Shown: piece after piece, positions 1 to 64,000 of the stretch | How positions within the stretch are numbered: the stretch's first letter is position 1 | How the letters are laid out: each line of letters opens with the position of its first letter | Source: Mobula hypostoma | Lineage: Eukaryota | DNA: 64,000 bases | Assembly (NCBI RefSeq): GCF_963921235.1 | Contig: NC_086097.1 | Location: 136,898,001-136,962,000, forward strand | Reading direction: 5' to 3' | The notes under the pieces: generated by a model | Seen by the model: only the letters and a program-made list of their open reading frames with translations | Told to the model about the DNA's origin: nothing | The model's database searches: none | Position numbers and translations under genes: made by a program

Positions 1-1154
1 TGACCATCAATAGACAATAGACAATAGGTGCAGGAGTAGGCCATTTGGCCCTTCGAGCCAGTACCGCCATTCACTGTGATCATGGCTGTTCATCCACAGT
101 CAGTATCCAGTTCCTGCCTTATCCCCATAACCTTTGATTCCGCTGTCTTTAAGAGCCCTATCCATCTCTTTCTTGAAAGCATCCAGAGACTTGGCCTCCA
201 CAGCCTTCTGGGGCAGAGCATTCCATATATCCACCACTCTCTGGGTGAAAAAGTTTTTCCTCAACTCCGTTCTAAATGGCCTACCCCTTATTCTTAAACT
301 GTGGCCTCTGGTTCTGGACTCACCCATCAGCGGGAACATGATTCCTGCCTCCAGCGTGTCCAATCCCTTAATATCTTATATGTTTCAATAGGATCCCCTC
401 TCAGCCTTCTAAATCCCAGAGTATACAAGTCCAGTCACTCCAATCTTTCGACATATGACAGTCCCACCATCCCGAGAATTAACCTTGTGAATCTACGCTG
501 CACTCCCTCAATAGCAAGAATGTCCTTCCTCAAATTTGGAGACCAAAACTGCACACAGTACTCCAGGTGTGGTCTCACCAGGGCCCTGTACAGCTGCAGA
601 AGGACCTCTTTGCTCTTATATTCAATTCCCCTTGTTATGAAGGCCAGCATGCCATTAGCTTTCTTCACTGCCTGTTGTACTTGCATGCTTGCTTTCAGTG
701 ACTGATGTACAAGAACACCTAGATCTCATTGTGCTTCCCCTTTTCCTATCTTGACTCCATTTAGATAATAATCTGCCTTCCCATTCTTACCACCAAAGTG
801 GACAACCTCACATTTATCCACATTAAACTGCATCTGCCCACTCACCCAGCCTGTCCAAGTCACCCTGTATTCTCATAACATCCTCCTCACATTTCACACT
901 GCCACCCAGCTTTGTGTCATCGGCAAATTTGCTAATGTTACTTTTAATTCCCTCATCTAAATCATTAATATATATTGTAAACAGCTGCGGTCCCAGCACT
1001 GAACCCTGCAGTACCCCACTGGTCACCGCCTGCCATTCCGAAAGGGACGCGTTAATCGCTACTCTTTGTTTTCTGTCAGCCAGCCAATTTTCAATCCATG
1101 TCAGTACTCTGCCCCCAATACCATGTGCCCTAATTTTGCCCACTAATCTCCTAT

Positions 1155-3365
1155 GTGGGACTTTATCAAAGGAGTGACCATAATATGGTGGAATTCTTCA
1201 TTAACATGGAGAGTGACGTAGTTAATTCAGAAACAAAGGTTCTGAACTTAAAGAGGGGTAACTTTGAAGGTATGAGACATGAATTAGCTAAGCTAGACTG
1301 GCAAATGACACTTCAAGGATTGACGGTGGATATGCAATGGCAGGCATTTAAAGGTTGCATGGATGAACTACAACAATTGTTCATCCCAGTTTGGCAAAAG
1401 AATAAATCAAGGAAGGTAGTGCACCCGTGGCTGACAAGAGAAATTAGGGATAGTATCAATTCCAAAGAAGTAGCATACAAATTAGCCAGAGAAAGTGGCT
1501 CACCTGAGGACTGGGAGAAATTCAGAGTTCAGCAGAGGAGGACAAAGGGCTTAATTAGGAAGGGGAAAAAAGATTATGAGAGAAAACTGGCAGAGAACAT
1601 AAAAACGGACTGTAAAAGCTTTTATAGATATGTAAAAAGGAAAAGACTGATAAAGACAAATGTAGGTCCCCTGCAAACAGAAACAGGTGAATTGATTATG
1701 GGGAGCAAGGACATGGCAGACCAATTGAATAATTACTTTGGTTCTGTCTTCACTAAGGAGGACATAAATAATCTTCCAGAAATAGTAAGGGACAGAGGGT
1801 CCAGTGAGATGGAGGAACTGAGCGAAATACATGTTAGTAGGGAAGTGGTGTTAGGTAAATTGAAGGGATTGAAGGCAGATAAATCCCCAGGGCCAGATGG
1901 TCTGCATCCCAGAGTGCTTAAGGAAGTGGCCCAAGAAATAGTGGATGCATTAGTGATAATTTTTCAAAACTCGTTAGATTCTGGACTAGTTCCTGAGGAT
2001 TGGAGGGTGGCTAATGTAACCCCACTTTTTAAAAAAGGAGGGAGAGAGAAACCGGGGAATTATAGGCCGGTTAGCCTAACGTCGGTGGTGGGGAAACTGC
2101 TGGAGTCAGTTATCAAGGATGTGATAACAGCACATTTGGAAAGCGGTGAAATGATCGGACAAAGTCAGCATGGATTTGTGAAAGGAAAATCATGTCTGAC
2201 GAATCTCATAGAATTTTTTGAGGATGTAACTAGTAGAGTGGATAGGGGAGAACCAGTGGATGTGGTATATTTGGATTTTCAAAAGGCTTTTGACAAGGTC
2301 CCACATAGGAGATTAGTGTGCAAACTTAAAGCACACGGTATTGGGGGTAAGGTATTGGTGTGGGTGGAGAATTGGTTAGCAGACAGGAAGCAAAGAGTGG
2401 GAATAAACGGGACCTTTTCAGAATGGCAGGCGGTGACTAGTGGGGTACCGCAAGGCTCAGTGCTGGGACCCCAGTTGTTTACAATATATATTAATGACTT
2501 GGATGAGGGAATTAAATGCAGCATCTCCAAGTTTGCGGATGACACGAAGCTGGGTGGCAGTGTTAGCAGTGAGGAGGATGCTAAGAGGATGCAGGGTGAC
2601 TTGGATAGGTTGGGTGAGTGGGCAAACTCATGGCAGATGCAATTTAATGTGGATAAATGTGAAGTTATCCACTTTGGTGGCAAAAATAGGAAAACAGATT
2701 ATTATCTGAATGGTGGCCGATTAGGAAAAGGGGAGGTGCAACGAGACCTGGGTGTCATTATACACCAGTCATTGAAAGTGGGCATGCAGGTACAGCAGGC
2801 GGTGAAAAAGGCGAACGGTATGCTGGCATTTATAGCGAGAGGATTCGAGTACAGGAGCAGGGAGGTACTACTGCAGTTGTACAAGGCCTTGGTGAGACCA
2901 CACCTGGAGTATTGTGTGCAGTTTTGGTCCCCTAATCTGAGGAAAGACATCTTTGCCATAGAGGGAGTACAAAGAAGGTTCACCAGATTGATTCCTGGGA
3001 TGGCAGGTCTTTCATATGAAGAAAGACTGGATGAACTGGGCTTGTACTCGTTGGAATTTAGAAGATTGAGGGGGGATCTGATTGAAACGTATAAGATCCT
3101 AAAGGGATTGGACAGGCTAGATGCAGGAAGATTGTTCCCGATGTTGGGGAGGTCTAGAACGAGGGGTCACAGTTTGAGGATAGAGGGGAAGCCTTTTAGG
3201 ACCGAGGTTAGGAAAAACTTCTTCACACAGAGAGTGGTGAATCTGTGGAATTCTCTGCCACAGCAAACTGTTGAGGCCAGTTCATTAGCTATGTTTAAAA
3301 GGAAGTTAGATATGGCCCTTGTGGCTACAGGGGTCAGGGGGTATGGAGGGAAGGCTGGGTTCTGA
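1155..3365 (+). CDS. CR1 ORF2 (end of the endonuclease region plus reverse transcriptase), N-terminally truncated
   Basis: 736-aa ORF with [36 protein letters not shown] and FADD motifs. The first few codons belong to the host element. Confidence 0.85.
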   Translation: MGLYQRSDHNMVEFFINMESDVVNSETKVLNLKRGNFEGMRHELAKLDWQMTLQGLTVDMQWQAFKGCMDELQQLFIPVWQKNKSRKVVHPWLTREIRDSINSKEVAYKLARESGSPEDWEKFRVQQRRTKGLIRKGKKDYERKLAENIKTDCKSFYRYVKRKRLIKTNVGPLQTETGELIMGSKDMADQLNNYFGSVFTKEDINNLPEIVRDRGSSEMEELSEIHVSREVVLGKLKGLKADKSPGPDGLHPRVLKEVAQEIVDALVIIFQNSLDSGLVPEDWRVANVTPLFKKGGREKPGNYRPVSLTSVVGKLLESVIKDVITAHLESGEMIGQSQHGFVKGKSCLTNLIEFFEDVTSRVDRGEPVDVVYLDFQKAFDKVPHRRLVCKLKAHGIGGKVLVWVENWLADRKQRVGINGTFSEWQAVTSGVPQGSVLGPQLFTIYINDLDEGIKCSISKFADDTKLGGSVSSEEDAKRMQGDLDRLGEWANSWQMQFNVDKCEVIHFGGKNRKTDYYLNGGRLGKGEVQRDLGVIIHQSLKVGMQVQQAVKKANGMLAFIARGFEYRSREVLLQLYKALVRPHLEYCVQFWSPNLRKDIFAIEGVQRRFTRLIPGMAGLSYEERLDELGLYSLEFRRLRGDLIETYKILKGLDRLDAGRLFPMLGRSRTRGHSLRIEGKPFRTEVRKNFFTQRVVNLWNSLPQQTVEASSLAMFKRKLDMALVATGVRGYGGKAGF

Positions 3366-3469
3366 GTTGGATGATCAGCCATGATCATAATAAATGGCGG
3401 TGCAGGCTCGAAGGGCCGAATGGCCTACTCCTGCACCTATTTTCTATGTTTCTATGTTTCTATGTTTCT
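1173..3469 (+). mobile_element. CR1 LINE, 5'-truncated, young; (TTTCTATG)n tail
   Basis: Uninterrupted ORF2 frame to 3365, then the 3' UTR and tail repeats at 3441-3469. Confidence 0.95.
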
Positions 3470-4574
3470 GAAAGTCCAGGTATACTACATCCACTGGCTC
3501 TCCCTTGTCCATTTTCATAGTTACATCCTCAAAAAATTCCAGAAGATTAGTCAAGCACGATTTCCCCTTTGTAAATCCATGCTGACTCAGACCAATCCTG
3601 TTACTGCTATCCAGATGTGTCGTAATTTCATCTTTTATAATTGACTCCAGCATCTTTCTCACCACCACCGTCAGGCTAACCGGTCTATAATTCCCTGTTT
3701 TCTCTCTTCCTCCCTTCTTGAAGAGAGGGACAACATTAGCCACCCTCCAATCCACAGGAACTAATCCTGAATCTATAGAACATTGGAAAATGATTACCAA
3801 TGTGTCCACGATTTTCTAAAGCCACCTCCGTAAGTATCCTAGGATGCAGACCATCTGGTCCCGGGGACTTATCAGCCTTCAGACCCAACAGCCTATCCAA
3901 CACCATTTCCTGCCTAATATAAATTTCCTTCAATTCATCCATTACCCTAGGTCCTTTGGCCACTATTACATCTGGGAGATTGTTTGTGTCTTCCCTAGTG
4001 AAGACAGATCCAAAGTACCTGTTCAACTCGTCTACCATTTCCTTGTTCCCCATAATAAATTCACCTGTTTCTGTCTTCAAGGGCCAAATTTTGGCCTTAA
4101 CTATTTTTTTTTCTTTTCACATACCTAAAGAAGCTTTTACTATCCTCCTGTATATTCTTGGCTAGTTTACCTTCGTACCTCATTTTTTCTCCGCGTATTG
4201 CCTTTTTAGTTACGTTCTGTTGCTCTTTAAGAGCCTCCCAATCCTCCGGCTTCCCACTGGTCTTTGCTATCATGCACCAAAGCGTAAGATGTCCCTGTTA
4301 TTTGACACAAAGCAAGTATTAATTCCATTTAGATACCATAGTTGTTTTGAAGAAAATCACAAGTGGTGCAGATGGTGGAAGAGGGGTGAATCAATAAAGA
4401 CATCTTGAGAATTTTGATTTGAACTTTTGCAAGAATCTCGAAGCTGTTGTCAGTTTCACAGCAAAAACTGATGGATTTGTTGTCATTACTAGCATAAAAT
4501 GCAGGCTATTGTTGTGTTCCTTTGTGTTGAAATGTGTTAATCATTAGCTGAGTGCTATAAGTTGTTAACAGATG

Positions 4575-4735
4575 TCTTATACTTTATACTTTATTGTCGC
4601 CAAACAGTTGATACTAGAACGTACAACCATCACAGCGATATTTGATTCTGCGCTTCCCGCTCCCTGGAGTACAAATCAATAGTAAATATTAATAATTTAA
4701 ATTATAAATCATAAATAGAAAATGGAAAGCAAGGT
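4575..4735 (-). mobile_element. Short 3'-end fragment of a non-LTR element
   Basis: Ends on the minus strand with AATAAAGTATAAAGTATAA, a Rex1-like tail. Confidence 0.4.
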
Positions 4736-4934
4736 TAATTAAGATTTACACTAACAAGATGGGCTGTCTCATTCTCCTTTTGCTGAGATTTGCAGCATAT
4801 TAATAAATATTTATTGTTCAGACAATGCATTGCAAAAAATGGAGAAGTTTGTTACCTGGCCAAAGATTACAAAGCTGAAGCTGGTGATTGACTTTGTCAA
4901 ACATCAATCATTGATGCCTTTCATTCATCATAGG

Positions 4935-7900
4935 CAGCCGGTGCAGAGTACTTGTGGCTATCCCCTCAATAACAAGTATACTGTTTGGGATACTGTTGGG
5001 GGCGGGGGTGGGGGTGCAGGCACAGTGATCGGATCTTGGCGGTGAGCTTGTAGCTGTGGTTCAGAACATAAGGGAGCAGAGGAGGAATGCAGTGGTAATA
5101 GGATATTCCATAGTTAGGGGAGTAGATAGGAGAGTCTATGGACGTGATAGAGAAAGCCAGATGGTATGTTGCCTCCCAGGTGCCAAGATCAGGGACATCT
5201 CGGATCGTAACTACAATGTTCTAAGGTGGGAGTGGGGGAGTTAGCAGCCAGATATCTTGGTGCATATTGGTACCAATGACATAGGTAGGAAAAGAGAGGA
5301 AGTCCTAAAGAGAGAATTTAAAGAGCTAGGTAGAAAGCTGAAAGGACCTTCAGGGTAACCATCTGTATTACTGCCGGTGCCATGTGCCAGTGAGGGCAAG
5401 AGCAGGATGATTTGGCAGAGGAATGGAGGGCTGAGGAACTGGTGCAGTGGGCAGGGTTTCAGATCATTGGGATCTCTTCTGGGAAAGGTATGACCTGTAC
5501 AAAAGGGATGGGCTACACCTGCACCAGAAGGGGACCAATGTCCTGGCAGGCAGGTTTGTTAGAGCTGTTGGAGAGCTTATAAACTAATCTGGCAGGGGAT
5601 GGGAACTGGTATGATAGGCCTGTGGATTGGGATGTTGATTTACAAGCAGAGGTAGTACATAGTGAGACTGTCAGGAAGGACAGTCAGTGGGATGAGTTGC
5701 AGTGTAAAAGGGGGACAAATACAGTCCTGAATGTGTTATATTTGAGATCACATGGTATATGAAATAAGGTACATGATCTTGTTGTGCAGTTAGAGACTGG
5801 CAGATACGACATCGTGGGTATCACAGAGTCATGGCTGAAGGATAATTGTAGTTGGGAGTTTAATATGCAGAGGAAGGGGACTCTACCATGGATGATGACA
5901 GAGCAGCAATAGCTGGAGTTTCTGGGAGCAATTCAGAAATGCGGGATAGATACATCTCAAAGATGAGGAATTATTCTAAAGCAGGATTAAGCAGCTGTGG
6001 CTGACAAGGGAAATCAAGGCCAACATAAAAGCAAAAGAGGTGGCAGGTAATAGAGTAGAAATTAGTGGTAAGTTAGAGAATTGGGAAATTTTAAAAAACC
6101 AACAGAAGGCAACTAAAAAAACCATAGGTGGGGGTTGAAATATGAAAGCAATATAAAATGTGGGAGATGTAATATTAAAGTATGCTAGCCAATAATATTT
6201 TTAAAAAATCAGATATATAAAGATTAAAAGAGAGGTGATAGTAGATATTGGACCACTGGAAAATGACACTGAATAGATAGTAACTTGGGACAAGGAAATG
6301 GCGGGCGAACTGAAGAAGAATTTTGCATCAGTGTTCACTGTGGACAACATTAATAGTATGCCGAAGGTTCAGGGGTGTCAGGGGACAGGAGTGTGTGCAG
6401 TTGCTATTACTAGGGAGAGGGTGCTTGGGAATCTGAAAGGTCTAAAGATAGATAGTCAGTCGAACCTGATGGATTACAGCCTAGTGTTTCAAAAGGGATA
6501 GCTGAAGAGATTGCGGAGGCATCAGTAATGATCCTTCAAGAATGGAGGCAGACAGACTAAAGGAAATTATAGGCCAGTTAGCCTGACCTCAGTGGTTGGA
6601 AAGACATTGCAGTTGATTGTTAAGGATGTGGTGTTGGGGTATTTGGATACACATAACAAAATAGACTAAAGTCAGCACGGTTTCCTTAAGGGAAAATCTT
6701 GCCAGGCAAACCTGTTGGAATTTTTTTGAAGAAATAACAAGGAATAGAGAATCGGTGTTTGTTGTGTACTTGGATTTTCAGAAAGCTTTTGACAAGGTGC
6801 CACACATGAGGCTGCTTAACAAGTTAAGGGCCCAGGTTATTACAGGAAAGATACTAGCAGGGATAGGGCATTGACTGATTGGCAGGAGGCAAAGTGTGGG
6901 AATAAAGGGAGCTTTTTCAGATTGTTTGCCAGTGACTAGTGGTGTTCCAAAGGGATATATGTTAGGACTGTTTCTTTATACATTGTATATCAATGATTTG
7001 GATGATGAAATCAATGGCTTTGTGGCCAAGTTTGTGGATGATACAAAGATAGGGGAGGGGCAGGTAGTGCTAAGGAAACAGAGAGGCTGCAGAAGGACTG
7101 AGACATAGTCATAGTCATACTTTATTGATCCCAGGGGGAAATTGGTTTTCGTTACAGTTGCACCATAAATAATAAATAGTAATAGAACCATAAATAGTTA
7201 AATAGTAATATGTAAATAATGCCAGGAAATAAGTCCAGGACCAGCCTATCGGCACAGGGTGTCTGACCCTCCAAGGGAAGAGTTGTAAAGTTTGATGGCC
7301 ACAGGCAGGAATGACTTCCTATGACGCTCAGAGTTGCATCTCGGTGGAATGAGTCTCTGGCTGAATGTACTCCTGTGCCCAACCAGTACATTATGTAGTG
7401 GATGGGAGACATTGTCCAAGATGGCATGCAACTTAGACAGCATCCTCTTTTCAGACACCGCTATGAGAGAGTCCAGTTCCATCCCCACAACATCACTTGC
7501 CTTTTGAATAAGTTTCTTGATTCTGTTGGTGTCTGCCACCCTCAGCTTGCTGCCCCAGCACACAACAGCAAACATGATAGCACTGGCCACCACAGACTCG
7601 TAGAACATCCTCAGCATCATCCGGCAGATGTTAAAGGACCTCAGTCTCCTCAGGAAATAGAGACGGCTCTGACCCTTCTTGTAGACAGCCTCAGTGTTCT
7701 TTGACCAGTCCAGTTTATTGTCAATACATATCCCCAGGTGTTTGTAATCCTCCACCATGTCCACACTGACCCCCTGGATGAAAACAGGGGTCACCGGTAC
7801 CTTAGCTCTCCTCAGGTCTACCACCAGCTCCTTAGTCTTTTTCACATTAAGCTGCAGATAATTCTGCTCACACTATGTGACAAAGTTTCCTACCGTAGAC

Positions 7901-9885
7901 CTGTGCTCGACCTCATCTCCCTTGCTGATACATCCGAAAACTTCTGAAGATGACAAGACTCTGTGCAGTAGTTGAAGTCCGAGGTGTAAATGGTGAAGAG
8001 AAAGGGACACAAGACAGTCCCCTGTGGAGCCCCAGTGCTGCTGATCGCTCTGTCGGACACACAGTGTTGCAAGCACACGTACTGTGGTCTGCCAGTCAGG
8101 TAATCAAGAATCCATGATACCAGGGAAGCATCCATCTGCATCGCTGTCAGCTTCTCCCCCAGCAGAGCAGGGCGGATGGTGTTGAACGCACTGGAGAAGT
8201 CAAAAAACATGACCCTCACAGTGCTCGCTGGCTTGTCCAGGTGGGTGTAGACACGGTTCAGTTAGACGATGGCATCCTCAAATCCTAGTCAGGGCTGGTA
8301 GGCGAACTGGAGGGGATCTAAGTGTGGCTTGACCATAGGCCGGAGCAGCTCCAGAACAAGTCTTTCCAGGGTCTTCATGATGTGGGAGGTTAATGCCACC
8401 GGTCTGTAGTCATTAAGGCCGCTGGGGCGCGGCGTCTTCGGCACAGGGACGAGACAGGACGTTTTCCACAGTACAGGAACGCTCCGGAGCCTCAGACTCA
8501 GGTTGAATACATGGTGAAGTACTCCACATAGCTGAGGGGCACAGGCTTTGAGCACCCTGGTACTGACACCATCCGGTCCTGCAGCCTTGCTTGGGTTGAG
8601 ACGTTTCAGCTGTCTTCTCACCTGTTCAGCCATGAAGCTCACTGTGGTGGTTTTGTGTGGGGGAGGGGTATAGTCATGAGAGCAGGGTGGGGGACTGTGG
8701 GGAGGGTTAGGAGGGGAGAGTGGAACATGTGTTGTTTGGGGGCCGACAACAGATGGCTCATGTGGGGGATGGGCAGGGGCCACAATGTCAAATCTGTTAA
8801 AGACAGGTTAAGTTCGTTGGCCCCGTCCACACTGCCCTCAGCTCCTCTGTTGCTAGTTTGCCGGAACCCAGTGATGGTCCTCATCCCCCTCCAGACCTCT
8901 CTCATGTTGTTCCGCTGGAGTTTCCACTCAAGCTTCCTCCTGTACCTGTCTTTAGCCTCCCTGATCCTGGCTTTCAGGTCCCTCTGTGTTGCCCTCAGCT
9001 TCTCCCTATTTCCATCTCTAAATGCCCTCTTTTTAGCGTTCAGGATGTCCTTAATGTCCTTTGTCACCCATGGCTTGTTATTTGAATAACAAAGGACAGT
9101 TCTTGTCGGAACATTGCAGTCCACACCGAAGTTGATGTAATCCGTGATGCACTCTGTGAGCCCATCAATATCCTCTCCATGTGGCTCACAGAGTGCCTGC
9201 CAGTCTGTCACCTCAAAGCAACCCTGGAGCGCCACATAAGCCTCCTCCGACCATTTCCTCACTGTCCTCGAGGTTGCAGGTTTACTCTTCACCAGAGGCA
9301 CGTAGCAGGGTTTTAGATGCACCAGGTTGTGATCTGACCTTCCCAGTGGGGGGAGGGGAGAGGAGCTGTATGCATCCTTAACGTTAGCGTACATCAATTA
9401 GGAGAATGGGCAAAGAGGTGGCAGATGGAATACAGTGTTGGCAAGTGTATGGTCATGCACTTTGGTAGGAGGAATAAAAGCATAGACTAATTTCTAAAAG
9501 AGGAGTAAATTTTTAAAAATCTTGGTACAAAGAGATTTGAGAGTCCTTGTGGAAGATTGCCTAAGTATTAACTTGCAGGTTGATTCAGTGGTGAGGAAGT
9601 TGAATGTAATGTTAACATTAATTTCAAGACGACTAGATATATAAAAGCAGGGGTGTAACGCTGAGTCTGTATAAGGCACTCATGAGACCTCACGGAGTAC
9701 TGTGAGCAATTTTGGGCCCTTTATTTAAGAATGTTGGAGAGAATTCAGAGGAGGTTCACAAGAATGATAGGATTAGCATATGAGGAGCGATTGAAGGCTG
9801 TGGGCCTGTACTCGCTGGAATTTAGAAGAACAAGGGGGGATCTTACTGAAACCTATTGAATGTTGAAAGACCTTAATAGAGTGGT
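4935..9885 (+). mobile_element. Degenerate CR1 LINE (ORF1 esterase remnant plus ORF2), split by a Rex1 at 7104-9396
   Basis: VVIGYSIVRG/VCCLPGA SGNH-like remnants; RT remnants (GVPKGYMLG, KFVDDTKIG); host resumes at 9397 (attaggagaatgggc). Confidence 0.85.
7104..9396 (-). mobile_element. Rex1/Babar LINE, 5'-truncated and frameshifted
   Basis: ORFs with [54 protein letters not shown] and KTKELVVD; 3' end AATAAAG(TATGAC)n. Confidence 0.92.
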
Positions 9886-10412
9886 GGCAGAAGTTCCCGT
9901 GTTGAGAGTTCCTGTTCTCCTCAGTTCTCGGTTTGTAAAGATTTTATCCATGACAGAGCACAAGAGGGACTTCAGTTTAATTTTCCTTTCCCTTCACCTA
10001 ACTCCTGGTCAAAGAGTACACAAAAGACTGAAGATTGTATTTAAGACAATGTATCTGGCTTTAAAATCCATAATTGGAACTAAAATCCCCTATAAAGTAA
10101 TCCACAATATGCTTGTCCAGGATTCAAAATAGTACTCTAGCTTTGCAAATCGGGTTGGACTGAATCCATCCAGGAGAAATGAATGTGACCTTGGGTAAGC
10201 TAACTGAGTGTGTCAGTGCACTCAAAGTGAGCTTGTGCTTTTTAAATTAGTTAAAATAATGAGCTTAAATGGTGGATATACGTACTGGTATCATGACAGT
10301 CATTTTGGATTTTTCGAAAACTGTCATGTCTCCATTAAATTGAAACAGATGTCGTTTTAGTGTTGGATAAAATTTCACTTTCTGATTTCTGTTTTTTTTT
10401 CCTTCTTTCCAG

Positions 10413-10437
10413 ACCTGATGACTACCGAATGAAGTGA
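10413..10437 (+). CDS. mrpl13: Mitochondrial ribosomal protein L13, last coding exon (PDDYRMK*)
   Basis: Strong acceptor tttttttttccttctttccag|A CCT GAT GAC TAC CGA ATG AAG TGA. Resembles the recalled MRPL13 C-terminus (..TPPEDYRL). Convergent with col14a1 as in other vertebrates. ATTAAA at 10506 and AATAAA at 10892 are candidate polyA signals. Confidence 0.75.
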
Positions 10438-11317
10438 ATACATTCCCAAAGGAAGATGGAGATTATCCAAAAGTCTATTTATTCTCCACAATTCTGGTTT
10501 TCAGAATTAAAAGTGGCTTCTTTCCCATACTCCCTGTGACACGAGTCTTAATTTCTAGTAAGCACTCAACAGATATTTGAGTGAAAACTGTAGATTTGAT
10601 TTAATAGCAGAGTGAAACAAACTTGAAGTGGGTGAACAGAGTTCAAAAAAAAGGAGCAAGAGAGGATGGCAAGTTCTTCCTCAGTCAATGGTTGGAGAGG
10701 TAAGGTGGAGAGCGTAGACATTACTCTGAGCCTGAATGATTTAGCATGATCCAAACACACGGTAAGGCTTCCTCACTCTTCTTCTACAAACATATCCTAA
10801 TCCCGTTGTGGTTATAATTTTTCTGTTTGTATAACCTGCAGAAGCTTACACAAGTTGATATGTAGTGAGGTGGCCAGTACCATCTACCAGGAATAAATGG
10901 CTTCTTGTTGAGGATCTGTGACACAGTAGACTCTAGTGCTCATGCTAGTTGACCATCTGCACACACGCTTTCCTTCTCCACCTGAAAAGGCTTTCATTGC
11001 AATTCCCTTGAGATATCCTTCCAGGGTTCTGTGTACACCAGCCTTCCCCACACCTGATATGTCTCAGTGGGATTAACACCATTGATTCTGTCTTTAATAT
11101 GAGCACGTCTACCATTCTCACTGCCCCACGAATCCATCATTGTCCTTCACCTGCCAAATTGTGATGAATTGTCTGACCTGCACCTATACTCACAAGAGGC
11201 TGTGTCCCTGCTAGTTTCCTTGTGAGAGCATCTGAACTAGTGGATGTAAAGTGACTTCAATCACAAAGGACAATGCTGAAGCCCATTGACCTACGAAGTC
11301 CTCTGTGCATTTTGTTT

Positions 11318-11492
11318 CATAGAACACAGAAGAGTACAGCACAGGGATGGGCCCATCAGCCCACAATGTATTGCCAGATGCCCACTTAAATTAAATCTCT
11401 TCTGCCTGCACATGACCCAGATCCCTCCATCCCTGCATATTTATGTACTTGTCTAAAAGCTTCCTAAGTGCTGCTATCATATCTGCTTCCAA
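11318..11492 (-). mobile_element. CR1 3'-end fragment
   Basis: Same 3' UTR and TTCTATG tail as other CR1 copies in the window. Confidence 0.6.
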
Positions 11493-12084
11493 CTGAATTC
11501 CGTCAAAGGAAGGTTTATTTTTAAAAACAATGGAAATATGAACCCGATGCAAGCTTAATGAACAGTCAGGCCTGAAGATATTTGGCTGTCACATGAGTGG
11601 ACAAGTTGGAGAGCTTCAAATTCAAGAATTCCTGGTTAAACAGTTGGGGACCAATTCTGTGGTTAAATCTCTGTATCCAAACCACAGGCAAGCAGACAAG
11701 TGCAGTTTATAAGCCAGCAGGAGGGAGAGAAGTGTAAAGTTTCACTGGTGGTATGTTGTGTAGGTGTTGGATTAATGCTGTCTCAGTCATCACTTTTGAG
11801 CTCCAGGCATCGCCCAGCAGAAGAAGGGGAATAGTCACAAGTCTGGCAGTTTCTGGCATGAGTTTCTCTCAGTGGTTCACCAGGCTGATACCAGTCCCAG
11901 ACAATGCACTAAGCAGCAGTGCCCGGGAAAAAAACCAACTAATGGAGGTTCTTATAATCTGGACAGTTGGGGCTACAGTGTTGCTTCACTGGGCAGACAC
12001 AGTCTTGCTTCGGTGGTGATAGTGATAATTGCAACTTTTCTCCCCTGGGGTAATTGAACTTTTATTGTTTTTTTATTATTAGTG

Positions 12085-12420
12085 TCAGCTATGCCTCTGT
12101 GGGTAGCATACTAGCAAAATAAAGGCTCTATGTTCCAGTCTCACTGCAGGTGGTTGAGCACAGTAAGCCAGATTGACAGCGTGCGGAGCTAAAGAACTGC
12201 TGCATCGACAGACATGCTGCCTTGTGGTAGGACATCTTAACCAAGACAATGTGTGTACCCTCACATCAATAGATCTTGTGGGCACTAGTTTGAAGTGTAC
12301 AGGAGTGTTCTCCTTGATGTTCTAGATGAAATCTATTCCTGAGTAAATGCCATGGATTAACCAGTTGTCCTATCGCATTACTGTTTGTGGGAGATCACGG
12401 GACATGAAGTTAGAAGTTGT
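12085..12420 (+). mobile_element. Old SINE remnant, DeuSINE/SacSINE-like
   Basis: Degenerate similarity to the recalled Deu-domain SINE consensus; not aligned computationally. Confidence 0.35.
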
Positions 12421-12455
12421 ACTTCCTAACTGACATTTCTATAAACCCTTAGTTA

Positions 12456-13000
12456 CAACACACACAAAATGCTGGAGGAGCTCAGCAGGTCAGGCAGCAT
12501 TGATGAAAATTAATAAGCTGTTGACGTTTCAGGTCGAGAACATTCTCCAGGACTGGAAAGGAAGGGGGAAGAGGCGAGAATAAAATGGGGGGAAGGAGAA
12601 AGAGGCCAACTAGAAGGTGATAGGTGAAGCCAGGTGGGTAGGAGAGATAAAGAGCTGGAGAAGAAAGAATTTGATAGGAGAGGAGGGTGGACCATAGGAG
12701 AAAAGGAAGCGGTAAGGGACTCAGGAGGAGGAAATTTTTTTACCGTAAGAAGAAATCAATATTCATGCCATCAGGTTGGAGGCTACCCATGCAGAATACA
12801 AGGTGTTGCTACTCTAAACTTGTGACTCATCTTGGCATAGGAGGAGGTCATGGACCGACGTACAGGAATGGGAATCAGAATTAAAATGTTTGGCCACCGG
12901 GAAGTTCCGCTTTTGGCAGATAGAGTGGAAATACTCGATGAAGTGGTCTCCAATTTACAACAGGTCTCACGATAGAGAAGAGGCTGCTTTGGGAGCCCCA
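12456..13000 (-). mobile_element. Penelope-like element 3' fragment
   Basis: Degenerate GIY-YIG-region reading (LLYRETCCKL, compare LYIGET); hammerhead relic at about 12517-12556; terminus ..CTCCAGCATTTTGTGTGTG shared with other copies. Confidence 0.7.
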
Positions 13001-16000
13001 GACTCTTGGACAATGAACCAAACACTTCATTGGTTAAAACATATTTTGAGAAGGTGAAAATTGTTCTAGGAATGAAGTACCTTTTAACATCCTGTCCCCA
13101 CCTGTAGTATGAAGGTGATGGTCAAACCAGAAACTAATTGGTAGAAGTGAGTTATATTGATATGTAGTTACACCATAGAACATAGGGGGGTTGAATATGA
13201 ATTATTTTTGTTTGGAAATTCTAAGTGCTCAGGATAATTTTAACATAAGCCCAGCAATAGTGATGTCATTGAGTGAGCTTGGCAGCTAATCTCCAAATAA
13301 ATCTCAAATGGCAAATACAATTTTAACAAACATTTTATGTCTTATAGAGCACAATGTAAAGATTGGATCATGCATAAGATTCAGATAATTCTGTTAAGAT
13401 CAAATTAAATTAAAATGCTTCAAATATTAGTCATTTGAGGGAATGAGTATCTAAGGTAAAATATTTTCTCAGGCCTACAGGGGTTGTTAAGCAGTAACTG
13501 TGGCTTGGAATGCTAAAACTCACCTTTTTGCAATGAGGGTGATTAATAAGTACCTGAAATTTGTATTGTCACTTTTTCTACCCGAAGAATAGTGTGAAAC
13601 AACATTCTGTCTAATCTATTGGTAGTTTAGCACAATACCAATTTGCCTCAGAGATGTTTCATTGGTAGCTTTCAAAAATCAACCTACTTTAACACCTGAA
13701 CCAATATGCTTCAGATATTGCCAATAAGCACTAATGTTCTTTTGCCACCTATTCAGAACAAGTGAATGGTAAATTCATCTGACTCAAATGTTTGCATAAC
13801 CTTTTTTAAACACCACAATATGTTTTCCTTCAGATTCCAAACTGTGTTTAGTAAGTAGGCTAAACTCCAATTGCTGCAATCAAGAGTAGATGTTGTTATG
13901 GATTCCCCTAATATCTTGTGCCATGTACAGCTTTGATGTACAACCTGTACTGCTGATAACTTGCCAAGTTTCTTTCCTAAGTTTCAAGGGCATAGAATGT
14001 CGTGTGGTGAAAAGTCATCATCTTTATTGTCTGTGAATTTTTCAGTCCATGTTGTTCAGTAATGAATAGTGTCACTGTCTGCCAAATCTGATCTGAATAT
14101 CAATTTTATATGTTTTGTTCATGCAGTTGATCTTGATTCCTAACTCACACCAACACAGTGTTCGGCTCAACAAAGGGTCAACATTTTCAATGCCAGCTTT
14201 GTAATATACAAATAGTGGTTGCATTTACTCTTAGCATCTCATTTGAGAGAAATAATACACCTTGTAATTGTTACCCCAGGTTGATAATCAGCAAGACGTT
14301 TCCTATTCAGTGTGTACTAGGTTTGCAAGCAACAGTTTGTGTGAAGTTTTCTACTGTAACCCAAAGAGGATCATTCCACCCTTTGTATCGTTGAGTGCTT
14401 TCAGGACATTGCTGTCATCCCTGACATTAATCAAACTGTTAGGTGAGCACCAGTCCTCTTGTTTGCATTTGCTGAGACTCTTGGGAATATGAGCAGATGT
14501 CAAAGGAAGGTCTCATTTAGACAGAACAGAATCAGACAAGGCTGTTTGACTTTTCTTACATCTGATTATGACAGCAGTTGAAATTAACTTAATGATAATG
14601 CAGCCCTTCCGTTTTCAGATATGGATGGTTTATGCTTGTCAGTCAAGGAGAATTTTTCTGTAAGTTTCTCAAAATCACCTTGCAGTAATTAGATTTATCA
14701 AATGCCTTTCTTGTATATTAACTATTGGCCTCTGTAAACCACCATATGTTTACAACATTTGTGAATGCCATTCCGCATAGTTGTACTGGCTCAGACCAGT
14801 CCCTTTTAGACATGAGATTTACAGCATGCTATTTTACTTGGAGACTGCTTCTAATGCTATTTCTTTTAAGACTAAATCCAACAAGACATCACTGTATAGT
14901 AATCTATCCAGCCCACCCACAGTACATGGGAACCTGAAGCAATAGAAATATGGTTGAAACATAAAACCTTTGTGACTTACACGTTAAAAATTTTTATGCT
15001 GGTCAGTCGATGACACTCGAGAGCTTTTTTGTTATAGCCAGAGTTAATTATTCAGAAAGACTTATGAGAACCAATTTCAGTGAAAGAGACTGTCAAAGGT
15101 GCTGGGTTTCAAGTGAGGAAGCTTGGTCTTTCCTCTCAAGTGGATATTTAAAAAACAACAAGGTTATTCTCTCTGGGCAATATTTATTCCTAAGTCAAGT
15201 ACAAGTTTAATTGTCATTCAACCATACATGAATGAAGCCAAATGAAACAGTATTACGCCAGGGCCAAGGTGCAAAACACAGTACCAATAGTTATACACAG
15301 CACAAGGCAAATATAGCACATATAAGATAGCGGTAAAATACAGTCACACAAAAAAATATATAGCTCAAGTCCCTGCGTCCACCAATGTTGCAGCAGTCTG
15401 CAGTCGAACATAATATGGCTTGTCTTCTACCGAGCGAACTTCGGGGGCAGCACTGACTCCAGCATTCTGGCGGAGCACACCAAATCAAATGCTTAGTTCC
15501 TGGCAGGTTGTAAACAGGCAACACAGTCACTTGGGGCCTAGTCCACCGCCATGCGCCAATAAACCAGTGAATCAGACTCTCATCATTCCACCTTAGCAAT
15601 GTCCAACAGGGTCTTGTAAACACGAGAAAAGTGACTAAGACCATCACTCGCTATTAGACTGCACCGTGTCTTCATGCACTGACTCCTCCAATGCCTCTCT
15701 AACACAGGCAGCAGCACAGTCCACACTAAATCCAGCTCCTCCAGTTTATCCGCCAGTGAGAACTTACTGATGAAGTAGACCTGCAGAACTTTAAGTTCTT
15801 AATGTCCGACAGTGTCTTACAATCATAAAAAATACATTTAAAAAAGACAGTTAGACAAAATCAATATGACAAAGACAATAGGTCACTAGCACTAAAGAAT
15901 AAATGATCAGGTTATTGTCATATGGCTTTTGAAGTGAACTGCATTCTTTGCATATCAATTTTTATTAAATTCAATGTTAAATTACACAAAAACAATGTGT

Positions 16001-16049
16001 ATTTAAATATTTGCATGGTTATGCTGATGTATGGATTTAAGTACATACA

Positions 16050-17136
16050 TTTGCAGTGGATATGTGGTATATGGATCTTAGAAAGGCATTTGACAAGGTT
16101 CCCCATGGTAGGCTCATACAGAAAGTCAAGGCATGGGGTCCATGAAAGCTTGTCTCTGTGCTTTTGGCATTGACTTGCCCACAGATGGCAGAGGTTGGTA
16201 GTGGACAGAGTGTTTTCTGTCTGGACTGGTGGTGTTCCACAGGATTTATTTTGTTGTGGTTTTCATAAATGATTTGTATGAGGAGATGGAAGGGTAGGCT
16301 AATAAACTTGCAGATGTCATGAAGGTTGGATGTGTTGTGGATAGTTTGAAAGGTTGTTGTAGGTTACACCGGATGGAGACATGGGCAGAGAATTAGTAGG
16401 TGGAAGTGAAGGCAGAGTACAAGGTTAGTGGCAGGTTTCTTAACAGTGTGGAAGAACAGAGGGATCTTGGGGTCCAAATCCACAGGTCTCTCGAAGTTGC
16501 TAGGCAAGTTGATAGGGTGGTTAAGAAGACGATGGTGTTTTTGCCTTCATTAGTTTGGGGGATCAAGTTCAAAAGTATTGAGCTCAAAAGCATTGAGCGC
16601 TTTAAAACTCCATTTAGACCACACTTAGAGTATTGTGTTCAGTTCTGGTTGCCTCATTATAGGAAGGATGGAGATGTACCAGGATGCTGCCTGGATTAGA
16701 GGTTACAGGAAAGCTTTAGCAAGCTAGGGCTTTTCTTCTTGAAGTGACAGAGGATGGGAGGTGACTTGAATCGAGGTGTGTAAGATTATGAGAGACATAA
16801 ATAGAATGGACAGCCACAACCTTTTTACCAATGTAGCAGTAGCCAATACCAGAGGACATCCGTTTAAGGTGAGTGGAGGAAAGTTTAGCGGAGATGTCAG
16901 GGGTAGGTTTTGTACATAGAATGATGGGTGCCAGGAACGTTCTGCAGAGGGTGGTGATACAACAGGGACATTTAAAAGACTCTTAGATAGATACATGGAT
17001 GTAAGGAGAATGGAGATTTATGGAGTTAAAGAGGGAAGGGGTTAGATTGTTTGTGGAGTAGGTTTGTATAGAATGGCATAACATCGTGGGCCAAAGGGCC
17101 CATATTGTGCTGTGCTGTACTGTTCTATGTTCTATG
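16050..17136 (+). mobile_element. Degenerate CR1 fragment
   Basis: [18 protein letters not shown]; tail (TTCTATG)2. Confidence 0.85.
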
Positions 17137-17379
17137 TAAATATTTCCACTCATTCTCACACTTGACAATACTGCAAGGAAGGTTTTGCTTTAATCTTGAT
17201 CATTCAGATCCACTGAAGCAACCCTGACATTACATTTAATGCGAGGATTGGTTCTTTGGCGGGTTATCAGCTTCTTCAGAAACTAGTCAGGGCTGACGTT
17301 TATGCTTTGCTTCATCACAGTCTTATTCTTTGGTGTACTTATCTGCCCCCCTCCCCCATTGAGTATCCATGCTATGTGT

Positions 17380-17592
17380 CTTGGATACTCCCATTGGTGG
17401 GTAGCCTATCACTCTTTGGTCTTCTCGCCTACCCCTCTACCCCACCCCCACAACAGCTTTTTATTCTAGCTTCTGCCCTTTTCATTTCCAGTTCTGATGA
17501 ATGGTCTCAGCCTGAAGTGTCAACGTTTTATTTCTCTCCATAGTTTCTGCCTGACCTGCTGTGTTCCTTCAGCATTTTGTGTGTGTTGCTCT
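17380..17592 (+). mobile_element. Penelope-like terminal fragment
   Basis: CAGTTCTGATGAA..GAAG hammerhead relic followed by the shared ..CAGCATTTTGTGTGTG terminus. Confidence 0.6.
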
Positions 17593-18124
17593 TTGGGCAA
17601 AGACGTTGAACTGGTTTGTATTAGCCTCTACTTTTTGAGTGGCTCTATACATTTAGTGTTCGTCTATTAAAAGCACAGACTTTTACATTAATACGTTTGG
17701 TGACCCATAGCAGGTGGTGGCCCAGAAATTCAGGCAGCCATGAGAAGGGATGAGAATAAGGTGCAGTCCTACCCCAAGTGGCATTTTTATCCCGGTTTAC
17801 ACAGAATAAAAACTACATCTCAATGCATCTCAAATTACGACCTCACTCCACCCAGAGCTAGATAACACTGTCAAGTGCTTATTCCAATGCAAATACTTTT
17901 AACTTCTAAAACAGTTGAGGGGGAAAATTAGTCAACTGAGGTGTAGGAGAACCTACGCCTGTGCTGAGAGTGTTTCCTGGCCAGAGTGCAAAATGCTGTG
18001 AATTGCAAGTAGGTAGACCTTTGATTGCTAATTCTGAACGAGTATACGTTGAGCAAAATGTCCTGCTGACGGTGGCTAAGCAAGTTGGCTCTGTGCTCCT
18101 TGAAGAATGAAGAGTGGTCTTACT

Positions 18125-19565
18125 CAGAGTCATTGAGCAATGTAGCATAGATACAGGCTGCTCACCCCAAAGAGTTGATGTCGACCACAGTGCCCAGCCA
18201 GCTAGTCCCAAATTCTTTTACAAGTCCTACCACTATCCCACCAAATCCACGCCTTCATGTACCTCTCCAAGTGCTTCTTGAATGATGCTATTGTTCTTAC
18301 CTCAACCACTTCCTCTAGCAGTTCATTGCATGTACTCACCACCTTCTGCATGAAAAGGTCGCCCCTCAGGTCCTATTTAAATCTTTCTGCTCTCACCCTA
18401 AATCTGTGGCCCTGTTTTTGGACTCCCCTACACTGGGGAAAAGATCATTAATGTCCATCAAATCTACGCCTGTTGTAATTTTAACCATGTCTCGAAGGAT
18501 ACCCCTCATTCTGTGTTTCAAGGAATAAAGGCCTATCCTGGCCAATCTCTCTCTATAACTCAGACCTTCTAGTCCCCACAGCATCCTTGTAAATCAGTTT
18601 TACACTCTTTCCATTTTAATCACATCTTTTCCATAACAGTGAGACTATTACTATACATAGTAGTCCAAGTGTAACCTCATTAATGACACACGTAACTGAA
18701 ACTTAATGTCTCAACCCCTAAACTCAGAACCCTGACTGACAAAGGCCAGTGTATCTAATGCATCTTTCACCACCCTGTCTACCTGTGACACTGCTTTCAA
18801 TGAACTCCCTCCCTCCATTCCATTACACTCTCCAGTGTCCTATCATTGCTGGGATAAGTTTGGTGTAACTTCCCAAAAGGCATCACCTCACATTTACTGA
18901 AATAAATTTGCAACTCCTCGGCCTGCTTCCCCAACTGATCAATATCCCCTTATAATCTGCATTAACTTTCTTCAGTATCAACACCTGCTAAGCTTGTGTC
19001 ATCTGCAAGGTTACTCTTCAAGCCTTGTACATTTGCATCCGTCATTTATATATATTGACAAGGGTCCCGACACCGAACCCTGTCACCGGCCTCCATTCTG
19101 AGAAACAGCCTTCAACCACAAACAAGAGAAAATCTACAGATGCTGGAAATCTGAGCAACACGCAAAATGCTGGAGGAACTCAGCAAGCCAGGCAGCATCT
19201 ATGGAAAAGAGAACATTCGATGTTTCGGGCCAAGACCCTTCAACCTCTGCTTCTTACCTCTAAGAAAATTTTGAATCCATCAAACTCGTCCCCATAGATT
19301 CCATGAAACCTAACCTTCCAGACCAGCCTGCTAAGTGGGACCTTGTCTGAGATCTTGCTAAAGTCCAACAAGATAATGTTCAATGTCCTACCCTTGTATA
19401 CCTTTTTGGTTACTTCTTTGGAAAAACTCTAAAAGTTTTGTCAAGCATTTTCTGCACACAAAGCCATGTTGACTCCTCTTAATCATACTCTATCTATCCA
19501 AGTGTTGATAGGCCCAGTCACTCAGAATCTTCCGGATGATGTTAGGCTCACCGGCCTGTGGTTCC
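18125..19565 (-). mobile_element. Degenerate CR1 fragment containing a Penelope-like piece at about 19118-19243
   Basis: GLSYRERLARIGLYSL and other RT remnants; insert carries the CAAAATGCTGGAGGAACTCAGC terminus. Confidence 0.7.
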
Positions 19566-19956
19566 CTAATGAAAGCATATAGGATCCAGAGTGCGGATGG
19601 CAGTGTAGATGTCAAGATGGTTTCTCTAGTGGGACAGTCTCAAACAAGGGACACAGTTATAAGATAAAGAGACAGTCATTTAAAACCATGGTATAGAGAA
19701 ATTTGTTCCTGCAGAGGTGGTAAAGGCCAGATTATCAAGAGTATGTAATGTGGAAGCAGGTAAAATTTTAGAAGATCAGAGAACCAATGACTATGTAGGA
19801 CAGACACAGAAATAGAACTGAGGCCAGCTTTCATCAGCAATGAATGTGAATGGAAGGGCAGGCTTGAGAACCTGGTGGCCTACTCCTCCTATTTTCATGG
19901 TGTTCTTGTAATGCTAAATTTTAGGCATTAAAGACAAGAGGATCATTTCAATGGTA

Positions 19957-20619
19957 TGAAACACCCTGGCTTCCTTGGCTGCAGAAGTCTCGGGAAGACG
20001 ACCTCCAGCCCCGCCAAACTCCTGAGATTGAGGCGCAGTCGATCCCAGCCCAAACCCCGGTTTGTGTGGATGCTGTGTCGTTTGCTACCCTGTTACAAAT
20101 TAATACCACAAAGTAACAGATAGTACACTGCATACCATTAAAGGAATTATATTTATGAATCTTAACTAAAGGGTTACTAAAGAATAACAAAAAGAAAAGG
20201 GCCCATTCTAATTAAGCAGTCAGATGTGCACAAGTTGGAGTTCATCTTGAGCTCTGTGTTACTCAACATGCTGGGCCCTCGGTCAACGTGAAAGCACACA
20301 CCACCTTCTGAAAGTCGCTCGCAATCCATCTCGAACCAACAGGTCTCCCAGTGGATTGTATGCTACGACCGGTTCTCCCCAGCGTCTTCTCTCTTCATCT
20401 CAGCTCGAGCAAAAGCTCCTAGCCCAACCTTAGTGTCCCTCACCAGAGAAACCTCCCCTTAGTCCGACCCTCCTAACTGGATGGCACACATTTCTCCTCA
20501 TCTCTTATCTTCAACAATACCTGTAACCCAAACATAAGCTGAAAAGAAGCAGCTCTCACAGAACAGCACAAAATGAAATGCATACAGCATAACAGTAAAA
20601 TATGAACCAGGGCACTACG
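19957..20619 (-). mobile_element. Solo LTR (663 bp) with 4-bp TSD GGTA
   Basis: TGAAACACCCTGG...CCAGGGCACTACG imperfect terminal inverted repeat; GGTA at 19953-19956 and 20620-20623; strand uncertain. Confidence 0.7.
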
Positions 20620-20816
20620 GGTAAATCTAAATTTTGTCCGTTCTGTTTTTCTCTAAGTATTTTATGGTGTATTATTTTGTTTTGTGTTTACAAAATTACA
20701 AACATTATTTTCAATGTGGCAAAGTCAAACCAGTGTTGAACTTACACTATAAGTCAAATTCAAATCAAATTTTTTTGAATTTGATTTGATAAGTTGTTGG
20801 TGAAGCCACACTTGGA

Positions 20817-23800
20817 TCGCGCAAGGCCACTGGGAAGATCTAAAAAGCGAGGAGTTTCTTTCAGCAGGAGATTCGATTGGGAGAAGTGCACAGGCACGAT
20901 AGCTCATCATCACGCAAGGCCACTGGGAAGATTTAAAAAGCGAGGAGTTTCTTTCAGGGGGAGATTCGATTGGGAGAAGTGCACAGATGCAGTAGCTTGT
21001 CATCACGCAAGGCCACTGGGAAGATTTAAAAAGCGAGGAGTTTCTTTCAGCGGGAGATTCGATTGGGAGAAGTGCACAGATGCAGTAGCTTGTCATCACG
21101 CAAGGCCACTGGGAAGATTTAAAAAGCGAGGAGTTTCTTTCAGCGGGAGATTCGATTGGGAGAAGTGCACAGGCACAATAGCTCATCATCACGCAAGGCC
21201 ACTGGGAAGGTTCCGGGATAAAAGAGAGACACTGCCTAGCGGAGCAGTCGTTGGAGTGGCATGAGTCAGAGTAGTAGGACTTTGGCAAGGTAAGGCGGTA
21301 AGTTACTCTCATATCTCTTTTTTTTCGTCTAATTTAAGAATAGTGGGTATGATTGCAAGGCCAATTTTCTGCTCTGGGTGTCAGGTGTGGGCTATCCGGA
21401 ATACTTCCAGCCTCCCTAATGGCCTCATTGGCGGCAGGTGCATCGAGCTGCAGCTCATTAGAAACCGACTGAGGGAATTGGAACTGCAGCTCGATGACTT
21501 TCGGCTTGTCAGGGAATTTAAGGAGGTGATCGATAGGAGCTACACGCAGGTAATCACACTGGGGCCAAAAGAGACAGATAAGTGGGTGAATGTCAGGAGA
21601 GGGAAGGGAGAGCATCAGGTAGTGGAGAGCACCCCTGTGACTGTCCTCCTTAACAATGAGTACTCTATTTTGAATACTGTTGGAGAGGGGGAACTGAGAG
21701 TGGCCGCGCTTCTGGCCCTGTGGCCCAGAAGGGCAGGGGACAGAAGAGGATGGCAGCAGTAATAGGGGACTCTATAGTTAGGGGGACAGACAGGAAATAC
21801 TGTGAGCGTGAAAAAGAAACACAGATGGTAGTTCTTGGTGTTTCTGAACATGTCCACAATATCCTGAAATGGGGAGGGTAAGCAGCCAGAAACTATGGTA
21901 CACGTTGGTACCAATGACATAGATAGAAAAAGTGAGGAGGTCCTGAAAGCAGAATACAGGGAGTTAGGAAGGAAGCTGAGAAGCAGGACCTCAAGGGCAG
22001 TAATCCCATGACAGTGAGTATAGGAATATAATGAGCTGCTGGATAGAATGCGTGACTGAAGGATTGGAATGGGGGCGGGGATTCAGATTTCTGGATAATT
22101 GGGACCTCTTTTGGGGCTGGCGTGATCTGTTCAAAAAGGATGGGTTGCACTTGAATTCAAGGGGGACCAATATCCTGGTGGGGAGATATGTTAATGCTTT
22201 TGGGGAGGGTTTAAACTAGATTTGATTTGCAGAGGGGTGGGAACCGAAGTGAAGAGGCAGAGAATGGGGCAGTTGGCACACAAGTAGAGACAGCTTGTAG
22301 GGAGTTTGTGAGGAAGAATAGGCAGATGATAGAACAAAGACGCACTCAGTCTGATCTGTCAATTTTAATGCAAGGAGTATCATAAACAAGGTGGATGAAC
22401 TTAGAGCATGGATCAATATGTGGAACTATGACATTGAGGCCATGACAGAGATCTGGATGTCTCAGGGGCAGGAATGGCTGCTGAGTGTGCCAGGCTTTAG
22501 ATGTTTCAAAAAGGACAGGGAGGGAGGCAGGAGAGGTGGGGGAGAGGCATTGCTAATCAGGGATAGTGTCACAGCTGCGGAAAAGGAGGAAGTCTTGGAA
22601 GGATTACTTACTGTGTCAGTGTGAGTTGAAGTCGGAAACGGGAAGGGGGCAATAAGTCTACTGAGTATTTTTATAGACCCCCTCAATAGTAACAGGGACA
22701 TCGAGAGGCAGATTCTGGAACAGTGCAATGATAACAGGGTGGTTGTGATGGGAGATTTTAACTTTCTTAATATTGACTGTTATCTCCTTAGAGCAAGGGG
22801 CTTAGATAGGGTGGAGTTTGTTAGGTGTGTTCAGGAAGGTTTCCTAATGCAATATGTAGAGAAGCCAATTAGAAGAGAGGCTGTACTTGATCTCGTGTTG
22901 GGAAACAAACCTGGTTAGGTGTCAGAACTCTCGGTGGAAGAGCATTTTGGAGATCACAACTCTATCTCCTTTATCATAGCACTGAAGGGGGATAGGAGTA
23001 GACAATTTGGGAAAGCATTCAATGGGATAGGGGGAAATATGATGCTATTAGGCAGGAACTTGGGAGCATAAATTGGGAGCAGATGTTCTTAGTGAACACT
23101 TCAAGGACCATTTGCATGGCATTCTGCAGAGGTATGTTCCACTGAGGCAGAGAAAAGACTATAGGGTAAAAGAACCATGGTGTGAAAAGGATGTGCCGGG
23201 GGGGGGGGGGAATCTAGTTAAGAAGAAAGAAAAGCTTACAAAAGGTTCAAGAAACTAGGTACTGACAGAGTTCTAGAAAATTACAAGGTTGCCAGGAAGG
23301 ACCTTAAGAATAAAATTAGAAGAGCCAGAAGGGGCCATGAGAAAGCCAGGATTAAGGAAAACCCCAAGTCATTCAACAAGTATGTGAAGAGCAAGAGGAT
23401 GAGCCATGTGAGAATAGGATCAATCAGATGCGATAGTGGAAATGTGCATTGAGTTGAAGGAGGTAGTTGAGGTATTTAATGAATACTTTGCTTCAGTATT
23501 CACCAGGGAAAAGGATCTTGGTAACTGTGGGGATGACTTACAGCGGACTGAAATGCTTGAGCATATAGACATTAAGAAAGAAGATGTGCAGGAGCTTTCC
23601 AAAAGCATTTTTGAAAAGATAATTCACTGGGACTGGGCAAGATATACTCCAGGCTACTGTGGAAAGTGAAAGAGGAGATTGCTGAGCCCCTGGCGATGAT
23701 CTTTGCATCATCAATAAGGACGGGAGAACTACCAGATGATTGGAGGGTTGCAAATGTTGTTCCCGTGTTCAAGAAAGGGAGTAGAGATAACCCAGGAAAT

Positions 23801-25178
23801 TATAGACCAGTGAGTCTTACTTCAGTAGAAGGCAAGTTGTTGGAGAAGATCCTGAGAGGCAGGATTTGTGAGCATTTGGAGAGACATAATCTGATTAGGG
23901 ATAGTCAGCATGGCTTTGTCAAGGGTAGGTCATGCCTTATGAGCCTGATTGATTTCTTTGAGGATGTAACAAAACACATTGATGAAGGTAGAGCAGTAGA
24001 TGTAGTGTGTATAGATTTCAGTAAGGCACCTGATAAGGTACCCCATGCAAAGCTCATTCAGAAAATAAGCATGCATGGGATCCAAGCAGCCATTGCTTAG
24101 TGGATCCAGAATTGGCTTGCCCACAGAAGGTAAAGGGTGGTTGTAGATCGTTCGTATTCTGCATGTAGGTCAGTGACCAGTGGTATTCTGCAGGGATCTG
24201 TTCTGGGACCCCTCCTCTTAGTGATTTTTATAAATAACTTGGATGAGGAAGTAGAAGGGTGGGTTAGTAAGTTTGCTGATAACACAAAGTTGCGGGGGTT
24301 GTGGATAGTGTGGAGTGTTGTCAAAGGTTACAGCGGGACATCAATAGGATACAGAACTGGGCTGAGAAGTGGCAGATGGAGTTCAACCCAGATAAGTGTG
24401 AAGTGGTTCATTTTGGTAGGTCTAATTTGAAGACCGAATATAGTATTAATGGTAAGACTCTTGGCAGTGTGGAGGATCAGAGAGATCTTGGAGCTCGTGT
24501 CCATAGGACACTCAGAGCTGTTGCACAGGTTGACAGTGTTGTTAACAAAGTGTATGGTGTGATAGCCTTCATCAACCGTGGGATTGAGTTCAAGAGCCAT
24601 GAAGTAATGTTAAAGCTATACAAGACCTTGGTCAGACTCCACTTAGAATACTGTGTTCATTTCTGGTCACTTCACTACAGGAAGGCTGTGGATATTATAG
24701 AGAGAGTGCAGAGGAGATCTACAAGGATGTTGCCTGGATTGGGGAGCATGCCTTATGAGAATAGGTTGAGTGAACTTGGTCTTTTCTCCTTGGAGTGACG
24801 GAGGATGAGAGGTGACCTGATGGAGGTGTACAAGATGATGAGAGGCACTGATTGTGTGGATAGCCAGAGGCTTTTTTCCAGGGCTGAAATGGCTAACACG
24901 AGGGGGCATAGTTTTAAGGTACAGTACTTGGAAGTAGGTACTGAGGGGTAAGTTTTTCCACACAGAATGGTGGGTGCATAGAATACACTGCCAGCAGCGG
25001 TGGTAGAGGCAGATACAATAAAATCTTTTAGAGACTTTTGGATAGGTACACGGAGCTTAGAGAAATAGAGGGCTATGTGGTAAGGAAATTGTAAGCAGTT
25101 CCCAGAGTAGGTTACATAGTCGGCACAACATTGTGGGCCGAAGGGCTTGTAATGTGCTGTAGGTTTCCATGTTCTATG
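20817..25178 (+). mobile_element. Full-length but disrupted CR1 LINE: 5' tandem monomers, ORF1 (Cys motif, leucine zipper, SGNH esterase), ORF2 (APE + RT)
   Basis: ORF1 CSGCQVW..CIELQL..LRELELQL and DGLHLNS; APE AMTEIW and GDFN; RT NYRPVSL, GILQGSVLGP, FADN; TTCTATG tail; splits an older CR1 at LE|YCVQFW. Confidence 0.92.
20819..21209 (+). repeat. 93-bp tandem repeat, about 4.2 units, forming the CR1 5' UTR
   Basis: GCAAGGCCACTGGGAAG recurs at 20821, 20914, 21007, 21100 and 21193. Confidence 0.97.
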
Positions 25179-25627
25179 TACTGTGTACAGTTCTGGTTAC
25201 CTGTTACAGAAAGATGTAGTTAAACTGGAAAGAGTGCAGGAAAAAAAATACAAGGATGTTGCCAAAACTGAGTTATAAGGAGTAGAATGAGGGATAACTT
25301 ATAGAAATGTTTATAATTATGAGAGGCCTAGATAACAAGGTGGACAGTAGCATTCTTTTCCCCAGGGTTGTGGAGTCCAAAACTATCGGCGTAGATTTGG
25401 GGTGAGGAGGGAAAGATTTAAAAGGGACCCGAGCGGCGACTGTTCTATGCAGAGAGTGGCGAGTATATGCAACAAACTACCAGAGGAAGTAGTTGGGGCA
25501 GGTAGAATGGGTATCTGGAGGGGTGGTCTTAGAGGGATATGGGCCAAGCACAAGATATTGGGACTATGTGGGTAGGTAGTAATCGGTGCAAGCATGTATC
25601 CATCTGAATTGTTCTATGATTCTAATG
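25178..25627 (+). mobile_element. Older CR1 3' fragment (host of the 20817-25178 element; its 5' stub is 20795-20816)
   Basis: ttggtgaagccacacttgga + gtactgtgtacagttctgg rejoin to [13 protein letters not shown]. Confidence 0.8.
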
Positions 25628-26223
25628 TCAGCAGCAACACAACTCAAATGGTAAAGCTGCAGCCTAAGTTTTGGCTACAAGGAGGAAGAAGAGATTCAAT
25701 TATTTGTTCAAGGCTCTTGAAACAAATTCAGGTTTGTTTTATTTATTACATGTACATGGAAACATACAGTGAAATGTGTCATTTGTACCCACCAACACAG
25801 CCTAAGAATGTGCTGGGGGCTGTGAGCAAGTGTTGCCACACGTCCCGGCACTAACACAGCAACAATTTGAATGGTCAGGTAACTTTCTTTACCAAACAGT
25901 CATGCTTATAATTTAATTGGTATTCATGATTTCCCGTCCTGGAAGATGAAAAAGTGAATGTGCTACCTCACTACACAACTTTTTATATTGCCACTCAACT
26001 GGTTAAAATGTCTTAAGAGCTAAAAAGGAAATAGAACTCTGTGTGAGTTAGAGGAACAGAATTAAAGGATGTAAAGAAAATTTTGTGTGTAAGTTTTACC
26101 AATAAGAGATGCACTGAGCAAAACAAACTTGTTTGGGATTTTCAAATAATGGAATATTAGGGACATGATCTGTCCTATGCAGAGTTTAAAAGTTGATCTT
26201 ACTGGAATAAAAGGAAAAAAATC

Positions 26224-26886
26224 ATAGGTGTATTACCTCCTTTTGCTTATTAAAGTTACTTATTATTCGAAGTTCCAAAATCTGAATTTTTTTTTTACCG
26301 CTGACATGATGTCCCAAATGGAAAATTCCACAAGATGCTGGGAAGGTTCCCAGGCGATACACAGGTCCCTGTGCATCACAGACAGTTCTGAGAAGTGACC
26401 TCACGTATGTAATGAACAGAAGCTAATAGAAAACACTGCATGGAACAAAAAGTGAAGATCTCAATTGTGTGTTGAAGGAGTGAATTCATCAGTGTAAACA
26501 TATTTAAAGACATGTTGATCATGATACAAGCAAAGATCTATCACGATGAACTAGAAATTGGAAGTAATTCTGAATATTCAGCAGGCTGGTAGCAAAAGTT
26601 TAAGAAAAGGCATGACATATTAAATTTGTAATGATTTGTGGTGATGATGCATCTGCTGATCACAAAGCAACAGAGAAATTCATTGGTGTGTTTGCTAAGG
26701 TCATTGCAAATGAAAATCTAACATGCTGAATGGCTGTGTCAATACATGCATGATAAATATGTGTAAAACAAAGACTGCTGACAGGTCACACATAAAGTCA
26801 AAGTTGGAAATGACGGCGATCCCAAGCTATCTTGTTATATGTTCCAAAATCTGAAACACTTATGGCCCCAAGGAGTACTAAACCTA
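26224..26886 (+). mobile_element. Pogo/Tigger-family DNA transposon remnant (Tigger4/Zombi-like), internally deleted
   Basis: Remnant reading GW*QKFKKRH..CGDDASADHKATEKFIGVFAKVIANENLT (CENP-B HTH region); subterminal CCAAAATCTGAA near both ends. Confidence 0.65.
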
Positions 26887-27795
26887 TTGGAAATGGGATG
26901 TACAGATAGACATCTAGACAGCATTAGCAACTTCAGGGCAGACAGACCAATCAAATATCTAAAGAATTCAGACTGTCAATTAATATCAGGAAATGTGCAG
27001 CTATGAAAGTTTCATTTTCCCTGTGCAAAATGAAGGGAGACATTCTTTAAAAGTTGGTACTTGTTTTCTTTTATTTACTTGCTCCTTGAACAATGACCAT
27101 TTCATCCAAATAAATTACCTGCTAGATTCTGCCAAGAGCTCATAGGGGAATAGACAAGTTGGGAAAAACTATACAATCTTCATTTAAACTGCTTCACTGG
27201 GTAGCAAATGCACAAATTCATCTTTGCAAGGTTTCTATTCATAGCAGTGCAGCTCTGCATTGCTGCAGCAAGTTTGTATGACAACTCTGCCACAAGTCAT
27301 CTACAAATAAAAAATTGTCCAATGACTTTTGAATCAGTTTCAGTGTGTAACCATTCATATGCTGTTTGATAGTACTTAGACCAAATTAGTTGTTTTTGCT
27401 AAGTACGATACAAATTTCAACAATGCAATGAATCAATCAAACACAAATCGAAATGGTACAGAACGGTTACAACAGTTTTATGCTCTTGGAATGTAACAGA
27501 AACCTGATATGGTAGCACCCTACTAATCTTCAGTAAGATTAGTGATTTAAAATGATCAGTCAACATTTGTACTGCTAAAATACTTAACACTCTGTTAAAT
27601 CTTTTGAAAATTCATTTCTCATTTAATGGCATGAATGCTTTAATTTAGCAACAACATAACCTGATTATTGTTACATAATTTTTTTTAAAAAATCATCTCT
27701 GCTGAAGTCCCTGTTTTTAATCTAGGAGTTGAATCCACTGCCCATTTCATAGGGTTCAAACAGGTGAGATTTTACACCATGTTTACGAGGCTCAT

Positions 27796-28100
27796 CTATT
27801 GGCTCCCCTTTGTTGTGCTTGAAGATGTGCTGCTCCATTTAGAAATGCTCCTTGCGGATCGTCTAACACCTGGTGACTGGATCTCAACTGTTTCCGATTC
27901 ATCGCCGTCCCCCTCAAAAGGATGATCCGACTCCGCACGGCGAGGCTCTGGGTAGGAGGGCTGGGAGTGTGGGTTTGGGTAGGGGTAGGACCCCTGGTAC
28001 ATGTACAGTTCTCGCTCATCATAATGGTCATAGGTTCGATGGGAGTTTGGAGGCAATTGTACTACAGGGACGTCTTGATCGGTTGGATCACTGTATTCAC
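27796..28100 (-). CDS. col14a1: col14a1 terminal exon, long NC1 ([20 protein letters not shown]...[17 protein letters not shown]...KGSQ*)
   Basis: ttaag|GT acceptor in frame with ORF 27796..28056; resembles the recalled chicken collagen XIV NC1 (PTDQDIPVVQLP...SPG). Confidence 0.85.
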
Positions 28101-31100
28101 CTTAACCCACCACCACCACCAACAGTATCCATAGTTAGCACAGGAGGAGAGGCAGAAGATTGAATATGAGCAAGATATTAGAACATTATTTGTAAATTCA
28201 TTAAGCTGTTTGGTGCTTGATGTACATTTTAACAGGTAAATTTAAAATACACAAATGATGAGTAGTGGAGATGACAAAGACAAGTAGAGGTTGTGACGCA
28301 AACACAGTACAACAATGTCCAGCACCAGGGAGATAGGAAGAAAGTCACAAGACAGGGACAAATGGGTTCTTTTTTTCTTAAGTTTTTCCTCGTATGATAG
28401 AAAAGCATGTTTGTTAGATGGTTTGGAATGAATTGGTGACTTTATGATGGTAAAGATGGCATTCATTGGTTTGGTCACTTTGTGTCAGGTTAGATCACAG
28501 CAGCATTTGCTCAGGAAGGACAATGCACCTTTAGACTCCATACATTTGCAAGTAGCAATCTGAAGGAATTGAAGTCAACCAAGTAACAAGATGCACATGA
28601 TATCCCTTCTCAGTAAGGACAATCAGAGAGCAATTAATGATAGCAAGGTTGGTGCCTCTTAAATAAGTGAAGCTGCATTTTAATTTCCTTTCATCATTAA
28701 AACAGATGAATAGTGAACAATGAAAGCAATTTAGTTTCAAAAACTGGTAGGTCATTGTTAGCTTGATTAGTTTATAAAAAGTGATTAAAGGCCGTGTTCC
28801 AGCCATGGTAGCCTTGATACAAAAGTGTTTGTATCTGGTTTAAGTGGAAAGGTAAAAGCTGGTAATATCTGTTTGATGGTGGTTACTAAACCTGGATGAG
28901 GCAAGATTGACAGAACGTTTGCCCCACGACTCTACACCAGTCCAACATGACAGTGAACACTGAGAAGATCAGCTAGTACCTTGTTCCTAGTTGATAATCA
29001 CTGTAAACTTCTTGAGCTTCAAATTATTGCCAGAATAGATGGGGTTGGTGTGGAAGAGAAGACAAGGAAAAACAGAAACCCATTTAACAGTCAGTATAAA
29101 AAACACAAACACAAGCAAGCAAATGCTAAAATAACTTTCACACTTGTTTTGAAAAGAGCAGCCAAAGGGGTGATTTATTGTGTAAATTTATTTTTCAATT
29201 CGCATTGCCTGAATCTTGTGTTAAAGTCAATCTCTGCCCACTAAGTATGTAATTTACAGTATATTTATTGTTATAGAATTACTTAAGGTGCCCTGAAACA
29301 AGACCTTAAAATATAGGAACAGAATCAGGCCATTCAGTCATAAAGTCTACTCAGCCAGTTCATTCTACTACCTTCTCCCCGTAACCTTTCGTACCCCAAC
29401 TAATCAAGACCCTATCAAACTCTGCCTTAAATACACCCAATAACCTGGCCCCCACGGCCACCACTAGCAACAAATTCCATAGATTCACCACCCTTTGGCA
29501 GAAGAAATTCCTCCTCATTTCCATTCAAAATGGACGTCTCTTTCTGAGGCTGTGTCCTCTGGACCATAAGAAATAGGAGCTGAATTAGGCCATTCAGCCC
29601 ATCATGTCTGCTCCACCATTCCATCATGGTTGATCCTGGATCCCACTCAACCCCATACACCTACCTTCTCTCCATAACCTTTGATGCCCTGACCAATCAA
29701 AAAACTATCAACTTTCGCTTTAAATATACACACGGTCTTAGCCTTGGCAGCTATCTGTGGCACAGCTTTCCACAGATTCACTACTCTCTGGCTTAAAAAA
29801 AATCCTCCTTACTTCTGTTCTAAAGACCTTAAGACATAGGAGCAGAATTAGGCCATTCGGCCCATCGAGTCTATTCTGCCATTCAACTATGGCTGATCCC
29901 TTTTACCCCCTCCTCAGCCCCACTCCCTGCCGTTCTCCCCATAACCATTGATGCTGTGTCCAGTCCAGAACCTATCAAGCTCTGCCTTAAATACACCCAA
30001 CAACCTGGCCTCCACAGCTGCCTGTGGGAACAAATTCCACAAATTGATCCTAGACTCCCCCACCGTAGGAAACATCCTCTCCACATCCACTGACTAGGCC
30101 TTTCAACATTCGATAGGTTTCAGTGAGATTCTTCCCCCCCCCCCCATTCTTCTAAATCCCAGAGCCACCAATCGCTCCTCATATGATAAGCCTTTCAATC
30201 CTGGAATCATGAACCTCCTCTAAACCCTCTCCAATGCCAGCACATTCTTTCTTAAATAAGGGGCCCAAAACTGCTCTCAATACTCCAAGTAAGGTCTCCC
30301 CTGAACCTTCTAACACCTCAGCATTACATCCTTGCTTTTATATTCTAGTCCTCTCAAAATGAATGCTAACATTGCATTTGCCTTCCTCACCATCGAATCA
30401 ACCTTTAGGGAATCCTGCACAAGAACTTCCAAGTCCTTTGCACCTCAAAATTTGGATTGTTTTTTAAACAGAGAAAAATCGAAGTCTCTATTCCTTCCGC
30501 CAAAGTGCAGCACCATACATTTCCCGACACTGTATTCCATCTACCACTTCTTGCCCATTCTCCTAATCTGTACATATCCTTCTGCAGCCTCCTGCCTCCT
30601 CAACACTACCTGCACCTCCACCAATCTTTGTATCATCTGCATATTTGGCCACAAAGCCATCAATTCCATCATCCAAATCACTGAAGTACAATATAAAAAG
30701 AATCAGTCCCAAAACAGACTCCAGTGGAACACCACTAGTCACTGCCAGCCAACCAGAAATAGAACATAGAATAGTACAGCACAGTACAGGCCCTTCAGCC
30801 CACAATGTTGTGCTGACCCTCAAACCCTGCCTCCCATATAACCCCACACCTTAAATTCCTCCATATACCTGTCTAGTAGTCTCTCAAACTTCATGAGTGT
30901 GTCTGCCTCCACCACTGACTCAGGCAGTGCATTCCACACACCAACCACTCTCTGAGTAAAAAACCTTCCTCTAATATCCCCCTTGAACTTCCCACCCCTT
31001 ACCTTAAAGCTATGTCCTCTTGTATTGAGCAGTGGTGCCCTAGGGAAGAGGCGCTGGCTATCCACTCTATCTATTCCTCTTATTATCTTGTACACCTCTA

Positions 31101-34100
31101 TCATGTCTCCTCTCATCCTCCTTCTCTCCAGAGAGTAAAGCCCTAGGTCCCTTAATCTCTGATCATAATGCATACTCTCTAAACCAGGCAGCATCCTGGT
31201 AAATCTCCTCTGTACCCTTTCCAATGCTTCCACATCCTTCCTATAGTGAGGCGACCAGAACTGGACACAGTACTCCAAGTGTGGCCTAACCAGAGTTTTA
31301 TAGAGCTGCATGATTACATCGCAACTCTTAAACTCTATCCCTCGATTTACGAAAGCTAACACCCCATAAGCTTTCTTAACTACCCTATCTACCTGTGAGG
31401 CAACTTTCAGGGATCTGTGGACATGTACCCCCAGATCCCTCTGCTCCTCTACACTACCAAGTATTCTGCCATTTACTTTGTACTCTGCCTTGGAGTATGT
31501 CCTTCCAAAGTGTACCACCTCACACTTCTCTGGGTTGAACTCCATCTGCCACTTCTCAGCCCACTTCTGCATCCTATCAATGTCTCTCTGCAATCTTCGA
31601 CAATCCTCTACACCATCTACAACACCACCAACCTTTGTGTCGTCTGCAAACTTGCCAACCCACCCTTCTACCCCCACATCCAGGTCGTTAATAAAAATCA
31701 TGAAAAGTAGAGGTCCCAGAACAGATCCTTGTGGGACACCACTAGTCACAATCCTCCAATCTGAATGTACTCCCTCCACCACCACCCTCTGCCTTCTGCA
31801 GGCAAGCCAATTCTGAATCCACCTGGCCAAACTTCCCTGGATTCCATGCCTTCTGACTTTCTGAATGAGCCTACCATATGAAATCTTGTCAAATGCCTGA
31901 CTAAAATCCATATAGATCACATCTACTGTACTACCCTCATCTATATGCCTGGCCACCTCCTCAAAGGACTCTATCAGGCTTGTTAGACACGATTTGCCCT
32001 TCACAAAGCCATGCTAACTGTCCATGATCAGACCATGATTCTCTAAATGCCCATAGATCCTATCTCTAAGAATCTTTTCCAACAGCTTTCCCACCACTGA
32101 CGCAAGGCTCACTGGTCTATAATTACCCAGACTATCACTGCTACCTTTTTTTGAACAAGGGGACAACATTCGCCTCCCTCCAATCCTCCGGTACCATTCC
32201 CGTGGACAACGAGGACATAAAGATCCTAGCCAGAGGCTCAGCAATCTCTTCCCTCGCCTCATGGAGCAGCCTGGGGAATATTCCGTCAGACCCCGCGGAC
32301 TTACCCGTCTTAATGTATTTTAACAACTCCAACACCTCCTCTCCCTTAACATCAACATGCTCCAGAACATCAACCTCGCTCATATTGTCCTCACCATCAT
32401 CAAGTTCCCTCTCATTGGTGAATACCGAACAGAAGTATTCATTGAGGACCTCGCTCACTTCCACAGCCTCCAGGCACATCTTCCCACCTTTATCTCTAAT
32501 CGGTCCTACCTTCACTCCTGTCATCCTTTTGTTCTTCACATAATTGAAGAGTGCCTTGGGGTTTTCCTTTACCCTACTTGCCAAGGCCTTCTCATGCCCC
32601 CTTCTTGCTCTTCTCAACCCCTTCTTAAGCTCCTTTCTTGCTTCCCTATATTCCTCAATAGACCCATCTGATCCTTGCTTCCTAAACCTCATGTATGCTG
32701 CCTTCTTCCACCTGACTAGATTTTCCACCTCACTTGTCACCCATGATTCCTTCACCCTACCATTCTTTATCTTCCTCACCAGGACAAATTTATCCCTAAC
32801 ATCCTGCAAGAGATCTCTAAAAATCGATCACATGTCCATAGTACATTTCCCTGTAAAAACATCATCCCAACTCACACCCACAAGTTCTAGCCTTATAGCC
32901 TCATAGCCTCATAATTTGCCCTTCCCCAATTAAAAATTTTCCTGTCCTCTCTGATTCTATCCTTTTCCATGACAATGCTAAAGGCCAGGGAGCGGTGGTC
33001 ACTGTCCCCCAGATGCTCACCCACTGAGAGTTATGTGACCTGACCCGGTTCATTACCTAGTACTAGATCTAGTATGGCATTCCCCCTGGTCGGCCTGTCC
33101 ACATACTGTGACAGGAATCCGTCCTGGACATACTTACCAAACTCTGCCCCATCTAAACCCTTGGAACTAATCAGGTGCCAATCAATATTAGGGAAGTTAA
33201 AGTCACCCATAATAACAACCCTGTTATTTTTGCACCCTTCCAAAATCTGCCTCCCAATCTGCTCCTCTGTATCTCTGCTGCTACCAGGGGGCCTATAGAA
33301 TACCCCCAATAGAGTAACTGCTCCCTTCCTGTTCCTGACTTCCACCCATACTGACTCAAAAGAGGATCCTGCTACATTACCCACCCTTTCTGTAGCTGTA
33401 ATAGTATCCCTGACCAGTAATGCAAACCCTCCTCCCCTTTTTCCGCCCTCCCTATCCCTTTTAAAGCACTGAAATCCAGGAATATTGAGAATACAATCCT
33501 GCCCTGGTGCCAGCCAAGTCTCTGTAATGGCCAATGCATCATAATTCCACGTATGTATCCAAGCTCTCAGTTCATCACCTTTGTTCCTGATGCTTCTTGC
33601 ATTGAAGAGCATGCACTTTGGCCCTTCTACCCTCCTACCTTTACACCCTTTATTCTGCTTCTCTTTCCCCAAAGCCTCTCTATATGTTAGATCTGGCTTT
33701 ACTCCATGCACTTCTTTTACTGCCCTTTCACTCAGGGTCCCATCCCCCTTGCAAATTAGTTTAAACCCAAAATGGCTCCCTTTATTCCACTCTGCCTCCT
33801 GCCAATCAGCCAGTGCTCTACCAACGCTAGTATTTTTCCTGTAATCCCATGGGCTCTATTTTATTAATCAGCCTCGCATGCAGCACCTTGTCAAAGGCCT
33901 TCTGAAAATCCAAGTATGCCATATCCACTGATTCTCCTTTATCTATCCTGCTTGTTATTTCCTCAAAGACTTCCAACAGATTTGTCAGGCAAGATTTTAC
34001 CTTAAGGAAACTATGCTGACTTTAAGCTACTTTATCATGTTCCTCCAAGTTCCCCGAAACTGGTGCATAGTAGTAGCTACGCTGCCCTTACCTACATTTG

Positions 34101-37100
34101 ATTAACCTGATCACCACTGTTTTCTGTTGTATAGGCCATCTGTCTACCCACCCCCACCCCCATGACTCTATGCTGTTTCCCTCAATCACACTTTGAGGTG
34201 GCATGTTTCATTTATTGTTACAGTAACAGAGCTGTAGATTCTTTGACTTTTAACCCCTTTGTTGCTATTTTTTAATAAATGGTCTTTTTTTAGCAGAGGA
34301 AAAGAACTTAGAATGAATTTAGAACAAAGAACGTAAAAGTCTCAGGACATTGCTGCAGAGAAGCTTCATGCATTTCAGCGGGTGCATTACTTACAAATGC
34401 AGTGTACTTTAATTGTTTTACCTATGCTCCATCGGTAACAGCGATAGACACAGTACTAACCGCTGCAGCTTATACAGTAGTATGCAAAAGTTTGGGCACC
34501 CCCGGTCAAAATTTCTGTTACTGTGAATAGCTAAGCGAGTAAAAGATGAACTGATTTCCAGTAGGCATAAAGTTAAAGATGACATATTTCTTTAATATTT
34601 TAAGCAAAACTTTTTTATTTCCATCTTTTACAGTTTCAAAATAACAAAAAAATAAAAGAGCCCGAAGCAAAAGTTTGGGCACCCTGCATGGTCAGTACTT
34701 AGTAACACCCCCTTTGGCAAATATCACAGTTTGTAAATGCTTTCTGTACCCAGCTATGAGTCTTTCAATTCTTGTTTGGGAGATTTTCACCCATTCCTCC
34801 TTGCAAAAGGCATCTAGTTCTGTGAGGTTCTTGGGCCGTCTTGCATGCACTGCTCTTTTGAGGTCTATCCACAGATTCTCGATGATGTTTAGAGCAGGGG
34901 ACTGTGAGGGCCATGGAAAAACCTTCAGCTTGAGTCTCTTGAGGTAGTCCATCGTGGATCCTGAGGTGTGTTTAGGATCATTATCCTGTTGTAGAAGCCA
35001 TCATCTTTTCACCTTCGGCTTTTTTTTACAGACGATAGGATGTTTGCTTCCAGAATTTGCTGGTATTTAATTGAATTCATTCTACCCTCTACCAGTAAAT
35101 GTTGAACTTATGAATCCTGGACTTATTTCCTGGCATAATTTACATATTACTATTTAACTATTTATGGTTTTATTACTATTTAATTATTTATGGTGCAACT
35201 GTAACGAAAACCAATTTCCCCTGGGATCAATGAAGTATGACTATGTTCCCCGTGCCACTGGCTGCAACACAAGCCCAAAGCATGATCGATCCACCCCCGT
35301 GCTTAACGGTTGGAGAGGGGTTCTTTTCATGAAATTCTACACCCTTTTTTCTCCAAACATACCTTTGCTCATTGTGGCCAAAATTCAGTGTCAGAAGTTT
35401 GCAAAGGAACATCTAAACTAGCCTGATGCATTTTGGAAACAAGTCCTGTGGACTGATGAAGTTAAAATAGAACTTTTTGGCTGCAATGAGCAAAGGTATG
35501 TTTGGAGAAAAATGGGTGCAGAATTTCATGAAAAGAACCCCTCTCCAACTGTTAAGCACAGGGGTGGATCGATCATGCTTTGGGCTTGTGCTGCAGCCAG
35601 TGGCACGGGGAACATTTCACTGGCAGAGGGAAGAATGAATTCAATTAAATACCAGCAAATTCTGGAAGCAAACATCACACCATCTGTAAAAAAGCCGAAG
35701 ATGAAAAGAGGATGGCTTCTACAACAGGATAATAGTTCTAAGCACACCTCAAAATCCACGATGGATTACCTCAAGGGGTGCAAGCTGAAGGTTTTGCCAT
35801 GGCCCTCACAGTCCCCCGACCTAAACATCATTGAAAATCTGTGGATAGACCTCAAAAGAACAGTGCATGCAAGATGGCCCTAGAATCTCACAGAACTAGA
35901 AGCCTTTTGCAAGGAGGAATGGGTGAAAATCCCCCAAACAAGAACTGAAAGACTCTTAGCTGGCTACAGAAAGCGTTTACAAGCTGTGATACTTGCCAAA
36001 GGGGGTGTTACTAAGTACTGACCATGCAGGGTGCCCAAACTTTTGCTTTTCCTTTTTTGTTATTTTGAAACTGTAAAAGATGGAAATAAAAAAGTCTTCT
36101 TGCTTAAAATGTTAAGGGAATGTGTCATCTTTAACTTTATGCCTTTTGGAAATCCGGTCATCTTTTACCCGCTTAGCTATTCACAGTAACAGAAACTTTG
36201 ACCTGGGTGCCCAAACTTTTGCATGCCACTGTACAACCAAAACAAAGCTGTGCCTCAGCAGGGAAAGCAGCAACAGATTTGTTTGTATCTGAAGCTTAAG
36301 GCTTAAAATCAGTGACACCAACAAAAAAGACAAAATACAAAAGGGCAAACTTAGCGTTTCCTGACATTTTTTGCTCTGCAAAACGGAGGCATAGCAACCA
36401 GAGCAGCGGTAAGGTGCAGGAGCACAGGCAGTAAGTAGTATGCCCTACCTCCAATATTGTAGCCAGCACAGGTAGAGGCATCACAGTAACCTGGTGGTCC
36501 AGGTGGTCCTCTTTGTCCTCTAGGTCCTGTACGTCCCGAGCTACCTTGTTGTCCTGGGAGCCCCGGAGGTCCTTGGCGCCCAGTCCGTCCCTCACCCTGA
36601 GGGCCTGTAATAGAGACGGAGATGAACACAGCAGGTTTAGACACAAGTGAACAGTTGCTTCACACTTCACCTCTCTATTGTTGATCCTGCCTTTAGCTGC
36701 CTGGTTCCACAATTCCTTCATTAGCTTCTGCATCTCACTGTTTCTCCTTCTTTAAGATACTTACTAATACTTACCTCTGACCAAACCTTTTCTCATCTGT
36801 TCTAATGCAGGGGTCCCCAATCTTTTTTGCACCACAGGCCAGTTTAATATTGACAATATTCTTGCAGACCGGCCGACCGGGGGTGGGTGTTCAAGTAGGG
36901 TTAAAGCTCACCTCAACATGTCTTTTACAGTTAGTATTGCCAACTTTCTCACCCAAGTAAAGGACAAAAGTAGCAGTCAAATACGGGACGCTTGAGTTTA
37001 CCCCGAGAAAGATGACCATGACCATGAATCCTTGCGCGGGCACCTGTGTATACATGCTGATATTTTTCCACAAATCGGTTTTGCCTTAATCTTCCTTACT

Positions 37101-40100
37101 ATACTGTACATACATTATTTCTACTTTATATAGGCTGTGTATTTATCATATCATTCCTGCTTTTACTATATGTTAGTGTTACTTTAGGTTTCATGTGTTA
37201 CTTGGTATGATTTGGTAGGTTATTTTTTGGGTCTGGGAATGCTCAAAAATTTTCCCATATAAATTAATGGCAATTGCTTCTTCGTTTTACGCCATTTCAG
37301 CACAAAAGGTTTCATAGGAACGCTCTATCTTAGTGGGGGAAATACGGGTCAAGGGTGGTCCCGTATGGGACAAACCAATTTAGCCCAATATACGGGATGT
37401 CCCGGCAAATACGGGACAGTTGGCCACCCTACGTTCGAGTTCAACAGTGCATGACAGGGAATGAGGAGAGGTGCAGCTGACTCACATCGTTTCCTCACAG
37501 CCCGGTAGCACATGCTTTGCAGCCCCGTACGGGTCTGCAGCCCGGTGGTTGGGGACCACTGTTCTAATGTCATGGTCAAATTCTGAACATCTCAGTCCCA
37601 CTCCCATTCAGTCTGGCTATCCACTGATGTCTTGTGGAACACAGGAGAAGTTAAGCGAGGGTAAGAATGACAATGGCAGTGATGTCCCTGTGAAACCAAT
37701 TAGCTTCCTGCCATGACAACTAACTGGATTGACGTGACACCTCTCGCTTTTAAAACATCCCTCCAGGATGGAATTCCAGAGCCAGAATCAAGACAATGGA
37801 AGGCGTGGCTGTCATTGGTAGAGTGATTAAAGACATACATAGAACGGTCACCAGGCTGGAGGGGGTTATAAAGGTAGGGACTAAACTGTAGAGGAATTTT
37901 TAAAAAGAATGAGGATTTGAATCTGCTGCGCTGTTTAACAGGAGCTGGTGAAAGTCAGCCAGCACGGGGCAAATGGGTAATCAGATCTTGCTGCCTGTGT
38001 TCAAAGTTCAAAGTAAAGTTATTATCAAATAAAATATATCACTATATACAACACTATAACTTTCTTGTGGGCACACTCAGTAAATCCAAGAACCATAATA
38101 AATTCAGTGAAAGACTGCACACAACAGGACGGACAAGCAATCAATGTGCAAAAGGTAACAAACTGTGCAAATACAAATGAAAAATGAAAAATAATAAATG
38201 AGCAATAAATATCCAGAAGAGAAGATGAAGAGTCCTTGAAAGCGAGTCCATAGGCTGTGGGAACATTTCTGTGTTGGGGTAAGTGAAGTGACCCCATTGG
38301 TTCAAATCCTGATGGTTGAGGGGTTCCTCACCCTGATGATGTGAGTACTGAGGCTTCTACACTTTCCTGGTGGCAACAGCAAGAAGAGAGCAAGACCTGG
38401 GTGTGAGGAGCCCTGATGATGGATGCTGCTTTCCAGGTAGATGTGCTCAAGGGTGGGGAGGGTTCTACCCATGATGGACTCTGGACTTTTTGTAGAATTT
38501 ACCGTTCAAAGGCATTGGTGTCTCCATACCAGGATGTGATGCAGCCATGTCAATGTACTATCCACCACACATCGATTGAGGTTTATCAAAGTTTTAGATG
38601 TCATGCTGAATCCTCACAAACTTCTTTGCTTTCTTTGTAACTGCACTTACGTGCTGGGCCCAGGACAGGTCCTCTGAAATGAGAACGCCGAGGAATTTAA
38701 AGTTGCTGACCCTCTCTACCTCTGACCGCCCCCCCGATTAGGGCTCACAGTCCCCTGGTTTCCTCCCGCTGAAGTTAATAATCAGCTCCTTGGTCCTCCT
38801 GACATTGAGTGAGAGGTTGCTTCAAAGTTCAAATTACATTTATTAAAGTATGTATACAACCTTGAGATTCGTCTCCTTACGGCAGCAACAAAACAAAGAA
38901 ACCCAACAGAACCCATTTTAAAAAAGATCGTCAAACAGCCAGTGTGCAAAAAGAAAACAAAGGTAAGCAAATAACATTTGCAACTGAATTTCACGAAAGT
39001 GAGTTCACAGCCACAAAGCTGCCACAACCAATGCAGGAGCCTGTTAGTTGCAGGCCACAGCCTCAGTTCAGTGCAGAGGTGAGTAAACCTCGCGGAGCAG
39101 TGAGCTGAACACTGGCCTGTCCCTTGCCTCCGGCCCCAACACCCAGACATTTTCAATCTAGCCCAAGATTTAAATCAGCCTCACTCTCAGACCCGGGACC
39201 CACCGCTTCGATACCCTCGGGCCCGGAATCCACCACTTCGATTCGGCCCGCCGTACCCGACCTTTTCAACTCGGCCAGGTATTTAAATCGGTCAAACTTG
39301 GGCTTGTTCCACCCTCTTAGGCCCAGGCCTCACCTCGACTCTGCCGCTTCTGATTGCAGCAGTGGCCAAACATTAGCTCTTACCCTGCTCTCAGACCCAG
39401 GCCCCACGGCCTCGATTCGGCCCATAACACATCGTCCTGAACCTTCAAGACCTCAAGTCACACCGCAAAAATGCCAGCTTGTACAGGCACTTCACAAGGG
39501 AAGTTACAGGCTATTGCTATAGTGATCATTTGAGAAAAAGTGAGAGGAATAAAGTTCACAGTGATGTCTGCTTGCAGCACCACCTTAATCTGGAAAAACA
39601 GTTTAAAATGGCGCCACTCAGCCAGATTTTCAATCTCTCTCCTATATGCTCATTTGTCACCACCTTTGATTCAGCCAAAGGCAGTATGTCACTGATGCTG
39701 TGCTTAGCCACAGTCATTAGTGTAAGTGAATAGAGCAAGGGGCTAAGCATACAGGTGCACCTGTGATGATGGAGATTCTGGAGGAGATGTGCCAGTCCAG
39801 ACTGACTGGGGTCTGCAAGTGACGAAATCAAGGATCCAATTGCACAAGGAGGTATTGAGGCCAAGATCTTGAAGCTTATTGATTAGTTTTGAAGAGATGA
39901 TAGTACTGAATGCCAAGCTGTAGTCAATGAAGAGCATCCTGATGTATGTATCTTTGCTGTCCAGATGTTCCAGGGTTGAGCAAAGAGTCAATGAAATGGC
40001 ATCTGCTGTGGTCCTGTTGTGACAGTAGGCAAATTGGAGTGGATCCAAGACACTTCTCAGGCAGGAGTTGATATGTTTCAACACCAGCCTCTGAAAACAC

Positions 40101-43100
40101 TTCATCATAGTGAACGTAAGTGCTACCAGACGACAGTTACTGAGGTAGGTTACCATGTTCTTTGGTACTGCTATAACTGAAGCCTGGTTGAAGCAGGTGG
40201 GTACCTCAGACTACTGAAATGAGAGGCTAAAGATATTGGTGAAAACTCCAGCCAGTTGATCAAGACAAGTCTTTAATACTCGGCCAGGTAGCCTGTCTGG
40301 ATCAAGTTATTTCCATGGGTTCATCCTCCTGAAGGATGCTCTCATGTCGGTGAGTCTCAGAGACTGATACCAGAGGGTTATCAGGGGCTGTGAGAGTTCA
40401 TGAAGGTTCCCCATATTCTGATGGCAAAAGCGAGCATAGAAGGCATCGAGCTCATCAGGAAGCAAAGCCCTGTTGTCACTTATGCTGCCAGATTTCACTT
40501 CGTAAGAGGTGATAGCATTCAAGCCCTACCACAACTGTCGAGCGTCCTTCAGTGACTCAAATTTAGCCTGAAATTGTCACTTTGCCCGTGGGATGGCTTT
40601 CCAGAGCTCATTCCTAGACCTCTTGTATCGTACTTGGTCATCTGACCTAAATGCCACTGATCTGGCCCTCAGCAGATTGCAGATCTCATGGTTCATCCAT
40701 GGCTTCTGGCTGGGAAAGAATCTGAATGATTTTCGTTGGTACACACACCTCTACGACTGTTTCATAAAGTCTGTGACAACCATGGTATATGTGTTCAGAT
40801 CCTCATGGCCCAGTCCACTGACTTGAAGCAATCCATTAGCCTCTCCTCTGCCTCCCATGACCACCTCTTTGTTGTCCTAATCTTTGGAGCTTTGATCTTT
40901 AGCCTCTCCCTGTATGCAGGCAGGACAGGCAAGTGATCAGATTTTCCAAAATGCATTCTGGGCATGGAACAGTAAGCACTCTTTACCTTAGTATGACAGT
41001 GGCCTAGTGTGCTGGGACCTCTGATGCTATGGGTTAAATGTAGATGGTAATTGGGCAGAGATTCCGTCAAATGAGCCTAATTGAAATGCACCGGGGTGGA
41101 GTGCAGTGCCTAGAGACTGGAGAGACCTCACTATGGGAAGTGAAACCGGGTGGATGACTGGGAGTACTTCTGAATAATAACAAACATGGGTGAGAGGTTC
41201 GGTAGCAGAGGAGTTCAGGGGTGAATTTTATTTGAATTTCTCACCGCTACCATTGTATTACTAACACTGTCAACTTAACCCCTTTGTTTCCGCCACTGTT
41301 CTACCAGTATGGCTCTGGGTGAGCTGTGGCTGCAGAATCCCACAGCATTACAGAGCAGGCAATGGGCAGTTTTAGTGGTGAAGGGTTTAAAGGAGATGTA
41401 TGGGGCATGTGATCTTCACATAGACTGGCAAGTGCTGGGAATGGGCTTCCAGAGGACTGGTAATACCCTTGGAATAATGGCGAGGATTAAAATGTTGTTA
41501 GACACATAAATATGCAGAGAATGGAGAGATATGAATCATGTACAGGCAGAAGGGATTTACTTTAATTTAGCATTATGGTGGGTACAGACACTAAGGGATG
41601 ATGGGCCTGACCCTGTGCTGTACTGTTCTATGAGTCAGGCATGAGCCTGGTGGAGAGAACAGCAAGGCTACCACGACAGTGTTTCAGTTTCAGACAGTTG
41701 TCATGAAGAGGGATGGAGTTCCTATTTGTAACTGAAGGTTACAATATTCATCCACAAATATTTAACCTGCATGCTCATGCAACTGCCAAAGCTTCCCTTA
41801 CTGTGGTATAGGAGTGAGCCGGGATTTGAGCCTAGTTTGTAGCATTAAGTAAATGGTCAACTTCTGCTCCTTGTATGACACAAAATGATTTCTACACTGC
41901 TGTTTGGACCGGGCATCTCCCCAGAACTTTCTATGGTCAATAACACCCTATTAAAGTACGGTGACTGTTGTAATACAGTAGTCAAATTGTGCATAGAAAG
42001 ATCCCACAAAACAACACTGGATTATCTGTTAAGTCTCATACTGCAAGTTTGACTGGAAGCATTGACAGTTCCTTTCCACCTACAGATGCCACCTAACCTG
42101 CTGAGTTCTACCTCAGGTTTGCTGGCCTATATTTAACCCTTTCCATCTTAAAAATAATGGCCTAAGGATTTTTTTTTTTTACAGCCACCTGGAAGGGCAG
42201 GCATGCCTCAACCTTATAGCATGTCTGAACGGCAACCTCTCCAACAGTGCAGCTGTCCCTCGGTATGTCAACCTGGACCTTACGGTCAACACCTTAAAGT
42301 GGGACCTGAAGATTTTTCACAAAGTCTGCCGATTAATTTGAGAAGCATCAGCCCGAGCTGGAATCACCAACACAGATACAAGAAGGACTTTACCTGGTGC
42401 TCCGGGAGGTCCTCTCAGGCCCTGCTTACCGACGCCTGGAGATCCCCGATCTCCCTTTTCACCTGTCAGACCTAGGAAAAATGAGACTTCAGTGACTCCG
42501 CCAAACGTATGACATGAGCTAGTGCTTACTTTGAGAGCAGTACCATACACATCATCATGTCAACCAAATGACAGCCTTTGTGTCAACCAGACATCTTCAT
42601 GGTACCAGTTTCCAAAGGCTAGAAAATGGGGAGAGATTAATGAACCACACCAGTATCAGCAGTTAAATGAGGTTTTTAAAACTTTGGAAGAAATCAGCAT
42701 GGTGAATTTAAAGAAATTTATTTCACCGGGGTCAAATGTGGGACAAAGGGACGTGATCAGTCCCTGGGAGGAGGGAAGCAGAGGGGAGTGGGAGTCCAAC
42801 AAAAAGCAGTGGATGCTGACAATTGATTTATACTAATATTAAGGAAGCTTTCCTAGTTAAGGCCACAGAGAGGTGGCTGGGTGCTGTCAGGATACAAATC
42901 AGGCAACTAGATAAATCTTCAAGTTCAATGGCCAAGTGATGTTCAGGGGGGTGTAAAGAACAGAGGCGAGGAGAGTTTTGCTTCAATTCTGAACTAAGCT
43001 TTTACTTTTGTTTATCCTGTGAGGAAACTTTTTCTTTCAGCTCTTCTAGCTAATGAAATATCAAATCAACCCAGGTAACTCATCCCTTCCCCAGGTGGAA

Positions 43101-46100
43101 GAAAAGGGATAATGACTGGTGTTGCAAACCTGCTGTTGTTCGCTGCTTGAAATTTCCAACAGCTATTTATATTGTGACATTCTTCTGAATGCTTGTGTGG
43201 CCTGAAATATTAACTCTGTTTCTCCCCCTTAGATGCTGCATGGCCTGCCGAGTGATATTGGAATTCTTTCAGGCTTTTAGGATTTGAATGACTGCAACAT
43301 GCACCTTTATTATCCTCAGCAGGATGATGCTCCTTATCTGTTGCTCTGTCATAGGTGTGCATCTATATTTTGGCATGATTCTAAGGCACTCCTCTCCCCT
43401 CTCATTAAGTGTAGTCTGTATTGGACAGCGTCCTGCTTCAGCCAGCTAGATTCATGTGAGAACAGGGAGAACGTATTGCCCTTTGAGGTGCAGAACAGAT
43501 TCACCAGGAAGGAAAGGGTTAAAAATACAGACAGGCTATGCAAATGATCCGAGAGAGATGTTTAAGATGATCCACAGATGTTTTCCCTAGTGCAGAGAGT
43601 CCAGATCAAGGGCCAGAAGATCAGAGCAGGTTGTTTGGAGCTGATGTCGGGAAGCTTCTCCTCACACAGGAGGGTGGGGCAAAGCTGGGATTCTTGACTT
43701 TTCAGGCTGGAGGTCAAGGGGAATATTTCACTCTGAGAGTGATGGATCTTTGTCATGCAGAGTGTATTAAAGGTTGTGGAACCAAAGAGATAAAGTTGAG
43801 GTACATGTGAGCCTTGATCTCATTGAATGATGGATCACAACTTAAGGAGTTAAATAGCCCCCGGCTCCACTAAACCTTTTGAATGTCCCTCATATTACAG
43901 CTTGCCTTTGTGCTCCCCATCTGGATATTTAATATGCAAGTTCTAATATCTGTTCTGACAGCTACCTTGTTAGTGAGAATACTACATGGGTTGCTGCATT
44001 GGTGAATTTTAATGACAAATATTTTATTTCTTGTTTCCAAAGCTGTCTTCACTGTCTGTTTTTCCTTCTGTTAACTGCAACCTGTTTCTTTCTTGGCAGA
44101 GAAATTCTCCTGACAGGAGAGCAGGTTAAGGGCAGGTTTAACAGACGTGTTCAAAATTATGAAATGTTTTCAGTAAATTTTTTTAAAAATGCTCCCAATG
44201 GCAAGAGTGTCAGTGACCAGAGGACATTAATTTAAAACGGTCCACGGGAGAAACAGATGAGGAGAAATATTTCAGAATGCACAGCCTGAATGGGTGGCAG
44301 AAGTAAGTTCTATAAGCACTTCCTGAAGGAAATTGGGTTACCACTTGAAAAGGGAACATATTAGTATTAGTTTATCATTGTCATAGTTACCAAGATACAG
44401 TGGAAAAACTTGCTTTTGAATACGATCCATAAAGATAATTTCAAAACAAGGTAGAGAAAGTGCAGTGTAGGTAGACAAGGACCACAACAAGGTAGACTAT
44501 GAAGTCAAGAGCTCAGTATTTTCATACAAGATGTCATTCAAGAGTGTGTTAGCAGTGGCATAGAAGCTGTCATTGAGCCTTAAGGGAAAAGTTAGGGAGC
44601 ATTTTCAAAGGCCTAGCACCGGCACGGCGGGCTGGAGGAGCTCCAATCATTTATATTGTTACCTCTTTCCCCTGGTCGGCCTGGTATTCCTGATGTGCCG
44701 GGGAATCCTGGTCGACCTTGAGGACCTGGTTCTCCTGGTGGGCCTGCAGGCCCCTCGCGGCCTGGTTCTCCTGGGGGCCCTGGCGCTGCCCTCACTTGGA
44801 CAGAGTTGCTGGGGACATGGTTGAGAATGGAGTTGTATCGTGATAAGTGACCTAAGGAGAGAGAGTACCCAGACATTAACACCCATTCCATGGGTACCTG
44901 CTCAGAGCTTGCCGTGGCCCCAAGAACAAAGCAACATCTTTGCAGGAATGATTCCAGCACTATTGAAATAGATGTCTTCTAACCTCTGAACCATCTGTAG
45001 ACGTGACCATACAGAATTTCACAAAGCGTATGGCATTTTAGTCCTTCTACCTCACACGAGTTTCCTATGAGCAGGACCTTTGATCTCATTTCCCTTCAAG
45101 TGTTTATTAAACTTCCTCTTAACAACAGCTGCACAAGTGTAAACCTTTTCAATTCTATCCCACTAGACACGGACACACTGCTTTGTTTGCTCTTTTACAG
45201 ATCGACTCATAACAAGAGTTGGCGATTTGTTTCTAATACAGGAAATGCAGCAGTCAGTTGAAGAACAGCTGCCTCTTACAAACATCAGTGAGGCACTGAC
45301 CAGATGATCTGTTCTGGTCTCGTTTGATGAGGGATGAATATTGACTTCGGACATTAGAGAGAACACCAATCTTTTCCAGATAATAAAAACACCACAGGAT
45401 CTTTTACGTCCCTGGCGGACCTGAAAGTCAGCACTGTACCGGAATGTGTGCGCTGATTTTGTGTCCCCGTCTCAAAAGTGGAACTTCAAGCCAGAACCAC
45501 CTTGTTCTGAGGTGGAAAGCCGAACATTCTGACATTAAGATGCATCGTAGCGCTGTGGTACAGCCAGCTGAGGTATTGACTTGTCCACCTCAAATGTCTT
45601 TTCAAACAATTTGAAAGAAATAAAGAAAATGCTGAAGTGTGACAATCACAAAGGCCTCTGGTGCCATAGTAAGGCACAACACAGAAACAGACCCTTTGGC
45701 CCACAATGTCCACGTCAACCATCAATCACTCACTTACACTAATGCTACATCAATCCCATTTTTTTTATTCTCCACACCTTCTAAACAACTTTCCCATAGA
45801 GTATATCACTTACCTACATGTGGGGCAATTTACAGTGGCCAATAAACACACAACTTGTGCATCTTTGGGATGTGGGGGGTGGGGGAACCCACAGAGAGAA
45901 GGTGCAAACTCCACGCAGACGACACAAGAGGTCAGGATTGTACCTGGGTCATCTGACGCAGAGTGACAGCAGCTCTATCCACTCTGCCAGCCCAAGCCAC
46001 TTCCATCAAATCCCCCGCAGGTCCTGTACAGAACTACTCACTCTGGATAAGCTGCTCACACACTTGCTGGGCAATGACACGAACCATTCCCTGTGACTGG

Positions 46101-49100
46101 GCATCTCCCTGAAACAGTATCAACAGTAAAAAGGGTTTAGGCAGAGTCTAAAAAAACTCTGACAGTTTTAAGAATAATGCAATGGCTACAACAGAAGGCT
46201 GTGAGATTAGTTTGGAGAGATAGCACTATCTGTTAGAACACAGGTTTAATACAGTTTCTGCTTCAGCAATGATTGCCCAGGGAAGTCATCATTCAGTTTG
46301 ATCTGACATTGTTTGTACTATCATGTATTTCATCCATTTCTGTTGACTATGCAGAACTATAATCTATGGTTACAACTGTACCATATTTCAGAAAGCTAAC
46401 ATTCATGTGTAATTTCTCCCATTAGATCCATATAGGTGGAAATGCCCAAGAACACTTATTCCTTCTGTTTCCATGGAAATAAAGGCAGGCCATTCAACCC
46501 TTCAAGTTAGTTCTACAGATTGACCTATACTAACTCCCATCCCTCGATCCCCTTAATATCTGGAAATCTCTCCATTACTGTTTTTATTGAGTTCTGCATT
46601 TAAGCTTCCATGGATCTATGGGATGGAGAATTCCTAAGGTTTTCAACCTCTGCATGAAGGAATTTCTCCTCAACTCAGTCTTAAACTTTCCATACCCCTT
46701 GGTTTTAGACTCATCTCCCTGCTGCCACCATATCAAATGCTGGAGAATGAGGCAAAATTCAATTAGATCTCCCATCCTTCTAAATGCAACACAGGTATAT
46801 TCTAATCAATCTGTCCCCTCACATGGTAAACTGACTATCTGGGAAGTAGTCTAGCGAATCGTTACTGCATTCTCCCTCTATCGCACCTATATCCTTTTGT
46901 AGGTAAGGAGACCAAAATTGCCCATGTACTCCAGGTGCAACCCCAACAAGGCCCTGTAAGACTTCTCATAATAGAGGCCAATATACCTTTAACCTTCCTA
47001 ATCCTTTTGTGCATCTTCACTTTGACGTTCAGTGACTTTTATATAAAATCAACTAGGTCCCTTGGAATATGAACATTAGCCAATCTGTCACTATTCAAAA
47101 ATATTCTGCTTTTCTTTTTGTGTATTGGCATGGATAGTTTCACCTTTATCTACTAGCGCTCAGTCGCCGAACTATCTGATAACCCACTGGTCACAACCTG
47201 TCAACCCAAGAAAAAGTAATATTTTTCCCATGTTTTATGCCCTATCACCAATACTCAACCCATGTTTGTAATTTATCCCCATCCTAATCTGTTCTAAACT
47301 TGTTGATCATCCTTCTATACAGGGCCTTGAGGAATATCTTCTGGAAGTCCAACTGCATCACATCCCCTTTACCTGTTCAAAGAGTGACATCCTCTAAAGC
47401 TCCAAACATGACTTTCCTTTCTTAAATCCACATGGACTCTGCTCAATCCCATCATTCTTTTCAAGACGTTCTGTTATTACATATTTCGTTAACTCCAATG
47501 CTTTTCCTTTTATTGGCATTAGTCTACAACATCAGTACTTCCCAATTCATTTCCTCCCATCTCCCTTCCCCCACCCACCTGGATTCACCTATTTCCGGCC
47601 TACTTGCGCTCCTGCCTTTCTCCCTCCCTTTCATTCTGGCTTCTGTCCCTTTCCAGTCCTGACGAAGGGTCTCAGCCCAACATGTCCACTGTTCGTCTCC
47701 CTCCATAGATGCTACTAAACCCACAGAGTTTCTCTGGAACTTTGTGTCTGTTGCTCAGTACTTCCCAATTTTTAATCTCTGTTTTAACTGTTATTCTTAA
47801 CACCTAAAGAATAATTCATGAATTTTATGGAAGGCAATACCCAAGTCGTTCACTATATCTAATTACTCTTACAAAGTTTTGGGATGCAAGTCTTCAAGTC
47901 CTTGGCATTTATTGGATCATAGTCTCAGCAAACTCTCCACTTTTTCCACTTATTTCATTAAGACCATAAGACATAAGAGCAGAATTAGGCCATTCAGCCA
48001 AACAAGTCTTCTCTCCCATTCCACGATGGTTGAGCTATCATCTCGCTCAACCCCATTTTCCTACCTTCTCCCAGATACCTTTGACCCCATGACTAATCAA
48101 GAGCTTTCAGTTCCTTCAGGTTTTTTCAGCTGCTCATTGTCACTAAGCTCTTTGTTCTCTGGGTTTACTGACAGGTTTCTTAAATTGTTTAATTCTACTG
48201 CCACAGTCTTATTCCCATACTGCTGCGAGGAGCCCACGTTAACTTTCACTCATCATTTTCCTTTTACACACCTTTTAACAGCCCACTTTTAGATTTCTTA
48301 CCAGTTAACTCTCATATTCTAGCCAGCGTTTCTTTAACAATTGTTGGCCCTCATTCACCGAGCCTAAAATCCACCTAATCCTCAGGCCTCCTGTAATTTC
48401 TGGCAACTTTACAGTCCTCATCTTGGACTTAATACCATCTTTAATTCTCCTGGCAGTCATGAATGGACCGGTTCTCCTGCTGGAGTTTCTATGCCCTAAG
48501 AGATTGTATTTCTGCAAATTCTAGTCATGGGCTGTCCACTATACTTTCTAATCAATCACAGCCAGCTCTCCCTTCATAACTTCATGGTCTGTTTAGCTTT
48601 AGGACAGAGTTTCGCCACTTTCAAAAGGGATGCAAAATTCCGTTGCAATATGGTAACTTTTTCCTTTAGTGCCTTTACAACAAGAACATTAATTTCTCAT
48701 TGCACGAGGTCTTAACTAAACTCTACCCTCATTGGTTCCTCAGCGCATAATCCCCATTGGATGAAGTATAAAGTCATTAAGCCTACAAGAGAGTAAAATA
48801 ATTATAGCCTTGTGGACATGGTGCATTCAAACCATAATTTTAGAACATATTCTTTTTTTTACTATTTCCAATGCCTCTGGCAATTATTCAATGCATGTTC
48901 CTTGTATGCCTATTTCAATGAGCCCTGTAGAAGCCACAAACTGGGCAGGTACCAGTGTGTTTTACATTTGGTCAAAATCTCTTCGAAGGAAGACGAATTT
49001 GTCTGTGGCAGCCATCACCTAACACCCGAAGATAGTACCCGAATTCATCTCCTCATAGATAGCTTCACCATCTTAAAGACCAGAATATTTTAAAGTCAGT

Positions 49101-52100
49101 GCCACACTAGCAAATTCTCCACTCTATTGAATATTATTCCCATTAATACCCACATACCAGTTAAATTCACGTATTTTAGATGCTACACCATTTTATAATG
49201 TTACAATGAACCCAGTAAATTTTAAAGTGTGAGGGTCCTGGGAAACAGGGTCCCAGTGACTTTCGGAGAAGTGCAGGAGCCAGGGCCCTGGTGAATTTCA
49301 GAGGTAAACCATCTCTCTCTCTCTATCTCTAACACTATCTCTCTCTCTCTCTCTCTCTCATTCTTACTTTTATTCTAACTCCGAAGACTTTCTCTTTCTC
49401 TCTCTCTCTCACTCTCTTCTGCAGTCTCTCTCTGATGTAATGCGAGTACAGATGGCAGCCTAACTCTAATAAGGTTAACACTAGTGGTCAAAGACAATTT
49501 TCTCTCTCTAACCAGCTGCAGTTCTATAAAATCCTTTGGCCTCTCATCACTTCCCTTGTTCCAACTTCTTCCACACCCTCTACTTCCACCAGTGCCGGTC
49601 CTGCTTACCAATGTTTAGGCTCCGTACTCCAGATACTCAGCTTCTCCTATCCTCCTTCCTTCAGTATTACTTTTTGCCACAACATTTAATTGCCTTTACT
49701 GTCACACTCAACCTAAGTGCAATCTGAGAGGCACTTAGAAAGTTTTACTATGTTAGAAGTACTGAATAAATCAGATAGTTTTGTTGTAATATAGATTCCA
49801 TAGCTATAGTTATCTGTGGTTGTAGATGAACAGTGGGAGTACAATCCTATGTTCGTTTCTCCAATGAATTCACACAGGTGGAAATGCCAGGAGCAATTTT
49901 ACCCAGAGGGCATGACCTGCCTCTTCTCAGTGCTATTTTACAGAAGGAATGCCCTTTAAACACCCACAAGAGAAACAAAAGACACTAAAACTTCAACACT
50001 CTGGCCTACTCCCTGAAAGAGTTTCACAAAGGACATCCATTGTCATTTGCAGTACACCATTGTCCCAGTAAAAGTACTGTTTTGTCTTTAAATTCTAAAG
50101 TTATAATTTGAATGGATTGTGTCCACAAGACCACGAATGGTGATGCCACTCTGGCAAATTCTCCGGACGACTGGATGTAATTGCCATTAATACCCCAACA
50201 GTTTGAATTTAATTTTTCTTTAGACGTTACACCATGTTACAATAAATTTTCTAGTGAACCTAGCGAGTTTAAATGGCCTGCTGGAAACAGTCCCAATGAG
50301 TTTCGGGAAAGTGTGCTTTCCCAAAGAGGAAAGGGTGCTTGTGAGTTTCAAAAGAACACCATTTTTCTATCTATAAGATTCAGATTTATTTATTGTGCAT
50401 ATGGAAATGTACAGTAAAATGCGTCATTTGCATTAACAACCAATTCACCCAAGGATGTATTGAGGGCAGGCTGCAAGTGTTGCCATACATTCCAGCATGA
50501 CCACAAGTTCTCTCTATGAACACACACAAACGTGAGTCAAAGATGGCTGCAATAAGGGAACACACAAGAGGATTATGTACACCTAGCCTGGGCAACCTGC
50601 TTTTAACCTATTTGACTTGGTCAATGCAGTTTGGAATAGCCAGGATCTGATCACTGTAACCCAGGACCAATGAGATGTTCACTCCTGCATCTCCAGAGGT
50701 GCATTCTCTGTGACCAGTATGTTGAACAATCCCCAAGTACATCTTCTCCAACAACAAAGCTAAGAAAAGGCAGGAAGACCTCTATTCCTGGATTCTACAT
50801 GGAAGTTGGTATACTGCAGCAGGAAATCACCAGAAAAGTTTAGGAGCTGTTCAGAGAGCAAACAGCGCCTAGCCAGGAAGTTTGAAACAACTGGTTTCAT
50901 GTGGGAGTCCTGAAACCTGTACTCCCAGCAGTTCAGTAAAGAACTGCCATCAAAGACCACGCCAACAAGACAGCGATTTTTGTTTTAATTTATTAACTGC
51001 TAGTTTAATACACCATTCTACAGATTACCATGTAATCAAAATAAAACTGCCAAAGCAGGCGCTGAGGCTACTGCACAGTAAATCCCATGTAGTGAATTCT
51101 AACGTAACATTATTTAAAACTAATTTATCCAGACTTACCCTTGGGCCCCTTTCTCCTTTCAGACCAGGAGGACCCTGCAACAGAATTAAGAGTAGATTAA
51201 ACAGAAATATATGAAGTTTAGAGACAACAAGCACCTCGAGTCTACACCACAGAAACAGCCGTTCAGCCCAGCTTGTCTTTGCTGACTTCTTTCCTCCTCT
51301 CATCTCTCTCCTGCCCCTTCTCATTTCATCCTTTTTCTTGAACCAACCAGAACAACTCTAATCACTACCTCAAGTATAGTGACACCATTGCCACTTTGCA
51401 TGACAATGGTCTTTTATTCTTGTTCCAACTGTGTTCTTTCTCGTAGAATGTATGTTAGTGTTTTCATATAAATGTTGTGTCTCTAGTGCTGTGTTTGTAA
51501 TGTTGTAAGTTTTTCTTTGCACTTGTGTATACATGTATTTATGCACATGACAATAAACTCAGCTTTTACTTTTCCACAGAACTTGCTGTTCATTTCTTCC
51601 TGCCCTTTATTTTCACACATATTCTCTGTGGACTTTCACAAGGGAGATCCCTTGAGTTACATAAAATCACGAAGAACAGATTAGTAGAGCACACAATGTT
51701 GTGCCAACCTTTAACCTACTCCAAGATCAACCTAATTCTTCTCTCCCACATAGCCCTCCACTTTTCTTTCATCTCTGTGCCTATCTGAACAACTCAATGT
51801 ATCTCTAATGTATCTCCCTCTACCACCACCCCAGTAGCAAGTTCCCTGCACCTACTACTCTCTATATGGAAAACCAAACCTACCTCTGACATCCCCACTA
51901 TACTTCCCTCCAGTCACCTTAAAATTATGCACCCTCATGTTAAGTTAATTCTGCCCTGGGAAAAAAGAATGTGCAAAACAAGATAGTAATGCAGAGACAC
52001 AGTTAGAAACAAGTCCATGTTAATGCAAGAGGTGGTCTATAATTGTTGAGGAAGATTAGAGTGACTTCTACATTCATCTGTAAGAGGTAACGTCCAGTCA

Positions 52101-55100
52101 AGACACTGCAGTGTTTCACGTATTTCAGTCAGGCCACTTCTCATTTTCCTAGTTTTCCATTTACTCAATGTGTTCCTGCGTATTAACAGCTGGATTACAG
52201 GAACAGTGATGTATATCATGCAAGTCTGTTGAAATGTTCTAAAAAGAAAATCTAACCCACAATGGAATGTAGAGGATTTTGCAAAGATTTGGTGACTTCA
52301 ACAAATCCTGAATCATTGTAGCTCTGAGCCATAACATTAAGCACTTGCAACACATTCTAATGTTCCCTGCTTGGACTGATCATTCATAGCTAGCCCCAAA
52401 GCTCAGATTTTGAACTTCTTGGGGAGCAAGAATATCCTTGTAATCCATAGATCACCCTCACTGGTGTCAAAGGTACTGAAAAACCAGAACTAAGTCAACC
52501 CAAAGCTCTCTGACTCCAAGTAGAACACCAGTGAAGGGACAGCACAAGAGGTAGTGCTGCTGTCTCACAGCTCCAATCCTGACCTTGGGTGCTGTCAGTG
52601 TTTGCTTGATCTCCCTGTGACTGTGTGGGTTGACTCCAGGTGCTCCAATTTCCTCCCACATTCCAAAGTCGTGCTGCTTGGTTAACTGGCCACTGAAATT
52701 ATGGTAGTTTAGTTAAGTGTCAAAGTAATAAAAGGGGAGTCAATGGAAGATGAGAGAAAATACATAGTGAAAGTACAGGGAAATGAGATGGAGAATGGAG
52801 TGATGGGACTCTTTGGCTGGGTGCTAGCAGCATGTGATGGGCCAAATGCCCTCCGATGACATACTACGTAACTATTCAAGGAAAACAACGATGAAAGTTC
52901 CTAATCCTAATCATTGGTCCTGCAGCCACTAATTTGTGAAAACAGGGAGCCCATATTTTCCAAAGAGATAATGTCAAACTGTTCTGTGTTCCCGAATCAC
53001 TTGTTATCCCGACATAATTCATTGTCAGAAGCATGACTTTAGCTAAAGAGAGCAAATCCGTTACACACCAGCAATTACTGGGTTTCCTGATACACAATTC
53101 TTACAGATTTCAATCAGTAACTTTCCTCATTTTCCACACAACGGCTGTCATTGTTTAAAGTTCCCACTGAAGATCAGATCCATGTGACTTCACCCAACTT
53201 GTCCCCATAAGTAAAAGCAAGCATTTTCAGCAAATTTGTTCATGCCAGGGTCACATTCACCGACTCTTCTAAGAAACCTACAACTTTGTAAAGTCACTTT
53301 CTTTCTGTGGGATAGATCCTTTCTGTGGTTATAATGAATAGATAGTGTCTGCTGACTGACTGGAAAAGTTTGCTCTAAATTAGAATCTAACAGAGAAACA
53401 ACTTCAATCAAACTTTGGCTAGAACTATTGAGAGTGAGGAAGTTCCAGATATGTCACGTATATTGTAGAGTGTAATTAACTGAGGGAATGTTTATTTAGT
53501 TTGGCCTGTTCAGTGTTCAGACTCGTCAGAATTTGTAGGCTCGTTCATTGCCTTTTAATAATATAATAGAATCCTACAAATGGGTTTCTCATTCCTCATT
53601 GACACTGGTGCATCAATACTGAACTGAACTGTTAAAGCCACTGTATTACATTAAATACAGCTTTAGCAACAGGTGTCAACTGGAGAGCAGGGATACAGAA
53701 GTCATCCAATGCTACATTCAAACTTGTAACATATGGATGCTGGACTCCACTTTTGAAAGCAGGACCTACTGATTTAATGAATGGACATACATATTGGAAG
53801 CCTCCTGGTGCCAGCTTTGAGAAACATGGCTAAAGAAGAGGGAAAAGACCCTGTGGCCCTGAGGGAAGAAGAACTCCGTGCTGGAAATAAAGTGGCAAAT
53901 GGGACAATCGATCGCTCTTTCAGTTGTTCAAGATCAGATCAGTTGGGGCCAGGAATCCATTCCTGGAATACCAACTTTTCCTAGTGCCAATGGAAAAGTA
54001 GAGGGAGAAACTTCCAAGAAAATTCCACACTGGGGGATAGGGAGTGGAGGCACACATTTTCTGGCTCAGACTCCCGAGATCTGAAGATCAATGTCCAAGA
54101 GGCTTCTCATCAAAAATTACCGGGGCATCAGAATGAAATTGAGCACTTTCATCTTCCTGGAACGTTAGTGTTTCCCAGTTATAGAAGTTGTGATGGGTAA
54201 AGGGGCCAGGGATCATGAGGATGGACATAGCTATGGTGTGTGGTATGAGGCAACTAGAGATGGCAGGTCATGTCACAAATATGATCAACTCCCCTTCAAT
54301 TCCACCTAGAACTGTGGTCTTCAATAGACTTCATAGCTTTCTTTATAAATCTTTAGTTAGGCAGCACTTGAGAATATTGTGTACATTTCTGGTCACCCTA
54401 TTGTAGGATGAAAAAGGAGATTTTGAAAAAGCCACAGCAGAGGTTAGCCAGGATTTTGACCAGAAAATCCAAACAATGCACACAAAATGCTGGAGGAACT
54501 TAGCAGGCCAGGGGGCATCTACGGAAAAGAGTAAATAAAATGAGAAAGTCCTAGTGAGTCCTGATGAAGGGTCTCGGCCCAAAACATTGACATTTACTCT
54601 TTTCCATAGATGCTGCCCAACCTGCTGAGTCCCTCCAGCATTTTGTGTGTGTTAACTAGGATCTTGCCTGGATTAGAGGGCATGTGCAATAAGGGGAAGT
54701 TGGACAAATTTGGGTTGTCATCTCTGGAGTAGAAGAGGCTGAGGGGAGACCTGATGGAAGTTTAAAAAACTATGAGAGGCATAGATAAGATAGAAGATCA
54801 ACATTTTTTTTCTGGGTTAGAAATGTCAAACTCGAGGACATGCATTTAGGGTGAAATGTACTGCTCAAGTTTTTCTTTAAACAATAGGAGTGTTGGGTGC
54901 ATGGAATGGCTGCCATGGAAGGTGATGGAATATATGGTAGTGGCATTTAAGAGGCTGTTAGGGAGATGCATGAATATGGAGAAAATGGAGGCAGGATATG
55001 GTTCCTTTGCAGTCAGAAGAAATTTAGTTTAATTCAACGTTGTGCTTCGCACAAACATCGTGGGGCAAGAGGACTGTTCCCATGCAGAAATACTCAATAT

Positions 55101-58100
55101 GCTATGTACTGAAGTCCACACAAAGCTAGATACATTCAAAGGTAAAATGCCAATAAAGCCATCCCATCACCGAAGATAGAAATACTCTATGGTGCTTATC
55201 GTCCATCTTGTTGTGTATTTCAAGTCTAAGAGAACATCTGTGGCTCTGCTGCAATGATTATCCAGTCAGAACAAAAAAAAAGCATCTGCACATCTGTTTC
55301 TTGCTCAAAATATTCAAATGTTGGCCTATCACAACACATTCCTACTGATATCTCGTCACTGAAATAAGAGATTAATTTTCTGCGTCATTTTTCCTCTAAT
55401 TCTAGTTGAACAATGCTTTATCATTGGCAGAGGTACGACCAGTAGACGTTCTACTTACGGGAGGTCCTATGTCGCCCTGAGGACCGGGACTTCCTGCAGC
55501 TCCAGGGGAACCTGGGACTCCTGGACTCCCCTATGAGGTCATTCAATGCAACATTAATTCCACAGCACAGATGCACTAACTGCTTTAAGCATATTGATTC
55601 AGACAGATATGGGGCTCGTAAAGACCTTGCATCAAAACTGGCTGCCCCACAGGGGAAAGGAAATGAGCATTTAACTTTATTATGAACATCAGGAAAACTT
55701 GAGGCTCTCAAAGCAAACTCTGCCATTGTTTCATTTGTATTATTATTTTCCATGTAGTTGACGATCTTCGAAAACATCAAATGAAAATGTTGCAAAATGA
55801 TCCAAAAAGAAAATTTTTTAAAGCATTATACATTTGAGCATTAATTAGCCCTTTTTACATTTTATATAATAATATTTATCATTATACAGGTATTTAATAA
55901 TAGATGTTTAAAATACCTTTTCTAGATTGTTAACAGACCTGTACTCTTTAAGTTAGAATAATAGTGCAGAAAAAACATACAAAACTAACAAAAAATAATT
56001 TTAATATAATTGGTAACCAGTATAAAATTGTTGATAAAGGAGTTAATTTACTGAAGTCTTCCCTTAAAAGAAACACCTTAGTGCTTTCACTCATAGCATC
56101 AATATTATTTCTGGAGAGAAAAGGATATCACAGAACTGACGGGGTGGGTGGGATGGAAAGCTGTTAATGTTTAATGTTTATAAATATTCCTTATTGGGTG
56201 TTGCCTATATTATTAACAATGTATCTTGGGAATTTCAAGAGAATACAGACTTTTAATCACAAAACATAGGATTTTTGGTTTGCAAATATATTACAAGCAA
56301 CTGTCAGGGATAACTGAACAAAGGCTATGAGAACGATAGATCTTTTAAACAATATACAGTACAATCATATAAATAATCAAACACAAAGACATTGTACAAA
56401 GCATAGAGGGTCTCATCCAAGTTCTTTGAAAAAAGTGTCAAAGGTATTTTGCAGCAAATGAATTTGGTAAATCATACCCCTGGATATTTACTAAAACCTG
56501 GAAGCAGACTGAAGACTCAGCCATAAGCAAGTTCATAGTTCACTTTCCTCCCCTCCTATTGTGAAAAAGTTGTTACATTTCCTAATGTGTTAACATTGTT
56601 CATAAAGTTTAATATAAAAAATCTGTAATTAAATGCACGTAACTCTTCAGGTGCTACAGGCAAATACATTAGGGATTTTTAAGAAGCTCTCCGGTAGGGC
56701 TATGTAGGCGGGAAGGATCAGATTGATCTTAGAGTAGGCTACATGGTCAGCACAACGTCGAAAACCGAAGGGCCTCTACTGTGCAGTAGCGTTATATATT
56801 CTAAGTGTTGAAACAAATAACAAAATCAATGCAAAAGATAAAAAAATGAAAACTAAATCAATGCATTAAGGATTCTGCTCTATAACATTGTCCCAATCTT
56901 ACTCTTTATATCCAAATTAAATGGATGAGCACACAGGAAATTGTGCATTGCTTTATTTACATCTGTCTCTGATCCAGGATGTTATGGTTGGAGCAATGAA
57001 AGCATTTTTTTAAAAAAAGACTGTAGCTCATAGTTCACCTTGAGAAAGCCAACAAAGCTCAAGGGATTTGCACAAATGTGCAGGTTTGAAGCATTATTAT
57101 TACAATGAGATGGTTGTGTCAGAACCTGATGAATTCTTTTAAAGAGATCCTCCATGCTCTGTTGTTATATGCAGAGAGGAGATGGTGTTAGCTTCATCAC
57201 ATACTCACATTTAGCTGGTTAGAGCTGGCCATTAGGTCGAGTATGAGTCTCTAAACCAATATTAAAACTTAGTCAGCTTGCTTATGTTCCAGTTCTGGTC
57301 TGGGACAACAAACTTACTCCATACTTAACCTGTAGTGAGGTATTTAATTTTGGTTTGGATTCCAGAATGATATATGGGAATTTCTTCACTGGCTTAAACA
57401 CAAAGAGCTGAAGATAGCGTCATTCTCTATTGGTCTGTCTTTAGCCATAAGTGGTTATGGTTTGTGGTCTGAATTGTAAATATGGAGTTCTACACCTCCA
57501 GCAGGCAGAGAGGCACAGCACTAATATACTTCAAACTTGCTAGTTCTTGTTCCAGATTCCAGCATCTTTGATCTCCTTTGTCTTCCTACTCACTGTGGAA
57601 CCTCAGTTTGAACTTGGGAGCAGAAATTATGGGATCAACAGCTTCCTCTGATTTTAGCTCCTTTGAATAGCACCCTGAGAGGCGGGTGTGGATGAATTTG
57701 ATGCTGAGCTTACATGTTAATGAACAATGTCACTGCATTCCATTAGGAAGTATGTGCGGAAATATCAGTTCATGCATTAAGCATTGGATTGGGTCCATGG
57801 TGGTAAATAAAGCCCCAACTGTCTTCCAAAATATCTGCATTAGAATGAGCAACAGGGTGATCCCAAGATGATAACTGTAACTACTTTGTAATATCTGCCA
57901 AGTACCACAATCAGACATATTAGCCATCATTTAACACACAGCTGGCATTATTCAGCTCAGCCTTCCTCTCATCCTGCCAACTATGTTTTGGCGAATTTTC
58001 TGCATGCATTCACCAGGATTTTTGTTCTTGTCAGTTTCCTAGGAGTGGTCTACATGACTGCACAGTTCCTGCCAATCACTCTGAATAATGCCACTCAGTT

Positions 58101-61100
58101 ACAGGGTGGGTACTACTTTTACATATGCCCTGGTGCTTGGAGAGCAAAGTCCATTTAAGGGAAGTGAAAACAGGAGTGTGTGAAAGAGGTCAGTCACTCC
58201 AGAATTGAATATTCAAGATCCACCAACAACTTGATGGGGCCAAGGAGCAAAGTTTTGCCAATACCCATAGAATTACATACCCGGGATACTGAGGGAGCAG
58301 GAAGCAGGAAACACTTCAAGTTTCTACAGATCTTCGAGAAGTCCGTAAAGAGGAATCAAATGATGAGAGTCTCGTTAGCCCACAGGCGGACTGTGCCTCA
58401 TAGACAAGGAATGCATGTTGGGAATGTGGGTTCAAAAACCAGAGGCCATATGTTTGTTTTGCCTGTAGTAATAATAATAGTGTCCTGTTTTCACATCCCA
58501 ATTCTTGACAGATGGGCTGAATCCATTGAACAGGTAGGCAGAGTAAACAGAAGGCAGGCCAATGCTGGGAGATTGGAAAAGCAAGTCTTCTCTACTAATT
58601 CACCTTTATTTCTTGTAGAAACGCCAGTGTAATGGTGTTGCATTGAAGGATGTCTTCTAATGGCAGAAGAATACTAAAAACACTCATATTACCTCAGTTC
58701 AGAGTGGCCGTTTCAGGCAACAACTCCAACATTGAGCTTCCCAGAGTGCATTTCATTCAAAACAAGGAGTTTAAAATTAGACAATGGATCCAGTTCACAC
58801 AAGAGGCGTCGTTCTGAGGTGAATAATCCCAAAGTAGCCTCCCTGGGATTTTATTTGTGAATTCAAAAGGTTTCTGGAAGAGCCGGCATTCATTGCCCTT
58901 TGTTAACTCCCCCTGTGAAGGTGGTGTCGAGCTGATGCCTTAAACTGTTACAGCTGGAGCTAATTCTAAGGCAATTTATAAACAGGCATTGCCTGGTTTC
59001 AAGAAGTGAGAGTATGAAGAGACAAGTACGGGTGGTGGTAGACAAACAATGTGGTAAAGTTGAAGGATAATTAAAATATTGAAGGAAATGGACCGCTGAG
59101 AGAGGTCAGTTTTTGAATCAAGTGGGATCAATCTTTATAGGAAGCCATGGAAGCATATTAGAAGTAAACACAGACAACAATATATGTCTTACAAAGAAAG
59201 CCCGGCAGAAAATAAAGTGATCCCAGATCATTGCTCTGCTTCAGGGCCACGAGAGTATTCCATAATTTAAAATGTTCAGTAGGTGCACACACAGCCAATA
59301 GGTAACAGCCCCCTCACTGGATGAATGGGTACTTGATCAGACATAAAGTACTACGTTGGAACGATGGGATGCAAAGGTGCAGCCAATTGCAGTGATTTTA
59401 TGGTGTTATTCCTTAGCTACATAAAATAAACTTACCCTCCCACCTGGAAAACCAAATGGTCCCAGAGGACCCTCCATACCTCGTCGACCCTGAAAAATTA
59501 ACAGTGTTAAATACTTATGTATAGATGAGGCATGCAAATGGACTCACCACTGGCCCAGGTGAACCTGGTGGCCCAACAGATCCATCTTTACCCATGGGAC
59601 CCTGGATCAAAAGTTGATGGCAGAAGTCATTGCATGAATTTGCAAATATGAACTCATACTGATATATTTAAGCCCACAGACAATTCATTTCAATTGCAAT
59701 GAAATGTGCTTCGTGGAAACAATAAATTCAATTTTACAAATTTCCACATTCTGGTTATTGTCACAACAGGAAGAACTTACAGCACCTTCAAAAACCTTAG
59801 ATGTCCTAAAAATCTTTATCTCTAATAAAATATGTTTGAAGGTACATGCTATAATGTACAAAATGTGACAGGCAGTTTGTGCACAGCACCCTCCCACCAA
59901 AGGCAGTGTGATAATGCTGAGATATCCCTTTTTAATGGTGTTTGAGGGATTAATATTCATCCCACAACACCATTGATTAGCCTCTTTTTTGAAGTATTGA
60001 TTCTTTTGAAGAATGATTTACGTTCATTTGGAAGAGAAAGCAGGGTTTTAAATCTGCCTTACGATTTGCTTCTTGAATTGTGCCGCACTCTCTCGGTGCT
60101 GCATTACCGAGCACCACCCTGGATTTTGTGTTCAGGAATCCATTGCAGGACTCCAACCCCGACATATCATGATTCAGCTCCCTGCTTTGTGATCCTCATA
60201 GTACATCATTTATGGCTTGATAATCTACTCCCAAATGTCAAGCCAGCTGAGAAAAAGGAGGTACTTTCTGAGAGGTATGAAAAATGAAACCTTGGATGTC
60301 ACAGCCAATTAGGTTATGAACCATCTGTGGTGAAGGCTGGAAAGACTTGACTCATAGAAACAAATCCTCACACAGCCTGGTGAAATGTTGATATGGAAGA
60401 AGATCTCCTCAAACAGGAACTGTGACTTCAGGGAAGATCGGAGAGGGAACAGAGGGAAAAGGGCAGGGGTGAGGGGTTAGAGCAGGGGGATGGGGGAAGG
60501 GCAGTGGTCAGCGGGTAGGGCAGGGGAAGGTATAGATGGAAGGGGATGGTGTTTGATGGATTATATCTGATCATGAGGGAGCAGAGGTGGTGCATGATGG
60601 GTGGTATCAGACCATGAGAGGTGGTAAGTGTGTACAATAGGCAATATGAAAAAGATGCAGCTAACTCAATTTCCCCCTATATTAACCAAACATTACAACA
60701 CGATAGCACTTGGGTACAATAATCAGACTGGATAGACTAACTATTTACCCAAGCTTTGTCATTCCTGATGTCATGTCCTTTGCTTGTGACAGATTATGAT
60801 TCACTGTAACCTTTCTCTTGCAGGCTTTACTGGTCTTTTTTGCTTAGTGGATGTATGCCAATTCTATTTACATGACAGTAAACCGTATCTGGAAGCTGAG
60901 TGGTGTTCAGGGCCTTGTAGTAATTAAGGACAACACCTAGTGGTCTGGGACTTAGTGAAGATAGAGGCCAGTTAAACTCTAGTGAAGTCTGTCAAATCAA
61001 AGAAGCCAACAAATTCAGTTGCCAAATGAATACTAATTAATGCTAAAGACAACTCCTAAATTAAAATGTATAATGGTAAAATTCAATCAGAGGAGCAGAA

Positions 61101-61541
61101 GTAATTGAAGATAACCAATCAGCGCCTGTTTTGTGCTCTACCCGAAGTTTTTTTTTCCTATCCCGTCCAATGAGACAAGGGTATCTGATTCAGCACTGCC
61201 CATATGGTTCTTCCTCCCATGGAACTGCACCTCCTGTGTTGGTGGTCCTCTCTGTGCACACCATCCATACACTTCAATAGAAGGAATGTTTTGGGGCTTT
61301 CTAATTCATAGCCCCTCACTCCCAACAAAAAGCTCTGGAGTCTCCAGAGTTCCAGGCTCTACAACAAGCCAATGCACACCCACCCAAATCCCAGGCTTGC
61401 TCCAGTGCTGGCTCTGTGAGAGAAATGGGCCTAAAGGAGGATAACAGAGTAAATCCATTAGCATCCAGATGGAATATCAAGGCTTACCCTTTGACCTGGT
61501 GGCCCGTCTCGTCCTGGGAGTCCTCGGGGACCTGGCAGACC
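27796..61541 (-). CDS. col14a1: Collagen alpha-1(XIV), 3' part of gene (multi-exon; the 5' part lies beyond the window end)
   Basis: Phase-compatible GT-AG exons join to [43 protein letters not shown]...[55 protein letters not shown]...|...[11 protein letters not shown]. This matches collagen XIV COL2-NC2-COL1 as I recall it, including the FACIT C-x4-C motif. The convergent mrpl13 neighbour fits known COL14A1 synteny. Confidence 0.92.
28973..29016 (-). CDS. col14a1: col14a1 candidate alternative terminal exon, short NC1 ([14 protein letters not shown])
   Basis: First AG after a long AG-free pyrimidine tract. The phase-1 reading aligns without gaps to the recalled human isoform ending DLIPYNDYQH (Y-x-D-Y-Q conserved). 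Confidence 0.65.
29303..34060 (-). mobile_element. Old CR1 fragment hosting two extra CR1 3' ends (about 29563-30045) and a younger CR1
   Basis: [20 protein letters not shown]; host sequence rejoins across 30759/33769. Confidence 0.8.
30759..33768 (-). mobile_element. CR1 LINE, near-complete ORF2 (APE + RT) with a few frameshifts, truncated at the end of ORF1
   Basis: ORFs 33031..33711 (NARSI, ITETWL, GDFNFP), 32141..32809 and 30820..32004 ([14 protein letters not shown]); TTCTATG tail. Confidence 0.93.
34475..36231. mobile_element. Tc1-family (IR/DR type) non-autonomous foldback element with TA TSD
   Basis: TA|CAGTAGTATGCAAAAGTTTGGGCACCC ... GGGTGCCCAAACTTTTGCATGCCACTG|TA; inner direct repeat at 34667; DDE remnants ([20 protein letters not shown]) on + at about 35390-36020 and mirrored on - at 34692-35383. 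Confidence 0.93.
35104..35247 (+). mobile_element. Rex1 3'-tail fragment inserted in the left arm of the Tc1 element
   Basis: Reverse complement of the Rex1 3' end at 7104-7240; ATGTT repeated at 35099-35103 and 35243-35247. Confidence 0.85.
36449..36604 (-). CDS. col14a1: col14a1 COL1/NC1 exon, 156 nt (GPQGEGRTG...[18 protein letters not shown])
   Basis: tattacag|GC...G|gtaggg; ends with the FACIT cysteine pair C-x4-C. Confidence 0.93.
36808..37561. mobile_element. Non-autonomous hAT element (Charlie-like TIRs) with 8-bp TSD TTCTAATG
   Basis: CAGGGGTCCCCAA...TTGGGGACCACTG; TTCTAATG at 36800-36807 and 37562-37569. Confidence 0.9.
37998..41085 (-). mobile_element. Degenerate Rex1/Babar LINE with a second element inserted at about 38821-39570
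   Basis: [21 protein letters not shown] and FGKSDHL remnants; (CTTTGAA)n-type tails at about 38000 and 38822. Confidence 0.75.
42394..42471 (-). CDS. col14a1: col14a1 COL1 exon, 78 nt ([27 protein letters not shown])
   Basis: ttttcctag|GT...G|gtaaag; has the GVG imperfection typical of the FACIT COL1 domain. Confidence 0.93.
44663..44851 (-). CDS. col14a1: col14a1 NC2/COL1 exon, 189 nt ([34 protein letters not shown]...GRPGERG)
   Basis: tctccttag|GT...G|gtaac; phase 1-1; contained in ORF 44613..44960. Confidence 0.93.
45800..45990 (-). mobile_element. HE1/V-SINE-like SINE
   Basis: Minus strand GGAGTTTGCACCTTCTC..GTGGGTTTCC..CCCACATCCCAAAGATG core. Confidence 0.65.
46042..46108 (-). CDS. 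col14a1: col14a1 COL2/NC2 exon, 67 nt ([22 protein letters not shown])
   Basis: ctgtttcag|GGA...CAG A|gtgagt; carries the QVCEQLI motif of collagen XII/XIV NC2. Confidence 0.93.
46485..48715 (-). mobile_element. Highly degenerate CR1 fragments with an inserted Penelope-like piece (about 47530-47757, +)
   Basis: [13 protein letters not shown] remnant; CAGTCCTGACGAAGGGTCTCAGCCC motif at about 47655. Confidence 0.65.
49313..49432 (+). repeat. (CT)n microsatellite cluster
   Basis: Several interrupted CT dinucleotide runs. Confidence 0.85.
51139..51174 (-). CDS. col14a1: col14a1 COL2 exon, 36 nt ([12 protein letters not shown])
   Basis: ttgcag|GGT...AGG|gtaagt. Confidence 0.92.
52530..52860 (+). 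mobile_element. HE1/V-SINE-like SINE
   Basis: GCTGCTGTCTCACAGCTCCA..GTGACTGTGTGGGT..TTTCCTCCCACATTCCAAAG core and a CR1-like tail. Confidence 0.65.
54340..55110 (+). mobile_element. Degenerate CR1 3' fragment interrupted by a Penelope-derived inverted repeat (about 54470-54652)
   Basis: [10 protein letters not shown] remnant; host resumes at actaggatcttgcctggattagaggg. Confidence 0.75.
54557..54593 (+). ncRNA. Decayed minimal hammerhead ribozyme of Penelope type (probably inactive)
   Basis: AGTC-CTGATGA-A-GGGTCTCGGCCC-aAAA-C-aTt-GAC; the CUGAUGA box and stem II are intact, while GAAA and the GUC triplet are mutated at CpG positions. Confidence 0.6.
55459..55530 (-). CDS. col14a1: col14a1 COL2 exon, 72 nt ([24 protein letters not shown])
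   Basis: ctcatag|GGG...CCC|gtaagt; eight Gly-X-Y triplets. Confidence 0.92.
59436..59489 (-). CDS. col14a1: col14a1 extra COL2 exon B, 54 nt ([18 protein letters not shown]), probably an alternative to exon A
   Basis: tttttcag|GGT...AGG|gtaagt; six perfect Gly-X-Y triplets; only 58 nt downstream of exon A. Confidence 0.85.
59548..59601 (-). CDS. col14a1: col14a1 COL2 exon A, 54 nt ([18 protein letters not shown])
   Basis: ccag|GGT...GTG|gtgagt; resembles the mammalian segment GLPGKDGSSGPPGPPGPI (recalled). Confidence 0.92.
61488..61541 (-). CDS. col14a1: col14a1 COL2 exon, 54 nt ([18 protein letters not shown])
   Basis: tgtgttcag|GGT...AGG|gtaagc; six Gly-X-Y triplets, phase 0-0. Confidence 0.93.
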
Positions 61542-61864
61542 CTGAACACAGAAGTGACAAACAAGATGGAATCAGACACAAAAAGCATTCCTGCATCTCT
61601 GTTGTGCTGCTGCCACCCCTTAAATTTTGTATAATTTAGTCTCATGTGTCTGCGATGCCACTATTGGTATATTTTCCAGTGCCTCCATGCATAAAATGTG
61701 CTTGTGCATCTCTGACAATAAGATTGACTTGTCTTTGACACCTGAGGGGCTTCACAACCAGTAACGTATTTTCGTCTGAAATGTAGCCACATAGGAAACG
61801 CGGTAGTCTCTTTGACACTGGTGAGAGCTTACAGTGCACGGCGCGGTAACAAGAAGATTAGGCT

Positions 61865-62275
61865 GGCACAGCAGCATGGTGGTTAGCGGAACATCATCAC
61901 AGCACCAGCGACCCCACATCAACTTTACCGCTGTCTGTAAGAAGTTTGTACATCCTCCCCATGACCATGTGAGTGTCATCTGGGCACTCACATTCCAAAG
62001 ACGTATGGGTTAGTAGGTTAACTGAGGAGCAGCACTGGCGTGTAGAGGTTGCTGAAGTGCCAACAACCCAGTTTCAGTTCCACAGCTGTTGGGAAGGAAT
62101 ATGTACATTCACCCCATGACAGTGCGATTTTCTCTTGGGTGCTCCCGTTTCCTCCCACTTTCCAAAGATGCACAGGCTATCGGGTTAATTGGTCCACAGG
62201 GTTTTAATTTGGCACCGCAGGCGCATGGAGCCAGAAACCTGTGACCACGCTGTATTTCTACATAAAGTAAATAAC
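61865..62275 (+). mobile_element. V-SINE/HE1-like SINE fragments (two pieces)
   Basis: GCATGGTGGTTAGC A-box-like start; GTACATCCTCCCCATGACC and TTTCCTCCCACTTTCCAAAGATG cores. Confidence 0.55.
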
Positions 62276-62604
62276 CTGCTCTGAATTGTAGGATAATCCG
62301 GGTTCCCGTCACTCCTGGTTGAAAAGGTGACTGAGAGATCGGATCGCAGATACAGTAAATCCACCTGACGGGGGTTCATTTTAAAATCTCAGTCTCTAAG
62401 GCAGCACCTCCAGCAGATGCTTATGGTATTTATCTGAAAACAGATGAGGACACACCTGGCAGTAGCCACGCTCTCCGTCCATCACTGACTGTTGGTGGGC
62501 CTGTTCCTGGGCCTTATCATTGCCCTAACAGCCTGTGCTCATTCAGAGATGAGGAGTGAGATTGTGATAGCTGACAGAAGTCAAGCCTTTTCCTTTTCAC
62601 GGGA

Positions 62605-64000
62605 TCACAAGACAAAGGAGCAGAAGTAGGCCATTCAGCCCATCGAGTCTGCTCTGCCACTCCACCATGAGCTAAACTATCCTCCCATCTAGTTCCAACT
62701 TCCAGCTTTTTCCCCATATCCCTTGATACCCTGACTAATGAGATACCTATCAATCTCCTCCTTAAACACCCTCAATGATCGGGCCTCCACAGCTGTATGT
62801 GGCAACGAATTCCATAAATCCATGACTCTCTGGCTAAAAAAACATTCTCCTCATCTCTGTTTTAAATGGGTACCCTCTAATTCTAAGTCTGTGGCCTCTT
62901 GTCCTGGACTCACCCACCAAGGGAAACAACCTTTCCACATCGACCCTGTCCAACCCTTTCAACATTCGAAATGTTTCTAGAAGATTCCCTCTCATTCTTC
63001 TATACTCTAATGAATACAGTCCAAGAGCCGAAAAACGCTCCTCATATGTTAGCCCCTGCATTCCAGGAATCATCCTCGTAAATCTTCTCTGAACTCTCTC
63101 CAACATCAGTACATCCCATCTAAGATAGGGGGCCCAAAACTGCACACAGTATTCCAAATGAGGTCTCACCAGTGCCCCATAGAGTCTCATCAACACCTCC
63201 TTACTCTTATACACTATTCCTCTTGAAATGAATGCCAACATAGCATTCGCTTTCCTTACCGCCAATCCAACTTGGTGGTTAACCTTTAGGGTATCCTGCA
63301 CGAGGACCCCCAAGTCCCTTTGCACTTCTGATTTTTGAATTTTCTCCCCATCTAAGTAATAATCTGCCCGATTATTTCTTTCAAAATGTACAACCGTACA
63401 TTTCTCAACATTGTATCTTATCTACCATTTCTTTGTCCACTCTCCTAAACTGACCAAGTCTCTCTACAACCTTTCCGTTTCTTCAACACTTCCTGCTCCT
63501 CCACCTGTCTTGGTGTCATCTGCAAACCTAGACACAAAACCAATTAATCCAAAATCTAAATCATCGCTATACATTGTAAAAAGAAGCCGCCCCAACACCG
63601 ACCCCTGCAGAACACCACTAGCAACCGGCAACCAATCAAAATAGGATCCTTTATTCCCACCCTTTGCTTTCTGCCTATCAGCCAATGCTCCACCCATTCC
63701 AATCTTTCCTGTAATTCCATGGGCTCTCATCTTATTAAGCAGCCTCTTATGCGGCACCTTATCGAAGGCCTTTTGAAAATCCAAATACACAACATCCACA
63801 GCCTCTCCCTTGTCAATCTTATTTGAGATTACCTCAAAAAATTCCAATAGGTTGGTGAGGCAGGATCTTCCCTTTATGAAACCATGCTGGCTTGGGCCTA
63901 TTTTGTCATGCACCTCAAGGTATTTCATAACCTCATCCTTGAGGATCGCCTCCAATGACTTTCCAACTACTGAAGTCAGACTAATATGTCTGTAATTTTC
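62605..64000 (-). mobile_element. CR1 LINE 3' part, continuing past the window end
   Basis: ORFs 63464..63955 ([15 protein letters not shown]) and 62834..63325 ([13 protein letters not shown]); 3' UTR ending TCTTGTGATC. Confidence 0.92.

Follow-up and report, generated by a model that had tools for sequence, protein, structure and literature searches.

The transposon relic at 34475-36231 of the window (i.e. the complete stretch of 64,000 nucleotides that was analysed) is best explained as the inactive, non-autonomous offshoot of a Tc1 family that is abundant and of the DD34E IR/DR type; in it, two 3' halves lie head-to-head. We put at roughly 70% the probability that this arrangement came about by template switching, whereby the 5' half of an element was replaced by an inverted 3' half. 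The rearrangement type as such is already known from insect mariners, and the ray copy is a tidy vertebrate example of it.

Two 3' halves in a single element

Self-comparison of the 64-kb window yielded the inverted pair 34470-35103 / 35611-36236 together with 35243-35383 / 35475-35615, and hence the inverted arms that a preliminary description of this DNA had placed at 34475-35383 and 35475-36231 are present. The parts of the element are as follows:

34473..34474, + strand: TA at the left end, read from the sequence
34475..34684, - strand: left terminus, a reversed 3'-type IR/DR Tc1 inverted repeat (18-nt direct repeats at 34484-34501 and 34667-34684)
34695..35383, - strand: left arm, dead transposase of residues 160-340, split by a LINE tail (of the triad only the second Asp and the Glu are kept; reading broken by a stop and a +2 frameshift)
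35099..35247, + strand: LINE 3' tail, 144 bp long and accompanied by a 5-nt duplication, confined to the left arm (96% match to 7110-7240; RVT_1 in the parent; family copies skip the tail)
35379..35383, no strand: junction, a 5-nt microhomology between antisense left arm and sense right copy (the ordinary 5' continuation is loose from 35379 in sequencing runs X1, X5 and X13; the left arm ends at 35383)
35380..36021, + strand: right copy, transposase residues 128-340, DD34E, with two in-frame stops (translation and domain match)
35384..35474, + strand: former 'spacer', i.e. transposase codons ~129-159 of the right copy including the first catalytic Asp; hairpin loop (translation)
36022..36231, + strand: right IR/DR terminus (direct repeats 36029-36046 and 36205-36222)
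36232..36233, + strand: TA at the right end, read from the sequence

In a global alignment the arms are identical at 697 of 758 bases (92%), with 45 transitions, 16 transversions, six small gaps and the LINE insert, and their divergence is even (8.2% in the coding part, 7.7% in the terminus). The inner hairpin has a z-score of -31, far beyond chance for an inverted repeat, a value that says only that the DNA is an inverted repeat. Each terminus spans ~210 bp and holds two 18-nt direct repeats, so that the IR/DR terminus reported for both arms is borne out (repeats starting at 34484/34667 and 36029/36205), as is the TA at either end. The ~90 bp between the arms had been taken for a spacer, i.e. 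for separate DNA, which they are not: they continue the transposase reading of the right copy. There is no host DNA between the two halves, which meet at the 5-nt microhomology. Both termini are outermost and both arms are 3' halves. In an autointegration (inversion) product two original ends are joined into the element's own interior; that origin was rejected on the position of the termini and the nature of the arms.

The LINE insert measures 144 bp with its 5-nt duplication (35099-35103 / 35243-35247), while one base pair next to it has been lost, which makes the net gain 143. Its parent, at 7103 onward, encodes a reverse transcriptase (RVT_1). The insert had earlier been called Rex1; the insertion as such holds, and Rex1 is kept here as a putative name, the parent showing only a reverse transcriptase. 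It landed after the fold-back had formed, in the left arm only. Without it the element is 1,613 bp long, and 761 nt precede codon 128.

Several other repeats were seen in the window. Two LINE copies of 2.8 kb (22364-25177 and 30759-33606), in opposite orientation and 69% alike, bracket both NC1 terminal exons of the host gene; in another col14a1 intron, 54479-54649 is a short palindrome, imperfect at 72%, formed by a dispersed repeat with related pieces at 12450-12585, 17459-17588 and 19158-19242; and 20816-21212 is a tandem repeat with a period of ~93 nt and units 91-96% alike.

Family membership and coding content

The right copy carries no frameshift and corresponds to residues 128-340 of the 340-aa Tc1 transposase P0002, to which it is 91% identical; 34 residues separate the second Asp from the Glu. 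Its match to DDE_3 (E 2.5e-14) is the only domain match in the element, the DNA-binding domains of P0002 being missing from both arms (residues 128-340 on the right, 160-340 on the left), in agreement with the earlier remark that the N-terminal half is absent. That remark had also assigned the DDE C-terminal region to both arms. Transposase homology is indeed found in both, but all three catalytic residues (D, D34E) occur in the right copy only, as the left arm begins past the first Asp.

As an IR/DR Tc1, the element has the DD34E triad in a DDE_3 domain (right copy), ends of ~200 bp with inner and outer direct repeats and a CAGT end (the definition given in PMC2198921), and a TA dinucleotide on both sides, as judged from the occupied site. 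It is not an autonomous Tc1, residues 1-127 being gone and both arms holding stops, and at 1.6 kb it is not short, as a MITE would be. Its structure is that of the rearranged long-TIR derivatives of the Rpmar17/49 type, in which an inverted copy of one half takes the place of the other and the arms are homologous to transposase.

The reading frame of residues 128-340 can be followed back into the left arm as far as an ATG at 35329, which gives a 230-codon frame (35329-36021, +) that lacks a DNA-binding domain; here it is broken by two stops, and the X5 junction described below would preserve the same frame. A fusion protein across the junction was rejected, given the two stops in the element and the absence of junction-crossing protein matches (0 of 4 and 0 of 31).

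Records P0003, P0004, P0122 and P0123 bear on the spread of the transposase: close relatives are present in the teleosts Monopterus and Gouania, with 82% likeness over 152 aa, and there are short matches in one frog and one grouper gene model; by protein likeness the family is a candidate for horizontal transfer. The element's own Tc1 family was absent from 80 metagenome loci (best 68% identical in protein) and was not found in viral contigs, and nine matches of a 20-nt pattern in prokaryote genomes were taken as chance. One metagenome contig (L066) has 938-bp inverted repeats (1-938 / 2085-3022, 99.7%) around a Tc1-like transposase, which may be either a long-TIR element or an assembly effect.

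The fold-back and its family in public sequencing runs

Four public runs were aligned to the window at 85% likeness: X1, X5 (a related species), X13 and X21. The last of these (raw reads) proved unrelated, with 10 reads aligned. In X1, short-read contigs cross both borders between element and flank with 0 differences, over 34150-34500 (351 letters) and 36209-36700 (492 letters); these contigs run into the element from either side, and the X1 species therefore truly carries the insertion. In X5 the flanks differ by ~6%, and the flank pieces listed reach 34452 on one side and resume at 36235 on the other, which is suggestive of, and would be compatible with, an empty site.

The Tc1 family is very abundant: its depth reaches 1e5-1e6 as against ~9 on the flanks, depth being no copy number. 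In X1, X5 and X13 alike the ordinary 5' half runs off at 35379, and as the left arm ends at 35383 the two halves overlap by the 5-nt microhomology. Among 24 of ~95,790 contig pieces listed, none spans the central junction and none is a second copy of the exact junction.

A further breakpoint was seen in X5, where 88 contigs come loose at 35402. This end is one of 18 listed of 1,335, and its consensus is noisy (agreement 0.67). In the consensus, 12 letters match antisense 35466-35477 exactly, after which come 9 letters that copy antisense 35479-35471, and 17 of these 21 letters fit a continued left arm; in a shuffle control, any 12-letter match arose in 40 of 20,000 shuffles. These letters hint at a second fold-back junction ~20 nt from that of the window, which would leave the total length unchanged (18 nt for 18 nt), and the number of contigs hints that the X5 junction may be multi-copy. 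X5 also contains a joint that skips 851 nt, from 34550 to 35402 (one contig, depth 126.5), which points to a putative derivative of ~910 bp with the same 35402 breakpoint.

Per two-place contig, ordinary 5' continuations number 49 of 4,765 in X1, 60 of 10,365 in X5 and 59 of 3,671 in X13, i.e. they are scarcer than in X13 at p = 0.024 (X1) and 4e-8 (X5), by a rough, post-hoc ratio. The ratio of arm to loop depth was dropped as a gauge of two-armed copies: it ranged over 0.87-1.55, was highest in X13 and was uninformative. As a separate matter, the bin of the LINE tail (35099-35247, 7103-8700) has a depth of 1.4 million in X1, 20,514 in X5 and 28 in X13, an unevenness that indicates a lineage-specific expansion of the LINE.

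Origin of the inverted half

The length of the element bears on how it arose. Eight loci of distant relatives were tried, two of them without usable ends; of the six with both ends, five measure 1,618-1,687 bp and have 759-793 nt before codon 128, the sixth having 1,589 and 689, where the relatives are only 36-57% identical in protein and do not supply the family's own 5' half. The fold-back matches them in size, and therefore the replaced and the replacing halves were about equally long. To explain this we propose that a polymerase, while copying or repairing an element, reached the left terminal repeat and there changed strand, continuing in the right terminal repeat; it would then have copied ~760 nt in the reverse direction before the 5-nt microhomology took it back, nearly in register, to the template on which it had begun. 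Such a near-register return would keep the total length at about that of a full element, and the two complete termini would make mobilization by transposase in trans possible; the LINE tail would have entered the left arm afterwards, with both arms decaying close to neutrally. For short repeats, the accessible part of PMC5941160 describes template switching in two steps, from one inverted arm to the other and then back to the native template; its extension to 760 nt would be our inference.

The letters that the arms share speak to whether one parent or two were involved. Both carry Thr181Pro, a letter with 35% of the family depth in X1 and <1% in X5 and X13, and both carry Leu233Pro, with a right-arm share of 32% in X1, 56% in X5 and 2% in X13; the arms thus share a Leu-to-Pro change where P0002-P0005 have Leu. 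At 34878/35835 the arms disagree, the subfamily letter being found on the left only, a discordance that counts against one parent because a back-mutation is needed if a single parent gave both arms. Two rare letters common to both arms were initially held to prove one parent; they were downgraded, as ~0.9 coincidences are expected by a crude count and 34797 is unseen in X1. At 34797 the window letter is the right-arm letter of 35916 and has zero depth in X1, though single-copy depth persists at nearby private sites; polymorphism, a short arm-to-arm conversion or a consensus error may account for it.

The discordant letter is what one would expect if two nearby or nested copies in opposite orientation had lost both 5' halves in a deletion, the route proposed for Rpmar17/Rpmar49 and called the 'simplest hypothesis' for those cases in the portion of PMC4678618 at hand, and the TA at both ends and the microhomology fit it equally well. 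Such a deletion, however, leaves the full-length size unexplained, needs both arms to derive from the subfamily at 35%, and finds no leftover 5' half alongside the X5 flanks, which reach to within 22 and 3 nt of the element ends. We therefore favour one parent with a template switch and regard the deletion between two copies as unlikely. Far less probable still is an assembly artefact, i.e. a fold-back chimera or a mis-join in a repeat, which the preliminary description had allowed might undo its reading. The lack of a junction-spanning contig among the 24 pieces listed and the 34797 letter unseen in X1 would suit it, but a read-folding chimera cannot give arms that differ by 8% plus a private insert, and the X1 contigs cross both borders without a difference.

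Host intron and the predicted hairpin

The host gene, on the minus strand, is col14a1. Its relevant exons are the following:

36449..36608, - strand: exon ending the COL1 helix (donor at 36448)
28969..29016, - strand: short NC1 terminal exon, coding part, end approximate (translation equals the short isoform end of the Mobula and Hemitrygon models)
27796..28100, - strand: long NC1 terminal exon, coding part (101 of 101 residues identical to the Mobula hypostoma model)

With M. birostris, the long last exon has 100 of 101 residues in common. The element begins 217 intron bases past the donor at 36448, which is the distance given earlier. It had also been placed in the last col14a1 intron: the gene is right, but this intron is followed by a choice of two last exons, with acceptors 5.5 kb (29016) and 6.4 kb (28100) past the element. 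Of 43 proteins listed, 35 were examined: 9 have the short NC1 end, 25 the long one and 1 a different end. Among the 11 shark and ray species examined, 9 have an annotated short form and 10 an annotated long form. Because both terminal exons are annotated in sharks and rays alike, the choice between them probably predates the element. With a divergence of just 8%, the arms must be much more recent than the separation of sharks and rays. A literature search on the splicing of collagen XIV NC1, which included the available text of PMC5539247, found no passage.

For the minus strand a fold of -1,275 kcal/mol is predicted, with ~718 long-range pairs and a longest helix of 65 bp; of 739 21-mers, the two arms share 142 exactly. 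The col14a1 pre-mRNA is thus predicted to form long dsRNA, as had been suggested, a property that follows from any inverted repeat of 92% identity. Like other intronic inverted repeats, this dsRNA would probably be edited and leave with the intron. Six RNA runs (X15-X20), available as contigs, contained small shares of the sequence words, 0.06-0.10. Repeats are the main A-to-I targets in metazoans, and editability drops with repeat divergence (PMC9989829, in the part accessible); SOS splicing of Tc1 was not observed from introns, according to the sections at hand of PMC12779559.

The arms themselves appear to decay close to neutrally, with no selected role. The dN/dS between them is 0.80 (12 synonymous and 35 non-synonymous changes), G-U-compatible changes show no strand bias (24 on the col14a1 strand against 21, p = 0.77), and differences are spread throughout, the longest difference-free run being 59 nt. 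In 30 of 39 rows, out of 40 of 151 rows listed with 1 X21-driven row left out, the window letter is rare in X1, i.e. the decay is private. A search of 27000-38000 against Rfam gave 0 matches.

These observations bear on the proposal that the hairpin is kept for an action in the host, either by tuning the choice of the NC1 terminal exon or by giving rise to siRNAs against the family. The strength of the predicted fold, the 21-mers shared by the arms, the start 217 nt from the donor and the standing of repeats as A-to-I targets all lend it some appeal. Yet short and long NC1 ends occur in sharks and rays alike, changes are not biased towards the preservation of pairing, a LINE tail is tolerated in one arm and differences run all along, while the fall of editability with divergence, the lack of SOS splicing of intronic Tc1 in the text consulted and the absence of an Rfam match weigh in the same direction. 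We consider such a role very improbable and do not uphold the influence on terminal exon choice that had been put forward: a single dead copy changes nothing about col14a1.

Mobility and known relatives

That the element is a fold-back of the Tc1 class, as the preliminary description had it, stands, but its inference that a non-autonomous palindromic unit had moved does not follow from the TA at both ends, because TA is expected for any two 3' ends. The two complete termini, the full-length size and the X5 hint at 35402 speak for movement as a unit; against it are the lack of a second copy of the window's junction among the listed pieces and of protein products across it (the 0 of 4 and 0 of 31 given above). 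We lean slightly towards arrival of this copy as a fold-back, and give its formation in place a little under an even chance.

The C. elegans fold-backs Tc6/Tc4 measure ~1.6 kb and have arms of ~770 bp. The same kind of rearrangement is seen in the Rhodnius prolixus mariners Rpmar49 (13 copies) and Rpmar17 (227 rearranged copies), which, as far as the text of PMC4678618 at hand goes, arose by replacement of the 5' part by the 3' part and have very long inverted repeats with transposase homology. The breakpoints of Rpmar17 vary around one region at near-constant total size, and the junctions of the window and of X5 appear alike in this respect. The Rhodnius elements, however, are DD34D mariners with short termini, mostly 900-950 bp long and shown to be multi-copy, whereas the ray element is a vertebrate DD34E IR/DR Tc1 of about full length with 760-bp arms, known here from one copy. 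Seven reverse cases in Drosophila are reported in the accessible portion of PMC4161770, whose authors call the origin elusive; among these MITE sublineages Dromar7, 11, 28 and 36 share the half-replacement, the unusually long inverted repeats and the non-autonomy, but in them it is the 3' part that has given way to the 5' part, with short products shown to be amplified. In the extended-TIR copies of Galileo (from the part of PMC4168063 available), too, both inverted repeats have taken in the end of the transposase gene, yet Galileo belongs to the P superfamily, has a target duplication of 7-8 bp and, in its near-complete copy, only 69 bp of coding overlap. Judged by titles and the starts of abstracts, with most subscription journals outside the coverage, we found no such derivative in rays or other fishes, and the accessible texts of PMC5490172 and PMC2198921 contain no such rearranged case.

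A wider reading may be entertained, if tentatively and as a rather doubtful one: a large share of this abundant Tc1 family in these rays, roughly a fifth to a half, could consist of fold-backs of full-length size that form repeatedly at a single place, the template being switched in register from one terminal repeat to the other and the length staying constant. The scarcity of 5' continuations, which parallels the share of the subfamily letters (32% in X1, 56% in X5 and 2% in X13), hints in this direction, as does the X5 junction in keeping the length of the window's own. If true, it would provide a mechanism for half-replacement derivatives, the very class whose origin is called elusive in print, and it would mean that many ready-made hairpins against the family are scattered through introns, i.e. 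a route to self-silencing. A genome with many fold-backs of constant length would make the in-register switch model directly testable on the assembled sequence, and would hold in these copies a natural source of long dsRNA against a family of DNA transposons.

Follow-up and report, generated by a model that had tools for sequence, protein, structure and literature searches.

The window analysed here is a stretch of 64,000 nucleotides from the ray Mobula hypostoma (NC_086097.1, positions 136,898,001 to 136,962,000) and harbours two short, neighbouring collagen exons, termed A and B. Their host gene is col14a1, which encodes the FACIT collagen XIV. Orthology and domain order agree in this assignment: the locus is arranged as vWA-FN3-vWA-TSPN-COL2-NC2-COL1-NC1, as for col14a1, with vWA, FN3 and TSPN exons located in stretches upstream of the pair, and one of these vWA exons shows 98% identity to collagen XIV of rays (elasmobranch collagen XIV range 91-98%). 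The last exon matches the M. hypostoma RefSeq protein in 101/101 residues and M. birostris in 100/101. Exon A and the four constitutive window exons tested recur without a single change in XP_062912438.1 (P0131) of M. hypostoma, from which exon B is absent. By DNA search, the locus of the pair is single copy in the genome. Two alternative C-terminal (NC1) endings of col14a1 were noted, one with a long last exon (28101-27799) and one, in isoform X3 (P0126), that is short; alternative NC1 ends of collagen XIV are already known. Elsewhere in the window, a LINE-like reverse-transcriptase remnant was recognised by eye at 62700-64000, and positions 56696-56800 hold a high-copy repeat fragment on which contigs pile up to great depth in each of the four runs.

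Exon A (59548..59601, minus strand) and exon B (59436..59489, minus strand) are 54 nt long each and in phase 0, with AG before and GT after, and are separated by a GT-AG intron of 58 nt (59490..59547, minus strand). This arrangement had been described in the initial annotation and was fully borne out by the sequence. Adjacent exons of equal length and frame with usable splice sites are what is expected of mutually exclusive exons. Upstream of the pair lies a constitutive 54-nt COL2 exon (61488..61541, minus strand; at residue 1545 of P0131) and downstream a constitutive 72-nt COL2 exon (55459..55530, minus strand), which is likewise present in P0131. The last COL2 exon, with 36 nt (51139..51174, minus strand), precedes the NC2 exon at about 46111-46040. 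As judged by inspection, the donors of A (GTGAGT), B (GTAAGT) and the upstream exon (GTAAGC) are all U2-like.

The two peptides differ in character. The A 18-mer contains five Pro, one Lys and one Asp and has a net charge of 0, whereas the B 18-mer of M. hypostoma contains three Pro, three Arg, one Glu and two Phe (the Arg and Phe counts first reported are correct) and has a net charge of +2; most sharks have four Arg. Within 13 of 13 B peptides, R2, P8, F14, P15 and R18 are invariant, and of the two Phe only the second (position 14) is conserved. Mean pairwise identity of the non-Gly residues among 11 species amounts to 0.71 for B, 0.64 for A, 0.59 for the upstream and 0.67 for the downstream exon, and the conservation of B equals that of its neighbouring exons. 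In a relative, represented by one DNA contig of run X14 (depth 4.7, a fourth organism), the A-intron-B block differs in 9 of 287 letters, whereas seven intronic pieces together have 224 differences in 2621 letters (Fisher p 5e-4); nine or fewer differences in this block would have a p of 0.005 if constraint acted on A alone.

The B junction has not been seen directly, which would leave room for B being a chance or dead pseudo-exon and its gene models being annotation artefacts. Against this stand the five invariant non-Gly residues in 13/13 conserved peptides and the rarity of such exons: the pattern AG/(Gly-X-Y)x6/GT occurs 14 times in 1,716,000 bases on both strands, all 14 occurrences are open collagen-type exons in frame with a collagen gene, and the chance expectation for the 4-kb intron is about 4e-7. 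A pseudo-exon is therefore scarcely credible.

Two functional motifs were considered in B and rejected. A furin-like motif (R-x-R-R) at the joint of the upstream exon and B was dismissed because 3/13 species have Lys or Gln at position 3 and the site lies inside the helix, and an integrin-type motif (GFxGER) because B lacks the Glu. Concerning the relation of the two exons to each other, A and B are identical in 29 of 54 nt, versus 21-31 in non-orthologous collagen exon pairs, and the score of B against the A profile is equalled by 17% of the background windows (10,720 overlapping collagen windows, mostly of collagen VII). The likeness of A and B is thus no higher than among other collagen exons, and the sequence does not demonstrate a tandem duplication.

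The use of the two exons was followed in gene models. A total of 69 elasmobranch col14a1 proteins from 20 species were available (many isoforms per species are included, and one shark cluster was entered by 15 of its 34 members), of which 54 carry A, 14 carry B and one is without the region. None of the 68 models covering the region, which may miss rare forms, has both exons or neither. The spacing from the TSPN end to NC2 is 186 aa in 67 models (53 with A and 14 with B), with one shorter partial model, in agreement with the exclusion at constant COL2 length proposed beforehand. B is modelled in 12 of the 20 species, sharks as well as rays, and 11 of these 12 have both forms. The species with B are Heptranchias, Heterodontus, Carcharodon, Scyliorhinus torazame, Chiloscyllium plagiosum, Hemiscyllium, Stegostoma, Rhincodon, Leucoraja, Rhinoraja, Hemitrygon and M. 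birostris, which span Hexanchiformes, Heterodontiformes, Orectolobiformes, Lamniformes, Carcharhiniformes, Rajiformes and Myliobatiformes. The initial annotation had named cross-species conservation as a test of exon B, and B has passed it. The pair is conserved in sharks, skates and stingrays and is used one exon at a time in all gene models. As a separate observation, three of four models of Heptranchias perlo (P0140/P0139/P0141/P0004) carry B, which may be the major form in the tissues sampled, and in all four models the next constitutive exon has Ala replacing one helix Gly.

For M. hypostoma itself, all three RefSeq models use A and B is unannotated. Spliced contigs join the upstream exon, A and the downstream exon with GT-AG ends and skip B in 3/3 runs (X1, X2 and X6, from three organisms, which together with X14 make up the four runs used out of 16; runs X1-X10 were taken as RNA by guess), with the joints 61488-59601 and 59548-55530 in each. 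Neither an A-B joint, which would have spoken against exclusion, nor a B joint was found in the spliced contigs of these three runs, and contigs drop rare forms. As contigs show presence and not absence, the missing B joint is not counted against B. Exon A, probably the default form, is joined directly to the flanking exons in 3/3 runs, whereas for B, the basic alternative form, the joints come only from 14 RefSeq protein models, which belong to 12 other elasmobranch species. With only the A path in the three spliced-contig runs, the use of B rests on these automated models, which presumably have RNA reads underlying them.

Among 364 collagen XIV proteins of bony vertebrates, covering fishes, lungfish, coelacanth, amphibians, reptiles and some mammals, 277 carry A, 86 are unscorable and one is mis-registered (P0197, which contains A); the absence of B is one of protein models, and the M. 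hypostoma models likewise omit an exon that exists. The initial annotation had stated that mammals have only an A-like segment, and this holds for collagen XIV in all scorable bony proteins. COL14A1 was also absent from the 10 supplement files on human exclusive exons searched from PMC5740500. No holocephalan, gar or bichir col14a1 was among the matches listed (120 of 282 and 120 of 882). A protein search with the B region was dominated by collagen VII and yielded only two col14a1 matches, both already in the protein set. Overall, it is very probable that A and B are a real mutually exclusive exon pair.

How the exclusion could work is suggested by the 58-nt intron, which is likely too short for splicing. 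Passages of earlier reports put the minimal vertebrate intron at about 76 nt (PMC9438311) and describe a block of joining when the distance from donor to branch point is below about 50 nt (PMC7969005, PMC5740500), and a steric pair has either an intron below the minimum or such a short distance. Here, the intron has 58 nt, and the best branch-point candidate, TTTAAC (59506..59511, minus strand; consensus-predicted), occupies intron nt 37-42 with its last A (59507) at nt 41 from the donor of A, 18 nt before B, matching the approximately 41 nt estimated earlier. The relative of run X14 has a 9-nt insertion behind 59520, which extends the intron to 67 nt and would put the branch candidate right at the threshold, with a donor distance of 50 nt. 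The flanking introns, with 1886 and about 3900 nt, are far longer, so the 58-nt intron stands out.

Other means of exclusion were considered. Since 54 is a multiple of three, frameshift and nonsense-mediated decay (NMD) cannot enforce exclusion, and the pair is not of the NMD type. A mismatch of spliceosomes (U2/U12) is excluded because both donors are U2-type. As to pairs of the docking-site/selector type, which have conserved competing RNA pairings, folding of 59330-59700 is not in excess of shuffles (z 0.02), and among the inverted repeats (25 longest of 67) none was found at the splice sites of the pair beyond 75-78% matches. With frameshift decay and spliceosome mismatch set aside and no excess structure in the region, geometry is left as explanation, and a steric basis of the exclusion, by intron size and predicted branch point, is likely. 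U1 at the donor of A and U2 at the branch point of B would not be able to assemble jointly, which would block A-B joining, and a transcript with both exons and the retained intron would meet a stop codon, an in-frame TAA.

Exclusion might instead be brought about by regulators or RNA pairing, with a short intron that can be spliced and double inclusion that is merely rare. The branch point is predicted only, the 67-nt version lies at the 50-nt threshold, and the intron contains a UGCAUG element, a candidate RBFOX site (59531..59536, minus strand; intron nt 12-17), downstream of A and upstream of B. By chance, such an element is expected with about 2.4% in 53 positions at the window frequency of 4.5e-4 per nt. 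RBFOX action depends on position and, as outlined in parts of PMC11874969, is activating from downstream of an exon and repressing from upstream. From this position, RBFOX would promote A and repress B, which is a weak lead, and A would be the default form, possibly helped by this site. However, 58 and 67 nt are both below the vertebrate minimum, the short intron is conspicuous between its long neighbours, and the region has neither unusual folding nor a strong inverted repeat at the splice sites, so that a purely regulatory exclusion is considered unlikely and the steric basis is retained.

A comparable geometry has been described for the let-2 alpha2(IV) collagen gene of C. elegans, where exons 9 and 10 are separated by an intron of 30 nt at a minimum of about 40 and its excision was never seen (PMC4165533, PMC2119826). 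Both systems have exclusive exons of 3n length in a collagen domain and an intron below the minimal size of the organism. The let-2 exons measure 108 and 111 nt, with 57% identity and a Gly-X-Y interruption as their main difference, and a developmental switch has been demonstrated for them; in contrast, the col14a1 exons, which are part of a FACIT collagen of a vertebrate, are both uninterrupted, count exactly 54 nt and are distinguished by their charge. The initial annotation had referred to alpha-tropomyosin. For this gene and for OGDH 4a/4b, a donor-to-branch distance below about 50 nt was proposed as the block in portions of PMC7969005, and a similarly short distance is predicted for col14a1. 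Yet these cases have a mapped branch point far from the acceptor in a longer intron, whereas the col14a1 intron is short in its entirety and has a predicted branch point, so let-2 is the closer precedent.

In the human survey of Hatje et al. 2017 (PMC5740500), the parts covered list collagen genes with exclusive exons, among them COL5A1 with a homologous pair of 69/69 nt, which is of equal length like that of col14a1 but non-helical. The 27 collagen-gene rows of this source contain no equal-length pair of clean Gly-X-Y exons, the nearest being COL6A2 with 54/63 nt, and COL20A1 is also absent from the 10 files searched. In the open-access literature, no paper was found on the A/B pair in col14a1 or its counterpart in col20a1.

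Some changes in B were seen in rays. The B of M. birostris isoform X2 (P0124) carries Gly4Val at an obligatory helix Gly, a change that would break the helix; Gly takes the place of Arg17 in 3/3 B peptides of Myliobatiformes, and Hemitrygon has Gln for Arg3. The myliobatiform changes Gly4Val and Arg17Gly possibly reflect a relaxation of B, or sequence error. Together with the fact that B is unmodelled in M. hypostoma, Hypanus, Pristis and Narcine, the substitutions could be read as B being functional in sharks while persisting as a relic, in decay and of rare use, in the rays, M. hypostoma among them. This reading is rather improbable in view of the intact B with strong splice sites in M. hypostoma, the B models in Hemitrygon, M. 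birostris and two skates, and the A-intron-B block of the relative, which is more conserved than intron DNA.

A likeness of B to the exon of the same slot in collagen XX had been missed by the initial annotation. When the genome was searched with B, the best non-self match was a paralog exon at C2:199617938 (E 2.3; five candidates scored), with two unrelated collagen exons close behind. This exon follows a paralogous TSPN exon at a distance of 36.7 kb and occupies the slot of A/B, after a 54-nt exon with a like ending and before a 72-nt exon. The gene was assigned to col20a1 because its clade includes a protein with FN3 domains that match, at 131-144 bits, domains of human collagen XX with solved structures. 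A second paralog, on C22, was assigned to col12a1 because it has many more FN3 exons between the vWA domains and matches 3000-residue proteins with four vWA domains. Its slot (C22:7732802) is A-type, and so are the slots of five unnamed outgroup-like proteins outside the three clades, which are probably jawless-fish sequences, although this is a guess. The same slot is hence B-like in col20 and A-like in col12 and bony col14, as is required for a separation of isoforms between paralogs. A protein-cluster search with the col20 exon returned generic collagen clusters only.

Against the 13-peptide B profile, a score of 26.2, reached by 0.02% of the background, was obtained for the col20 slot of the ray and for its closest relative, with 12.3 against A; the other (bony) col20 slots have background fractions of 0.006-0.05 against the B profile. 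For four of the eight col20 slot peptides, the A score exceeds the B score, owing to a proline-rich second half. Arg3 and Arg18 are present in 8/8 col20 slots and Glu6 in 7/8, as in B and unlike A; the combination of Arg/Lys3, an acid at position 6 and Arg18, a pattern chosen post hoc, is found in 12/13 B, 7/8 col20 and 0/12 A peptides and in 0.2% of the background. TSPN trees place col14 and col20 together (support 96/92 and 95/93), the AU test rejects col14+col12 only at p 0.037 and does not reject col20+col12 (p 0.054), and the vWA tree gives no resolution of the grouping of col14, col20 and col12. The exon peptides comprise 12 informative residues, too few for an exon tree. No remnant of A was found in the introns flanking the col20a1 slot and none of B in those flanking the col12a1 slot.

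Three further features of col20a1 were recorded. The ray gene (L062:1286-2100, L022:2164-2322) has a degenerate second vWA before TSPN and thereby a layout close to collagen XIV. A COL2 exon (L042:2006-2060, C2:199615006) ends in a short non-Gly-X-Y stretch, also in P0508, which by its sequence is a helix interruption just upstream of the col20a1 slot. The donors of B (59436) and of the col20a1 slot (L042:4992) have the common start GTAAGTTTA, which is mostly consensus and probably due to chance.

From the slot comparison, a shared origin of A/B with col20a1 appears somewhat more plausible than its alternatives: the pair would predate the col14/col20 duplication and would then have been split between the paralogs. 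It would have arisen before col14a1 and col20a1 separated, with col20a1 keeping B, bony col14a1 keeping A and elasmobranch col14a1 keeping both. Alternatively, B may have arisen inside elasmobranch col14a1, or have been copied in, and its likeness to col20a1 would be convergence in low-complexity Gly-X-Y sequence. Such a course gains from the small number of informative residues, the four of eight slots closer to A, a B-col20 DNA identity of 30/54 that is no better than A-col20, the lack of the B-specific R2 and F14 in 7-8 of 8 col20 slots and the moderate tree support for col14+col20, and it would require no loss in bony vertebrates. It does not account as well for a likeness that falls in exactly the corresponding exon slot, for two cartilaginous-fish-type col20 slots within the top 0.02% of the background and for the shared, post hoc residue pattern. 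Convergence is therefore rather doubtful, and the shared origin is preferred.

A partition of this kind has a parallel. Abascal et al. 2015 (PMC4494069) describe, in the portions considered, paralogs that keep different ancestral exclusive exons while another gene keeps both, with CACNA1C/1D, CDC42, FYN and SLC8A3 as cases, and the proposed col14a1/col20a1 partition resembles this splice isoform separation. As that survey began with human exon pairs, a pair surviving only in sharks would have been undetectable, and the words 'collagen' and 'shark' are absent from its main text. The parts covered of the survey of Lambert 2015 (PMC4417111), which left out exclusive exons, do not contain 'collagen' either.

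At the protein level, the choice of B would replace a neutral, proline-rich 18-mer by a basic 18-mer, with chain length unshifted and helix register kept, and the equal lengths would permit mixed A/B trimers. B would thereby alter the helix surface, most likely the binding to acidic partners such as glycosaminoglycans. A role of the A/B swap in such a binding surface, proposed from the peptide sequences, is so far tentative. As a whole, the explanation offered here, a conserved exclusive pair with a too-short intron as the likely cause and a B exon that is likely ancient and common to collagen XX, is judged quite likely. A wider and more speculative view would be that collagens XIV and XX of bony vertebrates are the separated halves of an ancestral helix splice switch older than the jawed-vertebrate crown, which might still be run inside the col14a1 of sharks and rays and make trimers of equal length that are neutral (XIV-like), basic (XX-like) or mixed and have different binding surfaces by tissue.

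Exclusive exons around a short intron (let-2) and the partition of exons between paralogs were already known, and the B isoform was present, albeit undescribed, in RefSeq models; new, as far as the open-access literature goes, are such a pair and a probable partition of this kind for col14a1 and col20a1. With this pair, a switch of sequence at constant length is placed within the triple helix of a vertebrate collagen, a location for which published cases were found only in nematodes, and it amounts to an exchange experiment of 18 residues set up by nature in the COL2 helix of FACIT collagens, of which little is understood. Should the link to collagen XX be true, the constant difference that separates human COL14A1 from COL20A1 would be an inherited alternative exon pair, and surveys that start from human genes would overlook ancient exon pairs that survive in cartilaginous fishes alone.

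Follow-up and report, generated by a model that had tools for sequence, protein, structure and literature searches.

The collagen XIV gene (col14a1) of sharks and rays carries, at a single position of its COL2 domain, two neighbouring exons, A and B, that are likely to be spliced mutually exclusively, and the arginine-rich exon B resembles the exon that collagen XX (col20a1) has at that position; as judged from sequence, this likeness is real but moderate, strongest with the col20a1 of cartilaginous fish and weak with that of bony vertebrates. Our preferred explanation, which we consider about evenly balanced between being right and being wrong, is that the conserved exon B, an alternative to exon A, arose by exon duplication in the ancestor of col14a1 and col20a1, exon A later being lost from col20a1 and exon B from bony-vertebrate col14a1.

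The window gene and its exons

The window (the whole stretch of DNA that was analysed, 64,000 nucleotides from the ray Mobula hypostoma) holds the 3' end of ray col14a1 on its minus strand, as found by a scan for Gly-X-Y exons, which yielded COL2, NC2 and COL1 exons (Table 1), and by sequence matches. The exon that identifies the gene is identical (100% over 62 amino acids) to ray collagen XIV P0001, the top ten matches of its translation are all shark or ray collagen XIV, and P0001 falls in the col14 clade of the TSPN tree (support 100/97). By these matches the window gene is col14a1, orthologous to collagen XIV rather than to collagen XII or XX. All seven non-B window exons tested are present unchanged in two Mobula hypostoma collagen XIV models, and six of the seven in a third, in which the last exon differs. 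Exon B is missing from all three of these models though it is intact in the window, so that absence from the annotation is not absence from the genome.

Table 1. Positions of col14a1 features in the window
Feature	Position	Strand	Description
Upstream flanking exon	61488..61541	-	54 nt, 18 residues
Exon A	59548..59601	-	54 nt, 18 residues, GKD type
A-B intron	59490..59547	-	58 nt, GT..AG; by prediction too short to let A be joined to B
Candidate branch point TTAAC for exon B	59506..59510	-	Adenine 59507; predicted
Exon B, COL2 domain of col14a1	59436..59489	-	54 nt, 18 residues, arginine-rich alternative to exon A
Downstream flanking exon	55459..55530	-	72 nt, 24 residues
Last COL2 exon	51139..51174	-	36 nt
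First NC2 exon (GDAQSQ...VCEQLIQ)	46042..46108	-	
NC2/COL1 exon	44663..44851	-	62 residues (44664-44849); identifies the gene as col14a1

Exons A and B are both in phase 0 and have canonical splice sites (for exon B a cag acceptor and a gtaagt donor, read from the window). They are the sole two matches in the window to a pattern that combines a 54-nt Gly-X-Y exon, D or E as its sixth residue and canonical splice sites, and that found nothing in 100 shuffles. The GKD type of exon A is common to bony col14a1, col12a1 and the cyclostome genes. The 36-nt exon is joined to the 72-nt exon in loose contig ends from three runs.

Elsewhere in the window, the gene has two alternative last exons on the minus strand, a short one at 28973-29016 (14 residues) and a long one at about 27796-28100 (reading GEYSDPT... 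NC1), both of which match isoform models from rays and sharks. At about 34422-34433 (minus strand) there is a match to a third last exon of other sharks and rays (ending DGA*), preceded by CG and not by an AG acceptor, which is possibly an exon decayed in this ray or a chance match. By inspection, the long open reading frames at 1134-3365 and 24283-24798 (plus strand) and at 30820-33855, 7246-9397 and 62834-63421 (minus strand) look like fragments of LINE reverse transcriptase and endonuclease.

Use and conservation of the two exons

We opened ten clusters of shark and ray collagen XIV, one of them represented by 15 of its 34 members. Among the col14a1 proteins listed there, all of them predicted models, 68 of 69 cover the region: 54 have exon A, 14 have exon B and none has both. 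Exon B occurs in at least 12 of 20 shark and ray species and in at least 14 protein models; among its bearers are a hexanchiform, several galeomorph sharks, two skates, a stingray and a manta. The B exons agree among themselves at 8.6 of the 12 non-Gly residues and the A exons at 7.7, so that exon B is under constraint. Its characteristic residues are R/K/Q3, T/M/V5, E/D6, F14, P15 and R18 (E/D at residue 6 is found in A-type exons too and is not diagnostic of B), and five non-Gly residues are invariant across sharks and rays, where the Gly-X-Y frame is also kept. In P0124, the Mobula birostris collagen XIV isoform X2, a helix-breaking Val stands for Gly at residue 4; in this species exon B may be decaying. 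Heptranchias shows a usage opposite to that of most species, three of its four collagen XIV models (P0136, P0135 and P0137 being among its proteins) having exon B and one exon A, and B may be the commoner form there.

Four presumed-RNA contig sets, from four studies and out of 16 runs (the RNA type is a guess, not on record), cover the junctions. In all four the exon at 61488 is joined to exon A and exon A to the exon ending at 55530, across exon B and with CT..AC ends, and spliced exon B appears in none of the four, contigs being prone to drop rare variants. Exon A is thus the main form in these four samples; the contig sets show the main form only, because contigs drop rare forms, and absence from them is no evidence of silence. 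The expression of exon B rests on RefSeq models and on conservation, and B is probably a minor or tissue-restricted form. A reading of exon B as a silent pseudo-exon, or as an artefact of the annotation, would fit with its being unspliced in the contig sets, with its absence from the listed models of 8 of 20 species and with the Gly-to-Val change in Mobula birostris, but the Gly-X-Y frame and the five invariant residues, a conservation equal to that of exon A, canonical splice sites and separate RefSeq isoforms in 12 species leave this reading hardly credible. Low-depth intronic contigs in run X1 flank the pair (59223-59407 and about 59794-60007) and come from unspliced RNA or DNA.

Steric exclusion is the likely mechanism of the choice between A and B, given that the predicted branch-point adenine of exon B lies only 41 nt from the donor of exon A in an intron of 58 nt, a length that allows hardly any greater distance; it lies 18 nt from B's own acceptor. 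Exons A and B are identical at 29 of 54 nucleotides, no more than B and the upstream exon, and at 2.4 of the 12 residues, which is background level. We infer the homology of A and B from position, length, the shared D/E6 and the link through col20a1.

Exons at the same position in the paralogues

The col20a1, col12a1 and cyclostome proteins were gathered by a TSPN-domain search of cluster representatives with follow-up searches, and the isoforms of twenty further clusters were listed for the paralogue comparison; the col20a1 orthologues compared came from chicken, opossum, coelacanth, lungfish, gar, bichir, teleost and shark. TSPN trees unite col14 and col20 as sisters with col12 outside (94/92; SH-aLRT 99.2).

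At the position of exons A and B, the readable col20a1 proteins (134, from 148 examined) have R3 in 134 of 134 and R18 in 133, and K5 in none, the 26 chondrichthyan models included. At the level of annotation, and in a genomic look at one bird-type locus (L062), col20a1 is without an A-type exon; at that locus the col20a1 segment also forms an exon of its own, 54 nt long and with identical boundaries. R3 or R18 is found in none of the 141 readable col12a1 proteins (142 examined; 34 chondrichthyan), in none of the 54 readable bony col14a1 proteins (130 examined, the rest being broken models, fragments or other collagens) and in none of the 20 readable cyclostome proteins (24 examined; five distinct exons, all with K5). 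Our bony col14a1 sample consists mostly of teleosts, with sturgeons, paddlefish, coelacanth and one frog, and covers neither amniotes, gar, bichir and lungfish nor, on the cartilaginous side, the col14a1 of chimaeras. At annotation level every cyclostome model (20) and every col12a1 model (141) is of the A type, so that among them no unduplicated outgroup shows both exons; an absence of B from col12a1 and cyclostomes is what a pair originating on the col14/col20 stem would predict.

The cartilaginous-fish collagen XX proteins (P0184, P0338-P0348) are about 1850 amino acids long and mostly named 'XIV-like' in RefSeq; the shark proteins so named cluster with chimaera and chicken collagen XX (support 100/99). 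One that was scanned has two vWA domains, as in collagen XIV, where the chicken protein has one. P0348, an isoform X2 of the col20a1 type from Narcine, omits the B-like exon, which hints at alternative splicing of this exon in col20a1. The GKD motif itself has changed independently in different genes: GN-x replaces it in some teleost col14a1 (P0025, P0094 and 11 others), and GKQ or GIQ in some galeomorph shark col12a1 (P0472, P0493 and P0495), R3 and R18 being gained in neither group. P0205, a 1960-amino-acid collagen with six TSPN-like stretches, a FACIT-like end and GKDG at exon A's distance from NC2, was tried as an outgroup and not counted: it is without FN3 and vWA domains, and an Atlas search gave generic collagen clusters.

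Relic exons were sought in a metagenome scan that returned at least 108 loci, 107 of which were read, over 35 of 64 parts; the relevant loci are L062 (col20a1) and L104 (a teleost-type col12a1 exon), with no col14a1 locus among them. Neither is flanked by a relic exon, with at most 2-3 of 6 Gly codons in Gly periodicity, and at L104 there is none within 300 nt on either side.

Likeness of exon B to the col20a1 exon

Over the 12 non-Gly residues, which alone carry the signal, exon B has on average 4.77 identities to chondrichthyan col20a1, 3.53 to bony col20a1 and 2.85 to col12a1, and 2.37 to shark A, 1.95 to bony A and 1.67 to cyclostomes. Against a background of 254 exon-like 54-nt stretches of unrelated collagens, B's identity to chondrichthyan col20a1 is reached by 3 of the 254, that to bony col20a1 by 12 and that to A by 74, while its BLOSUM score to chondrichthyan col20a1 is reached by none. 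R in the Y position is common (13%), and R3 and R18 occur together in 12 of the 254. We also scored B with profiles against 14,184 in-register 18-mers from the fetched collagens, and obtained median tail fractions of 0.004 for the chondrichthyan col20a1 profile, 0.010 for all col20a1 and 0.035 for bony col20a1 (0.020, 0.041 and 0.114, respectively, without residue 18), against 0.20-0.56 for the A, col12 and cyclostome profiles. When the 54-60 windows along the helix are ranked by likeness to B, the homologous position comes first in four of four chondrichthyan col20a1 proteins, and it ranks 2, 2, 2, 4, 5 and 19 in six bony ones. That exon B was copied from the upstream exon or from some other part of col14a1 is not supported, the best col14a1 windows reaching 9-17 where the chondrichthyan col20a1 exon reaches 25-26.

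For placement on a tree, exon B was grafted onto the fixed gene tree with branch lengths informed by 89 neighbouring columns (P0076, which has a 15-residue insertion, was left out of this alignment). The four placements with col20 are best, and the six outside that lineage are 5.5-7.2 lnL worse under LG and rejected under both LG and WAG (AU p 0.018-0.022); under the Poisson model no placement is rejected (AU p 0.16). The best-scoring position is beside chondrichthyan col20a1, 1.7 lnL over the col20 stem, which is not significant (AU p 0.10). With the exon alone (12 columns), trees that join B to col20 are ahead by 5-6 lnL, and an origin of B from elasmobranch A survives the test (AU p 0.10-0.15).

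B and chondrichthyan col20a1 are the most similar of five COL2 exon pairs compared (0.40, against 0.12-0.34). A and chondrichthyan col20a1 (0.26) fall within the range of neighbouring col14/col20 exon pairs (0.13-0.35), so that the col20a1 exon may be no more than an A that has diverged. The invariant R2, P8 and F14 of B are not found in col20a1. The col20a1 exon is unusually far from the cyclostome exons, its closeness of 0.21 being about half that of A (0.41) and of col12 (0.37), while of four neighbouring exons there are three at which col20a1 and the other genes stand about equally close to cyclostomes; within col20a1 the exon is the best or second-best conserved one.

These results bear out part of what the sequence-only reading had proposed: that exon B looks like the collagen XX version of this exon, being closer to it than random Gly-X-Y exons are, and that COL12A1 and COL14A1 use an exon like A, the 141 col12a1 models all being A-type and bony col14a1 lacking R3 and R18. 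A grouping of B with the A of its own species would have counted against that reading; B does not group so when grafted on the fixed tree under LG and WAG, and the exon-only AU test leaves an origin from A unrejected. The 12 variable columns cannot separate the two dates for the pair that are weighed below.

Origin of the exon pair

The GKD-type exon would be the ancestral state, since col12a1 and the cyclostomes have it. After the split from col12 it would have been duplicated in tandem, the new copy acquiring R3 and R18 along with an uncharged residue at 5 and a hydrophobic one at 14; a genome duplication in jawed vertebrates would then have given col14a1 and col20a1, of which col20a1 kept the B type only, bony-vertebrate col14a1 the A type only, and the col14a1 of sharks and rays both. 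Such a duplication on the col14/col20 stem needs two losses, because the col12a1 and the lamprey and hagfish models are all A-type, and one burst of change on that stem together with the two losses would account for both the exon similarities and the distribution of the exons. According to PMC10927551, the first genome duplication belongs to the stem of vertebrates and the second to that of jawed vertebrates, and we infer that the col14/col20 split is the second. The supplement of the ohnolog database PMC13450315, its full tables lying outside our scope, has no entry for col14a1, col20a1 or col12a1.

The main competitor, which we regard as unlikely though well worth weighing, is an independent origin, with a tandem copy of A within cartilaginous-fish col14a1 having diverged beyond recognition and converged on col20a1. 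R3, R18 and two hydrophobic positions would then have come to be shared either accidentally or because a basic patch was selected for at this point of the helix. It draws on the sighting of B in elasmobranchs only, on the frequency of Y-position arginine and of the R3 and R18 combination in unrelated exons, on the exon-only AU test and on P8 and V/L9, which B and shark A have in common. It has to face, however, that B is no closer to A than random exons are, that placing B next to A costs 7.2 lnL (AU p 0.02 under LG and WAG), and that two separate bursts of change at the same exon would have had to end on the same residues. We think it decidedly improbable that B was instead transferred, being copied from col20a1 into col14a1 or overwriting a duplicate of A by gene conversion in early cartilaginous fish, as its best placement, its greater nearness to chondrichthyan than to bony col20a1 and the exceptional similarity of the B-col20a1 pair among COL2 exons might suggest; the lead over the col20 stem is not significant, slower change in cartilaginous fish explains the same pattern, and the ectopic event would have had to strike the homologous position. 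Were it true, it would be an exon-sized gene conversion between genome-duplication paralogues at a homologous helix position, and a splice switch giving collagen XIV an arginine-rich segment like that of collagen XX.

A deeper date for the pair, the one that the sequence-only reading had given, puts both exons in the ancestor of collagens XII, XIV and XX, with col12a1 and the cyclostome genes having lost B as well. Exon-only likelihoods for this date equal those for the col14/col20 stem (0.0-2.0 lnL), and annotation can miss B, as the three ray models that match the window do. It nevertheless appears improbable, as B-like exons are found in none of the col12a1 proteins, chondrichthyan ones included, nor among the five distinct exons of the cyclostomes, the surroundings of L104 hold no relic, and more independent losses are required with no positive evidence for them. 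What stands of that earlier claim is a likely ancestral pair, in the ancestor of col14 and col20 and not in that of XII, XIV and XX, where col12a1 and cyclostomes are all A-type. The companion claim that the paralogues each fixed one exon would hold for col20a1 (B type) and bony col14a1 (A type), and is inexact for sharks and rays, whose col14a1 kept both; the relic exons that it led one to look for were absent from the single col20a1 and single col12a1 genomic stretches read.

Function of the exon swap

Exon B has a mean net charge of +2.75 where A has 0.0 and the col20a1 exon +1.0, and 3.3 prolines where A has 4.9, so that use of B would swap a neutral, proline-rich stretch of 18 residues in the COL2 helix for a basic one of unchanged helix length. 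With the Arg that precedes it, exon B gives R-G-R-[R/K/Q] in all 14 B proteins, and in the window the last Arg of the upstream flanking exon makes this R-G-R-R. R-G-R-R fits the furin cleavage motif, but cleavage here is unlikely, given that the motif is present in 11 of the 14 B proteins, with K or Q in three, and lies inside the triple helix. Our best guess is that B probably forms a putative glycosaminoglycan-binding patch; its most basic residues, R2 and R17, are not common to col20a1. Collagen XIV has been described to bind heparan sulphate, a property not shared by its NC3 domain (PMC2119504).

Relation to known exon pairs and significance

The separation of splice isoforms after gene duplication is a known process, with 11 events among 97 human genes in the survey of Abascal, Tress and Valencia (2015; PMC4494069), and section 12 of PMC9741552 describes such outcomes for CACNA1C/1D versus 1F/1S, FYN versus FRK/SRC/YES1 and PGM1/PGM5. 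On our preferred reading those cases resemble ours in that one paralogue has both tandem exons and another has one, and in that the exons are ancient, equal in length and in the same frame. Both papers start from human exon pairs; the two-exon state of A and B survives only in sharks and rays, and a human-based survey therefore cannot see it. Unlike the isoform-separation cases, the homology of A and B rests on a low-complexity exon of 18 residues. The word 'collagen' occurs 0 times in the main texts of the two papers, and a literature search, mostly of open-access papers, found nothing on the A/B pair or on the history of this collagen family.

For the mechanism, the part of PMC7969005 on OGDH proposes a steric threshold of about 50 nt between the branch point and the upstream donor; for exons 4a/4b of that gene the distance is 25-41 nt, and the distance predicted for exon B falls at 41 nt. 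OGDH has distant branch points in a long intron, whereas the A/B intron is 58 nt long and its predicted branch point sits as far from the acceptor as is usual. According to the passages of PMC4165533 on exclusive exons, which cite alpha-tropomyosin as a case of sterically enforced exclusion, exons 9/10 of the C. elegans let-2 gene (collagen IV alpha-2) are a mutually exclusive collagen pair with an intron that is too short to be spliced (30 nt); they differ from A and B in belonging to another collagen family and phylum and in having a known developmental switch and a regulator, ASD-2. The RefSeq X1/X2 models of shark and ray collagen alpha-1(XIV) already hold A and B as equal-length alternative isoforms, but as automatic predictions without interpretation and without a link to col20a1. 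As the process is known and both isoforms are already annotated, the gain here is a specific, testable case and not a new principle.

If our preferred reading of a duplication on the col14/col20 stem is true, sharks and rays preserve a splice choice older than the duplication that gave col14a1 and col20a1. The departure of collagen XX from XII and XIV at this one exon would then be accounted for, and the few known exon pairs shared out between paralogues would gain a collagen example that human annotation cannot reveal. The A/B pair is also a natural swap of 18 residues with which to probe binding by the FACIT COL2 helix, and it bears on the poorly known function of collagen XX.
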